Both the position numbers and the translations under genes were made by a program. From a virus (Duplodnaviria; Caudoviricetes): a stretch of DNA of 58,803 nucleotides. Shown here in pieces: positions 1-58,803 of the stretch (position 1 is the first letter of the stretch; each line of letters starts with the position of its first letter). The notes beneath the pieces were generated by a model. The model saw only the letters and a list, made by a program, of their open reading frames with translations, was not told the origin of the DNA and did no database searches. Location of the stretch: positions 1 through 58,803 of the IMG/VR virus record IMGVR_UViG_3300003690_000017; one strand, given 5' to 3'.

Positions 1-776
1 GGAGGCTCCAAGGGGGTGTGGGACCGTCCCTATTACCATAAGTTCTTGGCCCCAGTCCGAATTTGCGTACCAATTTCAAATTATTCGATTTCGGGGCAAC
101 AAGCCGGTCACTCCCTGAAATTTTCGCACCAAATTTCCGTATATCCGGTTGACATAACTACGCGACCGAAGCGACGGAAGGACTCCTTGCTGACACAATT
201 AGTGGCCCAAAAGGTCGCAGATCACCGCCCTCCGTCCCTGTGGCGGGACAAAAGTAGAGTCAAGATTTGGTTGACAGGCTCCCGTGCTGACATCGTGTCA
301 GCGCACTGACACAACTTGTTGTAGGGCATACGACCTACACGATATTTACGACCTTTGGTGTCGTTTTGACCGCACAAGCCAAAACGCTCTGCATCGTGGT
401 GGGTCCCGGGGCACCCCTCGCTATTTAAGCGCGGCGACGGGCGTCCGAAGGACGTTCGCACGACGCCGTGCGCTCATTTGCAATCATTTGACAACAACAT
501 TAAAATTCAGGCTCGTTTGCGGGAGGGGAGGTAGGAGGGCGGAAAGGTTGACGAAAAACAGACCCGCCGCTGCACAAAACTCCTTCGGATGCTGGCGGCG
601 GGGGAGGGAAGGGGAGCGGAGGCGGGGATCGAACGCGCGCGCGAGGATTTTGCCCTAGTTGCAGCGACGGAACGACGTGGTAGGGTGGCGGCCTATGCAG
701 GGTGGCCCTTCGACCCTTGGGTATATTAGGCGGCACAGGCGGTGCCGAAACCCTGCCCCATGCAAAGGAGTTTGCC

Positions 777-1331
777 ATGAGATTTGCCCGCATCGCGCTG
801 AGGGTGCTTGACGTTATCGTGACCGCTTGCTGGGAAGCCGGAAGGGGCTTTGAGGCGAGGCGCTGGACTGCGGGGGCGGTTCTGGCAATCCTATTTGTAG
901 CCCTGCCAGTCACGCTATCTGCTGACCACAAAACGGTGCCCTATTCCGCATGGGTCACCGCGTCGGCATATGGCCCGTGCTGCTACGCCGGGAGCGAGGG
1001 CGCGGGAAGCATTACCTATGATGGGCGCAATTGGCACGGACTCGATCCGTGGGAGTCGAGCATTGCCAGTCCGTACCTGCCACGGGGGACGGGAATTTGC
1101 ATCGCTGTGCCGAGCCTGAATGTCCTGCGCTGCGACCGCCCTGCCGATGCCGACGGCCTGACCCGCTCGCGTCTGACGATCAGCGACCATCTGCCCGCCT
1201 ACCACAATCGCGGCCTTGACCTGTCAGTGGGCTTCCTGCGCGACATAGATTTCTGCGAGGGCGGCCAGACTGACATGGCCTGCGCCCGCTCGTGGGGAGT
1301 TCGCACGGTCAGGCTGTTCGTGTTCGGATGA
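777..1331 (+). CDS. Secreted RlpA-like double-psi beta-barrel / 3D-type protein (possible peptidoglycan-acting)
   Basis: AAGGAG RBS before ATG 777; hydrophobic signal segment; VTASAYG...ITYDG...IASPYLPRGT...ISD...GLDLS matches the DPBB/RlpA pattern. Confidence 0.6.
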   Translation: MRFARIALRVLDVIVTACWEAGRGFEARRWTAGAVLAILFVALPVTLSADHKTVPYSAWVTASAYGPCCYAGSEGAGSITYDGRNWHGLDPWESSIASPYLPRGTGICIAVPSLNVLRCDRPADADGLTRSRLTISDHLPAYHNRGLDLSVGFLRDIDFCEGGQTDMACARSWGVRTVRLFVFG

Positions 1332-1368
1332 GCGACCTCGAACGCGAGCTTAAGGCCGAATTCGCTCT

Positions 1369-1563
1369 GTGAAGAAGAACGGTCTGGCCGAGCTGGGGTC
1401 GGAGTGTTACATCCGGCGGCTGCGGGACATCGAGGGTCTGGCGGACGGCGTGGCGGCGGACCTCTGGCGTGACGTTGGCAAAGTTCACAAATGGCGTGGC
1501 GCGGCGCTCACCATCCGAAATAAAGCCGCAAAGCTGAGAAAGCAGATAGCGACCCCAGAATAG
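1369..1563 (+). CDS. Hypothetical protein
   Basis: 64-aa ORF in the + strand gene run; GTGA overlap with a 14-codon ORF at 1328-1372. Confidence 0.4.
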   Translation: MKKNGLAELGSECYIRRLRDIEGLADGVAADLWRDVGKVHKWRGAALTIRNKAAKLRKQIATPE

Positions 1564-1771
1564 GTAGTCAGACACACCCTCCCCGGGGCGTTCTGCTGCC
1601 CTAGAATGAACCGCCCGGGGCGTCCTTTGATGTAGTGGCGACCCCGGGCACCTTGCTGCCGTTGGCGGGTTATGATGGTCTGGGCCGGGGCTGGACTACT
1701 CAAAATCGCTTTAATCGCGGTGGCGCATAGGTTCTCCCTAAGGTCCCGGCCCACCAACAAGAAGGGGTGCC

Positions 1772-1963
1772 ATGAAACTGAAACGCAGGTCGCTGCTCAA
1801 GCGCCTGATCGTCCTCCTCCCGTTCATGACTGCCGCCACGGCCTGCGGCGAAGCCACGAAGCCGGGACCCAATGTCGAGGGCGATGACCCGAACCACCTG
1901 AAGGACTACTGGCGGCGGAACGATGACGCAAACGCCCTTGCCGCCACGAAATGGTTGAGGTAG
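1772..1963 (+). CDS. Small putative Tat-exported lipoprotein
   Basis: AAGGGG RBS; KRRSLLK twin-arginine-like motif, hydrophobic stretch, lipobox-like ATA-C. Confidence 0.55.
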   Translation: MKLKRRSLLKRLIVLLPFMTAATACGEATKPGPNVEGDDPNHLKDYWRRNDDANALAATKWLR

Positions 1964-1984
1964 CCGCTCTGCTATGATCTGTCG

Positions 1985-2189
1985 GCAGTAGCCGTCAGCA
2001 CAGGGCGTCCAAGTTGGTTGATCGCAGTGGCTCTTTCGTACTCCGTTTTGTTACTCCTTTGCGGATGCGTCTAAACGGGCCAATCCAATCTGCGTTCCCA
2101 GCGAGCACGACCGCCTGCTCACCCGGGCGAGTACCGACCCTGTGCTGGCCCCGGCCCGAATCTGTGCTTTTCGGGCCGGGCGGCTCTGC
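1985..2189 (+). ncRNA. Candidate structured non-coding RNA (about 205 nt)
   Basis: Extended -10 TGCTATGAT at 1970-1978; nested stems 1985-1994/2181-2189, 1996-2005/2138-2147, 2043-2048/2073-2078, 2103-2107/2116-2120, 2150-2160/2170-2180; intergenic. Confidence 0.5.
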
Positions 2190-2212
2190 TCCATCACTTA
2201 GGAGCGTGTGGT

Positions 2213-2479
2213 ATGAGCGATGACGGCGAAATCCTCGACAACCGGCACTGGGGCTTCCCGCTCATCCGCTCGGACGAGAGGTGCGGGCACTGCGATCACC
2301 CAATCTTCCCGCTGGACCTCCAGCCCGAACCGCCAGAGGAGGCCCCGCCGCCGGGGCAGATATGGTTCCCGACCATGATTCCAGCGGTCTTCGCCGAGCA
2401 CAACCAAACCGGCGAGCAACGGTTCTTCCACGTAGATTGCTTCGCGCTGCTGGAGCGCCTGAGCGAACGCGTCAACTAG
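2213..2479 (+). CDS. Small Cys/His (Zn-binding-like) hypothetical protein
   Basis: AGGAG RBS; CGHCDHP and FHVDC motifs. Confidence 0.6.
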   Translation: MSDDGEILDNRHWGFPLIRSDERCGHCDHPIFPLDLQPEPPEEAPPPGQIWFPTMIPAVFAEHNQTGEQRFFHVDCFALLERLSERVN

Positions 2480-2483
2480 CCAT

Positions 2484-2512
2484 TTGACAGGCCCCGAATA
2501 AGGGCCTACCGT
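2484..2512 (+). promoter_or_regulatory. sigma70-type promoter
   Basis: TTGACA-17 nt-TACCGT, followed by AGGAGG RBS and ATG 2544. Confidence 0.6.
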
Positions 2513-2543
2513 CTCGATCTGAAAACCTTAGGAGGTCCAATAA

Positions 2544-2819
2544 ATGAACCTGAACTACCACCGACGCAAAACCTACGAGGATGGCCTCTCGAACGCGTGG
2601 GTGAACCCCGACTGGGTGCGTGGCCTTCCGCCTTACCGGGGTCACTGGCGCGTCCCGCAGCAGGTAGTGTGGCGCTACAGCGAAGGCAACCGGCACCTGC
2701 TGCCGTGGTGGTGGCGGCCGGTGGCGGCGATGGTCGGACTCGGTGTGCTGGCCTTCGTGGTGCTCGCGGGCATGGTGCTGACAATCGGGTGGATGATATC
2801 GAACGCAGGAGGTGCCTGA
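2544..2819 (+). CDS. Membrane protein
   Basis: AGGAGG RBS; C-terminal hydrophobic helix. Confidence 0.65.
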   Translation: MNLNYHRRKTYEDGLSNAWVNPDWVRGLPPYRGHWRVPQQVVWRYSEGNRHLLPWWWRPVAAMVGLGVLAFVVLAGMVLTIGWMISNAGGA

Positions 2820-3196
2820 TGGAAGGATTCGTAGACCAGATCGCACAAATTCTGGACATGCTCGGGGAACGCCTGAGCGAGCCAGCCGAGGCGGCTTTCA
2901 CCATCATGGTGCAGCAGCAGGTATTCAACGGCTACCGGCTGTTGGCGCTGGCGATCGTCTTCGGAATTATCAGCCTTGGGGTCATCACATGGGGGGTCGT
3001 CTTTGGGGTGAGGCGCAGCCGTAATCCACGCGAGACGGATCGGGCGGCAGAGGTGGCCGCCTTTTTCCTCACCGGAACCACCGTCGGGCTACTGCTGATG
3101 GCGGGTGCGAGCGTCATCGGGGTCGCGGCCGCAGCCCACTTTGCCAATCCCGCCTACTACGTGATTCAAGACCTGCTGCGGGCGATCCCCGGATGA
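2819..3196 (+). CDS. Membrane protein with two TM segments
   Basis: TGATG coupling to upstream gene and AGGAGG RBS; two long hydrophobic stretches. Confidence 0.65.
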   Translation: MEGFVDQIAQILDMLGERLSEPAEAAFTIMVQQQVFNGYRLLALAIVFGIISLGVITWGVVFGVRRSRNPRETDRAAEVAAFFLTGTTVGLLLMAGASVIGVAAAAHFANPAYYVIQDLLRAIPG

Positions 3197-3423
3197 GCGA
3201 AGGTGGACACACGAAACGCTGGGCACGATGCGAGGCCGTTATGTCGATCCTGAAAACTGCGCGACCGTATGGCCTCACAGCCGCGCAGATTGCCGCCCGC
3301 AACGGCGGCAGCAAGGCGGTCATACAGCGGGCACTGACCGACCTGAGCAAGGAGGGCCGCGTGTGGAAGCTGGTGGGTGAGAAGCGCGACGGGGGCGAGC
3401 TTTGGGCGGCGAACGATGCCTGA
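3193..3423 (+). CDS. Winged-helix DNA-binding protein
   Basis: LTAAQIAARNGGSKAVIQRALTDLSKEGRVWK wHTH pattern; ATGA coupling. Confidence 0.65.
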   Translation: MSEGGHTKRWARCEAVMSILKTARPYGLTAAQIAARNGGSKAVIQRALTDLSKEGRVWKLVGEKRDGGELWAANDA

Positions 3424-3745
3424 GCAAGGCCGACAGCGCGCCGCTCGGGATACCAGCCAAGAGGCATACCTGCAACGCGAGATACGCGGCTTGAACGCGA
3501 AGGACCGTGAGCGCGTGTACGAACTCGTGCTACGGGCCGAACAGAACGATCCGCCCGGCATAACCGCCGATCAGATCGAAGCGGTCCTCGGGGGCAAGGG
3601 ACACCAGCGTCTCACAGAATTAGAAGCAGCGGGACGTATCGTGCGCTCAGAGGAGCGCCGTAAGACGCGACTGGGCGGGATGGCAGCTGTTTACCGTGCA
3701 GACAGCGCCCAGTCCGAGCGATTAGTGCAGCCAGAATTATGGTAA
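3416..3745 (+). CDS. Phage winged-helix DNA-binding protein
   Basis: ITADQIE...RLTELEAAGRI...RKTRLG..AAVYR pattern common in small phage wHTH proteins. Confidence 0.65.
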   Translation: MPEQGRQRAARDTSQEAYLQREIRGLNAKDRERVYELVLRAEQNDPPGITADQIEAVLGGKGHQRLTELEAAGRIVRSEERRKTRLGGMAAVYRADSAQSERLVQPELW

Positions 3746-3777
3746 CAATCAACCAACCGCAGCCAAAGGAGGCCGCC

Positions 3778-4119
3778 ATGGTTAAATCGAATGATAGAAA
3801 GCAGGGAAGCCCTGCGGGGGCGAACCCGTTCAAGAAGGAGGGCGTGCTTCAGGGAGAAGGCCCGCAAGCAACAGGCGTAGAGGCGGCCCTACCGGGGGGC
3901 ATCCCTGATCGCGGCAACTTTGTGCCCAATTACAGCGACCTCGGGAGGATGCTGGCAGTAGGGCCACCGAAGTCGCGCGACCGCCTTCACGCCATCGAGA
4001 ACGCGCTCGAAGTAATGGAGCGCGAAATGGGCACGATTGTGGACGACAGCGGCCAAGACTGGCCCCTGCTTTCCGACATCGTGCGTTGGCGAGAGACGCT
4101 GAACAGCCTGCTTAGATAG
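3778..4119 (+). CDS. Hypothetical protein
   Basis: AAGGAGG RBS before ATG 3778; followed by a terminator. Confidence 0.6.
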   Translation: MVKSNDRKQGSPAGANPFKKEGVLQGEGPQATGVEAALPGGIPDRGNFVPNYSDLGRMLAVGPPKSRDRLHAIENALEVMEREMGTIVDDSGQDWPLLSDIVRWRETLNSLLR

Positions 4120-4133
4120 CCCTCAACTGAGGG

Positions 4134-4172
4134 AGGCTCCGGGTATTTCGGGATGCCCGGGGCCTTCTTTTT
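4134..4172 (+). terminator. Intrinsic terminator
   Basis: Stem AGGCTCCGGGTAT/ATGCCCGGGGCCT (with G-U pairs) followed by TCTTTTT. Confidence 0.75.
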
Positions 4173-4188
4173 GTACTGGCTGAAATTT

Positions 4189-4209
4189 CACCCCTACGAA
4201 GTAGGGGTG
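4189..4209. terminator. Perfect hairpin, possible terminator for the minus-strand gene
   Basis: CACCCCTAC-GAA-GTAGGGGTG inverted repeat between convergent genes. Confidence 0.45.
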
Positions 4210-4329
4210 CGGTGCTGACACAACTATCGGGCGTCAGGCAGCAGCATTTGGGAGCGCAGGCGTTTCACCGAGCGCTTACGCAGCAGCCCCAAATCAGGGG
4301 CCTCGTCCCCTCCCTCAACGCCGGGCCAG

Positions 4330-4644
4330 CTATACGGGTCGGGCGTTTTGGGCGGCTTCCTCGGGGCTGAGTGGCTTGGTCGCCACGGCGCGCATAAGCA
4401 TGTCCACTGTGATCTCGCCATCGTCCAAGTCCTCCAGTAGTTCATCCGGTTCCTCGACCTCCTCCACGATCGGCGTGATGTACGGCCCCAGTTGCGGGTT
4501 GAAGCCGATTTTCCCCAGCACACGCCCGTCTTCGTGGCGTAGCTCGAATTCCTCGTGGTTGTTGAGGATCAGGACAGGGATGACGGTGACACGGCCGAGG
4601 ATGTCCTTCAGTGGACTGCCAACGGACGCCTTGGGCGTGGGCAT
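4330..4644 (-). CDS. Acidic hypothetical protein divergent from the RAMP gene
   Basis: AAGGAG RBS before ATG 4644; extended -10 TGGTATACT on the minus strand at about 4749-4757. Confidence 0.6.
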   Translation of the reverse strand: MPTPKASVGSPLKDILGRVTVIPVLILNNHEEFELRHEDGRVLGKIGFNPQLGPYITPIVEEVEEPDELLEDLDDGEITVDMLMRAVATKPLSPEEAAQNARPV

Positions 4645-4743
4645 AAGGCTGCGCTCCTTTTTGATTGAAGGGGGCACCAGCAGTTCAGGTCCGCCGATGC
4701 CCCCTTGGGCTTTCCGTTCACTTAGGAGGTCACTAAAAGCCGT

Positions 4744-5619
4744 TTGCGAGTATACCAAGAACTCTGTACCGTGAGCAGTGACATATCCATGCCGTATACC
4801 GGAATCAAGCCAAGCCGCCTTATGTCTACCACCCCGCCGTCAGCGGTCGCCAAATACGCGGGCGCGAACCGCTTTCTCTGCTACGAGGTTCACCTACTTT
4901 TCACCGATAAGCTCTGCGGTGGAACGCCGTTCGTGCCGCCGGTCATTGCCCGCTGGATCAGCCAGAACATCCAGCGCGACGAAGTCATCGCGGACTACGA
5001 GCCAGCGCAATTGGAAGCGATGGGCTACCCCCATGGTGCTGCCATGCCGACGCCCGAGGAGTTGGAATTCTGGTCCAAGCACAAGAATGTGTACGGGTTC
5101 CCATGGGACGACCAGAACGGCTATTACTTCGAGGCCCGCAAAATTCTAGCCGGGTTCAAGGAGTGGGCGCGTGTCACCGCCACTGGGGCGAAGGCGCGAC
5201 CCCTCACAATCAGTCGCCGCCTGAAGGGCAACCTATTCGTCCTACCAGAGCGGATGCCGCTGGAGAATGCCGACGGCAAGCGCGTACCGCACATGTGGGA
5301 GCGCGCGTTCCAACTCGTGACGCCGCAGGGGCCACGGGAGATCACGCGACGCACGCAGTATTTCAGTCGCCCGTACCTGCGGTTCATCTTGCTACTCACG
5401 AGAAAAGTGGAGGACGTGAAGACGCCAGCGCTCCAGCAGATGGCGGCGGTGGGCGAACTCAGCGGCCTTGGTGCCGACCGAGGAATTGGGGCCGGTCGGT
5501 TCGTCGTTACGCGCTGGCAGTTGTGCGATCCATTCCGCACCGAACCCATCCTCGACCCGATTCGTGCGGCGACGGAGATCATTGATCCGGCGTTGACGCC
5601 TCCCGAGTGGCTGAGATAG
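4744..5619 (+). CDS. Stand-alone RAMP superfamily (Cas7-like) protein; start may be 4771 or 4789
   Basis: N-terminal YEVHLLFTDKLCGGTP strand, EARKILAGFKEWAR helix, C-terminal glycine-rich loop GLGADRGIGAGRF (5464-5502) typical of RAMP/RRM Cas proteins. Confidence 0.65.
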   Translation: MRVYQELCTVSSDISMPYTGIKPSRLMSTTPPSAVAKYAGANRFLCYEVHLLFTDKLCGGTPFVPPVIARWISQNIQRDEVIADYEPAQLEAMGYPHGAAMPTPEELEFWSKHKNVYGFPWDDQNGYYFEARKILAGFKEWARVTATGAKARPLTISRRLKGNLFVLPERMPLENADGKRVPHMWERAFQLVTPQGPREITRRTQYFSRPYLRFILLLTRKVEDVKTPALQQMAAVGELSGLGADRGIGAGRFVVTRWQLCDPFRTEPILDPIRAATEIIDPALTPPEWLR

Positions 5620-5652
5620 CCTGTAGGTACGCCGCCGAGATCACATAGGAGA

Positions 5653-5856
5653 ATGCACTTCATGGACGTGAAGCTGAATTCTGCACGGGCCGTCAGCAGC
5701 GGCAACGCCTTCCGGCGCAACGAGCGTCAGGTGGCCGATCCGTGGGCCGGTCCCGCGCACAAGCAGAGTGCGACCGAAGGCGTACACGGCTTCGAGCGCC
5801 CCACTGGGAGCGTTCCGGGTAGTTCCAAAGAGTCCGGTGGCTTCAGCAAGAGCTAA
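5653..5856 (+). CDS. Small hypothetical protein
   Basis: AGGAG RBS and ATG; overlaps the 5' part of the next ORF. Confidence 0.4.
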   Translation: MHFMDVKLNSARAVSSGNAFRRNERQVADPWAGPAHKQSATEGVHGFERPTGSVPGSSKESGGFSKS

Positions 5857-6541
5857 GGGCCGCCCAAGGGATTTTCTTCAAAAGCTATCCAATAATCCCA
5901 AGCGCCTTACCGTCCTCGTCGCGCGGTCCATGGGGGCATCGTGGCGGGAGGCGGGCGAGGCGGCTGGGATTACCGAAAGTTCGGCGCGAAAGTATGAGGA
6001 TGCCGAATGGCACTGGGCCATTGCGCAGATTCAAGACAAGCTCATGGAGGGGGCCAATGCCGTCCTCGTCCAAGGGGCGCGAGCAGGCGTCAAGAAGGCG
6101 TGGCGCATCGCCCTCGGCTACGACCGCGCAAGCGCACCGCAGGTGTCCATGCTCAAGGACCTGCTGGAGCGGATTGGCGTGGGAACACGGAGGCACGAAG
6201 AGGCCACGAAGCACCTCCATGTCCACGGGCACGGCACGCTCGATGAAATCACGCAGGCATTCAACCCGTTCAGGGATGCGGTAGAAAATGGGGACATCCT
6301 CTCCCTCGAAGCGCTCCGCAAAGTCGAACTCCCAGTCAAGCATGAGCCTCGCGTCGATTCAGACGATGAAGGTGGAGGCGGCGATGGCGCTGGCGAGGAA
6401 GCGGTTCGCAGCGTTCTGCGAGACGACGCTAGAGACAGAGGACGGGCAGCCCATGAGGCCCGACAGGCATCACCGGGTCTGGACGGACAAACTTCAGGAG
6501 GCGGTGGAGCGGAAGGAAGCGGGGGTCCCGGGGCAGTCTAG
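5768..6541 (+). CDS. terS: Putative terminase small subunit
   Basis: HTH-like GASWREAGEAAGITESSARKY, helical core, directly upstream of TerL; start uncertain. Confidence 0.55.
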   Translation: MRPKAYTASSAPLGAFRVVPKSPVASARAKGRPRDFLQKLSNNPKRLTVLVARSMGASWREAGEAAGITESSARKYEDAEWHWAIAQIQDKLMEGANAVLVQGARAGVKKAWRIALGYDRASAPQVSMLKDLLERIGVGTRRHEEATKHLHVHGHGTLDEITQAFNPFRDAVENGDILSLEALRKVELPVKHEPRVDSDDEGGGGDGAGEEAVRSVLRDDARDRGRAAHEARQASPGLDGQTSGGGGAEGSGGPGAV

Positions 6542-7970
6542 GGTCTTTTTCGTCAGCCCGCCCGACCACGCGAAGACCTCGTATGCCAGCGTCGCATTCC
6601 CCCTCTGGTACATGGGGCGCTTCCCCGGCGACGCGATCGCTCTGGTTTCCAACACCGACGAGCTTGCCAAGAAATTCCTTGGGGGCATTTCCGCCACGGT
6701 GCGCTGGAACGAAATCTACAAGCAGGTCTTCCCCCATATTGAGCCGGACCTCGAACGCCGCTGGAACGTCAACGAAATCTATATCAAGCGCGGTCACCGC
6801 GAGCGGCCTGACCCGACCATTTCCGCCATCGGCTTGGGTGGGGCCATCATCGGTCGCCGCCTCGACCTCATCATCGTGGACGACCCGATCAATGAGAAGC
6901 TCGCTCAGTCCGACACTGAAATGGAGCGCATGAAGCTGTGGTTCAAGCGCACGCTCCTATCCCGGTTGAAGCCCAACGGCATCATCCTCGTCATCATGAC
7001 CCGCTGGAGCCTGAACGATCTCGGCGAAGACCTGCTCGATCCGGCCATGCGCTTCCAGCTAATGCACATGAAGGCTCTTGCCGACGACGACAGCAAGCGG
7101 GTCGTCTGGTATCAGCACGATGCTGACACTGGCGGCCTTGCCGAAGGGGGCCTGATTCACGAGAACGGCCCCGCTCTCTGGCCGGAGCGCTACCCGGCTG
7201 CCAGCACGAATCCCGACATCGAGACGCTGGAAACGCGCCGGGATCAGGTCGGAAACTTCATCTGGTCGGCCATGTATCAGGGCGAGCCGATGTCAGGCGA
7301 ACACACCGTCTTTCAGGAATCCGACTTCCGGTACTACTGTGCCGTCTGCGGCCTACGCGGGGGCCACCAGACGATGTGTACCTGCCCGCCCGCGAGCGAC
7401 GAGGAAATCGCCGACTACGCTGACCGGGAGAACTGGCGGCGCTTCCAAGCGGTGGACCCGGCAATGACCGAGCGCACGCGTTCCGACTACACGGCGATTG
7501 TCACCGCCGGGGTGGATACGAACCAGAACATCTTCCTGATGAACTGTAATCGGCGTCAGACTGCCAGTCCGGCGGCGCTCATCACCTACGAGCACGAGCA
7601 CTGGTTCCCGATTCAGGCCATCGGCATTGAGAAGGCAGGTTGGCAGACGGACCTGATAAGGGAAATTCGCTCCACCACGCTCCTGCCGCTGCGTTCGATG
7701 GCACCCGATGCTGACAAGCGGACTCGCGCCCTCTCCCACGCGACCAACTACGAAAACCACAAGGTCTATCACCCGAAACGCGCCCGCTGGCTCGGCGACT
7801 TCGAGCGCGAGCACATCGCCTTTACCGGGGCGAAGAACGCGCCGGGGCATGATGACATGGTGGACGCGAATGTCTACCTCGGGCGGCTCGTGTCGCAACA
7901 CCGGCAAAAGATGCAGGGGAAGCCAGCCCGCTACCTGAAGACGCAAGTCAGGCCGACCATTGCCTACTAA
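6288..7970 (+). CDS. terL: Terminase large subunit (start may be 6342-6383)
   Basis: Walker A variant SPPDHAKTS, Walker B LIIVDDP, coupling motif MTRW, RNase H-like nuclease DPA...HDDMVDA. Confidence 0.92.
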   Translation: MGTSSPSKRSAKSNSQSSMSLASIQTMKVEAAMALARKRFAAFCETTLETEDGQPMRPDRHHRVWTDKLQEAVERKEAGVPGQSRVFFVSPPDHAKTSYASVAFPLWYMGRFPGDAIALVSNTDELAKKFLGGISATVRWNEIYKQVFPHIEPDLERRWNVNEIYIKRGHRERPDPTISAIGLGGAIIGRRLDLIIVDDPINEKLAQSDTEMERMKLWFKRTLLSRLKPNGIILVIMTRWSLNDLGEDLLDPAMRFQLMHMKALADDDSKRVVWYQHDADTGGLAEGGLIHENGPALWPERYPAASTNPDIETLETRRDQVGNFIWSAMYQGEPMSGEHTVFQESDFRYYCAVCGLRGGHQTMCTCPPASDEEIADYADRENWRRFQAVDPAMTERTRSDYTAIVTAGVDTNQNIFLMNCNRRQTASPAALITYEHEHWFPIQAIGIEKAGWQTDLIREIRSTTLLPLRSMAPDADKRTRALSHATNYENHKVYHPKRARWLGDFEREHIAFTGAKNAPGHDDMVDANVYLGRLVSQHRQKMQGKPARYLKTQVRPTIAY

Positions 7971-8289
7971 TCGTGTCGTCGGCTGCCCGGACTGCGGCAC
8001 TAACGTCGGCACCGTGACCTACGAAGACCAGTGGGGGGATTACCAGCACTCGCAGACGAATACGGGGGTGGCGGACCTCTTGCGAGCGTGCGAGGGCCAG
8101 CTTCTAGCCCAGCACAAGCGACTGCCGCAGGAGCCGTGGGATGAGGCCCTCGATATTGTCGTGCGCGCAGTCAGCGGCGACATCGACCCGGGCCTGATCG
8201 CCACTGAATTCACGGGCAAGATGTGCGCGAAGCTAGGCAGAATGTACTGGCCCCACTACAATCAAGGCGCGCTGCCATCCGAGGACTGA
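7960..8289 (+). CDS. Hypothetical protein with CxxC
   Basis: CPDC motif; coupled to the TerL end. Confidence 0.55.
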   Translation: MPTNRVVGCPDCGTNVGTVTYEDQWGDYQHSQTNTGVADLLRACEGQLLAQHKRLPQEPWDEALDIVVRAVSGDIDPGLIATEFTGKMCAKLGRMYWPHYNQGALPSED

Positions 8290-8297
8290 GGTTTGCT

Positions 8298-8402
8298 GTG
8301 GCTAATAAGGGCAAGACCCAGCTTGGCGCGAAGCGGAACCCCATGCGGATTTACAGCCGCAACCCGCGATCGTCCAAGAAGGCAAAGCAGGGGAAAAAGT
8401 AG
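8298..8402 (+). CDS. Small basic peptide (34 aa, MANKGKTQLGAKRNP...KKAKQGKK)
   Basis: Own translation; GAGG RBS; fills the gap and abuts ATG 8404. Confidence 0.45.
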   Translation: MANKGKTQLGAKRNPMRIYSRNPRSSKKAKQGKK

Positions 8403-8403
8403 G

Positions 8404-8634
8404 ATGCACCGCAAAGGCGGGATCGACCCGACTGGCAACTACAAGCGTCGGGACATTCAGGAGGGGCGCGAGCACTCGTGCTGCGTCAACGAACCCGGAT
8501 ACGGGTCCTTTGAGCACAGCTTGGGCGACACTCCTGAAATCTCGAAGTTCAAGAACAACTGGCCGGGCGGAATCACGCGCAAGATTCACGGCGCTTACGC
8601 TATCTGCCCCTGCGGCGAAATCCACGGCGCATAG
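8404..8634 (+). CDS. Small Cys/His hypothetical protein
   Basis: HSCC and CPCGEIH motifs; 3' part of ORF 8293-8634. Confidence 0.5.
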   Translation: MHRKGGIDPTGNYKRRDIQEGREHSCCVNEPGYGSFEHSLGDTPEISKFKNNWPGGITRKIHGAYAICPCGEIHGA

Positions 8635-8637
8635 CTG

Positions 8638-8775
8638 GTGGCGCGCCGGAATGGCGCTCATGGGCCTAAACGCCGCCCCAGCGTTGAACCGAAAACGAAG
8701 GAACCCAGCCGCGCCGACCCGACGCGTGGCTACCGCCGCCGCGACCAACAAAAGATTCGCAGGGGTTCGAGATAG
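8638..8775 (+). CDS. Small Arg-rich peptide (45 aa, MARRNGAHGPKRR...KIRRGSR)
   Basis: Own translation; its stop directly abuts the portal start codon. Confidence 0.45.
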   Translation: MARRNGAHGPKRRPSVEPKTKEPSRADPTRGYRRRDQQKIRRGSR

Positions 8776-10845
8776 TTGGCATCCTCACCCGACACATGGG
8801 AAGAAACTGAAGCTGTAATCAACAGCCTCAGATCGTTCTACGCGCCGCAGGTGGCGCAGATGAACGTGGCGATGAGCCTCTACAACCTAGAGATTACGTT
8901 CGCCACCAGCCCGGACATTGACCAGCTAATACCCCCGACTGCCTCCGATATTGTGCGCGATGTTCAGGACCGCATAGCGGGCAACTATCCGATCATCCGC
9001 TGTATCCCCAGAGGGGAGCGGACGCAGGACCGGGAGCAGGCGGAGATTCTCGCCCAGTTCCTCGACATCTACATGCAGCGAGTTCCGCTCAACCCGGCGG
9101 AGCTTCGCATGGACTACGGGATCAAGCAGCTTCTCTCTGACATGGTGTTCGATGGCCTCGTGCGCGGGCGCTGGTGCCTGAAGGTCATCTTCAACCCCAA
9201 CGGCTGGCCGGAGGAGCCGGTGCTGCCAGAGCGCCCCGAGGCACTCGCGAGGGCGCTGGACGCCGGGGCAGACGTGAACGAGTGGATTGATACGCAGGCT
9301 GGCTATCTGGTCGATCGCTCCGATTACGACGAGAAGCACGCGAAGTGGGAGAAGGACACCGAGGGGGTCCTGCCGGTCCTGATTCAGCCGCGCGACCCCC
9401 GCTTCGTGATGCCAGCGCTGGACGGCACCTTCGTCATCGAGCAGTACGACACGACCGCCGACCAGATCATGGAGAATTGGCCGGACCTGAAGCTGCCCAT
9501 CGGCGAGAAGGGCGACACGCGCTACAAGAGCGCGCAGGACCGGGTGACATGGACTGAGGTTTGGGACAAGAAGCACAAGAAGTTCTACGCCGACCAAGAG
9601 GTCGCCCTCCCGAAGACCGAGCACCACCTTGGCTTCATCCCCTACGTGATCGACGGGCCGTTCAGGACTCCGCTCCGGCATTCCGGCTCGCGAGAATCTC
9701 AGGCGTTCGCATATGAGACTGTCTACAAAGGGATCGAATCCATGCTCAAGGCCGAGGCGGCCTTCACGACGTTGGCCGGTGTCATCACGCAGTACGAGGC
9801 GTTCGGTGAGCGGGCAGCCTTCGTGGAGTCACCCGAGGGCGTGGACATCAACTCCGGCCCGGACGCCCTGTCCATGTTCAGCGACAAGGACCGCTACGAG
9901 GTCCATCGCGGGACCGGCGTGCCGCCGCAACTGCTGGAAATGCTCAAGATGATAAAGGATCGGATCGGCGACGCCACGGGCACGTCGCTGCTGGGCGGGG
10001 GCGACGAGTCCGGGTACTCGCGGGCCATCCGGGCGCAGATCGCGAAACTCAAGGATCGGCGCTTGGAGCATGCGATGGAGCGCTCACTCGAACGCTCCTG
10101 CACCTTCGTCCTGAGGATCATCGAGAACGTCGTGAAGGGGCCGGTCTACCTCACCGGCTCCAACGAGGAAACCGATGTCACCCTGAAGGTCGGGCCAGCC
10201 GAAATCGGGGGGCATTCCTATCTAATTGACGTGACGCTGAATGCCGTGCTGCCAATTGATGAGGCCGCCCGCTTCAGCCTCGGCCAAGCCAAATACGATG
10301 CCGGGATCATCAGTGCTTACACGCTGGCTACCGAATACGGCGGCATCCGCAGGGTAGAGCACGAGCGCAAGATGCGGTTCCAAGAGGATGTCATCAACAG
10401 CGACATCATCAAGGCGTTCATCGAAAACGAGGTCGTGAAGGACCTCGGCCTCCCGGGCAGCCCGGAGATCCTCGACATCTACCAGCAGCTTGCTGACATG
10501 AAGCAGGGGCAGATAGCCCAGCAGATGGACCAGATGAAGCAGCAGTTGGCGGGTGCGCAGCAGCAACCCCAGCAAGGGCAGCAGGGCCAGCCCACCCCGC
10601 AACAGCCGCGTAACCCGTTCCCGGCCAGCCCGGGCGAGCAGCAGCAGCGCATCAACCAGTCTCAGGCTCCGACGCCGCCGTCTCCGCGCGGGGCACCGGC
10701 CATGCAACCGGCGCAGGGCCAGAAGCAACAGCGGACCCCGAAGCGAAACAGGCGGAACCGCAGACGCAGGCGACAGCGCTCTGGTACTGCCGCCGCTGCA
10801 CGCAGCCGTCCCGTATACAGCCCGCCTCCGGGCGCACCTTCATAA
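8776..10845 (+). CDS. Portal protein (podovirus type) with Q/P/R-rich C-terminal tail
   Basis: 689 aa after TerL; DPRFV and HHLGFIPYV motifs, helical C-terminal half. Confidence 0.8.
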   Translation: MASSPDTWEETEAVINSLRSFYAPQVAQMNVAMSLYNLEITFATSPDIDQLIPPTASDIVRDVQDRIAGNYPIIRCIPRGERTQDREQAEILAQFLDIYMQRVPLNPAELRMDYGIKQLLSDMVFDGLVRGRWCLKVIFNPNGWPEEPVLPERPEALARALDAGADVNEWIDTQAGYLVDRSDYDEKHAKWEKDTEGVLPVLIQPRDPRFVMPALDGTFVIEQYDTTADQIMENWPDLKLPIGEKGDTRYKSAQDRVTWTEVWDKKHKKFYADQEVALPKTEHHLGFIPYVIDGPFRTPLRHSGSRESQAFAYETVYKGIESMLKAEAAFTTLAGVITQYEAFGERAAFVESPEGVDINSGPDALSMFSDKDRYEVHRGTGVPPQLLEMLKMIKDRIGDATGTSLLGGGDESGYSRAIRAQIAKLKDRRLEHAMERSLERSCTFVLRIIENVVKGPVYLTGSNEETDVTLKVGPAEIGGHSYLIDVTLNAVLPIDEAARFSLGQAKYDAGIISAYTLATEYGGIRRVEHERKMRFQEDVINSDIIKAFIENEVVKDLGLPGSPEILDIYQQLADMKQGQIAQQMDQMKQQLAGAQQQPQQGQQGQPTPQQPRNPFPASPGEQQQRINQSQAPTPPSPRGAPAMQPAQGQKQQRTPKRNRRNRRRRRQRSGTAAAARSRPVYSPPPGAPS

Positions 10846-10857
10846 GGGCAGGGTAGA

Positions 10858-13800
10858 ATGGCTCGCAAGAAGACCCAGCAGAAGATTGTCGCCGCCATTG
10901 AGGGTGCCCGTGAGGGCGCTGCCGGAGAGATCGGCAGGATCGTGGCGGATATGACCGGCAAGAAAACCAAGGGGCGTAGTGGAATGGGCGGTGGGTATAC
11001 CCAGCCCATCCCCGGTGAAAAGCTGCCACCAGAGCCGCCGCCGTTCAAGAGGCGCAAGAGGCCCCCTAGAGCATTCCCCCCGAGGCCGTGGCCGCGCTCA
11101 GTCCAGCCCGCCGCCCCACCGACTGGCATCGACCCGCAGGGCGCACCGGAATACCGCCCCTACCAGCCGGGGTATCACCCGATGCCGGGCGATCCCTCCA
11201 GCGACGTGCGGGCTCCTGCGTGGGAGTCGCCCAACGTAAGGGGCTTTGGCAGGAGCCGGGCCATTACGCCGGGATACGAGGATAATCAGACTCAGAGGTA
11301 TGCCCACCCGATGCCGGGCGATCCCTCCAGCGACGCGAGGCATAGGCGTAGCGGCCTTCAGGGCCTCCGGGATGCTTGGCCGGGTGGCCTCGGCTTGGAG
11401 AGGGGCCGGGATGCCGACTGGCCGTTTAGCGGCGGTGGTGGTGGACGCGGCAACGCTGGGGACCACTACTCGTCCTTTGGCCCCAAGCCGGTGCCCTCGT
11501 TCTTCCCGGGCGTGGGTGGGCACGGCGGTGAGGCGGAGGACATCTTTCGCCAGCGCCAAGAGCAGATGGGCACGTCTGCGGCTGATATTCAGTGGATCAT
11601 CGACCACCCCGCAGACTTCCCCGATGCCGTCTCAGGCGCAGCTGCAAAGGAAAAGGATCGTCCGGGTGGCGCGTTCTACTCCTCAGCCACGGTAGACAGT
11701 CCAGACCAAGCGCCTGTTACCGAGGCAGCGTCCACCCCGGACGATACACCGCCCCCTGCCGACGAGGAAGCCGACGAGGACGCTTCGGCCTCGCTGCCCG
11801 ATTTTGTCAGCACCGACACGGGCATCCAGTTAGACGCGATGCCCGTTTCAGCAGCAGGCACCGACGTTCCCGACGACGCCTACAGCCTCGTAAGAGGCGA
11901 GCGGGACCCGGGCAGCGGCCAAGAGTACGAGGCGTGGCAAAACCCAACTGGCGACTGGTTCCGCCGCTGGATGGGCCAAGACGCACCACCTCCGCCAGCG
12001 GCAGCAGTAGACCCGAACGTGCCCGCCGAAGGCGAGTACGACTTCGATGTGACCGGCGCTGGGTATACGGACGCCGAGTTACTCGCTGCACAGGCGGGCA
12101 AACACCTGTCAGGGGAATCCCGGTCGTCAACCGGGGCCAGTGAAACCAACTACCGAGTCGTCAAGAGCGACGGCACTTTCGGTGTCAACGCTGGCTGGCT
12201 CCGCGCTCGTCAAAGGGAGGCTGCCGAGTTGGGCATCGACACTAGCGGCTGGAACTGGGTCGATATGCACCCGCAGTCGATTCAGGACATGATTAACAAC
12301 AGGCGCGGGCATTTACCCGGCGGGGCGTACGGGACTCAGACCCCGGTAGACCTCCAAGGCCCGGCACCGGCACCCCCATCACCGCCCCGTCCGGTAGCAG
12401 TAGGTTCGCCACCACCGGATGGCAATGAGCAGTCCCTCCTAGCCATCAGGACCATGCTTGAGCAACTCATGGCGAATCAGCAGCCTGAGCCGACGCAGCC
12501 TTGGAACCCGGCCACCGGCCCAGCGCAGGGGTACGACCCCGGCTTCGCTCAGTCGGGATTACCGAAGAACTACGCGACGATGTGGAACACACCGATGGCA
12601 GGCTCCACGATGGCTCCGGGGTCGCCGTGGCGCACGGATACGAGCCTTCAGGTGCTCCCGCAGGTGCAGTCGGAAAAGGCGGGCTCATACTATGCGCATC
12701 CCCGCGCCGTCTCCCCCGGTCAGTGGACATCCCCGGTAGTTGGTGGGCATCCCCAGATGACGCCCGGGAGGCTCACTCAATATCTCGATCAGTTCCGACC
12801 GTCAGATACGTACGAGCCTACGTTGGGGTCCTACTACAGCCAGTTCGCAAATCCCGACTCGCAGGCGGCGGGCGGCGCAGGCGGCCACATGCAGGGCACA
12901 GGCGGCTACATGCAGGGCGCAGGCGGCTACATGCAGGGCGCGGGCGAGTCGAGGTTCGCACCGCCCGGGTACATGGGCGGTGGAATGGGCGGCGATGGCG
13001 AAGAGAACGGCTATGGCGGCGGGAAAGGGCAGGGGCCGTTCGACGCTCAGGGCGGCATCGACGCCTTCGTGACCGCGCTAGGGGAGATCATCTCAAACAT
13101 CGGAGACGAGGAAGTGCAGCGGGCGGCATGGGCGATGCTCGCGCAGTCTGCCAGCGGCGACTTTGCCAGCCTCATAACGGGCATGTACGGACTCACTGGG
13201 CAACTGTATGCGGTGGACCGGCAGGCGGCCCTAGCGATGGAAGGACTCACCCAGCAAGCAGGGCAATTTGCAGCCGGGCTGGGACTCGACATCTTCGGTC
13301 AGCAGCAGGCCGGAGCGATCAGCGGCTACCAGTCGGAAACCGCGCGCATGGGCGTGGCCGGGCAGCTACAGGCGATCGCGGCGGAGCTTGGCATGGGCGC
13401 GACGATTGAGGCAGCCATAGCGGATCAGGACTACGACATAGCGGCCCGCCAGATTCAGGCAGCCATCGAGCAAATCTACTCGCAGGAGCGCCTCGGGCTG
13501 ACACAGATCGACTCCAGTACCCGAATCGCGATGACAAACGCGTACAACACGGCGAGCCAGATTGAATCGAGCGAGCGTGTCAGCATGGCAAACGTGGGTA
13601 TGCAGGGAACCCTCGGCCTCGAAGGAATCGCGCAGAGCGAGCGCGGCAACCGCACCGGATTCATCGGTCAGGCGATGAACTCCCCCGGCGCGATGATCCC
13701 GGTGCTCAACGCCCTGCGGAACCCGGAAACCATGGGTGACTTCGACCCGTGGGCGATGGCTCGCACTACTCCTTGGGGGAACATGTATCAGGGCATCCCG

Positions 13801-14481
13801 GGCATGGTGCAGGCAGGCGAACAGGCGGGCGTGGGCCAGCCTAGCCCGGCCGCCATGAACATGCAGAGCAACATGGGGCAGCCTTCACCGGACCCCGATT
13901 TCGCCCAAGCCTTCAGCCAAGCGCGGAATCGCGAGCTTGCACAAGGGCAGCCTTCGCAGGTGGAGCCAGCCGGGACTGCCATGAACATGCAGAGCTTCTA
14001 CGACCCGAACAATATGTTTCGTCAGCTTGGGCAGCCTTCGCAGGTGGAGCCACCCCGGACTGCCCCAGTCCAGCCCGCCGCCCCACCGACTGGCATCGAC
14101 CCGCAGGGCGACCCGAACTATCGCCCCTACCAGACGAACATGCAGAGCAACATGCAGAACATACAGAGTGACGCCAGCGCGGCCTCCCTGCCGTCTTTCA
14201 ATAGTATGTCGCTTGCCGCCACACCCGCAGGGTTCGCCGCGTCAGTGCCGGGCCAGTCGCAACTGAGCCAGACAGGCACCGGCACCAACTTCCCGACCAC
14301 GCAGGAGCCGGTCAACGTGATGCCGAATATCGCGGCCCCGGACTGGATGAATATGCTGGAGCCGGAGCGGAATATCTATGCGCGGGCGCTAGGCAGCTTC
14401 TACCCCGATTTCGAGGAGGAGCAGAACGCCATCGTGGGCACGGGGGTGGGGCCGGACCGCGCGATCTTCGCAGGGGTCTAA
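10858..14481 (+). CDS. Large low-complexity internal virion / ejection (pilot) protein 1
   Basis: 1207 aa, P/G/Q-rich with A/Q-rich helical segment; follows the portal. Confidence 0.6.
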   Translation: MARKKTQQKIVAAIEGAREGAAGEIGRIVADMTGKKTKGRSGMGGGYTQPIPGEKLPPEPPPFKRRKRPPRAFPPRPWPRSVQPAAPPTGIDPQGAPEYRPYQPGYHPMPGDPSSDVRAPAWESPNVRGFGRSRAITPGYEDNQTQRYAHPMPGDPSSDARHRRSGLQGLRDAWPGGLGLERGRDADWPFSGGGGGRGNAGDHYSSFGPKPVPSFFPGVGGHGGEAEDIFRQRQEQMGTSAADIQWIIDHPADFPDAVSGAAAKEKDRPGGAFYSSATVDSPDQAPVTEAASTPDDTPPPADEEADEDASASLPDFVSTDTGIQLDAMPVSAAGTDVPDDAYSLVRGERDPGSGQEYEAWQNPTGDWFRRWMGQDAPPPPAAAVDPNVPAEGEYDFDVTGAGYTDAELLAAQAGKHLSGESRSSTGASETNYRVVKSDGTFGVNAGWLRARQREAAELGIDTSGWNWVDMHPQSIQDMINNRRGHLPGGAYGTQTPVDLQGPAPAPPSPPRPVAVGSPPPDGNEQSLLAIRTMLEQLMANQQPEPTQPWNPATGPAQGYDPGFAQSGLPKNYATMWNTPMAGSTMAPGSPWRTDTSLQVLPQVQSEKAGSYYAHPRAVSPGQWTSPVVGGHPQMTPGRLTQYLDQFRPSDTYEPTLGSYYSQFANPDSQAAGGAGGHMQGTGGYMQGAGGYMQGAGESRFAPPGYMGGGMGGDGEENGYGGGKGQGPFDAQGGIDAFVTALGEIISNIGDEEVQRAAWAMLAQSASGDFASLITGMYGLTGQLYAVDRQAALAMEGLTQQAGQFAAGLGLDIFGQQQAGAISGYQSETARMGVAGQLQAIAAELGMGATIEAAIADQDYDIAARQIQAAIEQIYSQERLGLTQIDSSTRIAMTNAYNTASQIESSERVSMANVGMQGTLGLEGIAQSERGNRTGFIGQAMNSPGAMIPVLNALRNPETMGDFDPWAMARTTPWGNMYQGIPGMVQAGEQAGVGQPSPAAMNMQSNMGQPSPDPDFAQAFSQARNRELAQGQPSQVEPAGTAMNMQSFYDPNNMFRQLGQPSQVEPPRTAPVQPAAPPTGIDPQGDPNYRPYQTNMQSNMQNIQSDASAASLPSFNSMSLAATPAGFAASVPGQSQLSQTGTGTNFPTTQEPVNVMPNIAAPDWMNMLEPERNIYARALGSFYPDFEEEQNAIVGTGVGPDRAIFAGV
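11099..14110 (+). repeat. 45-nt exact dispersed repeat (11099-11143 = 14066-14110), partly repeated at 14766-14799 and 16240-16263
   Basis: CAGTCCAGCCCGCCGCCCCACCGACTGGCATCGACCCGCAGGGCG read at both positions. Confidence 0.9.
12877..12939 (+). repeat. Three 21-nt tandem repeats (xGG[H/Y]MQG)
   Basis: GCAGGCGGCCACATGCAGGGC, ACAGGCGGCTACATGCAGGGC, GCAGGCGGCTACATGCAGGGC. Confidence 0.9.
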
Positions 14482-17400
14482 ATGTTTGACCCGTTAGCGG
14501 CCCTCAGCCAGCCGATGCAGCGACGGCCACGCCGTCCACCCTCAGGCGTCGTAAACCCGCAGGTTCAGATGCCGGAGGTCGCGCCGCCGACCTTGCCGCC
14601 ACGCCAGACGTTGCCTTCGGCGCAGATGCAGTTCCAGCCGCCCGAGGTGCAGATGCCGCCAGTCGGAGTGCCGTCGCAAGAGGAGGATCCGTTCGCGACC
14701 TTCCTTGGCCTCTTCACGGATCGGGAGCCGAAAGAACTCGTTCCCATCCCCCTGCCCCCTGAGAAGACTGGCATCGACCCGCAGGGCGACCCGAATTACC
14801 GCGGGCTGGTCCCGCCGGTTCCAGAGGCCTCTGCTGTCTCGGCCCCTGCTGTCTCAGTGGCTCCCGGGGGCGTAGCGCCCGAGGCAGCGCTGGGGCAAGC
14901 CAATGGGATGGTGGAGGCCATCGACTTCACTGGCGATCCTGAGCAAATCTTCTCGCAAATGCAGGCGGCGGTGGACTTTGCTACCGCAAATGGGATTGTG
15001 GTCTTAGGGGGGATTCGGTACTACTACGACGCCAACGGCGAGCGCGTGGCAGTCCCCATCATCAAGTTCGGCCAGCAGGGCGAGTGGATACAGCTGGACA
15101 ACGCAGAAGACCTCAGTGGCCTCACACCTGCGGGCAGCCTGCGGGCGGACGACGACCCGGGCAGCACTTTCATACTTAGCGGGATCGGCGACTTCTTCGA
15201 CGACCTCGGCGACTTTAGGAGTGTGCGGCCCGGGTCGTGGCTATATAACATCAAGTACAACAGTGGATTGGGCGATTTAGTCGGGAAAATCGGCGACTTC
15301 TTCGACATGGGAGGGGGATTCCTCAACCCCTTCGATGAGCGCCCACCTGAGGTCCCCATCCCGGTGGGGGCACCCGGCATAGGCACCCCCCCGGGGTACT
15401 CGGCGGCCCCCACTGACGGCAGCATGGTCCCGCCAGTCCCGAAGCCGCTCAACCCCACCGATCAGGGCGGGCAGGTGTTCTACCCTGTCGTCGGGAGCGA
15501 CTGGGCCGGAAGCCAGCCGATGGGCGAAGACGCGGGGAGCGGCTACCGCTATGGCGATGCCCCGCACGGTGAGGCCAGCGACTACAGGCACAACGCGGTG
15601 GACATCCAAGGTGCCGAGGGATCAGGGATCGCCTCCACTGTCAGCGGCGAAGTCATCACCATCGACTTCGATCCGGTGTCTTACGGCCTGCACATCAGGA
15701 TTCGGGACGCGCAGGGACGCGTTCACCTCTACGCACACCTCCAGTCGATCAGCCCCGAATTACAGGTGGGCGCACGGGTTCAGGGCGGCCAGAGCATTGC
15801 GGCTATGGGCGGCGTCAGGGTCGATCAGGGTGGCACTTATCAGCTTCACAGTTCGATCACCCTCGGGAGTGACGAGCGCCTCGGACCCGGAAGATCGACC
15901 GGCTCTCACCTCCATTACGAAGTTCAGGACGGTCAGGGCAATCCGATCGACCCGGGGACCTTCTTGCCGGGGGCCTCGCCGAGTTCTGGTGCCAGCACGG
16001 CCGTGTCAGCATCAAACCTTGACTCACCGCCTCAGGCTCAAATGGCAGCCAAGTCACAGGGTTCACAAGGAAATCTTACCAATTTTCTTGGTGCCGACTT
16101 TGCTTACACGGGTCCCGCGCTGACGCAGCCGGGGCAGCGTCGGGACTTGCCTCAGGCTCAGAACATCCCGAGCTTCTTCCAGAACGATCAGGGCTTCTTC
16201 GGCGGCCAAGGCGGCGGGAAAGGGCAGGGGCCATGGATAGACCCGCAGGGCGACCCGAATTACAGGCCCCGGCCTCAGCAGGAAACCGGAGCCCAGCTTC
16301 TTCGATTTCCGCCAGAAGCACGGCCACCGGCCCAGCCGGGACAGGACGGCTTCGGAAGCTGGCTGAACGAGCAGCGACAACGACCGGGCATGGAATCGCT
16401 ACTTGGGCCAGAAGCGTTCCCATTCCGAACTCAGGACAGGATTAACAACTTCCAGCCGACGCCTTGGGATACGGCGGCTCGGTACATCACCGCAGCGAAG
16501 CGCGGCCTTGGCTATGTGGTCGGTGGCGATATGGTGGGGGACCTCTACACCGGGTACTTGGAGCACGTCCGCCGGGACCCAGAGCGGGCGCAGGCCGAGC
16601 GGGACCGAGGAGCAAACCCGCCCCCTCAAGGCTGGATCGGCGAGCATATCGACGCCCCCATTGGCGAGTTCGCGCGCAATGCTTACGAGGCGATCACGGA
16701 GACGCCGCTGTCAGTGTTCCCGTACCGGGGAATGGCGGGCAGAACATCGGATACCCCGGCAGGCCCGACGCTTTCCGACATCGGCGAGCGCATGGAATGG
16801 CGCGACCCGGAAGGCAACGTGGCAATCGGGCCGCTGGACATTGCGTTCGCGGCGCTTGGCGCAAAACCGGTACTGCGGGCAGGCGCTTACCAAGCCGGTC
16901 GAGCGGTAGGGTGGGCGGACCAAGTAGCCGCGAGGGCCGCGCAGGCCGCCGGGGCACGCCGCGCCGCGCAGGCGCGGGCAGCGGCCCCGGACGCAATCCC
17001 TGCCACTCGGGGCGCGGCGCGACTCCCTGAACCCTACATTGAGGGAGAGGTCACAGTATTAGGCGAGCAACGCCTCCTCCCGCGCCCAGCCTTTGCGGAA
17101 CCCCTGCGGCCGCCTCCACCCCGAACCCGGCAAATACCGGGCAGGCAGGCGGCTGCGGAACTCCAGCGCCCGCCGCCCTCGGGACAGGCCATCACCCCGG
17201 AGCCACCACCTTCAGCGATACCGCCCACGATACCGTCCGCGTTCCCGCTCATGCCTGTGCCCCCACGCGGGCAAATCGGGCTCGGAAAAGCGATGCTCGG
17301 CCCGGCGCACTACGCAGCGGCGGGGTCTACTGACGGTGTGCCAGTTCTCCACGCGGGGCCGGGCGAGAGCTTCGGGGTCGTACGGGACGGCATCTTGAAC

Positions 17401-19662
17401 GCCAAGCAGTTCCACTACCCGGGAATGGGGGCTGGGACGGCCATCATCCTCCTCCCTGACGGCACTGTCGTGGGCGCAGCGGAGCACGCTGCCGCCGCAC
17501 AGTGGATCCTCCAGCACGACCCCAGCTTGGGCTCGGTAAGAAACATTGGCACCTCCTTGCCGGGGCCTTGGGGGGCTACCTCGACAAGCAGCCCGGTGCA
17601 GTACGTCCAGCAGCGCGGCGGCATGCGTTTGCGCAAATGGGGCGACCAGTACGTCGTCGATGTCGCCCCCGAGCTAGGGATGACGACCCCGCAGGAAGCG
17701 GGGGATTTTGTGAGCGAGCAGCTTGCCAAAGCCATCGCTTTTTCAATCCAAAGCGCGGGGGGGATAGAAGCGGTGCTCGCGGAGAGTGGGGCGGCGGCAA
17801 CGATTAGCTGGGAGGTGAGCTACGGGCAGAACGCGTACGGCGTGGACGCGTATGAGTACCCGCAGGGTTATGACCTGAACATGGGGGAAGTGGCGCGCAC
17901 CGGCATCAACAAGCCGCAGTGGCACATACGGGTGACGCCCGAAATGATCGCCAAGCACCTGCCGGAAGTACGCGGCGGATTGGTGAGGGGGCGGGCAGAC
18001 CTGCGACCTGAGGGCGTAGCTTCCGGGCGGTCGGTCAACCTCGATATGCCACCCGGGTCCCTGTATGCGGCCATGCTGGAGCCCCGGCATGGCTTCCCGC
18101 CGATTCCGTGGCATCGGGCCGTCGCGAATCAACCGCCGGGCCATCGGCTCAGGGTGGAGCGCATGCGCGACGCCTTGGACGCCTTCATGGATGAGGTCAG
18201 GACCAGCCCCAACTTTGATCTCAAGGCGCTCAACTACTTGCGCGATCTTCGTAACGGCGTGCAAATGGGCGCGGTCGGCAGGGACCTGATGGGCTACCAG
18301 CAGATCGAAGATGGGGTTGTCAGGGCGCTGTTCGAGGGCACGACTGGCGGGAGCCGGACAGAGGGCAGGTTTGGTCAGCATGGCTATGGCTTAGATTTGC
18401 GAAATATGACCGAGAAGCTCCGGGTCGCCTACTGGGCGATGGAGAAGGTAAATTCGGTAGAGTCGTTCCAGTCCGCGTGGTCGCACATACAGCGGGAAGC
18501 GGGCATCAATTCCAAGCTCGCCAGACAGAACTTCAGCCCGATCGACGCCCTTGGGCGCGAGGCCGAGTTGCTGTTCTCAATCCTCGACCTGTTCGTGAAG
18601 GACGGCCTCAAGCTCGGAGAGATTATCAACCTCATGGGCGGCGGCTCCTACGAGGCCGAGTTCGCCCTGCCGATAGACCGCGCCATCCGGCAGCAGAGCA
18701 TCACGCTCGACCCCGACACGAAGCCCATGCAGCAGCTTCTCCTGCGGCAGCAGCCCGGCTACAACTACATGCGGCCCGGGCAGGAGAACTTGGACGCCAT
18801 TCCGAACACGGAACCCCTGACGCCTCGCGACGTAATGCCACAGGAGATTGAGTACCCGCCGCAGGGCGACTTCGACCAGTACCAGCTTGACACCCGGAAC
18901 CCGATGCCGCTGGACGAGCGGCGGTGGTCGGATGTGGATGCAGGTGAATCGCTCATGGACCCGCGAAGCGCACGCGTAACCGAGGATTACACCCGGTTGG
19001 TCCTGAAGTACCGCTTCCTGACAACGAAGGACAGCGGTCCGCGCCCGCGTATGTCGGCGCGGAGCTACAGTCAGAGCGGCTTGGTCGCCCGGCATCGGGC
19101 GGGCATGAGCAAGGCCGAGAGTGCGGCACGCGACGAGACGTTGCGGCAGGCAATGGACCACATCAAGCTGGCGCGCGAATATTGGGCGCAGGATGCCATA
19201 GACGCCGCGCTCTCAGCGCATGCGGACGCAGAGCGGCTCTTGCGCAAGCTGCCTGAATTTGTAGAAATTGAGCGCCTGCTCAGTGAAGCCGATGGCCTTG
19301 CTGAACTACTTTCCGAGGCGTCGATCGACCCGAACTTTGACGAGATCATAGGGATCGACGGGGCGGCAGACCTCCTCGAACGGGAGACGGACATCTTTGA
19401 TGAGTTCTTGCTGACAACCGAGCACGCAATCTTTGATCGCGGAGTCCAGTCGGACAATCCCGGCGTCCACGCGGCCCTGCCTGCCGACCTCGCGAAGCTG
19501 CGGCGGTTCCACGGCGTGCTGGAGCGGATGTACGATCGACTGATGGGGAGGCCGCCGGAGGAGTTCATGCCGGGAGGCGGTGGCGCAGGCGGTATCATGT
19601 TGCCACCCCAAGCCGCCGCCCTCAGCGCCGCCCCAGTCGGTGCGTCAGGGATGTGGTCGTAA
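14482..19662 (+). CDS. Internal virion / ejection protein 2 with an M23 peptidase domain
   Basis: 1726 aa; M23 motifs HNAVD, HLYAHL, STGSHLHYEV at about 15589-15925. Confidence 0.7.
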   Translation: MFDPLAALSQPMQRRPRRPPSGVVNPQVQMPEVAPPTLPPRQTLPSAQMQFQPPEVQMPPVGVPSQEEDPFATFLGLFTDREPKELVPIPLPPEKTGIDPQGDPNYRGLVPPVPEASAVSAPAVSVAPGGVAPEAALGQANGMVEAIDFTGDPEQIFSQMQAAVDFATANGIVVLGGIRYYYDANGERVAVPIIKFGQQGEWIQLDNAEDLSGLTPAGSLRADDDPGSTFILSGIGDFFDDLGDFRSVRPGSWLYNIKYNSGLGDLVGKIGDFFDMGGGFLNPFDERPPEVPIPVGAPGIGTPPGYSAAPTDGSMVPPVPKPLNPTDQGGQVFYPVVGSDWAGSQPMGEDAGSGYRYGDAPHGEASDYRHNAVDIQGAEGSGIASTVSGEVITIDFDPVSYGLHIRIRDAQGRVHLYAHLQSISPELQVGARVQGGQSIAAMGGVRVDQGGTYQLHSSITLGSDERLGPGRSTGSHLHYEVQDGQGNPIDPGTFLPGASPSSGASTAVSASNLDSPPQAQMAAKSQGSQGNLTNFLGADFAYTGPALTQPGQRRDLPQAQNIPSFFQNDQGFFGGQGGGKGQGPWIDPQGDPNYRPRPQQETGAQLLRFPPEARPPAQPGQDGFGSWLNEQRQRPGMESLLGPEAFPFRTQDRINNFQPTPWDTAARYITAAKRGLGYVVGGDMVGDLYTGYLEHVRRDPERAQAERDRGANPPPQGWIGEHIDAPIGEFARNAYEAITETPLSVFPYRGMAGRTSDTPAGPTLSDIGERMEWRDPEGNVAIGPLDIAFAALGAKPVLRAGAYQAGRAVGWADQVAARAAQAAGARRAAQARAAAPDAIPATRGAARLPEPYIEGEVTVLGEQRLLPRPAFAEPLRPPPPRTRQIPGRQAAAELQRPPPSGQAITPEPPPSAIPPTIPSAFPLMPVPPRGQIGLGKAMLGPAHYAAAGSTDGVPVLHAGPGESFGVVRDGILNAKQFHYPGMGAGTAIILLPDGTVVGAAEHAAAAQWILQHDPSLGSVRNIGTSLPGPWGATSTSSPVQYVQQRGGMRLRKWGDQYVVDVAPELGMTTPQEAGDFVSEQLAKAIAFSIQSAGGIEAVLAESGAAATISWEVSYGQNAYGVDAYEYPQGYDLNMGEVARTGINKPQWHIRVTPEMIAKHLPEVRGGLVRGRADLRPEGVASGRSVNLDMPPGSLYAAMLEPRHGFPPIPWHRAVANQPPGHRLRVERMRDALDAFMDEVRTSPNFDLKALNYLRDLRNGVQMGAVGRDLMGYQQIEDGVVRALFEGTTGGSRTEGRFGQHGYGLDLRNMTEKLRVAYWAMEKVNSVESFQSAWSHIQREAGINSKLARQNFSPIDALGREAELLFSILDLFVKDGLKLGEIINLMGGGSYEAEFALPIDRAIRQQSITLDPDTKPMQQLLLRQQPGYNYMRPGQENLDAIPNTEPLTPRDVMPQEIEYPPQGDFDQYQLDTRNPMPLDERRWSDVDAGESLMDPRSARVTEDYTRLVLKYRFLTTKDSGPRPRMSARSYSQSGLVARHRAGMSKAESAARDETLRQAMDHIKLAREYWAQDAIDAALSAHADAERLLRKLPEFVEIERLLSEADGLAELLSEASIDPNFDEIIGIDGAADLLERETDIFDEFLLTTEHAIFDRGVQSDNPGVHAALPADLAKLRRFHGVLERMYDRLMGRPPEEFMPGGGGAGGIMLPPQAAALSAAPVGASGMWS

Positions 19663-22600
19663 ATGGCGCTGAACTTCGGGCCTATACAGCGACGGCAACG
19701 CCCACAGCGCCCGCCGCCGATGGTACAGATACCCACGCCTGCGCTACCCCCGGTTCCGCAGCGCAGCGCCTCCGTGCCCCCGGTTCCGCAGCCGCCCCAG
19801 CTTCCCCCGGTCACGATTCCGCAGATGCCCGCGCGCCGGGGCGAAGCGGACGACCTCGGCCTACTACTCGCGATGATGGGGGAGGAGCGGCAGTCGCGAG
19901 ATCAATTGGCGGCGGGCTATGAGCAGTCGGTGCGCGAAGAAGAGTTCTCTCCTCTTGCTGACAAGTGGACGAAGCGGCTAGGCCACACAGCCACTCACGA
20001 ACAGGCCCAGATTCTCGAACTGCTTGGACTTCCTGACGACGCATCGCAGGACGTTCTGGACGATGCCGTTCGCGCCGTCAACCTCATGAAGGATCGCGGC
20101 CAGTTGTCCTCAGAAGTGTTCTTCTGGATGAAAGAGCAGCACCCGGAGATTGAACTCAGCGCGGAACTGGGCCTGCCGATCGAGCCGGATGCGCCACCGC
20201 CCTCAGTCAGCGAGCAGGCGGCGCAGATACGCGAAGAAGGCGGCGATCGCTTCTTTGGTCCGACCTTTCAGGCGGAGGCGTTTGCGGAACGGGCCAAGGG
20301 GACGGACAGCCTCGGATCGCTGATAGCTCAGACGGGCTTGGCCGGGCTCCGCAAGGGGTTCGCGGAAGGAGTAGCCAAGTTCGATGAAGCGAGCAGAGGG
20401 AGTAGTTACGACGAAAGAGTCCAAGAGCAGATTATGGAGGAGATGCAGAAGCTGACTGGGCGCAAAGACGGCGAAGGGCCTTTCGACGAGTTCGGGAGGC
20501 TTGCCGGGTACGGCCCCTCAGAGGAAGGTGAGGCGTCAGTCGGAACGCGCATATACGCCGATCTTCAGGAGGCTTCGGGGCGGCCATGGACAATTGATCC
20601 GCGTGAATATGGCGGGGATTTCGGGCTCGCTCGCGGGTATCTCGCAAACAGCGCGATTAAGTGGGCCGACTTCTTCGAGGGGTTCGGGTCAGGAATGGGG
20701 CAGGACCGACCGGAGTTGTTCCAAGAGCAGATTGCAGAGTCCTCTGCCGTGCTGACACCACCTCCACCTCCGCTGTCTGGCTCTGCGCTGGACGATGAGC
20801 GGCATGCCGAAACCCGGGCGCTGATCGAAATGAGCACGCCTGAAGGGAACGACCCCTCGACTCTCTCGGAAGTCGGCTTAGGCCAGAACGTCGGCGGCAT
20901 TGTCGGCACGGTCTTCGACAACATAATGCGCCCCTTCCACGCGTCGATGGCCCGCGAGCGCAACATCGAACTGGCGGCCCTCGGCCTAGAACCGCTGAAT
21001 CCCAACGGGGCGGCATGGGATGGCTTCACGCTCGAACGTCGCGACACCTACATGGACATCCTGCTCGATCATGGCGTTCAGGACCCGGTGATCCTCTTCA
21101 TGGCCTCGCTGCCCGTCGAGATCGCCATGGACCCCGTAACGGCGCTTGGCGCGACAGGTCTTGCGAGGGCGGTATCCAAGGGCGTCTCGCACAGCATCTT
21201 CGGGGCCACCAGCGCGGCGATTCGGCACGCCCCCCCGCGGATTGCTGGGGCTATGGACACGGCCCTTGCGATCGTGCGCGTGGCGAAGAACCCGACCGGC
21301 GCGAATCTGTCGTTCTACAGGCTCGGTCAGGAGCACCTGCTCAGAACATGGATAGAGCGCTACGGCAGGCGGATGGGGCAAATCACCGGCCAGATAGACA
21401 TGCAGGACGCGAGACGGATCGTCAAGGAACTCAACGAAAGCATGACCCCCGAGCAGTTGGCCGCCATGACCGCTGAACTCGATGTCGGCACGGAGGTCTG
21501 GCTCGCGGCGAATCCAGATTTGGCCGACCCGATCATGGCGAAGTGGACGAATCGCAAGCAGGTGGCCGTGAGGGCCGGTGCCGAGCGTCGCGCAGGGCTC
21601 AACGTCGAGGACCGTATGCCCGATCCCACGATGCCGCTGGGACCGGGGGCAGAGGTGCCGCTGGGGCCGCCTAAGGCGACGGTTGGGCCGCAATACTCCC
21701 CGGCCGAGCGGGCGCTGCAAGAGAATCCCGCGTGGACCCCTGAGGCGACGGCGAAGTTCCGCGAGCGAACTGCCGGTGTACGGGATCAGGCTCCATTCGG
21801 GCCGCCCGCCCCGAAGGCGGAGCCGGTGGTGACACGCGCGCCGCGACCTCCCGCAACCGCCAGCCTTGTCCGCACCGCCACCGGAACGACCGGCACCGAG
21901 ATATTCCGGGGCGATGTTCCGACCGGCATCAACCGATTCAACCGGCGCATGGCGCGCACGCAGGCCGTCAACCGCGAATTGCTGACCTCGGAGTCCATGG
22001 CCGGGCAGACCGTTCCGCTCGGCACGGGCCAGACTTTGAGGCAGGCTGCGCCGACCCCTGCGCGACGAGCGCCCCCCGCCAATGTTCTCTCTCCAGACGA
22101 AGCTGCGGCTGCGGGGGCAGCGAGGAACAGGGGCTTCAGGGCGGCCCCTGAGCGCAGGCCGGTGGGGCCTGACGGCTTGGAGTGGGACGGATCGGGACTC
22201 GCGCCGCCGAGGGCCGCCACTGCCGCAAGGGTGGCGGGGGAGGTAGCGGAGGAAGTGATTGATCCCGCGACTGCGCGGCTGGGGCAAATCACCGGAAAGG
22301 CTGGGCAGCCGGTCGTTCCCTTCCAGATAGACATGCAAGAATGGATAGGGCGCTACGGCAGGCGGGTTGCCACTCCACCGAGGGTTGCCACTCCACCGAA
22401 GCCAAGCGGCCCGTCTCTCCCGCCCACGCGGGCGCTGGAGCATGTCCGCGAAGCCGTACAGGCGTCAGGCACCGAGCCGCTCCGGCACGCGATTGGCGGT
22501 CGCTCTGAGGCCAACATCGTGGACTACGTGGCGCACTACCGGATCGGGAAGCTGCCTGAATCGGAAATGCGGGGCATCGGCGGCTTCTTCCGGCGGCTAT

Positions 22601-25600
22601 TCGGACTGGACGAGAAATTCATTTCCCCCGAAGACCTCCGTGGCACCGGCATTCGTGACATCACCGGGCGACCCTCTCACATGCAGCAGCGGAAGATCCA
22701 AGAGCCGATTGCTGGTACGGCCCAACTAACTCCTGCTGACATCGCCATCGAGGTGGACCTTGCCCAGCGGCGCAAAGCCTACAACCTGCTGTGGGCGGTC
22801 ACCGATGTAATCCAGCAGAACGGATTCGCCGTCCACATTGACGACATCAATACCATGAGGCGGATACTCGGCCGCGAGGTGGCAGGCTTGACCGACGAGC
22901 AGGCCGCCAAGCGACTGCTGGTGGAGAGCGGCACCCTGACGGCAAAGCAGGCTGAGGGCGTCACAATGGTCCTCCTAGACGACGTAGGGGCCAACAAGGG
23001 CAAGACCCTCGTCAGGAATCTGGCGAATCATCGCCCGGGAACGCTTTGGGGGCAGACCCGCGAAGTCTTGTCGAGGAAGGCCCCCAAGGACGCCAAGTTC
23101 GCGACAGCCGCTCCCGGCACGGCCACGATGGTCGCCTTGCCAACCCCGTACGCAAAGTTCATGACGCAGTTGCTCGACGCCAGCGACTTTGGGGGGTTCG
23201 TCAGGCTCTACGACGCGCACCTGAACTTCTGGAAGCGGGCCAGCACTGTTTGGGCTCCGCTGTTCCACACACGCAACGGCGCGTCCAACCTCTACCTGAA
23301 CTGGCTCGGCGGCGTCGCCAACCCGAAGTGGTACTACGAGGCCATGCAGATACAGAAGGGCGCGCGCGACGGGCGGATGTGGGGAGTGGAAGGCGTCGAA
23401 CGCATCAGCACCGCCGACCTCATAAGGAGGATGGAGATTCAGCAGGTCACCCGCACCGGCATCGTCGGCGAGATGCAGTACCACATGGGCACCAAGAACG
23501 CGACGGTCGCCGAGAGGCGGATCAAGGAATGGGTGAAGGTGGGCGGGAATTCCGCGCTGTTCGGCACGGAGGCATATCGCGCGGGGATCAGCGGGCTGCG
23601 CGGCTGGGATCGCGTCAAGTACATATACGACTCCCTCCCCGGTGCGCCGACCGGCTCTCGCTCATGGGGAAAAATGGGCATGACGCTCGGTGGAGCGATC
23701 GAGGACAACGCGAAGATTGCTCACGTCCTCGCGAAGCTGTCCGGGGGCATGACGGTCAATCAAGCCTTCGATTCGTCCAAGATGTGGCTCTACAACTACG
23801 CCGCGCTGACACCGATAGAGCGGAAGGTCTTTCGCCGGGTCATCCCCTTCTACGCGTGGCAGCGGCACAATGTTCCGCGCATGCTTGACGCCATGTTCAC
23901 CCAGCCGCACAAGGTTCAGATGACGCAGTTCTTCATACGTGACGCCGCTGGCGCGATCAGTTCGGCGGCGGGCATGGATCAGCGCGAACTCGCTGCTGCG
24001 ATGGCCCTGATGCCTGAGTTCTTCCAGCGCATCGGCGGCTGGGTGTTCGGCAGGGACGAAGCCGGGAACGTCAAGATTCTGCGAGGACAGTTCGGCCTTC
24101 CGACTGAGGACATCGGAATGGCGGCCCCGTTTGTGGACCCCGCAGAATGGCTGGACAACTTCCTGAGCCAACTGGCACCCTACGCGAGCGTGCTGTCCGC
24201 GGGGATCATGGAGCACTCCCTGTTCACAGGAGAGTCCACAAGCGAGCAGTCCAGCGGCAACTTCTTCACCCGCACCGACGCGAATACCTTCAAGATGTAT
24301 AAGGCGTCTGACGGGGCGCTGCGATACGCCGAACCCTTCCTCGGCCCACTCGGCGGCGCGGTGAAGGACTTCCGCGAGGAGTTCCTCGGTGTCCGCGAGC
24401 AGCAATACGTGGACGCGCGAGGCAACACCCGCACCAGCTACCTCGTGAGGAATCCTTGGTTCTACGCATTCGCGACCTCGCTCGTGCAGATGACGGGCGC
24501 AGGCCGGGTCGGTTCTTCAGTACGGCAGTTATCCGACCCCCGCAAGAGCGTGGCCGACCGGATTATAGGCCAGTTCCTCCCGCTGAAGATCACCAGCGTC
24601 GATGTGACCCGCAAGGCTCTGAATTACTACGCGGGTGACGCGACCGTGTGGGACCACCAACTCGGCCATCTTTCCAACCAACTGGAAATCCAGAAACTCG
24701 GCGGGCCGAACAGCATGTCCATCGAAAAGTTCCTCGACACTGTTTACGGCCCGGCTGTCCGCAACGCCTACGCCTTCAGCCAAGCGCAGGGTCGCGGGCT
24801 TACACAAGACCCCGATTTCGCCCAACGCGAGGCGTTCCGGCGCATGGTTCTGCCGCCCGTCCAGCTTGCCCTTGAGGCTTACCGCGACGGCAATCCCGAC
24901 TGGTTGCGCCACAAGGACTGGGCACCGGGAGGCCCGCCGCTGCACGAGAACGGCCTGAAGAACTGGGATGGCTTCTTCGAGTGGCGCGACGAGTTCCTTG
25001 AGGACCCCTACGCGTGGATGAGCGAGCGCAGGCACGCGGACGGGACGCCGTATGTCAGCTTCACTGGCCCCGACGCCCGGCAGCAGATCGAGGGCTTCAA
25101 CGAGCAGGTGGCGTTCCAGATTAAGGGTGGCGAAGGCAGCCTCGCGCGAAGGGCGGACAAACTCGGGTACGATGAGGTCGCGCGATTCGAGCGCTGGCGG
25201 CAGTACGCGTACAAGAGTTACGAGACATATCTGGACATCGACCGTTGGAGCAGGCCGGAACTCAACGCGATGGCCGACGAGGCTCGCGAGTACGAGGTAA
25301 CCTACCAAGAGTTGAACCGCACCTCGATGATTCAGGCGAAGATGTACCGCGAGCGCGGCATCCTCTTCGAGCGCGCACCCGGGGGCGCGTGGGTTGAGAC
25401 GGGCGCAGTGAATCCGCGAATACCGGCGATCCTCCAAGGTGCTGGCAGTTGGGACCGGAAATATGCGAATCCGCAGAGGCGCATCTATCGAGCGCGACAC
25501 CCTGAACTGACGATCTTCGGCCTCGGCGCTCGCGTGTCCGGCTTCTTCGATCCGTCGATCATTTACACGACGGACCCGCCCGAGGAACAGGGCGTGGTGC

Positions 25601-25662
25601 CGGAACTGCCACCGGCAGACTACAGCCGCTCGTCCATGGAGGGTGTCTTTGCCGGGGGCTAG
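19663..25662 (+). CDS. Large internal virion / ejection protein 3
   Basis: 1999 aa; FHTRN and YNYAALTPIERKVFRRVIPFYAW segments typical of large podophage DNA-transfer proteins. Confidence 0.7.
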   Translation: MALNFGPIQRRQRPQRPPPMVQIPTPALPPVPQRSASVPPVPQPPQLPPVTIPQMPARRGEADDLGLLLAMMGEERQSRDQLAAGYEQSVREEEFSPLADKWTKRLGHTATHEQAQILELLGLPDDASQDVLDDAVRAVNLMKDRGQLSSEVFFWMKEQHPEIELSAELGLPIEPDAPPPSVSEQAAQIREEGGDRFFGPTFQAEAFAERAKGTDSLGSLIAQTGLAGLRKGFAEGVAKFDEASRGSSYDERVQEQIMEEMQKLTGRKDGEGPFDEFGRLAGYGPSEEGEASVGTRIYADLQEASGRPWTIDPREYGGDFGLARGYLANSAIKWADFFEGFGSGMGQDRPELFQEQIAESSAVLTPPPPPLSGSALDDERHAETRALIEMSTPEGNDPSTLSEVGLGQNVGGIVGTVFDNIMRPFHASMARERNIELAALGLEPLNPNGAAWDGFTLERRDTYMDILLDHGVQDPVILFMASLPVEIAMDPVTALGATGLARAVSKGVSHSIFGATSAAIRHAPPRIAGAMDTALAIVRVAKNPTGANLSFYRLGQEHLLRTWIERYGRRMGQITGQIDMQDARRIVKELNESMTPEQLAAMTAELDVGTEVWLAANPDLADPIMAKWTNRKQVAVRAGAERRAGLNVEDRMPDPTMPLGPGAEVPLGPPKATVGPQYSPAERALQENPAWTPEATAKFRERTAGVRDQAPFGPPAPKAEPVVTRAPRPPATASLVRTATGTTGTEIFRGDVPTGINRFNRRMARTQAVNRELLTSESMAGQTVPLGTGQTLRQAAPTPARRAPPANVLSPDEAAAAGAARNRGFRAAPERRPVGPDGLEWDGSGLAPPRAATAARVAGEVAEEVIDPATARLGQITGKAGQPVVPFQIDMQEWIGRYGRRVATPPRVATPPKPSGPSLPPTRALEHVREAVQASGTEPLRHAIGGRSEANIVDYVAHYRIGKLPESEMRGIGGFFRRLFGLDEKFISPEDLRGTGIRDITGRPSHMQQRKIQEPIAGTAQLTPADIAIEVDLAQRRKAYNLLWAVTDVIQQNGFAVHIDDINTMRRILGREVAGLTDEQAAKRLLVESGTLTAKQAEGVTMVLLDDVGANKGKTLVRNLANHRPGTLWGQTREVLSRKAPKDAKFATAAPGTATMVALPTPYAKFMTQLLDASDFGGFVRLYDAHLNFWKRASTVWAPLFHTRNGASNLYLNWLGGVANPKWYYEAMQIQKGARDGRMWGVEGVERISTADLIRRMEIQQVTRTGIVGEMQYHMGTKNATVAERRIKEWVKVGGNSALFGTEAYRAGISGLRGWDRVKYIYDSLPGAPTGSRSWGKMGMTLGGAIEDNAKIAHVLAKLSGGMTVNQAFDSSKMWLYNYAALTPIERKVFRRVIPFYAWQRHNVPRMLDAMFTQPHKVQMTQFFIRDAAGAISSAAGMDQRELAAAMALMPEFFQRIGGWVFGRDEAGNVKILRGQFGLPTEDIGMAAPFVDPAEWLDNFLSQLAPYASVLSAGIMEHSLFTGESTSEQSSGNFFTRTDANTFKMYKASDGALRYAEPFLGPLGGAVKDFREEFLGVREQQYVDARGNTRTSYLVRNPWFYAFATSLVQMTGAGRVGSSVRQLSDPRKSVADRIIGQFLPLKITSVDVTRKALNYYAGDATVWDHQLGHLSNQLEIQKLGGPNSMSIEKFLDTVYGPAVRNAYAFSQAQGRGLTQDPDFAQREAFRRMVLPPVQLALEAYRDGNPDWLRHKDWAPGGPPLHENGLKNWDGFFEWRDEFLEDPYAWMSERRHADGTPYVSFTGPDARQQIEGFNEQVAFQIKGGEGSLARRADKLGYDEVARFERWRQYAYKSYETYLDIDRWSRPELNAMADEAREYEVTYQELNRTSMIQAKMYRERGILFERAPGGAWVETGAVNPRIPAILQGAGSWDRKYANPQRRIYRARHPELTIFGLGARVSGFFDPSIIYTTDPPEEQGVVPELPPADYSRSSMEGVFAGG
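22364..22399 (+). repeat. 18-nt tandem duplication (RVATPP x2)
   Basis: GGGTTGCCACTCCACCGA twice. Confidence 0.9.
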
Positions 25663-25669
25663 GCAGGCC

Positions 25670-25837
25670 GTGGCGCGCCTACCCGAAACGCACGTCATGC
25701 GCTGCCTGAATGAGGAGCCGGGGCGACAGCGAGTCTTGTTCACCGTCAACAACGGTAGGCTCGAAGTGACCTGCAAAACGTGTAAGCACCGATGGAAATT
25801 CTCCCTCGAAGACCTTCAGCAAATGGGTGTCCGCTAA
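25670..25837 (+). CDS. Small Zn-ribbon protein, Mu Com-like
   Basis: MRC...VLF...RLEVTCKTCKH resembles the Com-family zinc ribbon, though the first CxxC is incomplete. Confidence 0.45.
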   Translation: MARLPETHVMRCLNEEPGRQRVLFTVNNGRLEVTCKTCKHRWKFSLEDLQQMGVR

Positions 25838-25847
25838 GTGGTAGCGG

Positions 25848-25877
25848 TTGACAACGCGTGCGTACGCCGGTTAATTT
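25848..25877 (+). promoter_or_regulatory. sigma70-type promoter for the scaffold/capsid operon
   Basis: TTGACA-18 nt-TAATTT in intergenic DNA. Confidence 0.5.
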
Positions 25878-25895
25878 CTTGCTGACAACGATCCA

Positions 25896-26078
25896 CTGGT
25901 TCAGGACTGTTTGGCCGATCACCAGCAGTAGTAGGCCGGGGAGTTGTCACAGCCGCCATGCTGAGTTTTGACCAGCCGGAGTAATTACCGGGTGTACTTG
26001 ATTCTCGTGGCGGCTGTATTTTTTAAGGGCATGGCCGCTACCCGGACGCGCCGGTAGCCGTCTGAAGCCGAATTCGGC
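25896..26078 (+). promoter_or_regulatory. Structured 5' leader / attenuator-like region
   Basis: Stem ACAGCCGCCA (25949-25958)/TGGCGGCTGT (26008-26017) followed by ATTTTTT; further hairpins GCTAC..GTAGC and GCCGAATTCGGC. Confidence 0.5.
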
Positions 26079-26091
26079 GCAGAGGGCTATC

Positions 26092-26928
26092 GTGACCCAG
26101 CAGGACTTGTCCGTAGAGGAAGGCCAAAAAGGCCAAAGCGGAACCCCCCCGTCGCAATTGCAGGCCATCACGGCGCAGAACGCTCAGTTGCAGCAGCAGG
26201 TGATGAAATCCCACGAGGACGTTCGCGTCCTTCAGGGACAGCACCAGTCGCTCCTGAACGCGAATCAGCAGTGGGCCACTTGGGGGACAGATATGACGAA
26301 CACAGTGGGCTCCCTCAAAGAGAAGGTTGAGTCCCTCGCGTCAGGGGCCGGAGGCGGCAACGGGGCAGACCCGTATGGCATGCCTGATCCCATGGCGGAT
26401 ATACGAGAACAAGTCCAGCGCGTTGATAATTTCGTGACTGCGCAACAGACCCAGCAGGCGGCTCACGCCGGGTTGCGGGAGGCGCAGACACGAGCAGATG
26501 CACGAATCCTTGGCGCACTAAACCGCTCCGGCGGGTTGGTGTCGAGGGAAGACATCGACTGGGCGTTCATGGGCACCTTCAACCTTCAAACGGTTGTGGG
26601 CATTGAACAAGCAGCCGATGAAGCGGGAAACAGAATCATCACCGCCATGGCCGCGAAGGCCGGGGCAGTGAGTCAGGCAGACAACGCCCAAGCAGCGGCA
26701 GGAGAGCAGGCGGCTGAAGCCCTACGGCGGAAGCGGCAGCTTGAAGCGCAGAAATTGCGCGGTGGCGGTGCGACGGACGTTCAGCTTGATTCTGGTGGTG
26801 GCACGGCTGCCCAAAATGCGCTTGAGCAGTACCACGAGTTGGTGCAGTCAGGGCAGTACACGAAGGCAGCCGAATTCCGCGCCGCGAACATCGACTACAA
26901 GTTGCGCCGAGGCCAAGCGGTCGTATAG
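26092..26928 (+). CDS. Capsid scaffolding protein (putative)
   Basis: Coiled-coil Q/A-rich protein immediately upstream of the capsid gene. Confidence 0.65.
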   Translation: MTQQDLSVEEGQKGQSGTPPSQLQAITAQNAQLQQQVMKSHEDVRVLQGQHQSLLNANQQWATWGTDMTNTVGSLKEKVESLASGAGGGNGADPYGMPDPMADIREQVQRVDNFVTAQQTQQAAHAGLREAQTRADARILGALNRSGGLVSREDIDWAFMGTFNLQTVVGIEQAADEAGNRIITAMAAKAGAVSQADNAQAAAGEQAAEALRRKRQLEAQKLRGGGATDVQLDSGGGTAAQNALEQYHELVQSGQYTKAAEFRAANIDYKLRRGQAVV

Positions 26929-26971
26929 CCCATCACTTGAAACAATTACACAACATAGGACAGGCAGGTAA

Positions 26972-27931
26972 ATGAGTTCTAACACTCAGACCCTAACCGC
27001 TGGTTCCAGCGGCCTGACCAATGAGGACAAACAGTTCTACGACAATGTTCTTCTGGAGCGGAGTCAAGAGAACCTGATCCACACCCAATTCGGACAGTTG
27101 CGCCCCATACCGGGGGGCATCGGTACGAGCATCGAGTTTCGGCGCTTTGAGCGCATAACCACGACCGAGGACACCACACTCACCGATGGCACCGTGCCGT
27201 CCGGCGAGTCCCTGAGTATCTCGACCGTCGTGGCGTCCGTTCCGCAATACGGGGCGTACGTACTTGGCTCGGACCACCTCGAATTGGCTTCAGTGGACCC
27301 AGTTCTTTCTGAACTGACTGGCCTCCTTGGTCAGCATGCTGGAGAAACTCTCGACCGCGTAGCCAGAAATATTCTGACTGCCGGTACGACGGTGCAGTAC
27401 GCGAACGCGCGAGCGTCCCGTACTGCTCTCAACTCGGGAGACGTTCTTGATTCCACAGAGGTTCTGACTGCGGTTGCGAACCTCAAGAATCAGAACGCTC
27501 GCCCGCTAGTGAGCCGTCGATTCGTGGCCCTTATCCACCCGTTTACGTGGCAGCGGCTCATGGCTGACACCACCATCACCAACATCTTTCAGAACGCCTA
27601 TCAGCGCTCTGATGAGGGCAACCCCCTCGCCGTTGGTGAGCTTGGCGACATTTATGGCGTCAGGTTTGTGGAGTCATCCAACTCCCGCGTATTTTCATCG
27701 CTTGGACAGTCCGGTTCGGACGTATACGCAACTCTGGTACTCGGTGCGGACGCCTATGGCGTTTCCGAAATCGACTCCTTGTCGTTGCAGTCGTACTTCC
27801 AGCCGCGCGGTTCCGGTGGTGCCACGGGCGACCCCCTGCACCAAATCTGGAGCATGGGTTGGAAGGCCAGCTTCACCGCCGTAATCCTGAATCAAAACTG
27901 GATTCGGAGAGTGGAGCACTGGAGCAACTAG
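26972..27931 (+). CDS. Major capsid protein, N4-gp56 family (HK97 fold)
   Basis: FGQLRPIP.G.GTSIEFRRF, QYGAY, GELGDIYGVRFVES, DPLHQIWSMGWKA motifs. Confidence 0.9.
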   Translation: MSSNTQTLTAGSSGLTNEDKQFYDNVLLERSQENLIHTQFGQLRPIPGGIGTSIEFRRFERITTTEDTTLTDGTVPSGESLSISTVVASVPQYGAYVLGSDHLELASVDPVLSELTGLLGQHAGETLDRVARNILTAGTTVQYANARASRTALNSGDVLDSTEVLTAVANLKNQNARPLVSRRFVALIHPFTWQRLMADTTITNIFQNAYQRSDEGNPLAVGELGDIYGVRFVESSNSRVFSSLGQSGSDVYATLVLGADAYGVSEIDSLSLQSYFQPRGSGGATGDPLHQIWSMGWKASFTAVILNQNWIRRVEHWSN

Positions 27932-27955
27932 GCTCCAGTCACATCTAGGCGACAC

Positions 27956-28000
27956 CCCGGGGGCGGCAAGGGCTTCATGGCGGCGTTAGCTGCCCCCGGG
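27956..28000 (+). terminator. GC-rich stem-loop after the capsid gene (terminator or mRNA stabiliser)
   Basis: CCCGGGGGCGGC/GCTGCCCCCGGG inverted repeat; weak U tract. Confidence 0.5.
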
Positions 28001-28026
28001 TTGTCCTTAGGTAAGGAGAGATAGCC

Positions 28027-28800
28027 ATGGGACGAAAACGAAAACGCAAGAAGAGAATCTCCACCGTCGAAGAGGTGGTCGAAGAAATCACGGAAGGGGC
28101 AGCGCCTCAGCAGGCGCAGATTGTCCCGATGCAGGTAGTCGAGCCTGACTCTGAAAATCCCCGTGAGGTGCCGGTGCTGACAATCGACGCCATTCGGCAC
28201 CTGAGGGGCCTCTTCCGGCAGCTAGACGACGAGTGGGCGAAGCTGCTCATGATCCACTGGCTCGACACCAACGACCCGCTGTCCGGGTTCACTGTCACCA
28301 TCATGGTGCCGGGCGAACCCACAATCGGAATCTTCCAGAATGCGCTGGAGGCCGCTGACGAGGACCTGCTGGCCGAGTTGTTTGAGGATGCCGAACGCGT
28401 TTACAATTTCCATCAGGAGCACCCGAATTCGGGCGGCACGACTACGCGCGAAGAGGCCGTGGTTCAGACGAGGGCGGAACTTGAGGCGCAGGCGAATACG
28501 TCAATGGTCCAACGGCGGATGAATGAGACGGTCCTATTTGACGACATGGGCACGCGGGACATCTTCGTTCCCGTCGGCTGCCCGTCGCCGATCATTGTCA
28601 ACAGCATGTCCTGTCGCGTCGTACCGGGGCAGATGCAGGCCGTGAAAATCGTGTTCATACCCGTGATCGAGGAGTGGGCGCGTGCGCAGGCGGAACTGGC
28701 GGCAGTGCAGGGGCAGATCGCTCACGTCGGCAACTCCGGCGACAAGGCTTACATCACGGCCCACAACGGCCCCGGCCACGATCCGTTCGCGGGGCTATAG
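28027..28800 (+). CDS. Hypothetical protein (basic N-terminus, acidic core)
   Basis: AAGGAG RBS; 257-aa ORF. Confidence 0.7.
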   Translation: MGRKRKRKKRISTVEEVVEEITEGAAPQQAQIVPMQVVEPDSENPREVPVLTIDAIRHLRGLFRQLDDEWAKLLMIHWLDTNDPLSGFTVTIMVPGEPTIGIFQNALEAADEDLLAELFEDAERVYNFHQEHPNSGGTTTREEAVVQTRAELEAQANTSMVQRRMNETVLFDDMGTRDIFVPVGCPSPIIVNSMSCRVVPGQMQAVKIVFIPVIEEWARAQAELAAVQGQIAHVGNSGDKAYITAHNGPGHDPFAGL

Positions 28801-29163
28801 GTGCCTGACGCAACCTCGTACATCCAGTACGTCAGGTACGACGACCCGGCCATGGGTGCGGGCTACAGCCCAATCGCCATCAACCATTACGTCGATGTCC
28901 ACACGCCGCGCCCGGGTGACTACGGCGATGACGTGCAGATCACCGGCCCCTCCGGGGGCATCATCGCTCTGACCAACGAAGGCACCGAGGACGTGATTAT
29001 CAACGGCTCTGGACCCGGCTGGGTGGGCGCGATCGAGGGCAAGGCGTTTGTCGAGGGGCAGGTCAGAACCGTCAACTTCAAGCTCGCCGTCAACACGCCG
29101 AGCGCCATCACCATACCGACCGCGATTGCGGATTTCCTGCGCCAAGAAGCGTGGATTAGATAG
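28801..29163 (+). CDS. Hypothetical, possibly virion-associated protein
   Basis: Abuts the upstream stop; beta-rich composition. Confidence 0.6.
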   Translation: MPDATSYIQYVRYDDPAMGAGYSPIAINHYVDVHTPRPGDYGDDVQITGPSGGIIALTNEGTEDVIINGSGPGWVGAIEGKAFVEGQVRTVNFKLAVNTPSAITIPTAIADFLRQEAWIR

Positions 29164-29176
29164 AAAGGCGGACCAA

Positions 29177-29470
29177 ATGGCCCTACGACGGAGAACAAGC
29201 ATGGCGGCAAAGGCTGCGCCCGCTGTGCCGAAGGGGCCGCCTCGGCTCGAAGTCTCAGATGAGGTCGAACTCACCGGCTCGTCTGGTGAGATTCTGGCTC
29301 TGCGCAACGGCCCGGTAGAGCAGGTCATGGTGCGCGGTGGTAACGCCGAGGTGTCCATGAACAGCGTCATCGTGAAGGTCCCGGCTGGCAAGAAGGTGAA
29401 TGTGCCCGGTCCGGTCGCGGCGATCCTCGCGGCGCTCAACCGCATCGAGGGCATCGAGAAAACCGCTTGA
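29177..29470 (+). CDS. Hypothetical protein, possibly related to 28801-29163
   Basis: AAAGG RBS; VELTGSSGEILALRN resembles VQITGPSGGIIALTN of the upstream protein. Confidence 0.6.
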   Translation: MALRRRTSMAAKAAPAVPKGPPRLEVSDEVELTGSSGEILALRNGPVEQVMVRGGNAEVSMNSVIVKVPAGKKVNVPGPVAAILAALNRIEGIEKTA

Positions 29471-29682
29471 GCGACGAACCGCTGAGGGTCAAATCACTGG
29501 GCATGCTGTCCAAGGATGTCATCACGATCCTCGAATCTGCACCCTCGCCAATCGACGCTTACCGCTGGGCGGCTGGGCTGCCCTCCGATTGGTCGGCGAC
29601 GCCCGAGGAACAGAGGCGAAAACAGAAAAGACGAATAGGCAAACCGGGACTCCCATTTAAGTTCCGTATCGGAAAGGACTGA
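29467..29682 (+). CDS. Hypothetical protein
   Basis: TTGA coupling; fills the gap before the glycosyltransferase. Confidence 0.45.
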   Translation: MSDEPLRVKSLGMLSKDVITILESAPSPIDAYRWAAGLPSDWSATPEEQRRKQKRRIGKPGLPFKFRIGKD

Positions 29683-29686
29683 CCCT

Positions 29687-32245
29687 ATGGCAGAAGCCCC
29701 ACCAGACGCCGCCACTGCCACAACAATCACGCTCGCGATAATCGCCCTCAACGGGGAGGAATCGCTCCCCGGCTTGCTGGATTCCTGCAAGGGCGTCTTC
29801 ACGCACATCGTCTGCGCCGTGGATAGCCGAACCAGCGACGACACACGCGCGGTCCTTGACACCTACGCAGTCGCCCATGAGGACTACGAGTGGGCGGACG
29901 ATTTCTCCTACGCGCGAAAAATGAGCTTCGATCTGGCCCGGAAGACAGATCCCGATTGGATCATGTGGCTGGACTGCGACGACGTGCTGGTTAAGGGGGC
30001 AATGATCCACCCGATCCTCGCGCACGCGCCCGACCACGTTTGGGGAGTGGCGGCCGACTACAAATACATGTTCTCGAAGGAGCACCGGGCTTGGCTAACG
30101 ACACACGACCGGGTGCGACTCGTCCGTGCTGACAAGCCATGGGTGTGGCTGAACCGGGTCCACGAGGTCCTGATGCTCGCAGAAACCGACCGCGACGATT
30201 CCAGCCGACGCGTCGCCATGTCACCCGAGTTCCATGTCGAGCACCAGCGGCCAAACGACGCGTTGACATTCGACCGGAATATCCATCTGCTGGGACTGAT
30301 GATTGACGACGATCAGGGCGCTGGGAGGCCCATAGACGCGCGCGTGCTCCATTATGTGGCGCAGGAGTACTACCACGCCGAGGAATACCAGCTTGCGGCC
30401 CAGTGGTGGGTGCGCTACCTCGAAGTCTCGGGCTGGCCGGAGGAATGCTACGACGCCCTCCTGAAGCAGGCCCATTGCTACACGGAAGTCGCGAAGAAGG
30501 CGAAGGGCACCGGGCAGGACGAGGTGCCGTGGTGGGGCCGAGCCGTCGAGTCCACCTTGAAGGCCATGGCTATACGCGACGACTGGTGCGACGCCTTCTA
30601 CCGCATGGGGATGATCGCCTGCGACATGGGGAGGTACGAAGCGGCCCTCCAGTGGACCGCCATCGCGAAAATGATTCCTGACAAGAAGGCGAGGACGCAG
30701 GGCCACAACGAACTGGATTACGACTATCACCCGGCCCTGTACGTGACACACGCGTACATGGCGCTCCAGCAGCCGCGCAACGCGCTCGACATGTGCGAGA
30801 TCATCCTGAAGGACTACCCCGGCAACGCCGTCTTCATGGAGAGGAAGCAGCAGGCGGAGGTGTGGCTCAGGCAGGAGGAACTGGCTGCGTCGGCGATCAC
30901 GGTGGCCGAAAACATGCACCCGTCGGACCTTGATGCCTTTTGGGGGACTGTCCCGAAGGAGGCCAAGTCCGCCAATAAGCTCCGCGAGATGTGCGTGCCC
31001 GTCATCCACGAGGCGCGTATGGCCCTCGGGCGGTTAGCCAAGGGCAGCAACAGGATCGTATTCCTCTGCGGTGAGGGCATCGAGCCGTGGTGCCCGGACT
31101 CTCTCGATGAGGGCGGCCTCGGAGGCTCCGAGACTGCCGTGGTGCACTTGGCGCGAATCTTTCAGGCGCGGAACTTCAACGTGGATGTCTACAACTTCGC
31201 AGGACCCTACGAGGGTCGCCATGACGGCGCTGGCTATTGGGACATGTCCCGGTACGACCCGGACGACCCGGCCATGCTAACAGTTGCCTCCCGCATGCCC
31301 GACATGCCGCGACCGGCGGGCACCGATCAGTATTGGCTATGGGCGCACGACCTCAATTACAAGGACGAGTTCCGCTCCGACATGGCCCGCCGGTTCGACC
31401 GGATCATGCCGGTGTCTGAGTTCCACGCGAACTGGCTTGACCAGTGCTACCCGTGGCTGCGGGGCATCGGGAACGTCACGCCAACGCGAAACGGCATCGA
31501 CCTGAGCCGCTTTGCTGACAGGGACAAGATCGACAAAATCCCGAGGAAGTGCATTTACACCTCGTCGCCCGACCGAGGGCTGGCCGAGATTCTGGTCATG
31601 TGGCCGCAGATCAAACAGGCTTACAGCGATGCCTCCCTGCACATCTTCTACGGGTTCCAGAATTGGGACTACATCATTCGCGCAGGCAACAAGGAACTGG
31701 CCGCCAGTAAGGCGTACCTCGTGGACCAGCTTGAGCGCATGAAGCCGCTCGATGTCACCTTCCACGGGCGCGTCGGGCAGGCAGAACTGGCGAAGCACTG
31801 GATGGAGAGCGAGATTTGGGCCTACCCGGCGACCTTCATCGAAACGTCCTGCATTTCCGCGATGGAGGCTGCGGCTGCGGGGGCAGTGCCGATCACCAGC
31901 CAACTTGGTGCCCTGCCGGAGACGATCGGTGATCGCGGCATCTTGCTGCCAATGGGCTGCCCGAAGAACCGGACCTATCAGGAAATGTTCCTCGGCACCG
32001 TCGGGCAGATGCTCTCGACCAAGGAGGACATCGCGGAGCGGATCGCCAGTTGGCAGGACACCGGCATCACCGAGCTTGATGCGCAGATGAAGAAGTCGTT
32101 CGAGGACATGCAGGAAGCGGAAAATCCTGCGATAGAGCTACGCGAGCGCGGGTATGCTTACGCGAGTAACTTCTCATGGGATGGAGTCGCCGATCAATGG
32201 GTGGACTGGCTGACAAATGCGAATCTGCCTAATAAATCCCCCTAG
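29687..32245 (+). CDS. Multidomain glycosyltransferase: GT2 + TPR + GT4
   Basis: WADDFSYAR and WIMWLDCDD (GT2 DxD), TPR-like helices, GGSETAV...YTSSPDRGL...ETSCISAMEA (GT-B). Confidence 0.85.
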   Translation: MAEAPPDAATATTITLAIIALNGEESLPGLLDSCKGVFTHIVCAVDSRTSDDTRAVLDTYAVAHEDYEWADDFSYARKMSFDLARKTDPDWIMWLDCDDVLVKGAMIHPILAHAPDHVWGVAADYKYMFSKEHRAWLTTHDRVRLVRADKPWVWLNRVHEVLMLAETDRDDSSRRVAMSPEFHVEHQRPNDALTFDRNIHLLGLMIDDDQGAGRPIDARVLHYVAQEYYHAEEYQLAAQWWVRYLEVSGWPEECYDALLKQAHCYTEVAKKAKGTGQDEVPWWGRAVESTLKAMAIRDDWCDAFYRMGMIACDMGRYEAALQWTAIAKMIPDKKARTQGHNELDYDYHPALYVTHAYMALQQPRNALDMCEIILKDYPGNAVFMERKQQAEVWLRQEELAASAITVAENMHPSDLDAFWGTVPKEAKSANKLREMCVPVIHEARMALGRLAKGSNRIVFLCGEGIEPWCPDSLDEGGLGGSETAVVHLARIFQARNFNVDVYNFAGPYEGRHDGAGYWDMSRYDPDDPAMLTVASRMPDMPRPAGTDQYWLWAHDLNYKDEFRSDMARRFDRIMPVSEFHANWLDQCYPWLRGIGNVTPTRNGIDLSRFADRDKIDKIPRKCIYTSSPDRGLAEILVMWPQIKQAYSDASLHIFYGFQNWDYIIRAGNKELAASKAYLVDQLERMKPLDVTFHGRVGQAELAKHWMESEIWAYPATFIETSCISAMEAAAAGAVPITSQLGALPETIGDRGILLPMGCPKNRTYQEMFLGTVGQMLSTKEDIAERIASWQDTGITELDAQMKKSFEDMQEAENPAIELRERGYAYASNFSWDGVADQWVDWLTNANLPNKSP

Positions 32246-33524
32246 CCCGTTCCTAATCAACGCGGACATTTTCAGTCCGCTCGGGCTGTACTACGTCGGG
32301 GCGGAGTTGAAGGGGCGCGGCCACGAGGTCGCCTATATCGACCAAGGGATTGGCGACACGATCCCTGACGGCTTCGACGTTTACGGGGTCACAGGGACCA
32401 CACCGCAGGCCCCAGCGATGCGGCAAGCCCTTGCTGACATCCACGATATGGGGCACCCGGTCGTGGTCGGCGGGCCACACGCCACGCTCGATTGGACGGA
32501 CGTGCAGACATGGCACCCCGACTCCGTGTACGTCGGAGAGGGCGAGGAAATGGGCGTAGAGACGCTTTTGGCCGCTGGTGGGGGCGACGTGAAGGATTTG
32601 GTCATCGGGGGCCGCCTGAAGGACCTGAACGCCGTCCAGCACCCGGATAGAACGGACGAGCTTCGCTACACCTTCGACATCCACGGCAAAAGGGCCACGA
32701 CGATGATGACCTCGCGCGGGTGTCCGTTCACCTGCGCCTTCTGTGCGGGACGGACCAGCGACTTCGCCGGGTTCGGGCGCGAGGTTCACATGCGCCACGC
32801 CGAGAACGTGATGGAGGAAATCTATCAACTCAAGGACCTCGGCTTTGAGTCGATCATGTTCTACGACGATATTTTCGCGATGTCGCGCTCGCGCATGAAG
32901 ACGCTTGCTCCGCTGATGGAGGCCACGGGGATGAACTTCAGGGGCTTCCTGCGGGCGAACATGATGGACGAGGAAATGGCCGATCTGCTGATGCAGGCCG
33001 GGTTTGCTGAGATTTGCTTCGGGATTGAGTCGGGCAGTGAACAGATTCTCCTGAACATCGAGAAGCGGGAGACTGTCCAGCAGGGGTACGACGCGATACG
33101 CATAGCGATGGCCGCAGGGCTGAGGGCCAAAACCTTCTACATCGTGGGCTTACCCGGCGAGTCGCCTGACACAATCAAGGAGACGGCGGAATTCATCAGT
33201 AAGGCGCAGCCAACCGACGTGGATTTCTCGATCCTGACGGTCTACGCCGGAACACCGATCCACGACCACCCCGAGAATTACGACGTTGAGTTCAGCGAGC
33301 CGACCTTCTATAAGGGTAAGCCCGGTGAGTACAACGCCCATGTCAGCACGAGCCACATGACCTCCGAGGAAATCGTCGCAGCCCGCGACTGGCTAGAGAC
33401 GGAATTCAAGGACTGGGGCGTGGTGATGAATCAAGCGGACAAAGAGTCCCTGCTAAGTACGCAGGGGGCGGCAGACCGACAAGAGCACATCGCCGACATC
33501 GACCGGATGCTGGCTACGGGCTAG
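32217..33524 (+). CDS. B12-binding radical SAM protein (class B methylase-like)
   Basis: N-terminal cobalamin-binding domain (LINPP, PLGL, VVGGPHAT, GEGE), SRGCPFTCAFC, FGIESGS, GLPGE. Confidence 0.9.
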   Translation: MRICLINPPSPFLINADIFSPLGLYYVGAELKGRGHEVAYIDQGIGDTIPDGFDVYGVTGTTPQAPAMRQALADIHDMGHPVVVGGPHATLDWTDVQTWHPDSVYVGEGEEMGVETLLAAGGGDVKDLVIGGRLKDLNAVQHPDRTDELRYTFDIHGKRATTMMTSRGCPFTCAFCAGRTSDFAGFGREVHMRHAENVMEEIYQLKDLGFESIMFYDDIFAMSRSRMKTLAPLMEATGMNFRGFLRANMMDEEMADLLMQAGFAEICFGIESGSEQILLNIEKRETVQQGYDAIRIAMAAGLRAKTFYIVGLPGESPDTIKETAEFISKAQPTDVDFSILTVYAGTPIHDHPENYDVEFSEPTFYKGKPGEYNAHVSTSHMTSEEIVAARDWLETEFKDWGVVMNQADKESLLSTQGAADRQEHIADIDRMLATG

Positions 33525-34576
33525 ACCGCTCCAACCTTGGCGTGGGCGTCAACTAGTTCACTGATGACGGCCTGTACGCCGACGCGGGGACGCCAACCGT
33601 AGCCTTGGTGGAATCGGCGCGAATCGTTGATGAGACAAATCTGGTCCGCATGGCGTGGCTTGTCCTCAAATTGCAGGATGGCCTCCATCTGGCTATCGGC
33701 TTCGATCATTTCGATGGCCTCCAGAATGGACACCGAGTTGCGCCGTCCGCCGCCGAGGTTGTAAACCAGTCCGCCCGGGGCAGGCTGGTTGATGAAGTAC
33801 TCGCACGCGGTCATCACGTCGCTTGCGTGCAGTTGATCGCGGACCTGCTTCCCCCTGAACCCGTAAACCGTGTAGGTCTTGCGATCCTGAATCGTGCGGA
33901 CAAGATTGCTCAGGAAGCCGTGCATCGGCACACCGGCATGGCGCGCGCCCGTCATGCAGCCCGCCCTGAAGCACACCGTATTCATGTTGTAACCGCGACC
34001 ATACTCCTGCACGAGGATGTCAGCGGCGAGCTTGCTGGCCCCGTACTGGGTGTGGGTTGTCTGGTCAATGCGCAGAGATTCATCAATGCCGCCCATATCA
34101 ACCATGCGCTCAAAGTCGTAGCGGGTTGAGCCTTCCTTGAACGGGATGCTCTCCATCGTCCCGTAGACCTTACTGCTGCTCATGAACACGAACGGGCTTT
34201 TGGGGCAGGCCGTCCGCACCGCATCCAGCACGTTCAGCGTACCTTCGACGTTCACGCTCCAGTTCTCGCGCGGGTTCAGTTCCCCGTACTCGTGAGCGGG
34301 CTGTGCGGCAGCGTGGATGATGGCGTCCGGCCTGTGCTCGTGCATGATCTGCGTCATCTTGCTGGCCTGCCGTATGTCGATGTTGTAAAACTGGAAGTCC
34401 GTCCCGAGCGTAGCCGTCAGGTATTCGCGCACCAGCGTTGTGTCGCCACCCCGCCCGAAGAAGTGGCGGCGCATGTTGTTGTCGATGCCGATGACCTTCC
34501 AGTCGCGCTCGGCAAAATGAAGGACTGCTTCGCTTCCGACGAGGCCGCTGGAGCCTGTTACCAAAATCGTGGGCAT
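33521..34576 (-). CDS. NAD-dependent NDP-sugar epimerase/dehydratase (CDP-paratose 2-epimerase-like)
   Basis: TGSSGLVG, HAAAQP, YGASK, GKQVRD motifs. Confidence 0.88.
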   Translation of the reverse strand: MPTILVTGSSGLVGSEAVLHFAERDWKVIGIDNNMRRHFFGRGGDTTLVREYLTATLGTDFQFYNIDIRQASKMTQIMHEHRPDAIIHAAAQPAHEYGELNPRENWSVNVEGTLNVLDAVRTACPKSPFVFMSSSKVYGTMESIPFKEGSTRYDFERMVDMGGIDESLRIDQTTHTQYGASKLAADILVQEYGRGYNMNTVCFRAGCMTGARHAGVPMHGFLSNLVRTIQDRKTYTVYGFRGKQVRDQLHASDVMTACEYFINQPAPGGLVYNLGGGRRNSVSILEAIEMIEADSQMEAILQFEDKPRHADQICLINDSRRFHQGYGWRPRVGVQAVISELVDAHAKVGAV

Positions 34577-34582
34577 GTCGCT

Positions 34583-34588
34583 AGTATA
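34583..34588 (-). promoter_or_regulatory. -10 element for a leaderless epimerase mRNA
   Basis: TATACT exactly 6 nt before the ATG, no Shine-Dalgarno sequence. Confidence 0.55.
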
Positions 34589-34609
34589 GGCAAATGACGC
34601 CGCCGACGT

Positions 34610-34879
34610 TCATGCCTCCACATGCCAAAGATGGCGGGGATTCACGCACCCCGGAGTGTCGCAGCGGTGCATAACGATGCGGTGACGCAGCGGCTCCCCG
34701 CGATCCATGATCCACGCTGCTCTGTGCGCATACACGTTGACCGAATGGGGGGCACCGGACTGGATATGGCCGTAGCCGCGCGGGTCCTTAGCGCCAGTCC
34801 ACATCCAGCATTCGTCGGGGCCGCCGCGATCCACTTTGGACCAGAAGCGGCGGTGAAAGTTGTCTAAGGACCCACTCAT
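34610..34879 (-). pseudogene. HNH endonuclease, apparently C-terminally truncated
   Basis: RFWSKV...CWMWTG...YAHRAAW...VMHRCDTPGCVNPRHL, then a stop before the usual GTxxxN helix. Confidence 0.6.
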
Positions 34880-35618
34880 TTCAATCTTTACGCCTATCTG
34901 GAATCGCCCCAAGCACCTGAGGGCGTATCTCGCCGCCATGGGCGCGCAGACGTACCCGCGTTTCGAGGTCTTCGTTTACGATGACGGCAGCGATGAGCCG
35001 ATGCTTGCGTGGGTGCGGGAGGCTGTAGCGGAACTCGGCGAGGCTGCGCATGTCGTGAAGTTCCTTGAACATGAGCGTCAGCGTAAACCTGATGACCCTG
35101 ACGGCCATCCCGGCTACCCCCAGTGGGCGAAGCAATATAATACGGTATTCCCTCAGTCCCGAGGCCAGATCGTCGGCATCCTTTCGAGCGACTGGATGCC
35201 CGAGCCGGACTTCCTTTCGACGGTCGCGGGGCACCTTGAGCACCTCGGCCCCGGCAACATGGTCTTTGGCGACGTGCCCGAGCAGAAAGTCACCAAGGCG
35301 TTTTATCCGGAGGGGGCCACCTCAGGGTTGTATCCGGTTTACGACTTCACTGCTGCTGACACGCGCAACCAGAATTTCCTGTGGCGGCAGGACTGGCAGG
35401 ACTGGGATGAGACGTTTGATGAGTTCGGCTTCGGCCACGCGATGCCTTACTGGAACGCCTCCGTTGTGAAGAAAGGGAGGTGCAAGCTGTGGGTGTCGCT
35501 GGACATGAAGGCCCGCGAGAACATGCACGACAACCCGCCCGAATTCATAGATCAGGTGAACGCCTCGGCAAGGTATTACGTCGGCAGGATGGAGCCGTGG
35601 AAGACGCCGCTCAAATGA
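34860..35618 (+). CDS. Glycosyltransferase family 2
   Basis: ISIFTPIWNR...FEVFVYDDGSDE; SRGQIVGILSSD. Confidence 0.8.
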   Translation: MSKDPLISIFTPIWNRPKHLRAYLAAMGAQTYPRFEVFVYDDGSDEPMLAWVREAVAELGEAAHVVKFLEHERQRKPDDPDGHPGYPQWAKQYNTVFPQSRGQIVGILSSDWMPEPDFLSTVAGHLEHLGPGNMVFGDVPEQKVTKAFYPEGATSGLYPVYDFTAADTRNQNFLWRQDWQDWDETFDEFGFGHAMPYWNASVVKKGRCKLWVSLDMKARENMHDNPPEFIDQVNASARYYVGRMEPWKTPLK

Positions 35619-35649
35619 TTACCACGGGTCGAACATGGAGGCATATCGA

Positions 35650-36861
35650 ATGAAAATCACCTTCTTCAGCGGCTTCGGCTACTGGAAAAAGCTCGGGCCG
35701 AAGGCCCACTTGCAGAAAGGTTCCATGCTCGGCGGCGGCGAGACGAGCCTGATAGAACTCGCGACGGCCCTCGGCAAGCGCAAGGGCGTCGAGGTCACCG
35801 TCATCGGTGATGTCGAGAAGGTGGGCCGCTTTGGCAAGGTCAACTGGATGCAGTGGCCGGGCGAAGAGGGCGTCCCCGAGGGCTGGCAGGCCGATCCGTG
35901 CGACGTGTTTATCGCTTGCGACGCCCCCGGGGCCTTAATGGCCGCCGAAAATGCCACCCTGCGTCTGCTGGACTGCCAAAACAATCACTTCATCATCGCT
36001 CAGGTAGAGCACATGCTGGATGTGGTGGTGGCGCGTTCGGAATGGCATGGTGACACGCTGGAGAGTCACGATCCGAATATCACCCATCAACTCCGCTGGG
36101 TGATGCCTAACGGGATCAGGACGCAACGCTTCGATACCAAGCGGAAGATCGAACGCGAGCCGCTCCGCTGCATGTACTCCAGTAGCCCCGACCGTGGCCT
36201 GCACCACCTCTGCCGCATCTGGCCGAAGGTTCGGGAGGCCCTGCCGGAGGCCGAATTGCACGTCTACTACGACGTGAAGAACTGGATCGAATCCCTCCAG
36301 TGGAACATGGACTTCATGGCTGACCGCGCGTGGCAGGTGAAGCTGGCGATGGGCTACGACTACGAGGAAGAAATTGACGGGGGAACGGCCACCAAGTCGA
36401 TCCCGGGAACCCCCGGCATCATCTTCCACGGCCCTGTCGATCAGGACACGCTGGCGCTCGACATGCTCAAATCGAACCTGCTCCTTTACCCCTGCGACAC
36501 CGTGCAGCCCACGGAAGGGTTCTGCATCACGATCGCCGAGGGTCTGGCTGCTGGCTGCGGCGTGGTGACAACGAACTGCGACGCGATGAACGAACTCTGG
36601 AGCAAGTACGCCACCGTCGTCCCGCTCCCGGTGGACGACGACATTTGGGCCGAGGCGATCACGCGCTTGCTGACTGAGGACGAGCTTCGGGAGCAGCACG
36701 CGGAGAACTGGCGTGCGGGCAGCAAGTACGTGCGCGAACACCTACGCTGGGACGAAATCGCGTCTGTGTGGCAAAATAGGCTTGCCGCCAAGCTCAGGGA
36801 GAAGAAACGCTCTGGGCACAACGCTAGAGAAACTGCTCCTCGAACTCGGATCGCGCCTTAG
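35650..36861 (+). CDS. Glycosyltransferase family 4 (GT-B)
   Basis: GGGETSL...YSSSPDRGL...EGFCITIAEGLAAG; paralogous to the GT4 half of 29687-32245. Confidence 0.85.
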   Translation: MKITFFSGFGYWKKLGPKAHLQKGSMLGGGETSLIELATALGKRKGVEVTVIGDVEKVGRFGKVNWMQWPGEEGVPEGWQADPCDVFIACDAPGALMAAENATLRLLDCQNNHFIIAQVEHMLDVVVARSEWHGDTLESHDPNITHQLRWVMPNGIRTQRFDTKRKIEREPLRCMYSSSPDRGLHHLCRIWPKVREALPEAELHVYYDVKNWIESLQWNMDFMADRAWQVKLAMGYDYEEEIDGGTATKSIPGTPGIIFHGPVDQDTLALDMLKSNLLLYPCDTVQPTEGFCITIAEGLAAGCGVVTTNCDAMNELWSKYATVVPLPVDDDIWAEAITRLLTEDELREQHAENWRAGSKYVREHLRWDEIASVWQNRLAAKLREKKRSGHNARETAPRTRIAP

Positions 36862-37717
36862 CGGTAACCGGGAGCCGGAGGCGGCTGCTGGGACGATTAC
36901 AGCCGACGGCACGCTCACGGCCTTCGAGGACACGCAACGACGCTGGGAAGCAGACGCGCACTGGAACACATCCAGTGTCATCTTCACGTCTCAGGTTAGC
37001 GGCACGACCTCGAACGTCTGGCCGAGCGCCACCGGGCTGGACAACGTATATCGGATCAGCACCTTCACCCAATCCGGGGGCTTCGTCTCCGTCCGCTCCT
37101 TTGCGGCGAGCGTCCAATCGGGCGACACGTACCAGCTTCACCGCCTGTTCAGCCCCGAGCGCAAGCGCGCCGCGATCAACGCCGAAATCTCCTCCAACTA
37201 CCCGCAACTCATGTACGAGTCGGTGGACGAGAGCCAAACCGTTCAAGCGAACACATGGCGCTACGCCGTCCCGAGCCGCATCCATGAGGTATTCGCCGTG
37301 CGCGTGGAAACCCAGCGGGGCATCGAAACCTACCCGTTCCACCGCCTGAGCCGTGAGTCGTGGTACGTCGAGCACGATCAGTCCAGCGGTGAGCGCCTGC
37401 GCTTCCTGCGCTTCGACACCCCGCTCCATCACCTCGCGGCGGTCGGCAACAGGATCAGGATTGAGGGCGCTGGCCCGAACACCGAACTTTCGGCGCTCTC
37501 CGATACCGTGCCGCTCGCGGGCGCGCAACTGGACCCGCTCTACTGGGGCGCAATCAGGCGGCTCTGGCTGGAGCACGGACAGTCGGCCTTTAGCATGAGC
37601 GAGGAGGCCCAACGGGCGCTCGCCTACGCGGAGCAGCAATACGAACGCACGCAACAGAAGGTGGGGCTGCGCAAGCCGTCTCTGCGCCGCGTCGTCGAAC
37701 GCATACGCTGGTCCTAG
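36713..37717 (+). CDS. Head-tail adaptor / tail tubular-type protein (start possibly CTG 36812)
   Basis: Position before the nozzle gene; TTLEKLLLEL...AAINAEI...YAVP pattern of podophage adaptors. Confidence 0.55.
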   Translation: MRAASTCANTYAGTKSRLCGKIGLPPSSGRRNALGTTLEKLLLELGSRLSGNREPEAAAGTITADGTLTAFEDTQRRWEADAHWNTSSVIFTSQVSGTTSNVWPSATGLDNVYRISTFTQSGGFVSVRSFAASVQSGDTYQLHRLFSPERKRAAINAEISSNYPQLMYESVDESQTVQANTWRYAVPSRIHEVFAVRVETQRGIETYPFHRLSRESWYVEHDQSSGERLRFLRFDTPLHHLAAVGNRIRIEGAGPNTELSALSDTVPLAGAQLDPLYWGAIRRLWLEHGQSAFSMSEEAQRALAYAEQQYERTQQKVGLRKPSLRRVVERIRWS

Positions 37718-39667
37718 ATGGCCCGCCAGCAACAGTCAGATTTTGAGCTTGGCGTCGAGACGGTCACCAACCTGCCCCTGCACTGGTATATCGACTGGCC
37801 CAGCAAGCTATACCAACAGGACGAGGTGGCCTACTTCGCGCCCAAGCAGGAACAGGGCGACTTCAGCTACGAGGGCTTCCTGCCGGAGTCGGCGTGGAAC
37901 CGCAACAACTGGGCCTTCGGGATGGGACACGCTCAATTTGAGAAGCCGATCCTCGGGCGCTTCCACCACTCAAACGGTGTTGACACGACGATTCGCAGGC
38001 AACTCATCAAGGGGCCGCAGGCCCAGTCGGTCAGTTTCGGCACTGCTGGGGCCATGCTGGGGCCGCCGGTTGAGTTCTCTGGCAATCTGTATGCCCCGGT
38101 CGGCAGCCATATCGAGAAATCCACCGACGGGGGCGTTACGTGGGCGAACGTAGCCACCCTCGGTGGCGCGATCAAGCGGCTAACGGTCGGCAACGACTGG
38201 AACGGTGACACCGGCCAAATCCTGCTGGCGGCCCTCGGCGAAGATAAAGCGTATGAATACAGCACCAACGGGACATCGTGGGTGGCATCCAACCGCTCCG
38301 GCGATGACGCGCTGGCCGACGACTTCGCGACCCTCGACAACCGGGTTTACAAGGTGCTTGTCACAACCGACTCAACGCCGATCTCCAAGGTCTTCCACTC
38401 CACCGATCCCAAAAACAGCGGTATCTCGTGGACGGAGCTAGGTGATGTAGGCCACCCGGACGCTACCGCCCAGCGCATCGTGAATTACGACAACGCGCTC
38501 ATCATCGGCAAGGTGGACGGCATCTACTCGTATCAGGGCGACGGGACCTTCCACCACCTCCTTGACTTCACCTCAGAGCGCGACGCCGTGAACTGTCAGG
38601 CGATGACGGTGGGGCAGGACGGTATCCTCTACTTCAACATCCGGCACAAGATCGTCACCTTCAACGGCCAGACTGTGCTCAATAAATCGGCGGTTCAGTC
38701 CTTCAGCGTTGTCGGTAACGACATCAACGCATGGGACACCGGGGCCGCCAAGGGCATCCCGCAAGACATGACGTGGGCGCAGGGTTGGCTATGGGTCACG
38801 TTCCTCAACCAAAGCGGTGAATACTTCGTCAATCGCTTCAATCCCCTGCTCGTGCAGTACCCGGGCGAAGGCTGGCATACGGTCTACGCGGCAGGCAGCA
38901 CCGCCATGGGGTCGTTGGTCGTCAGTGCGCTCAATGGGGCGAACCCATACCTGCTGTGTCGGCACGGCACCGCCCTCATCTACTTCATCCTTCCCGACAG
39001 TCAGGACAACCCCCGGCAGGATGACAACTACCGCTACAGCCTCGCCGACCAGCAGGTGACGATGGAGGACTTCGACGGGGGCCTTGCTGACATCCCCAAG
39101 GTCATTCTGGCCCTCGGCGTTGACGCCACCATCCCCACGGGCACGCGCGTCGATGTCGCCTACGCCATAGACCGCTCAGGGTCCTATACGAACCTCGGGA
39201 GCGTCAACACTACCGGCGTCAAGACCAACCTTGAGTTCCCGTCCGACACGGCGGCCAAGACAGTCGCGCTGCGCTTCACCCTTGTCACCACCGACGCCAC
39301 CGTCACGCCGGTCGTTCGCAACTTCACCCTCAGGTATGAGAATCGACCCGAAATCAGGAAGCGCTGGGTCATCCCCGTCCTGATTAAGAGGCTACAGTTG
39401 ATTACGCCGGATCGCACGCCAGAGGCGGCCAAGGAGCAGTTGGAATCCATGCGGCAGACCGCCTTCCCGATCCCCTTCACAGACATCCATGACAACGCCT
39501 TCAACGTGATCGTGGACCACCTTGGTCCGACCATCGAATTCGAGCGACAAGTGGGCGAGGATCCCCAGTTCACGTACCTTCTGCACCTGAAGGAGTTTTC
39601 AGCGGGCAGCGGCGCATGGTACTTTAACGCGGAGAACGCCCTCTTCGATGTCGCCGTGTTCAGTTAG
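37718..39667 (+). CDS. Tail nozzle / stabilisation protein (beta-propeller-like)
   Basis: 649 aa beta-rich, Asp-box-like STDGGVTW and STNGTSW motifs. Confidence 0.6.
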   Translation: MARQQQSDFELGVETVTNLPLHWYIDWPSKLYQQDEVAYFAPKQEQGDFSYEGFLPESAWNRNNWAFGMGHAQFEKPILGRFHHSNGVDTTIRRQLIKGPQAQSVSFGTAGAMLGPPVEFSGNLYAPVGSHIEKSTDGGVTWANVATLGGAIKRLTVGNDWNGDTGQILLAALGEDKAYEYSTNGTSWVASNRSGDDALADDFATLDNRVYKVLVTTDSTPISKVFHSTDPKNSGISWTELGDVGHPDATAQRIVNYDNALIIGKVDGIYSYQGDGTFHHLLDFTSERDAVNCQAMTVGQDGILYFNIRHKIVTFNGQTVLNKSAVQSFSVVGNDINAWDTGAAKGIPQDMTWAQGWLWVTFLNQSGEYFVNRFNPLLVQYPGEGWHTVYAAGSTAMGSLVVSALNGANPYLLCRHGTALIYFILPDSQDNPRQDDNYRYSLADQQVTMEDFDGGLADIPKVILALGVDATIPTGTRVDVAYAIDRSGSYTNLGSVNTTGVKTNLEFPSDTAAKTVALRFTLVTTDATVTPVVRNFTLRYENRPEIRKRWVIPVLIKRLQLITPDRTPEAAKEQLESMRQTAFPIPFTDIHDNAFNVIVDHLGPTIEFERQVGEDPQFTYLLHLKEFSAGSGAWYFNAENALFDVAVFS

Positions 39668-39676
39668 GTACCTATA

Positions 39677-40957
39677 GTGGCACTGTATCAGGCTATCGCT
39701 GGGCAACGGGTCACCGCCACCCGCTGGAATACCTTCTACAACCTCCTCAAGGGCGTTTCCGGCGCTGAGGACACGGTCCGCCTTGCCAATAAGGCCGTTG
39801 ACACCTTCCTCCTGCGTCCAACGACCGACCCCACCTCCGACGTGGCCCTCATGGGGGTGGCCCTAGCTGACGACACCCGCCGCATGGGCATCTGGAGCCA
39901 TGGCGGCGTCTCGGTCGGCGATCAGGTGGACCCCGGGCAGGGCATCCTGTCCACCACGCTCGGGCTGATCGTCAAGGGCGGCACCGCCAGTTTCTCGGCC
40001 CTCGGCGTAGCCGGTCTGAACCTGACCAGCCTGAAAGTTGCAGGCACCGCCTCCTTTGACATCCTCGCAGTCAACAACATGCGGGCCGGAGGCACCGCTT
40101 CCTTCGACACGATCTACGCAAGGCAGGTGTTCGGGGCCGGGACTGCGAGCTTCTCCAGCCTTGACCTGAGCGGCACGCTTACGGTTGACGGGCTATCCAC
40201 GCTTGCCTCGGTTACCGTTCCGTCGGGCACCATGTCTGGAAGCGTGCTTGGGTTGAGCGGGGCTGCCACGATCGGCGGCCTACTGACAGGACGGGCTGGA
40301 CTCAATATCAGCGGGGCTGCTGCCTCTCTCAGTAACGTGCAGGCCACCCTGCTCAGCATCCCGCAGGCCACGCTGACGACCGACGTGCTGGACGTACAGG
40401 GGGCCAGTGCCAACCAGTTCCTCAAAATCACTGGCTCGCGGCCCATTTGGGAAGCCCTGCCGACGGCCAGCCCGACCGCCGCTGGTATTTCCGAGCTTGC
40501 GACTGCCGCCGAAATCGACACTGGCACCGCCACTGGGCGCACCATGACGCCGGACGCTTTCGCCGAGGCAAAGCGAGGCGAGGTTGAGGTTCAAATCCCG
40601 TGCTTTGGGACCGGGACCGATACGGCGACCGGCGACAGTAAGGCCGAGTTCACCATCTCCGACCGATTGGCAGGCATGAATATCAAGCGCGTCTTTGCCT
40701 TCGTGACAACGGCAGGAGTCACGGGCACGCTGAATGTTCAAATCAGCAACGTCACGCAGGCGGCGGACATTCTATCCACGGTAATCACCATCGACAGCGG
40801 CGAGCTTCACACCGCGACGGCGGCGACCCCGGCGGTCATCAACGGGAGCGAGGATGACCTGACCGAGCATGACATCATCGCGATTGACGTGGATGCCATC
40901 CACAGCGGGACGGCGGCGAAGGGGCTGGTTGTGGGCCTCATCTGCGGGACGCCGTAA
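39677..40957 (+). CDS. Tail fibre protein
   Basis: G/T/S/A-rich, four GTASF repeats, ELATAAE..TP fibre motif. Confidence 0.65.
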   Translation: MALYQAIAGQRVTATRWNTFYNLLKGVSGAEDTVRLANKAVDTFLLRPTTDPTSDVALMGVALADDTRRMGIWSHGGVSVGDQVDPGQGILSTTLGLIVKGGTASFSALGVAGLNLTSLKVAGTASFDILAVNNMRAGGTASFDTIYARQVFGAGTASFSSLDLSGTLTVDGLSTLASVTVPSGTMSGSVLGLSGAATIGGLLTGRAGLNISGAAASLSNVQATLLSIPQATLTTDVLDVQGASANQFLKITGSRPIWEALPTASPTAAGISELATAAEIDTGTATGRTMTPDAFAEAKRGEVEVQIPCFGTGTDTATGDSKAEFTISDRLAGMNIKRVFAFVTTAGVTGTLNVQISNVTQAADILSTVITIDSGELHTATAATPAVINGSEDDLTEHDIIAIDVDAIHSGTAAKGLVVGLICGTP

Positions 40958-41719
40958 ATGGCGTCCCCGGAGACGTTCAGCTACACGGGTGGCCAGCAAA
41001 CATTCACCGTTCCGGCAGGAGTCACGACGATCACCGTAGATTGTGCTGGGGCGCAAGGCCGAAACGGACAAGGTGGCAGATCACAGGGTGACCTATCTGT
41101 AACCCCGGGTCAAACCCTCTATATAAATGTAGGGGGGCAAGGCGTCATGAACTCCGGGCTTACGGGAGGGGCAGGAGGATGGAATGGTGGTGGCACTGGC
41201 GGTACCGCTTACTCCAACTATGGAGGCCGTGGTGGGGGTGGAGCTTCAGATGTAAGGCAAGGTGGGACCGCACTTGCAAATCGTGTAGTAGTTGGGTCTG
41301 GAGGTGGAAGCCAAGGGTCTGGGGCTGGTGGGCATGGGGGAGGTGAAACGGGTACAACGGGTACCGGCTACGGAGGAGGTGCAAGCTCAGGTGGTGGAGG
41401 AGGAACCCAAAGTGCAGGAGGCGCAGCAGGTACTGGCAATAACGTAAACGGTACAGTGGGATCATTAGGCTCCGGTGGAAATGGAGGCTCCAGTAACTCA
41501 TCGGGAAGTTACGGAGGAGGAGGAGGCGGTGGTGGATATTATGGAGGTGGCGGTGGCGCAACTGGAGCAGGAGGCTCAGGTGCCGGAGGAGGTGGTGGTG
41601 GGTCATCACTGGTACTTGATGGAGGCTCAACCACTGGTAATTACAGAGCGGGTAATGGCGAGGTCACCTTCACGTACGTGGCGGTGATCCCAGCCCTCGG
41701 CATCATTTTCGTCGGATGA
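40958..41719 (+). CDS. Glycine-rich virion / tail-associated protein
   Basis: FSYTG..QTFTVPAGVT...GAQG...LYINVGGQG...GGGGASDVR glycine-rich domain. Confidence 0.75.
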   Translation: MASPETFSYTGGQQTFTVPAGVTTITVDCAGAQGRNGQGGRSQGDLSVTPGQTLYINVGGQGVMNSGLTGGAGGWNGGGTGGTAYSNYGGRGGGGASDVRQGGTALANRVVVGSGGGSQGSGAGGHGGGETGTTGTGYGGGASSGGGGGTQSAGGAAGTGNNVNGTVGSLGSGGNGGSSNSSGSYGGGGGGGGYYGGGGGATGAGGSGAGGGGGGSSLVLDGGSTTGNYRAGNGEVTFTYVAVIPALGIIFVG

Positions 41720-41946
41720 ACGGAACCGAGAGAGGCGAACTCCGGGAGCTGACGCGGCAGCTCGCCGAATTTCAGGTCAGCATCACGAAAGTCATAGTCC
41801 CGCGCGCCGAGATCGACCGACGCGAATATAGCCTGCGGGACCGGATCAGCAGTAGCGAGTCTCGCGGGATGCGCTGGGCGATATCGCTCGGCGTGCTGAA
41901 CCTCGGTGGTTGGGTCACCTTAATCTGGATGATATCGTCGCCATGA
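41716..41946 (+). CDS. Small membrane protein (holin or antiholin-like)
   Basis: Coiled-coil followed by a C-terminal TM segment; upstream of the endolysin. Confidence 0.55.
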   Translation: MNGTERGELRELTRQLAEFQVSITKVIVPRAEIDRREYSLRDRISSSESRGMRWAISLGVLNLGGWVTLIWMISSP

Positions 41947-41962
41947 AGAACGGAAGGTAGAG

Positions 41963-42085
41963 ATGCCGAAGCTCGGTAAGAAACATTACCCGTACACCAA
42001 GGCGGGACAGGCGGCATACAAAAAGGCGAAGGCGGGGAAAAAGCCAAAGGGGGGTGCCAAGCCAAAGCGAAGGGCCAAAAAGTGA
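41963..42085 (+). CDS. Small Lys-rich peptide (MPKLGKKHYPYTKAGQAAYKKAKAGKKPKGGAKPKRRAKK)
   Basis: Own translation; GAAGG RBS; resembles short basic peptides seen in phage late regions. Confidence 0.6.
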   Translation: MPKLGKKHYPYTKAGQAAYKKAKAGKKPKGGAKPKRRAKK

Positions 42086-42101
42086 TCCGGGGACTTTTTT
42101 A

Positions 42102-43124
42102 GTGAGGCTTCCGGTCCCTGACGGGATAGCCGTCTCACAGGAATACGGGCTGACGCCGTTCGCTAGGGTTCCCGGTAGATACCCGACGCCGGGGCACCCA
42201 GCGATGGATTTTGCTGCGCCTGACGGGACGCCCCTGATGGCTCCGGCAGCCGGTACAGTTAGCCATGTGGGCTACGGGGACCCGGCGGGCTGGGGCTTTT
42301 TCATCGAAGTCATGGATGGTCGCTATACGCACATCTTTGCGCATCTGAATGACGGCGCGAGCAAAACGAAGGTGCGCGCCGGGGACGACGTGACGGAGGG
42401 TCAGGTGCTCGCCGCTACCGGCGACACCGGATGGAGCACGGGGCCGCACTTGCACTGGCAAGTGAACGACATAGCCAGCGGCCCTGCGGTCATGCGCCAC
42501 GCGGTTAACCCGCGTACCCTTATCAATCCGCAGGACTACGATGCGAAGGCGCTTCGCGATTACGCCGCTCTCGCGGCCCTGCGCCACGGCCTCGACCCCC
42601 ACTACTTCCAGCGCCAGATCAATCAGGAGTCCGGCTGGAATATGTACGCTTACTCTAGTGCCAACGCCATCGGCATTGCGCAAATAGTTCCGCGCTGGCA
42701 TCCGTTTGTGAATCCATGGCAACCGTACGACTCATTGGACTACGCCTCAACGCTGATGGCCGGGCACCTGCGGGAGTTCGGGCGCTTAGACTATGCGTTA
42801 GCGGCGTACAACGCAGGCGGGAGCACCGTGCGCCAGTACGGTGGAGTGCCGCCGTTCCCGGAAACCGAGCGCTACGTAGCTGTAATCATGGATGGATGGG
42901 AGGCCCCACAAGTGGGTGATGAAAACGACGACATTGCGATGAACCGCTGGATCAAGAACCAGATGCAGGACCTCGCGCAGGAGGCTATCGGGATGGATAA
43001 CCGCCTCGCTTCTGGCGCTGCGCCGGAACCGGATCGGCTCGCCTATCTCAACCAACGCTTTGCGGACATACGTGACAATTGGGCGGCCCTTTGGGCCGCA
43101 GAAAAAGTTCGGAGGAACACATGA
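42102..43124 (+). CDS. Endolysin: M23 peptidase + SLT lytic transglycosylase
   Basis: HPAMD...FAHL...STGPHLHW (M23); QES...AIGIAQ...ALAAYNAG...PPFPETERYV (SLT). Confidence 0.88.
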   Translation: MRLPVPDGIAVSQEYGLTPFARVPGRYPTPGHPAMDFAAPDGTPLMAPAAGTVSHVGYGDPAGWGFFIEVMDGRYTHIFAHLNDGASKTKVRAGDDVTEGQVLAATGDTGWSTGPHLHWQVNDIASGPAVMRHAVNPRTLINPQDYDAKALRDYAALAALRHGLDPHYFQRQINQESGWNMYAYSSANAIGIAQIVPRWHPFVNPWQPYDSLDYASTLMAGHLREFGRLDYALAAYNAGGSTVRQYGGVPPFPETERYVAVIMDGWEAPQVGDENDDIAMNRWIKNQMQDLAQEAIGMDNRLASGAAPEPDRLAYLNQRFADIRDNWAALWAAEKVRRNT

Positions 43125-43396
43125 TCGGGGATATGGGTAACTGGGCTTACGCGCTGCTGGTGCTTGCGCCGCTCGTGGCTACCGGCGCTGTGGAGCTTTT
43201 CAAGCCGGTGATGGCGACCAAGTTCGTGCCGTTTGTGGGTGCGGTTGTGGGCGCGGTATTTACTGGCCTCGTGATGGGGGCGATTACGACCGACCCCCTC
43301 CTGATTGGGGCGGTGTCTGTCGTGGGCGCGTTCGCTCCAAAGCAGATCGCAGACCGGCTTTTGACCCCCCTCGGGATCAACAATTCCTCCCGCTGA
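43121..43396 (+). CDS. Holin (putative)
   Basis: GGAGG RBS, ATGA coupling, about three TM segments, directly after the endolysin. Confidence 0.65.
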   Translation: MIGDMGNWAYALLVLAPLVATGAVELFKPVMATKFVPFVGAVVGAVFTGLVMGAITTDPLLIGAVSVVGAFAPKQIADRLLTPLGINNSSR

Positions 43397-43453
43397 AATG
43401 CCCTGTTGATTCTGCTACCCTTGCCCTCCGCTTGCTAGACCATAGGAGGTCAA

Positions 43454-44491
43454 ATGGCTACCGCTATCTCTTGGGGGCACGCCACCCGGCTGCCCTTCTC
43501 AGACCGTCAGGAATGGCTCGCCCTTCGACGTAAGGGCCTTGGCGGAACTGACGCCGCCGCGATCCTCGGCGTCAACCCCTACCGCTCCGCGCTGGACGTG
43601 TACCTCGACAAGAAGGGGCTGGTCCCCGAGCTTGAGGAAAACGCCGCAATGGAGTGGGGGAAACGCCTTGAAGACGTGATCGCGACAAAGTTTGTGGACG
43701 ACAATGTGGTGCAACACGATTGGAGCGGGGGAAATAAGGTGGGGTTTGGGTTCTACCTTCGCTCTGCCCAAGAGATCGGTGGCCTTCTCCAGCATCCCCA
43801 GCAGGGTGGATTCGGGTTCATGCTGGCGACACCGGACTACTTTGAGCCGACGCAAAGCTGGGGACTGGAGATTAAGACGGCGGGCGCGATGATGGCCCCG
43901 CAGTGGGGCGACCCACCGTCGATGCTCAACGTACCCGAGCACTACCGGGTTCAGTGCGAGCACTACATGATCGTGACTGGTGCCGCGATGTGGTATCTGG
44001 CCGTCCTGATCGGCGGTCGCGACTACCGTGTCTATGAAATCTGTCCGAATGAGGACCGCGTGGAGAAGCACAAGGCTGCTCTGCTGAGGTTCTGGAACGA
44101 GAACATCCTCGCCGATCTGGCCCCGGAGCTTGATGCGTCCAAGGCTGCTGACACGTACCTGAGGGCCTCGCACCCCGAGGCCACGGCGGGCATGATCGCG
44201 GGCAACGCCGACGACGAGGACGATTACGCGAAGCTGCTCTTGCTGCGTGACACCCGCGACATCGCCGCAGAGGAGTACAAGACCGCCGAAAACCAGATGA
44301 AGGACCGTATCGCGAAGAACGAGGGCATCGAGTTTGCGGAAGGTGGGGCCGTCACTTGGCGGTCGCACGAGCGAAGGAAGACGGACTGGCAGGCGCTCTC
44401 GCGAGATTTTTTGCCGACGCTGGGCGAAAAAGACATAGACGACTTCACCGAATCCAGCGTCTATCGACGCTTCGTAATCAAGAAAGGCTGA
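43454..44491 (+). CDS. YqaJ-like viral recombinase exonuclease
   Basis: WLALRRKGLGGTDAAAILG, ATPD, LEIKT, YRVQCEHYM motifs. Confidence 0.92.
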   Translation: MATAISWGHATRLPFSDRQEWLALRRKGLGGTDAAAILGVNPYRSALDVYLDKKGLVPELEENAAMEWGKRLEDVIATKFVDDNVVQHDWSGGNKVGFGFYLRSAQEIGGLLQHPQQGGFGFMLATPDYFEPTQSWGLEIKTAGAMMAPQWGDPPSMLNVPEHYRVQCEHYMIVTGAAMWYLAVLIGGRDYRVYEICPNEDRVEKHKAALLRFWNENILADLAPELDASKAADTYLRASHPEATAGMIAGNADDEDDYAKLLLLRDTRDIAAEEYKTAENQMKDRIAKNEGIEFAEGGAVTWRSHERRKTDWQALSRDFLPTLGEKDIDDFTESSVYRRFVIKKG

Positions 44492-44495
44492 AGCC

Positions 44496-45662
44496 ATGAC
44501 ACAGGAATCAACCGACCTAGCGTTCCCGCAGCGAGTTCAGGAGTGGGAGAAGTTCCTCGGGCACAACAAGAGCCGCGTAGCCCAACTCGTGAACCAGCGC
44601 GTAGACGTGGGTACGTGGCTACGGGTGGCAATCACGTCCATGCAGCGCAACCCGCTGCTGCTCGACTGCACCCGCGAAAGCATCATGAACGCCCTACTCG
44701 TGGGGGCAGGCATGGGACTCGACTTCGCCGACGGCAAAGACCACCTCTACCTCGTCCCGTTCAAGAACAACCGCCTCGGCAAATACGAGGCGACCTGCAT
44801 CGTCGGCTACAAGGGTTTGATGGAGCTTGCGGTGCGCGAGGGCTACGCCAAGCGCGTGGTGGCCCGGGCCGTGTACGAGAGCGATCACTTCGAGTACGAC
44901 CTCGGCATCAACGAGAAGCTGGAGCATCGGCCCGAGGGTGAGCGCATGGACGAGACTGACATCACGCACGTTTACGCGATCGCCTTCCTCCGGAACGGCG
45001 ACTCCATCTTCGAGGTCATGGACCGCAATCAGGTGGAGAAGATCAGGGCGGGCAGCCGCGCCCGCAACGCGACGGCGTGGACCGAGCACTGGGAAATGAT
45101 GGCTCGCAAGACTGTCATCAAGCGCCTGTCGAAGGCGTTCACCGGCGGCGCAGACACCCCGCCCGCAAACTCCTTCGTCACCGCGATGGCGATTGAGGAT
45201 CGCGCCGAAGGCGGCAACATGGAGATCAGCGATCTGGTGCCGGAAACTACTGCTCCCTTGGAGGCCCCGGCGGAAACGCAAGAGCCTGCGCAACGCGAGG
45301 GGGCGAGCGAGAACGGTGCTGACACGAAAGCTGCGACACCTGAGGCCCTCGCCGAACTCGCTCTGGCGGCCGCGAAGGCCCAGCCGAAAGCTAAGGCAAA
45401 GGCCAAGGCCCGCGCCAAGCCCAAGGCCAAGCCGAAGGAGCCGCCCGTCGAGAATAAGCAGGAGGCCGATATTGTCGCTTCCCCAGAGGACGCGGGCATG
45501 CCCAAGGGCGAGCTTTTGTACTGGCAGCAGGTATTCGGGGCCGTAGCGGTGCCCGAGGGCTTGGCGCTGGTCGTGACGCGCAATACATTCGAGCCGGGTA
45601 GCAAGGCGTTCCGCCAGTTCATGGACATGCACGACGCCCGCGTGGCGCAGCTAGAGGGTTAG
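44496..45662 (+). CDS. recT: RecT family single-strand annealing protein
   Basis: LYLVPF...VGYKGLMELA...AVYESD.F...WEMMARKTVIKRL; adjacent to YqaJ. Confidence 0.92.
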   Translation: MTQESTDLAFPQRVQEWEKFLGHNKSRVAQLVNQRVDVGTWLRVAITSMQRNPLLLDCTRESIMNALLVGAGMGLDFADGKDHLYLVPFKNNRLGKYEATCIVGYKGLMELAVREGYAKRVVARAVYESDHFEYDLGINEKLEHRPEGERMDETDITHVYAIAFLRNGDSIFEVMDRNQVEKIRAGSRARNATAWTEHWEMMARKTVIKRLSKAFTGGADTPPANSFVTAMAIEDRAEGGNMEISDLVPETTAPLEAPAETQEPAQREGASENGADTKAATPEALAELALAAAKAQPKAKAKAKARAKPKAKPKEPPVENKQEADIVASPEDAGMPKGELLYWQQVFGAVAVPEGLALVVTRNTFEPGSKAFRQFMDMHDARVAQLEG

Positions 45663-45694
45663 CGGACCGACGCGCCTAGAAAGGAGACGCACTT

Positions 45695-47815
45695 TTGCCC
45701 GGAATGACCGACATCGTAGACGCGTTACATGGCCGCAAGGAAGGCCGGTCGTTTCGGGGCGACTGCCCCGTCTGCGGCGCGAACGATTTTGTTATCACGC
45801 CACCGCGAGACTCGAACATAGTGAACCCGCTCGTCTATTGCTGGCACGGTTGCGCTGGCGAGGATGTGATACAGGCGCTCACCGAGCAGGGGCTATGGAC
45901 AACCGCCGAGCAGAACGGCACTGTCAGCAGAAAAAGAAGGGCCGTTGCCCCTGATACCTTCCCGCCCTCCGAGCATACATCCACGCACGCGAGCCAAAAG
46001 CCGGATGTCAGCAAGCCCCCCGCGGCGATCTACCAGTTCCGCTGGAACAACGGCGATGACCCGGTGGCCGAGAAGGGTAGGTGGGAGACGCCCGATGGGG
46101 CCAAGACATTCAGGTGGCGCGGCTACGGGAAGACGGATTGGAAGGGCCTGCCGAGGCCGCTCAAAGAGAAGGACGTACCGCTCTACCGGACAGAAGACCT
46201 TGAGAATCTCGCCGCTGATGTGCCCGTGTGGTTCGTAGAGGGAGAGAAGTGTGCGGATGCGCTGGTGGGGGCGGGTTACGCGGCTGTGAGCGCTGGCGGG
46301 GGCGCTGGGCAGAGCGAGTTCGGCGAGGGCCTGACGATCCTGCGCGACAGGGCGGTGATCCTGTGGCCGGACAACGACTCGGACGGTCGCAAGTTTATGC
46401 ACGAGGTCGCCAAGCAGATCGAGCCTCAGGTGTCGCAGCTTGAGATAGTGCGCCCGGTCGTCAGCAAGAAGGGCGATGCCGTGGATTTCCTCGCCGAGGG
46501 TGGGGATGTAGAAGAACTGGAAGTGGCACCTTACACGACGCAACCTACGGTTGAGGCGCTTGAGGGCGATGACAATTTCCGGTGCCGGATACCTCTGGCC
46601 GAAGGGGCCATCCTGATCGACGGGCGCGACATGCGTCAGAACCCACAACGGATCGACTGTGACTTCGTGACTCGCGTGTCAGCACCGGGTTCCAAGAAGG
46701 ACATCTTCTCGGGCCGACTCAATCTGCTCTCCCTCAGCAATCGGGAGCTTTACCGGCGTCAACTGGACGCGATGTTCGGGAAGGAATTTGGGTGGACCGC
46801 GCACATAAACATCGCGACCTCCATGATTCGGAACGCCTACCTGATGTCGGACGATGCCGTCCAGCTTGCTGATGTGGACCCGGTGGTGGCGCACAGGGGC
46901 TTCCTCGTCGCCCCGTTCCTCCCGGCGCACCAACCGTCGATCTTCTTCGGCGACGGTGAGGCCGGTAAGACCTTTCAGGCATACCTGCTCGCGCTCTGCG
47001 TCGCGCACAAAATGGCGTATCTGAAATTTGATGTGCCTGCCGAGCACGGCCGGGTCATGATCGTGGACTACGAGACGGACAAGGAAACCGCCAAGGTGCG
47101 CCTACTGCGCCTCCTGAAGGGCCTCTCGCTGGGCTGGCCGCAGGACCGGCTGATTTATTGGGGCGCGCGAGGCATCTCTCTGCCTGCACAGAAGGAGGCG
47201 ATCAAGCGGCGCGTGCTGGAGGACGATGTGCGCCTGCTCGTCATCGACAGCGCCGCCGCCGCCTGCGGGGAGCCGCGCAACGAGCAGGAGGTGCTCGCGT
47301 ACTTCAACGCTCTGGCGTACATCGGGGTGACCAGCCTGACAATCGCGCATGTGAGCCACGGCGACGGCACTCAGAGGCAACGGTACAAACCCTTCGGATC
47401 GGTCTTCTGGCACAACGCAGCCCGATCCACTTGGTACGTGACGCGGGTACAGGGTGGTGGTGCTGACATGGAAGTCGGCCTGATAAATCGCAAAATGTCG
47501 AACGGCCCGCGCCACAAGCCCCTCGCAGTCACGATGAAATTCGATGATTCGGACCCACTCGGGTCGATCAGGGTGGAGACGGCCAGCGGCGACGACGTGC
47601 CAGAGATTCGCAACGAGCTTCCACTTCCGCAGCGGTTCATGACCCTCTTGCGTGTCGGCGAGAGAGTCGGCCGCACGGAACCGCACACGACGGAAGAGTT
47701 GTGCGCGCAGTCGTGGGTTAGCGAGGACGCCGGGAAGCGTGTGCTTACTGGGCTGGAACGCAAGGGTGAGATTCATTCTGCGGGTGACGGCCTGTGGGAG
47801 TTGCCCGCGCCTTAG
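45695..47815 (+). CDS. Primase-helicase (Zn-binding + TOPRIM + RecA-like AAA_25 + wHTH)
   Basis: CPVC...CWHGC; VEGEKCAD, WPDNDSDG, GDAVD; GDGEAGKT, LLVIDS. Confidence 0.85.
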   Translation: MPGMTDIVDALHGRKEGRSFRGDCPVCGANDFVITPPRDSNIVNPLVYCWHGCAGEDVIQALTEQGLWTTAEQNGTVSRKRRAVAPDTFPPSEHTSTHASQKPDVSKPPAAIYQFRWNNGDDPVAEKGRWETPDGAKTFRWRGYGKTDWKGLPRPLKEKDVPLYRTEDLENLAADVPVWFVEGEKCADALVGAGYAAVSAGGGAGQSEFGEGLTILRDRAVILWPDNDSDGRKFMHEVAKQIEPQVSQLEIVRPVVSKKGDAVDFLAEGGDVEELEVAPYTTQPTVEALEGDDNFRCRIPLAEGAILIDGRDMRQNPQRIDCDFVTRVSAPGSKKDIFSGRLNLLSLSNRELYRRQLDAMFGKEFGWTAHINIATSMIRNAYLMSDDAVQLADVDPVVAHRGFLVAPFLPAHQPSIFFGDGEAGKTFQAYLLALCVAHKMAYLKFDVPAEHGRVMIVDYETDKETAKVRLLRLLKGLSLGWPQDRLIYWGARGISLPAQKEAIKRRVLEDDVRLLVIDSAAAACGEPRNEQEVLAYFNALAYIGVTSLTIAHVSHGDGTQRQRYKPFGSVFWHNAARSTWYVTRVQGGGADMEVGLINRKMSNGPRHKPLAVTMKFDDSDPLGSIRVETASGDDVPEIRNELPLPQRFMTLLRVGERVGRTEPHTTEELCAQSWVSEDAGKRVLTGLERKGEIHSAGDGLWELPAP

Positions 47816-48207
47816 GAGCGGAACTCTCCGGCCTCGCCCCTCATGCGCTTTATCGTTCCGGGTATGAGCGCCCCGCCGCCGGGCGTCGGATTCTTGCTTT
47901 GGTGGCTCGTAAGCCGCTTGATGCACAACTCCCTGCCGCAGGTCACGCGGAGCGCCTGCGCGGGCCTCCCGCATACCGGACACGAAGCCTCCCTGTGGGC
48001 CGTGCTTCCCACATGGCGTCCGGCCTTGTGACCGACGGACCCGCTGTTCGTGCTCGAAACCGACCGCCCGTGGACGCCCACCTCCAGATACGGCGAACTG
48101 CTGCCCAGCTTCCTGCACTCCGGGCAGACGTGGTGCGTCGTCTTGTGCGGATGCTCATACATTTCGCCGCAGTAGTCGCACTCGTGCTCAGTCGGCGCGC
48201 TCATGAT
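47812..48207 (-). CDS. Cys-rich hypothetical protein
   Basis: CDYC, CPEC, CPVC, CGRELC motifs; coupled to the upstream gene. Confidence 0.55.
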   Translation of the reverse strand: MMSAPTEHECDYCGEMYEHPHKTTHHVCPECRKLGSSSPYLEVGVHGRSVSSTNSGSVGHKAGRHVGSTAHREASCPVCGRPAQALRVTCGRELCIKRLTSHQSKNPTPGGGALIPGTIKRMRGEAGEFRS

Positions 48208-49124
48208 GCCGCCCCACCTTTCTGCGACGGAATAGTCGCGTACTTCAACATTTGTGCGTCCCACGGCCCGTAGGTTGAGTACGTAGCCGCTTGGACTTGG
48301 GCTGCTGGCCTCCCGTAACGCTCGACCTGATCGGAGTCGATCTTACCAAGCTGGTAGTAGTAGTCGCGAGGCAGCGTGATGTCGTGCCCGTTGGCCCTGT
48401 CGATGACCATAACGAGAGTAATGGCATGGGCTCGCACCCCCGACTGTACTGGCATCTGCTCGGTGACCTCGATCCACGCGTGAGTGTGCCGGAAGGGGTG
48501 CTTGGTGCCCTGCACGTAGCCGTGGCAGAGCCGGGTTTTGCGTATTTCGTCAGCGTCCTTCAGATCGAGCATGTACAGGAAGGCGACCTCGAAGCAGTCG
48601 CCGTCAGAGACGAGCGGCGCAACCTGCCGCTGAAGCCCCTCGGGCGTCCATGAGCGGATTGTGCGGGGGAACGGGGGTTCTGTGCCCCGCATGCGCTTGC
48701 CGCGCAGCTTGCCCGCCCTGAGCGTCATCTCGGCCTTTTCCGCCGGATTGCCCTTGGCCCAGCGCCTAGAGTGGTCCTTGAGTTGCTGGCGGTAGCGGTC
48801 GTCTGTGTGATAGCGCTTGTTCGAGTAGCACGCGCCGCACATGCCTGCCACTCGCTTACCCGGCAGGGCTTCCCCGCCGCAGTGCGGGCAGACGGAGGGC
48901 AGGTAGTACGGATGCACCTTGCTGCCGTACTTCTTGAGGTTGGCCGCCTCCCGCTTGGCCTTCTCGCGACGCCCCCTCGTAGCGCGAGCCTTGGGCGTCC
49001 GCTGCCACTTGCCGGTGGCTTCCCTGCGCCGCGTTGCCCGCTCGGGCCGCAGGTCGTAATGCTTCCGGCAAAGGCCCTTCGCCAGATGCTTGTTCGTGCA
49101 GCCGGGTTCGGTGCAGGTCGTCAC
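48201..49124 (-). CDS. Zn-finger protein with a C-terminal papain/transglutaminase-like domain
   Basis: CTEPGC..GLCRKHY and CPHC..CGAC; C-terminal GDCFEVA...CHG...HAWIE. Confidence 0.55.
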   Translation of the reverse strand: MTTCTEPGCTNKHLAKGLCRKHYDLRPERATRRREATGKWQRTPKARATRGRREKAKREAANLKKYGSKVHPYYLPSVCPHCGGEALPGKRVAGMCGACYSNKRYHTDDRYRQQLKDHSRRWAKGNPAEKAEMTLRAGKLRGKRMRGTEPPFPRTIRSWTPEGLQRQVAPLVSDGDCFEVAFLYMLDLKDADEIRKTRLCHGYVQGTKHPFRHTHAWIEVTEQMPVQSGVRAHAITLVMVIDRANGHDITLPRDYYYQLGKIDSDQVERYGRPAAQVQAATYSTYGPWDAQMLKYATIPSQKGGAAS

Positions 49125-49408
49125 TGTTGTAGCTCCTTTAGCTCGCTTACGATGTCTTCCATGTCTGCGGGTCGCCAGAGCGCCCAATCTGCGCCAGCGG
49201 CCAGCAACGTGTCCCGCCAGACGATCTGGTCGGGGCCCAACTTGCCGGTCTTGCCTTTCAGTTCGCGGAAGAGGACTCGCGATGGCCCCACGATCACGCT
49301 GTCGGGGAAGCCCTCTTCGGACTTACGGGAGTCGTGCGTGTGGTAGTGAAGCAGCCCGAACTGCCTGCACACGGACGCCACCCATGCCTGTAATTTCTTC
49401 TCGCTCAT
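49121..49408 (-). CDS. VRR-NUC domain nuclease
   Basis: MSEKKLQ...GFPD...FRELKG..GKL..DQ..W PD-(D/E)xK pattern. Confidence 0.85.
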   Translation of the reverse strand: MSEKKLQAWVASVCRQFGLLHYHTHDSRKSEEGFPDSVIVGPSRVLFRELKGKTGKLGPDQIVWRDTLLAAGADWALWRPADMEDIVSELKELQQ

Positions 49409-49411
49409 TCG

Positions 49412-51355
49412 TTACCCCCGCACCACTTCCGACGCTCGCCGCGCCTGCGCCACGTTGTAGAGGCTATTGATCGCCGAACCGATGTACCGCGGCAGGTCCT
49501 CAGCCTTGCGACAGTCGATGAACTCGTCGCCGAACATCTTCTGCATGGCCTCCACCGCGCCGCCGCCCAGCATGATGCCGACGCCAAGGATTTCGATCCC
49601 GTCGTTGCGGAGGCCACGCAACGACAAGGCGGCTTCTTCGGGATCACCCGGCTCGCCGTCGTGAATGACGATCAGCACCTTGACTGGCTCTGGCCGCTTC
49701 AGCAGCATAGCCCCGAGGTCGCAGCACACAGGGTTGACCCATGTGGTGCCCCTGCTGGGGCATCCGGCGATACGGGCCAGACCAGTTTCGTCGTCCAATT
49801 GCTCGTCGCCCGGCAGGATCATGTAGCGCTGTGCGAACGTATCCGCCATGTGCCAGATGCCAAACTCATTGCAAACGAGGTGCATCATCCCGAGCGCCCG
49901 TTTCGCCATTTCGATCTTGCCGAAGTCGTGCATGGAAGTTGATACGTCGAGCGCAAACCCGATCGCCAGCACCCCGCCGTCGGGTTCCGGCTGGCTCGGA
50001 GACAGGAAGGGTTTCTCGCCTTGCGTGCGGATCACTGCCCTCATGCTGACACGGCCACCGTACGCGCCATATTCACGCGGCAGGTGAATGACCGGCAACA
50101 GCAGGCGGTTCGCCAACTGATTCGCCAGCGGTCGGACTATTGCCTCCAGATCGGTCGGGTCTTGCGCATAAACCATGCGGTGCCCCCTGCCCGCATCCAA
50201 TTCGCCATCCCCCTTCTCCGGGTTCTGGACGGCTGTCGGGGCCGCTATCTCCGGCGGCATCTTGCCGTCGTATTCCTCGGGGTCCCAGCGCTGGTCAGCC
50301 GGGGGCGGGGGCTCGCCGGGGTCACCTGCCCTAGCGGAGTACGGGTTACCCGGCGTGGCGTCATCGTTGATGGGCGGCGCGGTCGGCATGTCCGCCCGAA
50401 CCGGCTTGCCGACACCCCCGCCCCCCTGTTTCGCGCCACCTTCCTCGTCGCCGTCTGCGTCGTCCTCGTCGGACCCGGAACCATCCCCGTCGCCGCCCGA
50501 GTCATCTTCGGAGTCACTATCTTCCTCGGAGTCGTCGTCGCCAGCGCCGCCGCCCTCCGATTCCTCCTCGCCCTCGCTACCTTCCTCGCCGCCTTCCTCG
50601 CCATCGGCATCCGGCGACTCTTCCTGCGCCCGCTCGAATAGCAGGGCGACGATTTCCTCAGCGAAGTCGCATACCTGCTCGGCGTTGTCAGCACGGTACG
50701 AGCGCTCTGCGATCTCGACTACTTGGTCCCGCAGGTCTACGAGATCGGGATGAAGCTCTATCGCGTCGAGCGTTGCGCGCTTGAGGTTCGCATCACCGGC
50801 CTTGTTCGCCAACTGCCTCAGGAGCAGATACCGCATGACGTTATCGACATCGAGGTCGCACAGGAGCGGATCGCGCGCGCCCAGCCCTTTAGCCTCGTGC
50901 TCGGCCCGCAGACCTCGCACGTTCTGCTCTGCCATGCTGGCAGCTAGTGTCCGCAGCGGTGGCTTCGTGAACGAGTACATCCCGCCCATCGCCCTTTCAA
51001 TGCGCTCATCCTCCAGCACATTGAACACCTGATGAGTGATGAAGGCCCGCTTATCGCCCGCATCAAAGCGTCTCGTGTCGTACCGCGTAAATCGAGCGTG
51101 CCCGACCTCGTGAACCATGACGCCCCGGGTGACGTTGAACTGATCCTGCGGCGTGTCCCCACGGCTCATGCCCCACACGACAGCCTCGGGCGAGACGTGG
51201 ACGATGCGGGCATGTTGATCGCATGCGCCGACGAACCCCGCCGCCTTGATTGTGTCGGGAACCGTGAACTCTATCCGGTAGCCGGAATTCCCGAGAAACG
51301 AGCGCCCATAGGATCGAAGCGACTCTCGAATTGACGGCCATTCATACCATTTCAT
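49412..51355 (-). CDS. VWA-domain protein (CobT/NorD-like) with HExxH N-terminal domain and acidic linker
   Basis: HEVGH, FNVLEDERIE, MIDAS DVSTSM, T and HDGEP motifs. Confidence 0.85.
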   Translation of the reverse strand: MKWYEWPSIRESLRSYGRSFLGNSGYRIEFTVPDTIKAAGFVGACDQHARIVHVSPEAVVWGMSRGDTPQDQFNVTRGVMVHEVGHARFTRYDTRRFDAGDKRAFITHQVFNVLEDERIERAMGGMYSFTKPPLRTLAASMAEQNVRGLRAEHEAKGLGARDPLLCDLDVDNVMRYLLLRQLANKAGDANLKRATLDAIELHPDLVDLRDQVVEIAERSYRADNAEQVCDFAEEIVALLFERAQEESPDADGEEGGEEGSEGEEESEGGGAGDDDSEEDSDSEDDSGGDGDGSGSDEDDADGDEEGGAKQGGGGVGKPVRADMPTAPPINDDATPGNPYSARAGDPGEPPPPADQRWDPEEYDGKMPPEIAAPTAVQNPEKGDGELDAGRGHRMVYAQDPTDLEAIVRPLANQLANRLLLPVIHLPREYGAYGGRVSMRAVIRTQGEKPFLSPSQPEPDGGVLAIGFALDVSTSMHDFGKIEMAKRALGMMHLVCNEFGIWHMADTFAQRYMILPGDEQLDDETGLARIAGCPSRGTTWVNPVCCDLGAMLLKRPEPVKVLIVIHDGEPGDPEEAALSLRGLRNDGIEILGVGIMLGGGAVEAMQKMFGDEFIDCRKAEDLPRYIGSAINSLYNVAQARRASEVVRG

Positions 51356-51633
51356 TAAATGAACTCCTTTGCGTTCATGTTGAGTGCTATCCAGATACCC
51401 GGCTTGTCCTTGTCTACGCGACTCACCACCCGAATCCTGAGGCGGCGAGCGCACTGTACCCACGACTTGCGCATGGCGGCGGCCTCCGTGAAGGTGTCAG
51501 CCGCCACGAATAGGGCACCGTCGGGTCGCAGCGCCCGGAGGGCAATGGTCCGGGCTGAAAAGACCTTCCCCTTGTTGGGCGATTTGTACACAGGCATATC
51601 GTCGCGTGAGTGGATGTCGATTCTCTCGCCCAT
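51355..51633 (-). CDS. Hypothetical protein, possibly DNA-binding
   Basis: Coupled between the AAA and VWA genes (TAATG overlap). Confidence 0.6.
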   Translation of the reverse strand: MGERIDIHSRDDMPVYKSPNKGKVFSARTIALRALRPDGALFVAADTFTEAAAMRKSWVQCARRLRIRVVSRVDKDKPGIWIALNMNAKEFI

Positions 51634-51635
51634 GC

Positions 51636-53489
51636 TTACCGCGCCCCATCCGGGCGGTGGTTACGAATCAGTTGCCGCAGCGCATTCGCGCTGTCCGCAT
51701 TCACGCTCCCGGTCGCGTCCAAGCCAGCCACGTCGGGGAGCCACGTCATTTCAGCGGCGCTCTCGACGGCCTGCCCATACGGCGATCCATCCACGAGGCC
51801 CTTCAGGAGGCGGCGGTACATGACCACCTGCGCCCATGCGATCGTGCCTCGTGGGCTTATTGGGACCGGCAAGGACCGATTGGCGAACTGCGCTCGCGTC
51901 TCGACCGCCACGCCCACTATCCATCCGGCGATCTGCTCGTCAATGTCAGTGCGCCCAGTCAGGAGCTTGACTTCTTCGTCGCGAGGCAGGTACTCGAACG
52001 GCACTGTCACCGGGAAGCGGTCCAATAGCGCGGGGTCCACCGCGTTCGTACCGATGTATGCCTGCCCGACGTTCATCGCCATGAAGACCACGAACCCGGC
52101 TCCCGCTGCGACCTCGACGTTACCCTGCTGTGTCAGCACGATCGCGCCCCGTGATATTGCGCCAAGCAGCACATTCAGAGTTTTGCTGGGCATCCGGTTG
52201 GCCTCATCCACGAAGATCATCAGGCCATCCCGCATCGCCGTGGTGAGCGGTCCGTCCGCCCACTCGAAGCCCTTGGTGCCATCCTTCTCACTGATGGTCG
52301 GGATGAAGCCACCCAGCAGGTCGTCCGGCTGCATGGACTCGTGCCCCTCGACAGTGATGCCCGCTCCGATGTCGCGACCTTCCTTCACCTGAATGTACTC
52401 GCGGCACATGCGCATCACATTCAGGACGCAGATGGACTTGCCAGTCCCATGAGTGCCGACCGCTCGTGCGTGCAGGCCGTGCAGGCCCGCCATCATGAGT
52501 TGCCCGCTCTGTGGCCCCACAAACGGGGTATCAAGCGTGCCGACAACCGAGCCATCAACGTCAGCGATTGGGGCAAGCGATAGCACGCCCGTCTCCCGCC
52601 ACTCCTTGAGCTTCTCGGGGTCCGTGAACGCGACCGAGAGATTGGCGCTCGGTCGGTCCTCGGCGAACTGGCCCTCGTCCCAGTAGTTATGCCCGCTGCC
52701 GCTTACGTTGTCGTACTTCGGGAAGGTACGCTGCCATTCCTCCTGCCGGAAGATGTGCTGGCCGAGTGCGGCATTGTCCCCACTCGATGGGGGAATCGGA
52801 CTCAAGTCGCGGAACATCATCCAGAGCGTCAACTCCGTGACCACCTTGTTCACCATGATCCAGTTTGCCTCTGGCATGATGAAGTTCCTGATCGGTGGGC
52901 GCTCTTCCGCCACGTACGCTTCGAGCAGGTCGGCGTAGTGGTTCAGCACCTTCTCGCCGCGCTTGGGGGTCGCCAGCGCCCCGCACAGGGCTATCAGCGC
53001 GAGGTATTCCACCGGGTCCTTCCCGATCTTGTAGCCACGAATGCCCCAGCCCTGATACCCGCTTTGGTGGTAGCCAGAGTGTATCTGCGACAGGAACATC
53101 CGGTTGGTCACGTTCTTGCTGCGACCCGCCCAAGCATGGCGAGTCCGCATCTCTACGTGGGTGTACACGTCCACGCCGTATCCGTCGCCTGTGGAACTGG
53201 TCCGCACGTCCACGACCTGCCCGGTCAGGGCTGCAAACACCGCCTCCAGCACGGGCAGCGGAATCTGCGGCGCAAACGGTTCCGGGTCCACCCCATGGTC
53301 CGTGTTGTGTACCACGAGTCGCGTCGGCGTGTAGGTGTCGCCGCTAGGGTGCCGCCATTCCTGCCCCCATAGCGACTCGGGCAGGTGGAACTGGGGCTTC
53401 GCGCCCCCGGCAGAATGATCGGCCATCGTGGGACGCCTGAACAGCATGTCCGCGATGTACTCGTGCTGCGCAGCCTGACGAACAGCCAT
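51636..53489 (-). CDS. MoxR/CbbQ/NorQ-type AAA+ ATPase with a long N-terminal extension
   Basis: GTHGTGKS, DLLG, DGPLTTAM, FVDEANR, ALLDRF, ISPR motifs. Confidence 0.88.
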   Translation of the reverse strand: MAVRQAAQHEYIADMLFRRPTMADHSAGGAKPQFHLPESLWGQEWRHPSGDTYTPTRLVVHNTDHGVDPEPFAPQIPLPVLEAVFAALTGQVVDVRTSSTGDGYGVDVYTHVEMRTRHAWAGRSKNVTNRMFLSQIHSGYHQSGYQGWGIRGYKIGKDPVEYLALIALCGALATPKRGEKVLNHYADLLEAYVAEERPPIRNFIMPEANWIMVNKVVTELTLWMMFRDLSPIPPSSGDNAALGQHIFRQEEWQRTFPKYDNVSGSGHNYWDEGQFAEDRPSANLSVAFTDPEKLKEWRETGVLSLAPIADVDGSVVGTLDTPFVGPQSGQLMMAGLHGLHARAVGTHGTGKSICVLNVMRMCREYIQVKEGRDIGAGITVEGHESMQPDDLLGGFIPTISEKDGTKGFEWADGPLTTAMRDGLMIFVDEANRMPSKTLNVLLGAISRGAIVLTQQGNVEVAAGAGFVVFMAMNVGQAYIGTNAVDPALLDRFPVTVPFEYLPRDEEVKLLTGRTDIDEQIAGWIVGVAVETRAQFANRSLPVPISPRGTIAWAQVVMYRRLLKGLVDGSPYGQAVESAAEMTWLPDVAGLDATGSVNADSANALRQLIRNHRPDGAR

Positions 53490-53621
53490 CAGGCCGCGCC
53501 CTCGTGATTGATATTGATAGCGGAGAGATTCATGTGCGTGCATACCCCTTTCATGGCTAAGTTGCACAACCAGCAGCGTCCGTCCATCCAGCAGAACGGC
53601 ATTTTGCTGCCAACCGATCCC

Positions 53622-53650
53622 ACCTTAACAGTCGGTATCGGAATTGTCAA
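53622..53650 (-). promoter_or_regulatory. sigma70-type promoter
   Basis: TTGACA-17 nt-TAAGGT with TG extension, on the minus strand. Confidence 0.65.
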
Positions 53651-53727
53651 GTCTGCCCTCAGTCTACTCTGTGGCTACAGAGAGAGTTGATTCTATATTC
53701 AGTATAGTTACCATGCGGTGAGTGTAC

Positions 53728-54330
53728 TCAGCTACACCCGCCCTCCTTCCGTGCTGACATGGATGCGACTAGATCAGACATGATCGTCTCAACGCTTAGG
53801 TCCGGCTCCCCCATGCGCGTCCGTATCTGACGTAGGTGCGCTATGTCCTCGATCGCCTGATCGGTTTGGGTGATGAGGTCGGACCAGACCGTGGACGCCG
53901 ACGCGCACCCGCACTGGTCGTCGTACCTAACGCTCCATGCGTCCCGTTCCGATCCGGTTCCCCCATGCTCGGCCTCGAACTGCTTGAGGCTCTTGTAGTC
54001 GGCGTACTGCGTCGTGATGCGCCCGTCGCCCGTAGTGTCGAGCGCATCGGTCAGCTTCAGCGCGATCCACATGAAGTCGCGATACCCGTGCCAGCAGGCT
54101 GCGTTGACGCGCCGGTAACCATTGGCGGTATGGAGTGAGCCGCTGATTCGCTGGTACGCGAAGCGCTGATGCTCGGGGAACGCCATCCCTCGCACATTGA
54201 ACATGAGGTCGTCGAGAATCTCAACGCCCTTCGGCCTCGGCAGGCGCTTGTTGGGCGCGAGCGTGAACCTGAAGGCGGCACCCTTGACGCCAACGACCTT
54301 GATGCCATCGCGAGGCACCAGATTGGTCAT
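53728..54330 (-). CDS. Hypothetical protein
   Basis: About 200 aa in the minus-strand run; ACWHGYRDF motif. Confidence 0.6.
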   Translation of the reverse strand: MTNLVPRDGIKVVGVKGAAFRFTLAPNKRLPRPKGVEILDDLMFNVRGMAFPEHQRFAYQRISGSLHTANGYRRVNAACWHGYRDFMWIALKLTDALDTTGDGRITTQYADYKSLKQFEAEHGGTGSERDAWSVRYDDQCGCASASTVWSDLITQTDQAIEDIAHLRQIRTRMGEPDLSVETIMSDLVASMSARKEGGCS

Positions 54331-54377
54331 GCTCAGGGCGCGCATGATGAACGGAGCCGGGATGCCGCGAAGGAGCA

Positions 54378-54860
54378 TTACGGGAACGCCGCCGGGTTCT
54401 GAACCCAGACCGCGTGAGCAAGGCCGAGGCATTTCGCACACGTACCCCACGGCATCGGGTCGCCGACACTGAGGTTCGCGGCGATCTCAGCCAGAGCGAA
54501 CTCGTCCATGTCCGCCAGCGGGATGAAGCGAACACAGTCGGTCGCGCCTTCGATGCCATCCCCCATCACGATGTAGGTGTTGTTGCACTTCACGCACCGG
54601 ACCCCGCGCAGGGTGGCGATGTCGCCATCGAGCAGACGGCCAACCGTTTCAATCGCGTGCTCGATGGCCTCCTGCACAGCAGTCGCGTCCACCATCTGCG
54701 GAATCACCTGCATCACCTTGCGTAGCTCGAACTCCATCGCGTCGCGAATCCCTCTGCACGTTACGCCGATTGCCTTCGCGTCAAGCGGCGCGGCCTTCTT
54801 AGGCTCGCGCAGGATGATTAGCTCCTTCGCCTTGTCGTCCTGTCCCGATGGGTGCGTCAT
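54378..54860 (-). CDS. Hypothetical protein with CxxC pairs
   Basis: CVKC and CAKC; ATGA coupling. Confidence 0.55.
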   Translation of the reverse strand: MTHPSGQDDKAKELIILREPKKAAPLDAKAIGVTCRGIRDAMEFELRKVMQVIPQMVDATAVQEAIEHAIETVGRLLDGDIATLRGVRCVKCNNTYIVMGDGIEGATDCVRFIPLADMDEFALAEIAANLSVGDPMPWGTCAKCLGLAHAVWVQNPAAFP

Positions 54861-55189
54861 GAGTTCACGTAGATGAACGCGTAGGCCGGGGTGTCCTTGT
54901 CGCACACCTGACCGAATATCGCGTTGAAGCTGGCTGCGAACGTGTCCAGAAGCTCGAACAGGGTGTCGAGCAGAAGCTCGATGCGCGAGTTGGACACGTC
55001 GTAGCTGCGGCGCTGCGCGTATCTGTACTCCTTGCGAAACGCCTTGGCCGTCTCCGGCTGTAGGTCGCGCAGTGTGCGCCAGAGCCTCGGTATCATGATG
55101 GCGGGGTCGTCGCTATCGCAAACGACCTCATCGTACGAGAAGGGCACTACTGTCGTGTCGTCCATCCTCTTCGGTACAACCGCCTTCAT
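54857..55189 (-). CDS. Hypothetical protein
   Basis: ATGA coupling on both sides. Confidence 0.55.
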   Translation of the reverse strand: MKAVVPKRMDDTTVVPFSYDEVVCDSDDPAIMIPRLWRTLRDLQPETAKAFRKEYRYAQRRSYDVSNSRIELLLDTLFELLDTFAASFNAIFGQVCDKDTPAYAFIYVNS

Positions 55190-55518
55190 CGCCCTATCTC
55201 GCGCTTGATGTCGCCAACGGTCCTCACCCGCCAATGCGAGTCGCGCTCCAGCCTGAGACTGCCACCGGGCCCAACCTCAGCGTGCGCCAACTCCGGGAGT
55301 GAGAAGTACCCGAGTTCAGCGAACATCGGGTCGTTGAAGTTCACGTACCCGAAGAACATTTGGGTGCCGGGATCGTACTCCGTCGCGTACCAATCTCCAG
55401 CGCCCCATGGGTTGAAGAAGTGGGCGACGATCTCAGCTTCATCGCCCCTCCCGTCCTGATCTCCCACATGGGCGAATCGTTTGAGCAGTTCCTTCGTGAG
55501 AAGCATCTGCGTAGCCAT
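55186..55518 (-). CDS. DUF2958 family protein
   Basis: FFNPWGAGDWYATE...FFGY...ELGYFSL.EL...LERD signature; AAGGAG RBS. Confidence 0.82.
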   Translation of the reverse strand: MATQMLLTKELLKRFAHVGDQDGRGDEAEIVAHFFNPWGAGDWYATEYDPGTQMFFGYVNFNDPMFAELGYFSLPELAHAEVGPGGSLRLERDSHWRVRTVGDIKREIGR

Positions 55519-55579
55519 AGGCAAACTCCTTTCTGTGCTTGTTGCCTGTGATGACAGCTTTGGGGCTGCCAAGGTGGAC

Positions 55580-55609
55580 AGCCTAACAGCAGTCCACCGA
55601 ATCTGTCAA
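55580..55609 (-). promoter_or_regulatory. sigma70-type promoter
   Basis: TTGACA-18 nt-TAGGCT with TG extension. Confidence 0.6.
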
Positions 55610-55684
55610 GGCTTCACTGTGAACCCTGAATGAATCTATATATGCGACACGCCTTGCGTGCTATGCGCTCAAGTGTGCGTCTGC

Positions 55685-55945
55685 TTACATGGGCGCTCCC
55701 CGTGCTGACACCACGATGCGCTCGTCATCGCCCACGCAGACGATCCCGGCCACCTCCTCCAGACCGTCGAAGGCTGACGCCACGAACGCCACGCGAAGCG
55801 GGGCGACTAGGTGAGTCCCGTCGGGCTGGGGGATCGCGACGAAGAGGGGCAAGCCATCGTCGTTCGGGAATGTCCTCAGCGCCTCACCGATCAAGTCCCG
55901 AAGGCCGTAGATCGGTTCGGTCGGGTCGGTCAGGTCAGTCATCAT
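55685..55945 (-). CDS. Hypothetical protein
   Basis: ATGA coupling. Confidence 0.55.
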   Translation of the reverse strand: MMTDLTDPTEPIYGLRDLIGEALRTFPNDDGLPLFVAIPQPDGTHLVAPLRVAFVASAFDGLEEVAGIVCVGDDERIVVSARGAPM

Positions 55946-56223
55946 GAGCGCCCTGCGTTCGCGATCTTCTTCTGCGCCGACTTGATCGCCGCGATCATGA
56001 CATCGCCCTGCTCCACGTCTATGTACGCGGTGGCCTCGACCGCCTCGTACACGACGTTGGGGCGATCGTTTAGCTCGATCTCGTACCCGGGCATCACCAC
56101 GCGAAACACAATCTGGCGGAAGTCCATGCCGACAACCAGTTGCGCTTTGCGCCCGTGTCCACTGTTCTCGTCTATCTCGCGAGCAGGCATGCTGCTCAGT
56201 TCCTTGAAGCTCATGCTAGGCAT
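55942..56223 (-). CDS. Hypothetical protein
   Basis: AAGGGGG RBS before ATG 56223. Confidence 0.55.
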   Translation of the reverse strand: MPSMSFKELSSMPAREIDENSGHGRKAQLVVGMDFRQIVFRVVMPGYEIELNDRPNVVYEAVEATAYIDVEQGDVMIAAIKSAQKKIANAGRS

Positions 56224-56464
56224 TTGTGCCCCCCTTTGGGCTGCGCGGGGTATCGTCCTCGACCATTTCGAGTTCACCCTCGTAAGAACACTGCTGTTGC
56301 GTGCATGACACACGCTCCTCTCCGGTGCGACCGCTGCTACTGTGATTCAGCGTGAACCCGTCGGAATACACCTTGGGCGCGTGGCCTATGGGCCAGAACA
56401 CAGTCGCGCTCGTGATGACAAGATCGCCACCACAGTCAGGGCATTCCGATTGGAACACCATCAT
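56216..56464 (-). CDS. Small Zn-ribbon-like protein
   Basis: CPDCGG and CxxxxC motifs; coupled. Confidence 0.55.
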   Translation of the reverse strand: MMVFQSECPDCGGDLVITSATVFWPIGHAPKVYSDGFTLNHSSSGRTGEERVSCTQQQCSYEGELEMVEDDTPRSPKGGTNA

Positions 56465-56676
56465 TGGCCCCCTTTATCTATGCGCGCCTCGCGGATACCA
56501 GCCATGCGTTCCTCGCGATCGTATGCACGATCAACCGGGTCGCGAGACTCCTGATACGCGGGGCAACTCAACTCGTGAGCGCCGTAGCGCGTTACGAACT
56601 GGGCCTCAGGCGTCATCGTGCTGACATAGCACGCGCACCGATAGTGAACCTGTCCAAGCTTCTCTAGCACGTTCAT
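56461..56676 (-). CDS. Small Cys/His hypothetical protein
   Basis: GAGGAAGG RBS; CAC...H..SCP. Confidence 0.5.
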   Translation of the reverse strand: MNVLEKLGQVHYRCACYVSTMTPEAQFVTRYGAHELSCPAYQESRDPVDRAYDREERMAGIREARIDKGGQ

Positions 56677-56707
56677 GATGCGACCTTCCTCTTGATTACG
56701 CTCATGA

Positions 56708-56944
56708 TTACAGGGCCTCCCGGTAGTCGCGGTACTGCCCGATGATCTCGCTCTCGCGAACCCACGCCACAGTGTCGAACACATTCGCCCACAGGATGCG
56801 TGGATCGTTTGGCATGAGTTTGTCGGCCTCGCTCTGCGCGAGTTCGATGGTCGAGTAGACCCCGCGACAGATGAGTGGCTCATCAATCACCCCGCACATG
56901 ACCGCGTAGCATCGCAGAGGCGTCCGTACTGACATGAGCGCCAT
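56708..56944 (-). CDS. Hypothetical protein
   Basis: TAATG coupling. Confidence 0.5.
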   Translation of the reverse strand: MALMSVRTPLRCYAVMCGVIDEPLICRGVYSTIELAQSEADKLMPNDPRILWANVFDTVAWVRESEIIGQYRDYREAL

Positions 56945-57273
56945 TAGGAGCGAGCCTTGCGGGCCGCCGCACTGATCTCCAACGCGTGGCGAACCACATT
57001 GATGCGAACCTCATCCACCCCCACGATGCGATCGGTGTAAAACACCAAGTCGCGATGGAGAGTTTGCGTAATCCGCGCTCGACGGTATTCCCCATGCTCG
57101 GCCCGATTGATCTCGTCCTCCAACGCGAATCGCTCCACCATATCGGCGGCAGTCGCGAGGGCCGTTTCGCGTGTATCGCACTCGATAATCTGATCCGCCA
57201 TCACGTACCGCTGGCTAAACCGCCTGTCACGCCTGCCAGACGTGACCATAAACGTGTGCTGCTGGCCTTCCAT
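56944..57273 (-). CDS. Hypothetical protein with DRIVGVDEV motif
   Basis: AAGGAG RBS; shares a motif with 57437-57670. Confidence 0.6.
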   Translation of the reverse strand: MEGQQHTFMVTSGRRDRRFSQRYVMADQIIECDTRETALATAADMVERFALEDEINRAEHGEYRRARITQTLHRDLVFYTDRIVGVDEVRINVVRHALEISAAARKARS

Positions 57274-57436
57274 GCGCACTACTCCTTTGCACTAGCGCCA
57301 GCTAGGGGCTGACGCATTTATCCCGGCGACACCGGGTTTGCGTAATCCGCGACCGTCTGCCGCCACGAGCGCACATATACATACACGCATATATGCGTTC
57401 GAGGCGGCAGGAGTGCTCGCGCACTCCCACCTCACG

Positions 57437-57670
57437 CTATTTGCGCGCTAGTCTCGGAGCGCTGTACGCGTGGAATCCGGCGTCCACCATTTCGCGTACA
57501 TGGCCTTCGTCAAAATTGGCGCAAACTTCGTCCACCCCCACGATGCGATCCGCGCAGAGCACTATGTCGCGCACTACGCGTCCATCGCGCCCATCGCGCT
57601 CCTCACGCGCTTCCCTGTCCATTGCGTCATACATGGGACGCAACGCGTCCGATCCAATAGCGTGACTCAC
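57437..57670 (-). CDS. Hypothetical protein with DRIVGVDEV motif
   Basis: AAGGGG RBS; 20-nt identity with the downstream paralog. Confidence 0.55.
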   Translation of the reverse strand: MSHAIGSDALRPMYDAMDREAREERDGRDGRVVRDIVLCADRIVGVDEVCANFDEGHVREMVDAGFHAYSAPRLARK

Positions 57671-57723
57671 AGCAAACCCCTTTGCGTGCTTGCGTATTGC
57701 GTGACCAATTCACACTGTACGCA

Positions 57724-57804
57724 TGGTGGAGGTGACGGGAGTCGAACCCGCGTTCCCGTACTGTCCCGCATGGGGTTTTAGTACAGGGCTTGCCACACAC
57801 CCCC
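57724..57804 (-). ncRNA. 81-nt tRNA-like RNA resembling the tmRNA tRNA-like domain (Ala identity)
   Basis: GGGGGTG/CACCTCC-A-CCA acceptor with G3-U70, T arm GCGGG-TTCGACT-CCCGT, no D stem, long central stem. Confidence 0.7.
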
Positions 57805-57846
57805 AAACGGGCGAGGAGCGCTCATACGCTCCCCGCCCCCGGGCCC

Positions 57847-58446
57847 CTAGGCGAGCTCCTTCATCACGAGCGCCGTGATCTTGGATACGAGTGTGGCGAC
57901 GTTTGCCTCACTGGTGGCGACTTGCTGTTTCGCCGTCACGCGCTCTGCCTTAGCGACGCGCTTGGCGGCCGACTTGGCTTTTTTCGTGACCTTGACCGCG
58001 TCGCGCTCCACCTGATCCTTCGAGTAGCTCTCGAAGTAGCCAACCACCGTATTCTTACGGGTGGCGACCTGTAGCGTGACGGAGGCGACGCGCTGGAGGT
58101 CCGCACGGGCCATGTCGAAGCACATACCCGTCGGGAAGCCACCCCAAGCCGTACTCTGTGGATACGGCTTGCAGCTTGGCCGCTGACCCGACACCATCTC
58201 TATTCCCGCAGCCGCTATCACGAACGTTTTGGGCGACGTGACGCGAACAGTGACGCTACCCTGTCGCGACTTGGTCCCAGCCTTGGCGTCGCGTATCACC
58301 TCCGTCATTTTGTCCACGCTCGTCTCTTCTATCACGAGCTTGACGCTTGCGTCCTTCGCCAGTGCACGCAATTCGTCGAACGCCCGTCCCGAGTTATGCA
58401 CTTGGTACCACCCGATTGCGATCTGTGCTGTCTGTGCTTGTGCCAT
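57847..58446 (-). CDS. Hypothetical early protein with Lys/Ala-rich C-terminus
   Basis: GAGGAG RBS; first gene after the promoter at 58500-58528. Confidence 0.65.
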   Translation of the reverse strand: MAQAQTAQIAIGWYQVHNSGRAFDELRALAKDASVKLVIEETSVDKMTEVIRDAKAGTKSRQGSVTVRVTSPKTFVIAAAGIEMVSGQRPSCKPYPQSTAWGGFPTGMCFDMARADLQRVASVTLQVATRKNTVVGYFESYSKDQVERDAVKVTKKAKSAAKRVAKAERVTAKQQVATSEANVATLVSKITALVMKELA

Positions 58447-58499
58447 CTGTGCTTGGCTCCTCTGATTCGCCGCCACCAAATTCGGTGACAACTGCGGCC

Positions 58500-58528
58500 A
58501 AATTACCAGCGCTTCCCGGGGCTGTCAA
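58500..58528 (-). promoter_or_regulatory. sigma70-type promoter for the early minus-strand region
   Basis: TTGACA-17 nt-TAATTT with TG extension. Confidence 0.65.
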
Positions 58529-58609
58529 GTCGGCCCCCACAGGGTAGCGAACCGAGGCAAAAAAAAGTCTGGACAGGGGGCGAAAATGTGGGCCGACAGA
58601 GAGAATCAA

Positions 58610-58696
58610 TTCGATCCTCTCGATCCTATCTGGCGCGATTTCGATCCTCTCGATCCTTTCGATCCTTTCTCGCGGATCATTCGATCGTTCGATCCT
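58610..58696. repeat. Cluster of TCGATC(CT) direct repeats
   Basis: TCGATC at 58611, 58620, 58641, 58650, 58659, 58681, 58689; 18-nt unit repeated at 58610 and 58640. Confidence 0.9.
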
Positions 58697-58803
58697 ATCT
58701 CGCGAGTACAGATGGTAGGAGGGCATCGAGCGTTTGGTTTGGGCCCATCACAGAGCAGCGCGCGAGATACCCAAGCTAACGATAATAACCATTATCACTA
58801 CCT

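Follow-up and report, generated by a model that had tools for sequence, protein, structure and literature searches.

The stretch of viral DNA analyzed here (58,803 nt; hereafter the window) carries three giant genes, g1, g2, and g3, on its plus strand. The gene order (terminase, portal, g1-g3, and capsid) constitutes a head module in which g1-g3 lie beside the portal gene (Table 1). The portal ORF matched no PHROG or Pfam entry, and the capsid protein exhibits approximately 31% identity to that of the Bacillus podophage Page. The ORFs of g1-g3 adjoin one another in a single reading frame; the g1/g2 junction reads TAAATG, the start codon of g2 immediately following the stop codon of g1, and the g2/g3 junction is built likewise. 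No Pfam or PHROG family was matched by g1 or g3. The core of g3 (residues 1179-1506) is homologous to proteins P0005-P0007 (E 1e-13 to 4e-18), of which P0007 carries ART-PolyVal, and an Atlas search gave LPD38 as a lead for g3. The proteins g1-g3 are probably virion-internal or ejected proteins, and "ejection proteins" is a reasonable inferred label for them.

Phage polyvalent or MuF-type packaged effector proteins have been described (Iyer et al. 2017; PMC5512222). The g1-g3 proteins resemble them in being giant and multi-part and in being encoded in the head module near the portal; g2 carries a peptidase, and the g3 core is homologous to an ART-PolyVal-bearing protein. They differ in that g1 and g3 themselves match no Pfam domain and in that packaging and injection are predictions.

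Table 1. Genes, repeat sites, and exact repeat pairs in the window
Feature	Position	Strand	Evidence or remark
Large terminase subunit	6288-7970		Upstream of portal gene
Portal protein, start of head module	8776..10845	+	Atlas structure search: SPP1/P22 portal clusters, TM 0.56-0.70
g1, putative virion-internal/ejected protein, 1207 aa	10858..14481	+	ORF
g2, 1726 aa, M23 peptidase domain (residues 369-491)	14482..19662	+	Pfam PF01551, E 2.7e-14
g3, 1999 aa, possibly polyvalent type	19663..25662	+	Core homology, Atlas lead
Major capsid protein, end of block neighborhood	26972..27931	+	PHROG 1357, E 8.8e-57
YqaJ-type exonuclease, candidate helper	43454..44491	+	Pfam PF09588, E 1.8e-26; PHROG 434
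RecT single-strand annealing protein, candidate helper	44496..45662	+	Pfam PF03837, E 8.4e-40; PHROG 148
TGIDPQGAPEY, copy 1, g1 N-terminal linker	11099..11169	+	45 nt exact with 14066, 23 nt exact with 14766
TGIDPQGDPNY, copy 2, g1 C-terminal linker, lineage-specific	14066..14136	+	92% to copy 1 over 71 nt
TGIDPQGDPNY, copy 3, g2 N-terminal linker	14744..14814	+	30 nt exact with 14088
Composite GGGKGQGP + WIDPQGDPNY, g2, motif copy 4	16203..16269	+	23 nt exact with 13015, 24 nt with 14776
HPMPGDPSSD, two copies	11176-11211, 11305-11340	+	31 nt exact, 94% over 36 nt
GGYMQGA 21-nt tandem array, 3.5 copies	12874..12946	+	TRF score 125, window maximum
GGGKGQGP site, g1	13008..13037	+	93% over 30 nt with 16203
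Hypervariable cassette zone, g1 C-terminal linker	13840..14154	+	Families D9, D10, D17; units GQPSxVEPxxTA, MNMQS, PDPDFAQAFSQARNRELAQ
DPDFAQ-AFSQARNRELAQ unit, g1	13881..13945	+	Families D6, D12
IGDFFD, two copies	15184-15201, 15289-15306	+	18 nt exact
QEQI patch, site 1, absent in relatives	20420..20433	+	14 nt exact with 20720
QEQI, site 2	20720..20733	+	14 nt exact with 20420
60-nt unit WIERYGRRMGQITGQIDMQD, g3	21348..21408	+	Families D13, D16, D20
Circularly permuted copy of 60-nt unit + 18-nt tandem duplication (RVATPP)	22275..22399	+	Alignment to tandem dimer
AFSQAQGRGLTQ-DPDFAQ unit, g3, order permuted relative to g1	24765..24825	+	Repeat-family and exact-pair scans
Exact pair, 45 nt	11099/14066		Verified
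Exact pair, 31 nt	11176/11305		Verified
Exact pair, 30 nt (g1 to g2)	14088/14766		Verified
Exact pair, 24 nt	14776/16240		Verified
Exact pair, 23 nt	13015/16210		Verified
Exact pair, 24 nt	13945/14029		Verified
Exact pair, 18 nt	13852/13978		Verified
Exact pair, 18 nt	15184/15289		Verified
Exact pair, 14 nt	20420/20720		Verified

The sequence-only reading had reported nine exact repeats within and between these genes, all in frame. All nine were recovered at the same positions with the same maximal lengths, and the offset of each pair is divisible by 3. A k-mer scan of the 14.8-kb block spanning g1-g3 revealed 23 maximal exact direct pairs of at least 14 nt, 22 of them in frame; 14 pairs measured at least 18 nt and 7 at least 23 nt, the longest being 45 nt. 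Chance repeats in codon-shuffled sequence were in frame in 63% of cases (2338/3722), so that 22 of 23 still exceeds expectation. Codon-order shuffles (n = 200) yielded a mean of 1.6 pairs with a longest repeat of 17 nt, and synonymous-codon shuffles that preserved the proteins (n = 500) yielded a mean of 4.3 pairs with a longest repeat of 36 nt. None of the 500 synonymous shuffles matched the observed number of pairs, longest repeat, counts of pairs of at least 18 or 23 nt, or summed length; the repeat density therefore exceeds the shuffled null. The other 44 kb of the genome contained 22 pairs (longest, 20 nt), corresponding to a density of 0.023 pairs per Mb squared compared with 0.21 in the block, an approximately ninefold difference. 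Inverted pairs in the block numbered approximately four (eight seeds, double-counted).

The translated copies encode the peptides previously claimed, namely TGIDPQG(D/A)P(N/E)Y, HPMPGDPSSD, and GGGKGQGP, and translation of the window in all six frames yields no other occurrence of these three. Across the same frames, DPQG.P.Y is confined to four occurrences in g1 and g2, as one peptide in differing sequence contexts. Head-to-tail repeats were found at 12874-12946 (21 nt, 3.5 copies), 22364-22399 (18 nt, 2 copies), and 14826-14855 (15 nt, 2 copies). Most families, however, are dispersed rather than head-to-tail; their members are separated by 105 nt to 10.9 kb and are shared among the three genes, and two families are circularly permuted. 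The segment 22275-22365 aligned to a tandem dimer of the 60-nt unit with a score of 75, compared with 45 for a single unit, and 61 of the 64 aligned nucleotides were identical (counted by eye), with a 27-nt insert. The two DPDFAQ-containing units exhibit 84-86% identity in permuted order.

It had also been proposed that patches from two different sites were stitched together at 16210-16263. Both matches, of 23 nt and 24 nt, are genuine, but a fresh joining of two patches is questionable. Past GGGKGQGP, g1 reads FDAQGG where g2 reads WIDPQGD, with 10 of 13 nt alike after a one-codon indel (a by-eye reading), so the segment may be one older composite unit; the contigs of relatives span the whole composite site without a joint. 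The permuted and stitched copies are compatible with multi-step copying or with tandem-array templates.

The repeats fall outside the conserved cores. Alignment of g1 to its distant homologues is confined to residues 229-501 and 761-1202, and its AF2 model (four sequences, mean pLDDT 38.6) contains helices at residues 2-32, approximately 730-970, and 1160-1195; the intervening stretches hold short helices but are otherwise devoid of secondary structure. The g1 repeat zones are nearly all unstructured in this low-confidence model, and repeat-covered residues are enriched in P, G, Q, S, and N (0.47 vs. 0.34). The repeats are thus concentrated in low-complexity segments, whereas the disorder that the sequence-only reading assigned to these segments is a prediction: composition, non-conservation, and the low-confidence model suggest that the repeat segments may be disordered.

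We compared the g1-g3 block with near-identical relatives, comprising contigs of X2, X3, and X5, which three further seawater studies contributed, and two database proteins, P0004 and P0009; the DNA of the relatives was compared as Logan contigs, which drop rare variants. Identity in the conserved parts was approximately 99%, with background differences of 11 in 3282 nt (22381-25662) and 8 in 912 nt (12929-13840). X2, X3, and X5 all carry ATGG in place of the 73 nt at 14065-14137, and P0009 also lacks the 14066 patch at the protein level. In the same three contigs, the 21-nt array is shorter by 42 nt (two units), and 15 gap letters occur within 19582-22285. X2 and X5 carry 8 letters in place of 22286-22380 (net 87 nt missing); at the protein level, P0004 shows this absence too and lacks QEQI. 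X3 and X5 contain an additional 84-86-nt unit at 13948-14043, X2 contains 42 additional letters at 13840, and the zone 13840..14154 exhibits further rearrangements among the relatives. In X5, the tail of motif copy 3 (14744..14814) is replaced and reads ...DPQGPPEYQ. Copy number in the 21-nt array and the 84-86-nt unit thus shifts by whole units among close relatives. The absence or rearrangement of several patches in approximately 99% identical genomes indicates that copying or loss is recent and ongoing. Together with synonymous positions alike beyond the null, this presence and absence, whether by copying or by loss, supports the earlier claim of recent short-patch copying.

Substitutions were also clustered. 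Copy 1 of the DPQG motif in the relatives differs from that in the window at 11118, 11122, and 11137 (three substitutions within 20 nt), positions at which the window's copy 1 equals its own copies 2 and 3; this cluster is compatible with a short conversion tract, and a second tract-like cluster lies at 12381-12420. Of ten window segments that differ from the relatives, three have local paralogues above random expectation, with template matches of 45 nt (p ~0.003), 14 nt (p ~0.03), and 22 nt (p ~0.03), and a fourth has several 15-17-nt matches. The remaining six (11351-11418, 11812-11951, 14787-14848, 17783-17799, 17974-18146, and 19556-19581) lack a local template, so repeat copying is only one source of variation among several in these genes.

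For the 14066 patch, a gain in the window lineage is the best reading. The relatives keep a regular unit, ...RTA-MD-MQS, resembling the window's upstream ...GTA-MN-MQS, and a deletion would need to recreate these letters, which makes insertion the simpler reading. The relatives' form at 22286-22380 corresponds to a 66-nt deletion between GGGC microhomologies together with the loss of one 21-nt tandem unit. The direction at this site, at QEQI, and at the 21-nt units is ambiguous from the alignments, and some apparent gains may therefore be losses in the relatives. Junction microhomology amounts to 4 nt (GGGC) at the 66-nt indel (22286-22351) and at most 2 nt at 14065 and 20422.

The possibility that chimeric joins at low-complexity, GC-rich k-mers produced the patches during metagenome assembly is highly unlikely. 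The record is a metagenome-derived viral contig, the Logan contigs of its probable source run break at repeats, and k = 31 is shorter than the 45-nt repeat. Nevertheless, an independent assembly of that run (X1) tiles, at a uniform depth of approximately 50, both 13845-17159 and the other listed pieces (0-1 differences), and it reproduces the patch junctions at 13845-14164 with no differences; the listed pieces leave 11129-11176 uncovered, and 31-mers alone cannot resolve a 45-nt repeat. Swapped exits at a direct repeat would moreover split the circular genome into two circles, whereas a single 52,933-nt contig closes the circle; every patch preserves the frame of ORFs of 1207-1999 codons, and shared patches such as 16203-16253 also occur in relatives from other studies. 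We regard as similarly improbable the explanation that no recent copying occurred and that old paralogous motifs were kept alike by peptide selection and strong codon bias. The GC3 of g1-g3 (0.76-0.78), the conservation of peptides across copies, and the in-frame placement of nearly all pairs agree with it, but the synonymous shuffles and the presence or absence of patches between approximately 99% identical genomes do not. Short templated patches in virion protein genes could also suggest templated hypermutation of the diversity-generating retroelement (DGR) type or another cassette mechanism, which almost certainly did not write these patches: at a threshold of E 0.001, none of 51 ORFs (48 + 3) matched a reverse transcriptase (RT) family, scanning 28 ORFs against PHROG revealed no RT either, no Rfam family was found, and no single donor with many acceptors was observed. 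Among 42 mismatches in 13 repeat pairs, A was present in 11 (first copy) and 14 (second copy), a pattern that is not adenine-specific. The locus is thus like a DGR in that phage structural or host-interaction genes undergo templated change and unlike it in lacking RT, an adenine-specific template/variable pattern, and a single template repeat. The description of the patches as a diversification route finds no support: the same few peptides are re-used, neither donor/acceptor asymmetry nor targeted mutagenesis is seen, and six of the ten variable segments lack a local template. A special diversity-generating system probably does not operate at g1-g3.

The sequence-only reading had further suggested that the phage YqaJ/RecT system is the specific engine that copies patches between genes without RT, which we consider unlikely. 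Both genes are present and adjacent, and the substitution clusters described above resemble short conversion tracts. De Paepe et al. 2014 (PMC3945230) described phage Rad52-like recombinases (Red-beta/RecT) as agents of relaxed homologous recombination; that paper quotes a minimal Red-beta pairing segment of 23-27 bp, which the seven pairs of at least 23 nt reach, and reports that within-gene segments of approximately 100 bp are often exchanged, that these recombinases tolerate divergence, and that phage genomes usually lack repeated sequences. The present phage resembles that system in encoding YqaJ and RecT, in its 23-45-nt identities, and in its conversion-like clusters. It differs because exchange there takes place between phages or with prophages at homologous positions, whereas here a single genome holds ectopic copies, and flanking homology is missing at one insertion. 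The source and target flanks of this insertion, 14065-14137, which is the best-polarized event, share at most 2 nt, and annealing therefore cannot have placed it. Annealing at direct repeats should also delete or duplicate the intervening kilobases, but no such joint was found among the listed contigs, which drop rare variants. No link connects the events to RecT, few peptides are re-used with no diversified target, and the six untemplated segments also count against this engine. Flank homology is trivially present for conversion between existing copies, and RecT could at most contribute to homogenization between pre-existing copies.

The patches are real and recent, and we consider it fairly likely that they arose through in-frame short-patch duplication and turnover in linkers by ordinary processes filtered by selection. 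The molecular mechanism set out here is inferred from end products rather than from intermediates or rates. The duplicated coding segments measure 12 to approximately 90 nt; some lie in tandem and others are scattered over distances of 0.1-11 kb, also from one gene to the next, within the low-complexity linkers of three giant, contiguous, presumably co-translated head-module genes of an approximately 59-kb marine phage. These linkers behave as indel hotspots in which units are gained, lost, re-ordered, and homogenized between approximately 99% identical genomes. Tandem units may arise through replication slippage and dispersed patches through template switching or illegitimate copy-insertion, and short-tract gene conversion could act between copies and between co-circulating relatives, a step in which phage RecT could help. 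Survivors would be filtered for in-frame events in length-tolerant segments, and perhaps also for what the motifs do.

Copy number at variable-number tandem repeat (VNTR) loci changes through slipped-strand mispairing in low-complexity regions, for example in phage tape-measure and fiber proteins. The head-to-tail, in-frame repeats at 12874-12946 (21-nt array), 22364-22399 (18-nt duplication), and 13945-14029 (84-nt unit), whose copy number varies among near-identical relatives, resemble such loci, whereas most families here are dispersed, shared by three genes, and in two cases permuted. Microhomology-mediated template switching (FoSTeS/MMBIR) generates complex rearrangements, and the ectopic short templated inserts, some stitched or re-ordered, resemble its products; the homology at their junctions is 0-4 nt. 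To our knowledge, a mechanism of this type has not been demonstrated for phage genes. The locus differs in that every product is in frame and motif-coding segments are re-used, which argues for strong selection on the outcome. The near-exclusive re-use of a few peptides in the same frame suggests that the motifs, foremost [T/W]-G/I-IDPQG-x-P-x-Y, may have some function.

A more far-reaching proposal, that the patches are functional docking or processing mini-cassettes of three injected proteins, actively reshuffled in number and position across the phage population by RecT-assisted ectopic conversion and tandem-array copying, is quite improbable. If it were true, the injected proteins would be tuned or varied under host pressure without RT, and the circularly permuted copies would be a signature of transient tandem or circular intermediates.

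No new class of diversity generator is revealed by these results. They provide natural-population evidence that short in-frame patch copying drives turnover in the loosely structured linkers of giant head-module proteins in a widespread marine phage, on a time scale at which the remaining parts of g1-g3 change by well under 1%. The locus offers a natural substrate for how phage recombinases handle direct repeats of 20-45 nt, and DPQG.P.Y, HPMPGDPSSD, and GGGKGQGP are candidate motifs for a role in packaging or ejection.

We examined the block at 10858-25662, which comprises three giant contiguous head-module genes (g1, g2, and g3; see the table) encoding putative virion-internal or ejected proteins. 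The sequence-only reading had listed nine exact repeats among these genes, and all nine were recovered at the positions listed, with their maximal lengths exact. A full scan of the block revealed 23 maximal exact direct pairs of at least 14 nt, 22 of which were in frame; because codon-shuffled sequence yields chance repeats that are in frame only 63% of the time, the observed share represents an excess. Codon-order shuffles (n = 200) produced a mean of 1.6 pairs, the longest never exceeding 17 nt, and protein-preserving synonymous-codon shuffles (n = 500) produced a mean of 4.3 pairs of at most 36 nt. In this k-mer comparison with a codon-shuffled null, 0 of the 500 synonymous shuffles attained any observed measure. 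The rest of the genome (44 kb) contained 22 pairs of at most 20 nt, at a pair density ninefold lower than that of the block, and the repeat peptide motifs were confined to g1, g2, and g3. Inverted repeats were not enriched in the block. These results revealed that the repeats are real, that they are specific to the g1-g3 block, and that peptide conservation and codon bias do not explain them.

Features of the head module and the giant-gene block
Feature	Position	Remarks
Large terminase subunit	6288-7970	PHROG 38
Portal	8776-10845	Structure-level match to SPP1/P22 portals, TM 0.56-0.70
g1	10858-14481	ORF
g2	14482-19662	ORF; M23 peptidase domain
g3	19663-25662	ORF; conserved core = residues 1179-1506
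278-aa ORF	between g3 and major capsid protein	
Major capsid protein	26972-27931	~31% identical to capsid protein of Bacillus podophage Page

Several copies were rearranged relative to one another. The stretch at 22275-22365 repeats the 60-nt unit at 21349-21408 in circularly permuted form; this stretch aligned to a tandem dimer of the unit with a score of 75 (single unit, 45), with 61 of 64 aligned nucleotides identical (our count) and a 27-nt insert. The g1 unit DPDFAQ-AFSQARNRELAQ was found again in g3 as AFSQA...-DPDFAQ, in permuted order and with 84-86% identity. Permuted copies would be expected if patches were copied from tandem arrays or made by several template switches.

To compare the block with relatives, we searched several collections. 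Related loci were found neither among viral contigs searched with P0003, P0001, P0010 (a distant g1 homologue), and alignment A1 nor among metagenome contigs searched with P0004 (a relative's g3) and A1. Megablast and tblastn searches of GenBank phages returned no match for the block or the g1 core, and homologous-protein searches with g1 and g2 returned the window's own proteins only. The run index located block DNA in 20 marine metagenome studies, and Logan contigs from the probable source run (X1) and from relatives in three other studies (X2, X3, and X5) were placed on the block. The listed X1 pieces exhibited 0-1 differences from the window; they tiled the patch at 14066 (13845-14095, 14066-14133, 14104-14164, and 14135-17159) and left 11129-11176 uncovered. 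The X1 contigs break at repeats because they were assembled as a 31-mer graph. P0004 was 98% identical to g3 in the protein search, and P0009, whose flanks are nearly identical to those in the window, covers the C-terminal 509 aa of g1 from a relative; both proteins are encoded on one 39.8-kb contig. Events were polarised solely from contig joints and these two proteins.

The presence/absence comparison revealed that the relatives differ structurally from the window at the repeats despite an identity of at least 99% in conserved stretches (for example, 11 differences in the 3282 nt of 22381-25662). All three of X2, X3, and X5 have ATGG in place of 14065-14137 and therefore lack the 23-aa PVQPAAPPTGIDPQGDPNYRPYQ(T) patch, which is absent from P0009 too; their 21-nt array is also shorter by 42 nt, or two units (3/3). 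X2 and X5 have 8 letters in place of 22286-22380, in agreement with a 29-aa gap in P0004. The QEQI segment (12 nt at 20422) is absent from P0004, and over that stretch the contigs of the relatives have 15 gap letters. X3 and X5 carry extra 84-86-nt units, X2 has 42 extra letters at 13840, and P0009 has a tandem VEPPRTAMDMQSNMQ duplication of its own. The relatives' version of the motif copy at 11099 (copy 1) differs from that of the window at 11118, 11122, and 11137, three positions that all fall within 20 nt. Because the window's copy 1 is identical at these clustered positions to its own copies at 14066 (copy 2) and 14744 (copy 3), the cluster looks like a short conversion tract. Among ten window segments differing from the relatives, four had local paralogues (three beyond random expectation) and six had none. 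The letters that the relatives carry instead at 11350/11419 (29 nt) and 14786/14849 (17 nt) matched the window over no more than 12 and 11 nt, respectively, which left both without an identified local template. Not all of the variation is templated locally. A separate stretch, 17138-19582, was only ~85-96% identical in the relatives from three studies, with replaced segments of 62, 167, and 350 letters and surrounding genes at least 99% identical; this stretch is an allelic-replacement island within the C-terminal half of g2 and has no local repeats.

The direction of these events differed in clarity. At the 14066 site, the relatives have a regular unit, ...RTA-MD-MQS, that resembles the window's upstream unit, ...GTA-MN-MQS; in the window, the patch splits the downstream unit. 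Because a deletion would need to recreate the regular-unit letters, the simpler reading is that the window lineage gained the patch. Within the patch, which is a mosaic, the opening 45 nt and the closing 12 nt match copy 1 exactly, and the middle 12 nt (GDPNY) differ from copy 1 at 6 positions and resemble copy 3 and the copy at 16203 (copy 4). At 22286-22380, a 66-nt deletion between GGGC microhomologies together with the loss of one 21-nt tandem unit yields the relatives' form, so a loss in the relatives seems at least as likely. The differences at QEQI and in the 21-nt units may be either gains in the window lineage or losses in the relatives.

The sequence-only reading had attributed the patches to recent templated copying, possibly by the phage YqaJ/RecT system, as a diversification route that needs no reverse transcriptase. 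A diversity-generating retroelement was excluded within the reach of the tools used, because none of the 51 ORFs matched a reverse transcriptase family and no adenine-specific mismatch pattern was found between repeat copies. The phage genome does carry YqaJ and RecT genes, and seven pairs attain the 23-27 bp quoted as the minimal pairing length of Red-beta (PMC3945230); on these grounds, RecT could plausibly homogenise existing copies and swap short tracts with relatives. RecT would need flanking homology to place the patch at 14065, where this homology is at most 2 nt, which rules it out in that role. No observation here depends on RecT. With a retroelement excluded as well, the favoured account is generic: slippage would generate repeat units, template switching would generate patches, and short-tract conversion would act among copies, followed by selection for reading frame and for tolerance. 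The same peptides recur in the same frame, which suggests that the motifs may also be functionally important. A dedicated diversification system is not supported by the evidence.

We further considered which parts of the proteins carry the repeats. Distant homologues align only to residues 229-501 and 761-1202 of g1 and to the g3 core, which is homologous to P0005-P0007, one of them with an ART-PolyVal domain; the Atlas lead for g3 was an LPD38 "polyvalent protein". Most repeat zones lie outside these aligned blocks, and the C-terminal repeat zone of g1 falls inside the span of the P0010 alignment and is poorly aligned there. The AF2 model of g1 (4 sequences, mean pLDDT 38.6), used for secondary-structure layout only, has long helices only at residues 2-32, ~730-970, and 1160-1195. 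In this low-confidence model the repeat zones are nearly all unstructured, and repeat-covered residues are richer in P/G/Q/S/N (fraction 0.47 versus 0.34); the zones therefore fit disordered linkers, short of proof. The g3-core model (5-sequence alignment, mean pLDDT 36.1) was too poor for a fold search. Polyvalent and MuF-type proteins are described in PMC5512222 as packaged or ejected phage proteins; g1-g3 resemble them in genomic position and domain content and would fit this type, packaging being an extrapolation from that likeness.

The window, which is the entire IMG/VR virus record (58,803 bases), has a G+C content of ~62%. A 52,933-nt Logan contig from the probable source run extends from 11128 leftwards via the window start and re-enters at the window end. 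Because this contig joins the two ends, the phage genome is probably circular or circularly permuted and near-complete, despite an estimated completeness of 65 in the record. Outside the block the contig has 44,129 letters versus 43,998 in the window, ~131 extra by arithmetic. Near the record end, a 39-nt tandem repeat (58610-58696; 2.2 copies, TRF score 112) with a 9-nt TTTCGATCC repeat inside may represent an origin or regulatory region.

The three giant genes are contiguous in one common frame with TAAATG at both junctions (14479-14484 and 19660-19665), an arrangement that suggests termination-reinitiation coupling; read-through of the stops would fuse g1, g2, and g3. Similar Arg/Pro-rich leaders open g2 and g3 (14512-14673 and 19681-19840; PMQRRPRRPP... 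and PIQRRQRPQRPP..., E 5.5e-5). Because a similar leader, QRPPPSGQAITPEPPP, occurs inside g2 at ~residue 895 (17164-17300), g2 may have arisen by the joining of two modules, each opening with such a leader. Elsewhere, a 253-aa ORF (40958-41719) with a GC3 of 0.42, versus 0.7-0.8 in its neighbours, and a glycine-rich ALK_LTK_GRD match (PF12810, E 1.5e-12) may be a tail or receptor-binding module that was acquired recently. A second M23 peptidase, separate from that of g2 and fused with an SLT transglycosylase domain (42054-43124), is likely an endolysin or tail lysin. Glycosyltransferases, a B12-binding radical SAM enzyme, and an NAD-dependent sugar epimerase/dehydratase cluster at 29687-36861. 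No DNA polymerase family was detected in the whole window, only a primase/helicase-like protein (45695-47815) and YqaJ/RecT, and no tRNA genes or Rfam families were found in it.

Literature searches on disordered, repeat-bearing phage ejection proteins and on low-complexity podovirus internal virion proteins yielded no prior description. Repeats are known to drive variation in length and motifs where proteins are of low complexity, and short-tract mosaicism is likewise a known process in phages. The block provides a new example, supported by population evidence, in which both processes are combined in giant proteins encoded by the head module of a marine phage.

Follow-up and report, generated by a model that had tools for sequence, protein, structure and literature searches.

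The tmRNA-SmpB pair is the main ribosome-rescue and protein-tagging system of bacteria, and some phages depend on it. The tRNA-like domain (TLD) of tmRNA is recognized by a 7-bp acceptor stem with G3-U70 and A73, the identity set for alanyl-tRNA synthetase (AlaRS), while in the full molecule the junction of the D region and the linker forms tandem G-A pairs. Molecules reduced to this domain have been reported. A "TLD only" tmRNA of Mycobacterium phage DS6A was listed by Hudson, Lau and Williams in 2014 (PMC4131195), and a passage of the same paper states that tmRNA in E. coli is strongly inhibited by a molecule of this sort, whether or not it can be charged, perhaps by titration of SmpB (PMC4131195, citing Mao et al. 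2009). The relevant section of a 2025 database paper repeats the statement on DS6A and describes tmRNAs without a tag reading frame in plastids of Mallomonadaceae (~65 bp) and in jakobid mitochondria (PMC11915505); according to that section, the mitochondrial form occurs together with SmpB, and the authors presume that these reduced RNAs still function with SmpB and aid with incomplete mRNAs. No wider phage family of TLD-only RNAs beyond DS6A was found described in the literature searched.

The locus studied here is an 81-nt element near the end of a linear IMG/VR virus record, IMGVR_UViG_3300003690_000017, estimated by CheckV to be ~65% complete; the whole 58,803-nt stretch of DNA that was analyzed is referred to as the window. 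The element was originally predicted as a new kind of RNA but turned out to be a divergent member of the kind noted for DS6A in 2014. The two are alike in size (81 versus 83 nt), in the acceptor with G3-U70 and A73, in the unpaired D region and the T arm, and in the single H2 hairpin, which has an AAAACC-type internal loop and ends in a small apical hairpin. Both are carried by phages without an SmpB gene, and both match the covariance model R1 described below (51.8 bits for the window and 58.3 bits for DS6A). However, the window has CAAGCC and AAC in place of the consensus UCGAC and the CAC junction retained by DS6A; DS6A ends in ACUA, whereas the window encodes ACCA; and the two elements have unrelated neighboring genes. 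DS6A, a temperate actinophage, has an integrase gene ~10 kb away from the element, while the window represents a marine phage in which no integrase was found. The DS6A element, which was located by R1 at positions 28478-28560, has no annotation in the GenBank record, where gp33 and the DnaN-like gp34 flank it; the phage also encodes an RtcB-like RNA ligase (gp76).

Other known RNAs are more distant. Bacterial tmRNA (SsrA, RF00023) shares with the element both ends of the Rfam model, the AlaRS identity elements, and the T loop, but it contains a resume codon, a tag frame, and all pseudoknots, where the window has 37 nt instead of 318 model positions. Organellar tag-less tmRNAs, as presented in the section cited above, are similarly reduced to the tRNA-like domain (PMC11915505); they are, however, the only tmRNA of the cell and belong to a reduced genome, whereas the element of the window is an additional copy that a virus brings into a cell presumably equipped with a full tmRNA. 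Full-length phage tmRNAs (for example, gp91 of mycobacteriophage PegLeg, 403 nt, and those with annotated tags in Streptomyces phages) are also phage-borne and have the 3' TLD sequence, but they keep the tag reading frame and are caught by standard annotation. tRNA-Ala resembles the element in G3-U70, A73, the T arm, and CCA, but has a D stem and an anticodon arm bearing NGC, both of which the element lacks.

Phage genome and neighborhood of the element

The head protein of the phage shared 30-39% identity with its counterparts in Bacillus megaterium podophages, Streptomyces phages, and uncultured phage contigs; other recognizable genes are given in Table 1. Three consecutive giant ORFs at 10858-25662 (1,207, 1,726, and 1,999 aa, the second with a metallo-endopeptidase domain) resemble the internal virion proteins or ejection proteins of a podophage-like virus. 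A glycosyltransferase cluster with a nucleotide-sugar epimerase gene (29687-36861) is located between the head and replication genes. DNA of this phage or its close relatives was present in seawater and hydrothermal-vent metagenomes from many studies, and no RNA run was among the listed holders of the phage sequence. Genes for SmpB, tyrosine integrase, large serine recombinase (Pfam Recombinase), and tRNAs were not found in the window. BLASTN of a 1.5-kb region against isolated phages gave no match, no relatives of the two neighbor proteins were found in viral contigs, and TBLASTN of 40 window proteins against TLD-bearing loci returned only weak scattered matches.

The element lies between two small genes of the same strand, neither of which has a family match. 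A scan for promoters and terminators called none on the minus strand near the element. A TTGACA-17 nt-TAATTT arrangement, not called by the promoter scan, was noticed by eye on this strand at 58528-58500, ahead of the upstream ORF. The repeat AGGATCGA was found nine times in the window against 2.3 expected, a count reached in none of 100 shuffles. The cluster of six copies is a candidate regulatory or iteron array and is not part of the RNA. Its length is variable, since the contigs of marine relatives contain an extra 20 nt at ~58650-58660.

Table 1. Coordinates of the element, its parts, and its surroundings in the window, and of TLD-only RNAs next to head genes in related loci
Feature	Position	Strand	Basis or remark
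Large terminase	6288-7970		
Major head protein	26972-27931		
RecE- and RecT-like genes	43454-45662		
Primase/helicase	45695-47815		
Downstream ORF, 77 aa, GTG start after AAAGGGG	57437..57670	-	no family match
Hairpin starting right after CCA	57691..57723	-	fold of 57660-57870
TLD-only tmRNA gene, complete unit, 81 nt	57724..57804	-	sequence, fold, Rfam tmRNA, family model R1
Acceptor 3' strand CACCUCC, discriminator A, encoded CCA	57724..57734	-	sequence
T arm GCGGG-UUCGACU-CCCGU, closing pair G-U	57735..57751	-	sequence, fold
AAC linker, counterpart of GAC in the tmRNA GGAC	57752..57754	-	A1 columns A52, C53
H2-like long hairpin CCCUGUACU/AGUACGGG with AAAA internal loop and 3-bp apical hairpin CCC-CAUGC-GGG	57755..57788	-	minimum-free-energy fold
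Unpaired D-region analogue UGUGGCAAG, 9-10 nt	57789..57797	-	alignments A1, A5
Acceptor 5' strand GGGGGUG; G3 of G3-U70 at 57802	57798..57804	-	sequence
13-bp G+C-rich hairpin, 4 nt upstream of the first base of the RNA, just past the stop of the upstream ORF	57809..57838	-	fold of 57660-57870
Upstream ORF, 199 aa from ATG 58446 (214 aa from TTG 58491)	57847..58446	-	no family match
Six AGGATCGA repeats within 86 nt, upstream of the leftward gene block	58611..58696	-	repeat count
TLD-only RNA of L005 (duplicate L057)	4155-4236		
TLD-only RNA of L006 (duplicate L065)	4915-4997		
TLD-only RNA of L049	9660-9740		

Structure of the element

The sequence written out in the original prediction matched the minus strand letter for letter at 57804..57724, and position i of the element corresponds to window coordinate 57805-i. 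The layout proposed for it, with a 7-bp acceptor containing G3-U70, an A discriminator, CCA, a T arm, an unpaired D region, and a 3-nt linker, agreed with both the sequence and the fold. It was reproduced by the minimum-free-energy and centroid folds of the 81 nt (ViennaRNA) and was retained when the 211-nt context 57660-57870 was folded (z -3.42). Since the folding energy of the 81 nt alone was ordinary (z -0.88; 30 of 200 shuffles were as stable), the case for the element rests on homology.

The acceptor stem GGGGGTG/CACCTCC comprises 7 bp, of which the third is G-U. The arms CCCTGTACT/AGTACGGG form the long hairpin, which is capped by the 3-bp inner hairpin, with AC after the latter. A T arm with a GGUUCGAnUCC-type loop is present and an anticodon arm is absent, as is the mRNA-like domain with its resume codon, tag frame, and pseudoknots, only 37 nt being left between the TLD halves. 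The single hairpin thus stands in place of the mRNA domain in a complete gene-like unit, as predicted, rather than in a mere 3' fragment of ssrA. The TGC of the apical loop, which had been taken for the alanine anticodon, is due to chance: the loop is only 5 nt long on a 3-bp stem, and TGC occurred in 27 of 96 distinct apical regions, ranking 24th among the 64 trinucleotides.

The element departs from the tmRNA consensus at the D region and linker. The D region UGUGGCAAG keeps the GG that is invariant in the family, followed by CAAGCC where the relatives usually have UUCGAC (alignments A1 and A5), and it received the lowest posterior probabilities when the element was aligned to R1. The A and C of the linker, which are invariant across the family (columns A52 and C53 in A1), are retained as well, while GGAC is changed to GAAC. 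The CAAGCC/GAAC-type variant was also found in L049, L006, L004, and L005. The junction reads G-C...A-A-C in the window versus the usual G-A...G-A-C; it is identical in L049 and L006, with close variants in L004, L114, and L005. The variant junction may alter the contact with SmpB, and the binding could be weakened because CAAGCC and AAC depart from the tmRNA consensus UUCGAC and GAC.

Detection by standard tools and by a family model

ARAGORN called no tRNA, tmRNA, or tag anywhere in the window, and Rfam found no match in it at the gathering score. In a permissive search of 57600-57950 (351 nt), the Rfam tmRNA model RF00023 aligned the element end to end (model positions 1-374) with 34.1 bits and an E-value of 2.8e-12, both TLD halves being matched and the 318 model positions between them reduced to 37 nt; the score on the element's own record was 42.6 bits, and both values are below the gathering score of 47 bits. 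The tRNA model scored below the tmRNA model and was eliminated in the Rfam clan competition. Judged by sequence and structure, the element is a tmRNA that has lost its middle part and has diverged too far to reach the curated cut-off.

The covariance model R1 was built from eight similar viral elements as seeds with the structure supplied by hand, and the window was not a seed. R1 recovered the element with 51.8 bits (E-value 2.9e-10) as the sole match with an E-value up to 10 across the whole window, which together with the end-to-end RF00023 alignment bears out the assignment to a tmRNA TLD without tag frame or pseudoknots. Applied to 100 sources, R1 gave 43-86 bits for most TLD-only elements, with a few odd lower matches, and at most ~41 bits for tRNAs called by ARAGORN. 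However, a score near 50 bits is not proof alone, since L104, which reached 50.3 bits, proved to be the terminal portion of a true full-length tmRNA bearing a Xanthomonas-type tag; the same probably holds for L032, whose sequence is nearly identical. In the window, the 5' half of the element directly follows a protein-coding ORF and a hairpin, with no tmRNA body upstream. The 25-nt 3' end was present in one copy in the window, and none of 100 shuffles contained a match.

ARAGORN "tmRNA" calls over L011, L033, and L023 were spurious, with tags that the program left unidentified running into the TLD. At L011, the supposed tag was a misreading of three tandem 21-bp repeats (GTACCCATAATGGGACTGATC type, ~7445-7510) that abut the TLD-only RNA and run into its 5' end. 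L033 contained a match to a type II hammerhead ribozyme at 974-1038 (44.1 bits, cut-off 37), ~1.2 kb from its TLD-only RNA.

Viral relatives and covariation

A first scan of IMG/VR viral contigs for a tmRNA-type acceptor stem, T loop, and CCA within 30-60 nt matched at least 119 loci. ARAGORN called 74 of 124 matches to this pattern tRNAs (60 Ala, 8 Tyr, 2 Thr, and 4 others); among the matches listed, ~34 of the 50 uncalled ones shared the layout of the window and were 62-91 nt long. Because the first pattern had fixed most of the acceptor stem, a second scan was run that left the acceptor stem free and constrained no more than the D-loop end, linker, and T loop. It matched at least 120 loci, with at least 95 distinct matches, 90 of them with a 7-bp acceptor stem. 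Among the listed matches with six or more acceptor pairs, G3-U70 was found in 90 of 91 and A73 in all 91; CCA was encoded in 27 of the 91 elements listed, and the modal length was 82 nt. The two scans together yielded more than 100 distinct TLD-type elements of 62-98 nt.

Covariation was assessed in two alignments fitted to the model, a procedure that favors pairing; the raw pattern counts of G3-U70 and A73 are free of that bias. Alignment A5 contained 34 rows fitted to R1, of which L104 and L064 (called tRNA-Cys) are to be discounted, and 98.5% of its cells paired compared to 46-56% in slid controls. Alignment A6 had 76 distinct rows among its 95, which were drawn from the window, DS6A, and the first 98 of the 109 new loci; 98.8% of its cells paired, and the covariation score was 0.760 versus 0.137 in shuffles. 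Changes on both sides were found in six of six basal H2 pairs in A5 and in five of six in A6. In the latter alignment, acceptor pairs 4-6 and four T-stem pairs also changed on both sides, while acceptor pairs 1-3 were constant, being unvarying in all 76 distinct relatives. Strong covariation of the helices among related viral elements, proposed originally as a check, was thus observed. MAFFT alignments A1 and A2, in which the 5' ends were staggered, were excluded from the counting.

Rfam was more successful with the relatives than with the window: 15 of 20 related loci exceeded the tmRNA cut-off (56-75 bits over matches of 66-84 nt), and L005 and L006, which belong to the group that most resembles the window, are among the five below it. 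A pattern based on the GGCAAG D region of the window gave 102 distinct matches, 51 of which had at least six acceptor pairs; among these 51, only the already known L034 and L080 were of TLD type, and the rest were tRNAs or odd tRNA-like sequences.

Some loci deviated from the common type. L276 contained an ~84-nt TLD-like RNA around 6299-6350 (GGCUUAGAC...GGAC, T arm, ACCA) in which C3-G70 replaces G3-U70, and which may be a TLD-shaped RNA with another amino-acid identity. Unannotated tmRNA-type 3' ends were also present at 3001-3030 in L123 (Alcaligenes phage vB_Af_QDWS595), L124 (Acinetobacter phage BUCT628), and L125 (Stenotrophomonas phage Moby). R1 gave them 26-38 bits with poor 5' halves, and they probably represent full-length or other forms rather than TLD-only RNAs.

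Genomic context of the relatives

In L005/L057, L006/L065, and L049, the prohead protease gene ends 6-8 nt ahead of the TLD-only RNA, and the major capsid gene follows closely behind it; this is the group whose D-region/linker junction is closest to that of the window. A terminase, portal, protease, or capsid gene adjoins the element in 14 of 81 loci, a count based on 148 flanking proteins (the first 150 of 189 minus two DS6A proteins). Elements of other relatives were found near primase, Pol III, lysis, or WhiB genes, and tRNA genes were present within 1 kb at 5 of 37 related loci. Among 74 cases, the element shared its strand with the nearest upstream ORF in 57, and that ORF lay no more than 30 nt away in 14. 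SmpB was encoded in none of 21 TLD-bearing phage records. Early expression, which had been proposed for the element, is unproven since these contexts are so diverse, including late head-gene operons, tRNA arrays, and replication and lysis modules.

Conservation in marine contigs

Contigs from four seawater runs contained relatives of the window at ~95-97% identity. X2 and X3 differed from it by 19 substitutions and a 9-nt deletion over 57300-57995, and X4 by eight substitutions, none of which fell within 57676-57893; the hairpin at 57809..57838 likewise had no substitutions in the contigs of marine relatives. Under a uniform model, a substitution-free block of 218 nt has a probability of ~8e-4, while for the 81-nt element alone the value is ~0.10 and not significant. 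The contigs share one haplotype, so this is one comparison and not three; the differences of X5 were listed in part only. Run X5 also contained many 31-nt contigs, with depth up to 1100, that match 57723-57753 with 1-3 differences and probably stem from the 3' ends of tmRNAs or tRNAs of organisms abundant in the sampled seawater.

Functional interpretation

Sequence comparison confirmed the feature as real, namely, as a divergent TLD-only tmRNA gene of the family that includes DS6A. Its product would most likely be an RNA that is charged by AlaRS, bound by host SmpB, and in competition with host tmRNA, a reading to which we give a little better than even chances. The element would be co-transcribed with the flanking leftward genes, and the RNA would be excised in a tRNA-like manner, with RNase P cutting at G+1 and the 3' end being trimmed back to the encoded CCA. 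Host AlaRS could then charge it with alanine through G3-U70 and A73, and host SmpB could bind it; dependence on the host for this protein follows from the absence of an SmpB gene both in the window and in the 21 TLD-bearing records. The RNA would compete with host tmRNA for SmpB and, when charged, also for EF-Tu and stalled ribosomes. The expected outcome is less ssrA tagging and coupled decay during infection, which may benefit the phage. Titration of SmpB, suggested in the original prediction, had already appeared in print for DS6A, in a passage of the 2014 paper (PMC4131195).

Alanylation is predicted from the conserved identity elements. G1-C72, G2-C71, G3-U70, and A73 are invariant beside freely compensating neighbors, and therefore charging appears to be under selection. 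This fits better with an RNA that reaches EF-Tu and the ribosome than with a passive sponge. There is some tension here, since the published inhibition, as described in that passage, needs no charging (PMC4131195), yet the alanine identity set is almost perfectly conserved across the family. Because charging is apparently selected, competition with host tmRNA is the best reading and rescue without tagging its main rival. In the latter case, the alanyl-TLD together with SmpB and EF-Tu would take over the nascent chain and free the stalled ribosome, and the phage would profit from recycled ribosomes instead of from a block of the host system. The near-invariant identity set (G3-U70 in 90 of 91 and A73 in 91 of 91 of the matches listed), next to acceptor pairs 4-6 that vary freely, is consistent with such a role, but no continuation beyond peptidyl transfer is known for an RNA that lacks a resume codon. 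The persistence of tag-less tmRNAs in jakobid mitochondria and Mallomonadaceae plastids, as given in the section on these organelles (PMC11915505), also speaks for it, whereas the sole experiment on such an RNA cited in the DS6A passage reports inhibition (PMC4131195), and on balance we consider this role rather unlikely. It is still less probable that the RNA diverts, as a decoy or spare substrate, host nucleases or toxins directed against the acceptor or T arm of tRNA or tmRNA in anti-phage defense. A tRNA-shaped, phage-borne RNA with tRNA genes within 1 kb at 5 of 37 related loci would suit translation-repair cargo, and the RtcB-like RNA ligase of DS6A points the same way; however, no defense or counter-defense gene was recognized beside the element, and the conservation of specific tmRNA features (GG, the GAC/GGAC-type junction, and H2) goes beyond a generic tRNA shape.

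Alternatively, the element could act mainly as an RNase P cleavage signal that would punctuate a polycistronic transcript and leave the upstream mRNA with a protective hairpin, similar to mascRNA. Its position 4 nt after a 13-bp hairpin and between two same-strand genes agrees with this, as do the upstream ORFs of the relatives (57 of 74 on the same strand, 14 within 30 nt) and the location of many relatives between protease and capsid or terminase and portal genes, but RNase P needs neither the invariant G3-U70 and A73 nor the tmRNA junction, and the match to the mascRNA model was weak (16.1 bits, E-value 1.2); this explanation is improbable, marginally more so than the nuclease decoy. tmRNA 3' ends are common integration sites, and the element could be an attP site or a remnant of host ssrA left by imprecise excision. 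The last 26 nt match tmRNA-type 3' ends in 28 bacterial genomes, and ARAGORN found a full-length tmRNA at 23 of the 28 sites. However, the identity to bacterial ssrA extends over no more than 26-30 nt and involves unrelated, mostly low-G+C taxa, while the 5' acceptor strand, D region, and H2, none of which an att core would need, are present and covarying. The possibility raised at the outset that the only match would be to a host ssrA 3' end is contradicted by this complete, covarying, two-sided TLD. In addition, the window contains no tyrosine integrase, large serine recombinase, or second copy, although the ~65% completeness of the record leaves a small doubt about the integrase; a tyrosine integrase was found in 3 of 21 TLD-bearing records (2 above the cut-off) and in 1 of 10 records with at least 90% completeness, and some relatives lie within head-gene operons, positions that integration would destroy. 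An integration origin is thus very improbable. When used as a pointer to the host, the 26-nt 3' end singled out no taxon, its 28 matches being in unrelated bacteria. A decayed tRNA-Ala gene or a chance tRNA-like fold without function would explain the silence of ARAGORN and of Rfam at the gathering score and the unremarkable folding energy, but tmRNA prevailed over tRNA in the clan competition, an anticodon arm is missing, more than 100 covarying relatives share the architecture and invariant positions, and the element is unchanged in the diverged marine relatives; we rate it as hardly credible, on a par with the integration origin.

For the window alone, competition with host tmRNA aside, the result is the correct annotation of an overlooked RNA gene. 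Standard tools overlook this divergent copy, as ARAGORN is silent and Rfam scores it below the cut-off, and the data suggest that the family is far larger than the searched literature indicates, with one published phage example mentioned in one sentence. We propose tentatively, at slightly less than even chances, that TLD-only tmRNAs are a large, conserved, uncatalogued family of phage RNAs (well over 100 distinct elements, often placed inside the head-gene operon) that are charged, enter the ribosome, and rewire host rescue while phage genes are expressed, and that the window represents a divergent marine branch with an altered SmpB-side junction. The invariant alanine identity set, the lack of an SmpB gene in any member, and the recurrence between head genes frame the question of whether such RNAs soak up SmpB like a sponge or work on the ribosome as charged substrates. 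A phage RNA that uses the tRNA-like half alone would be a compact means to block or redirect the tmRNA-SmpB system.
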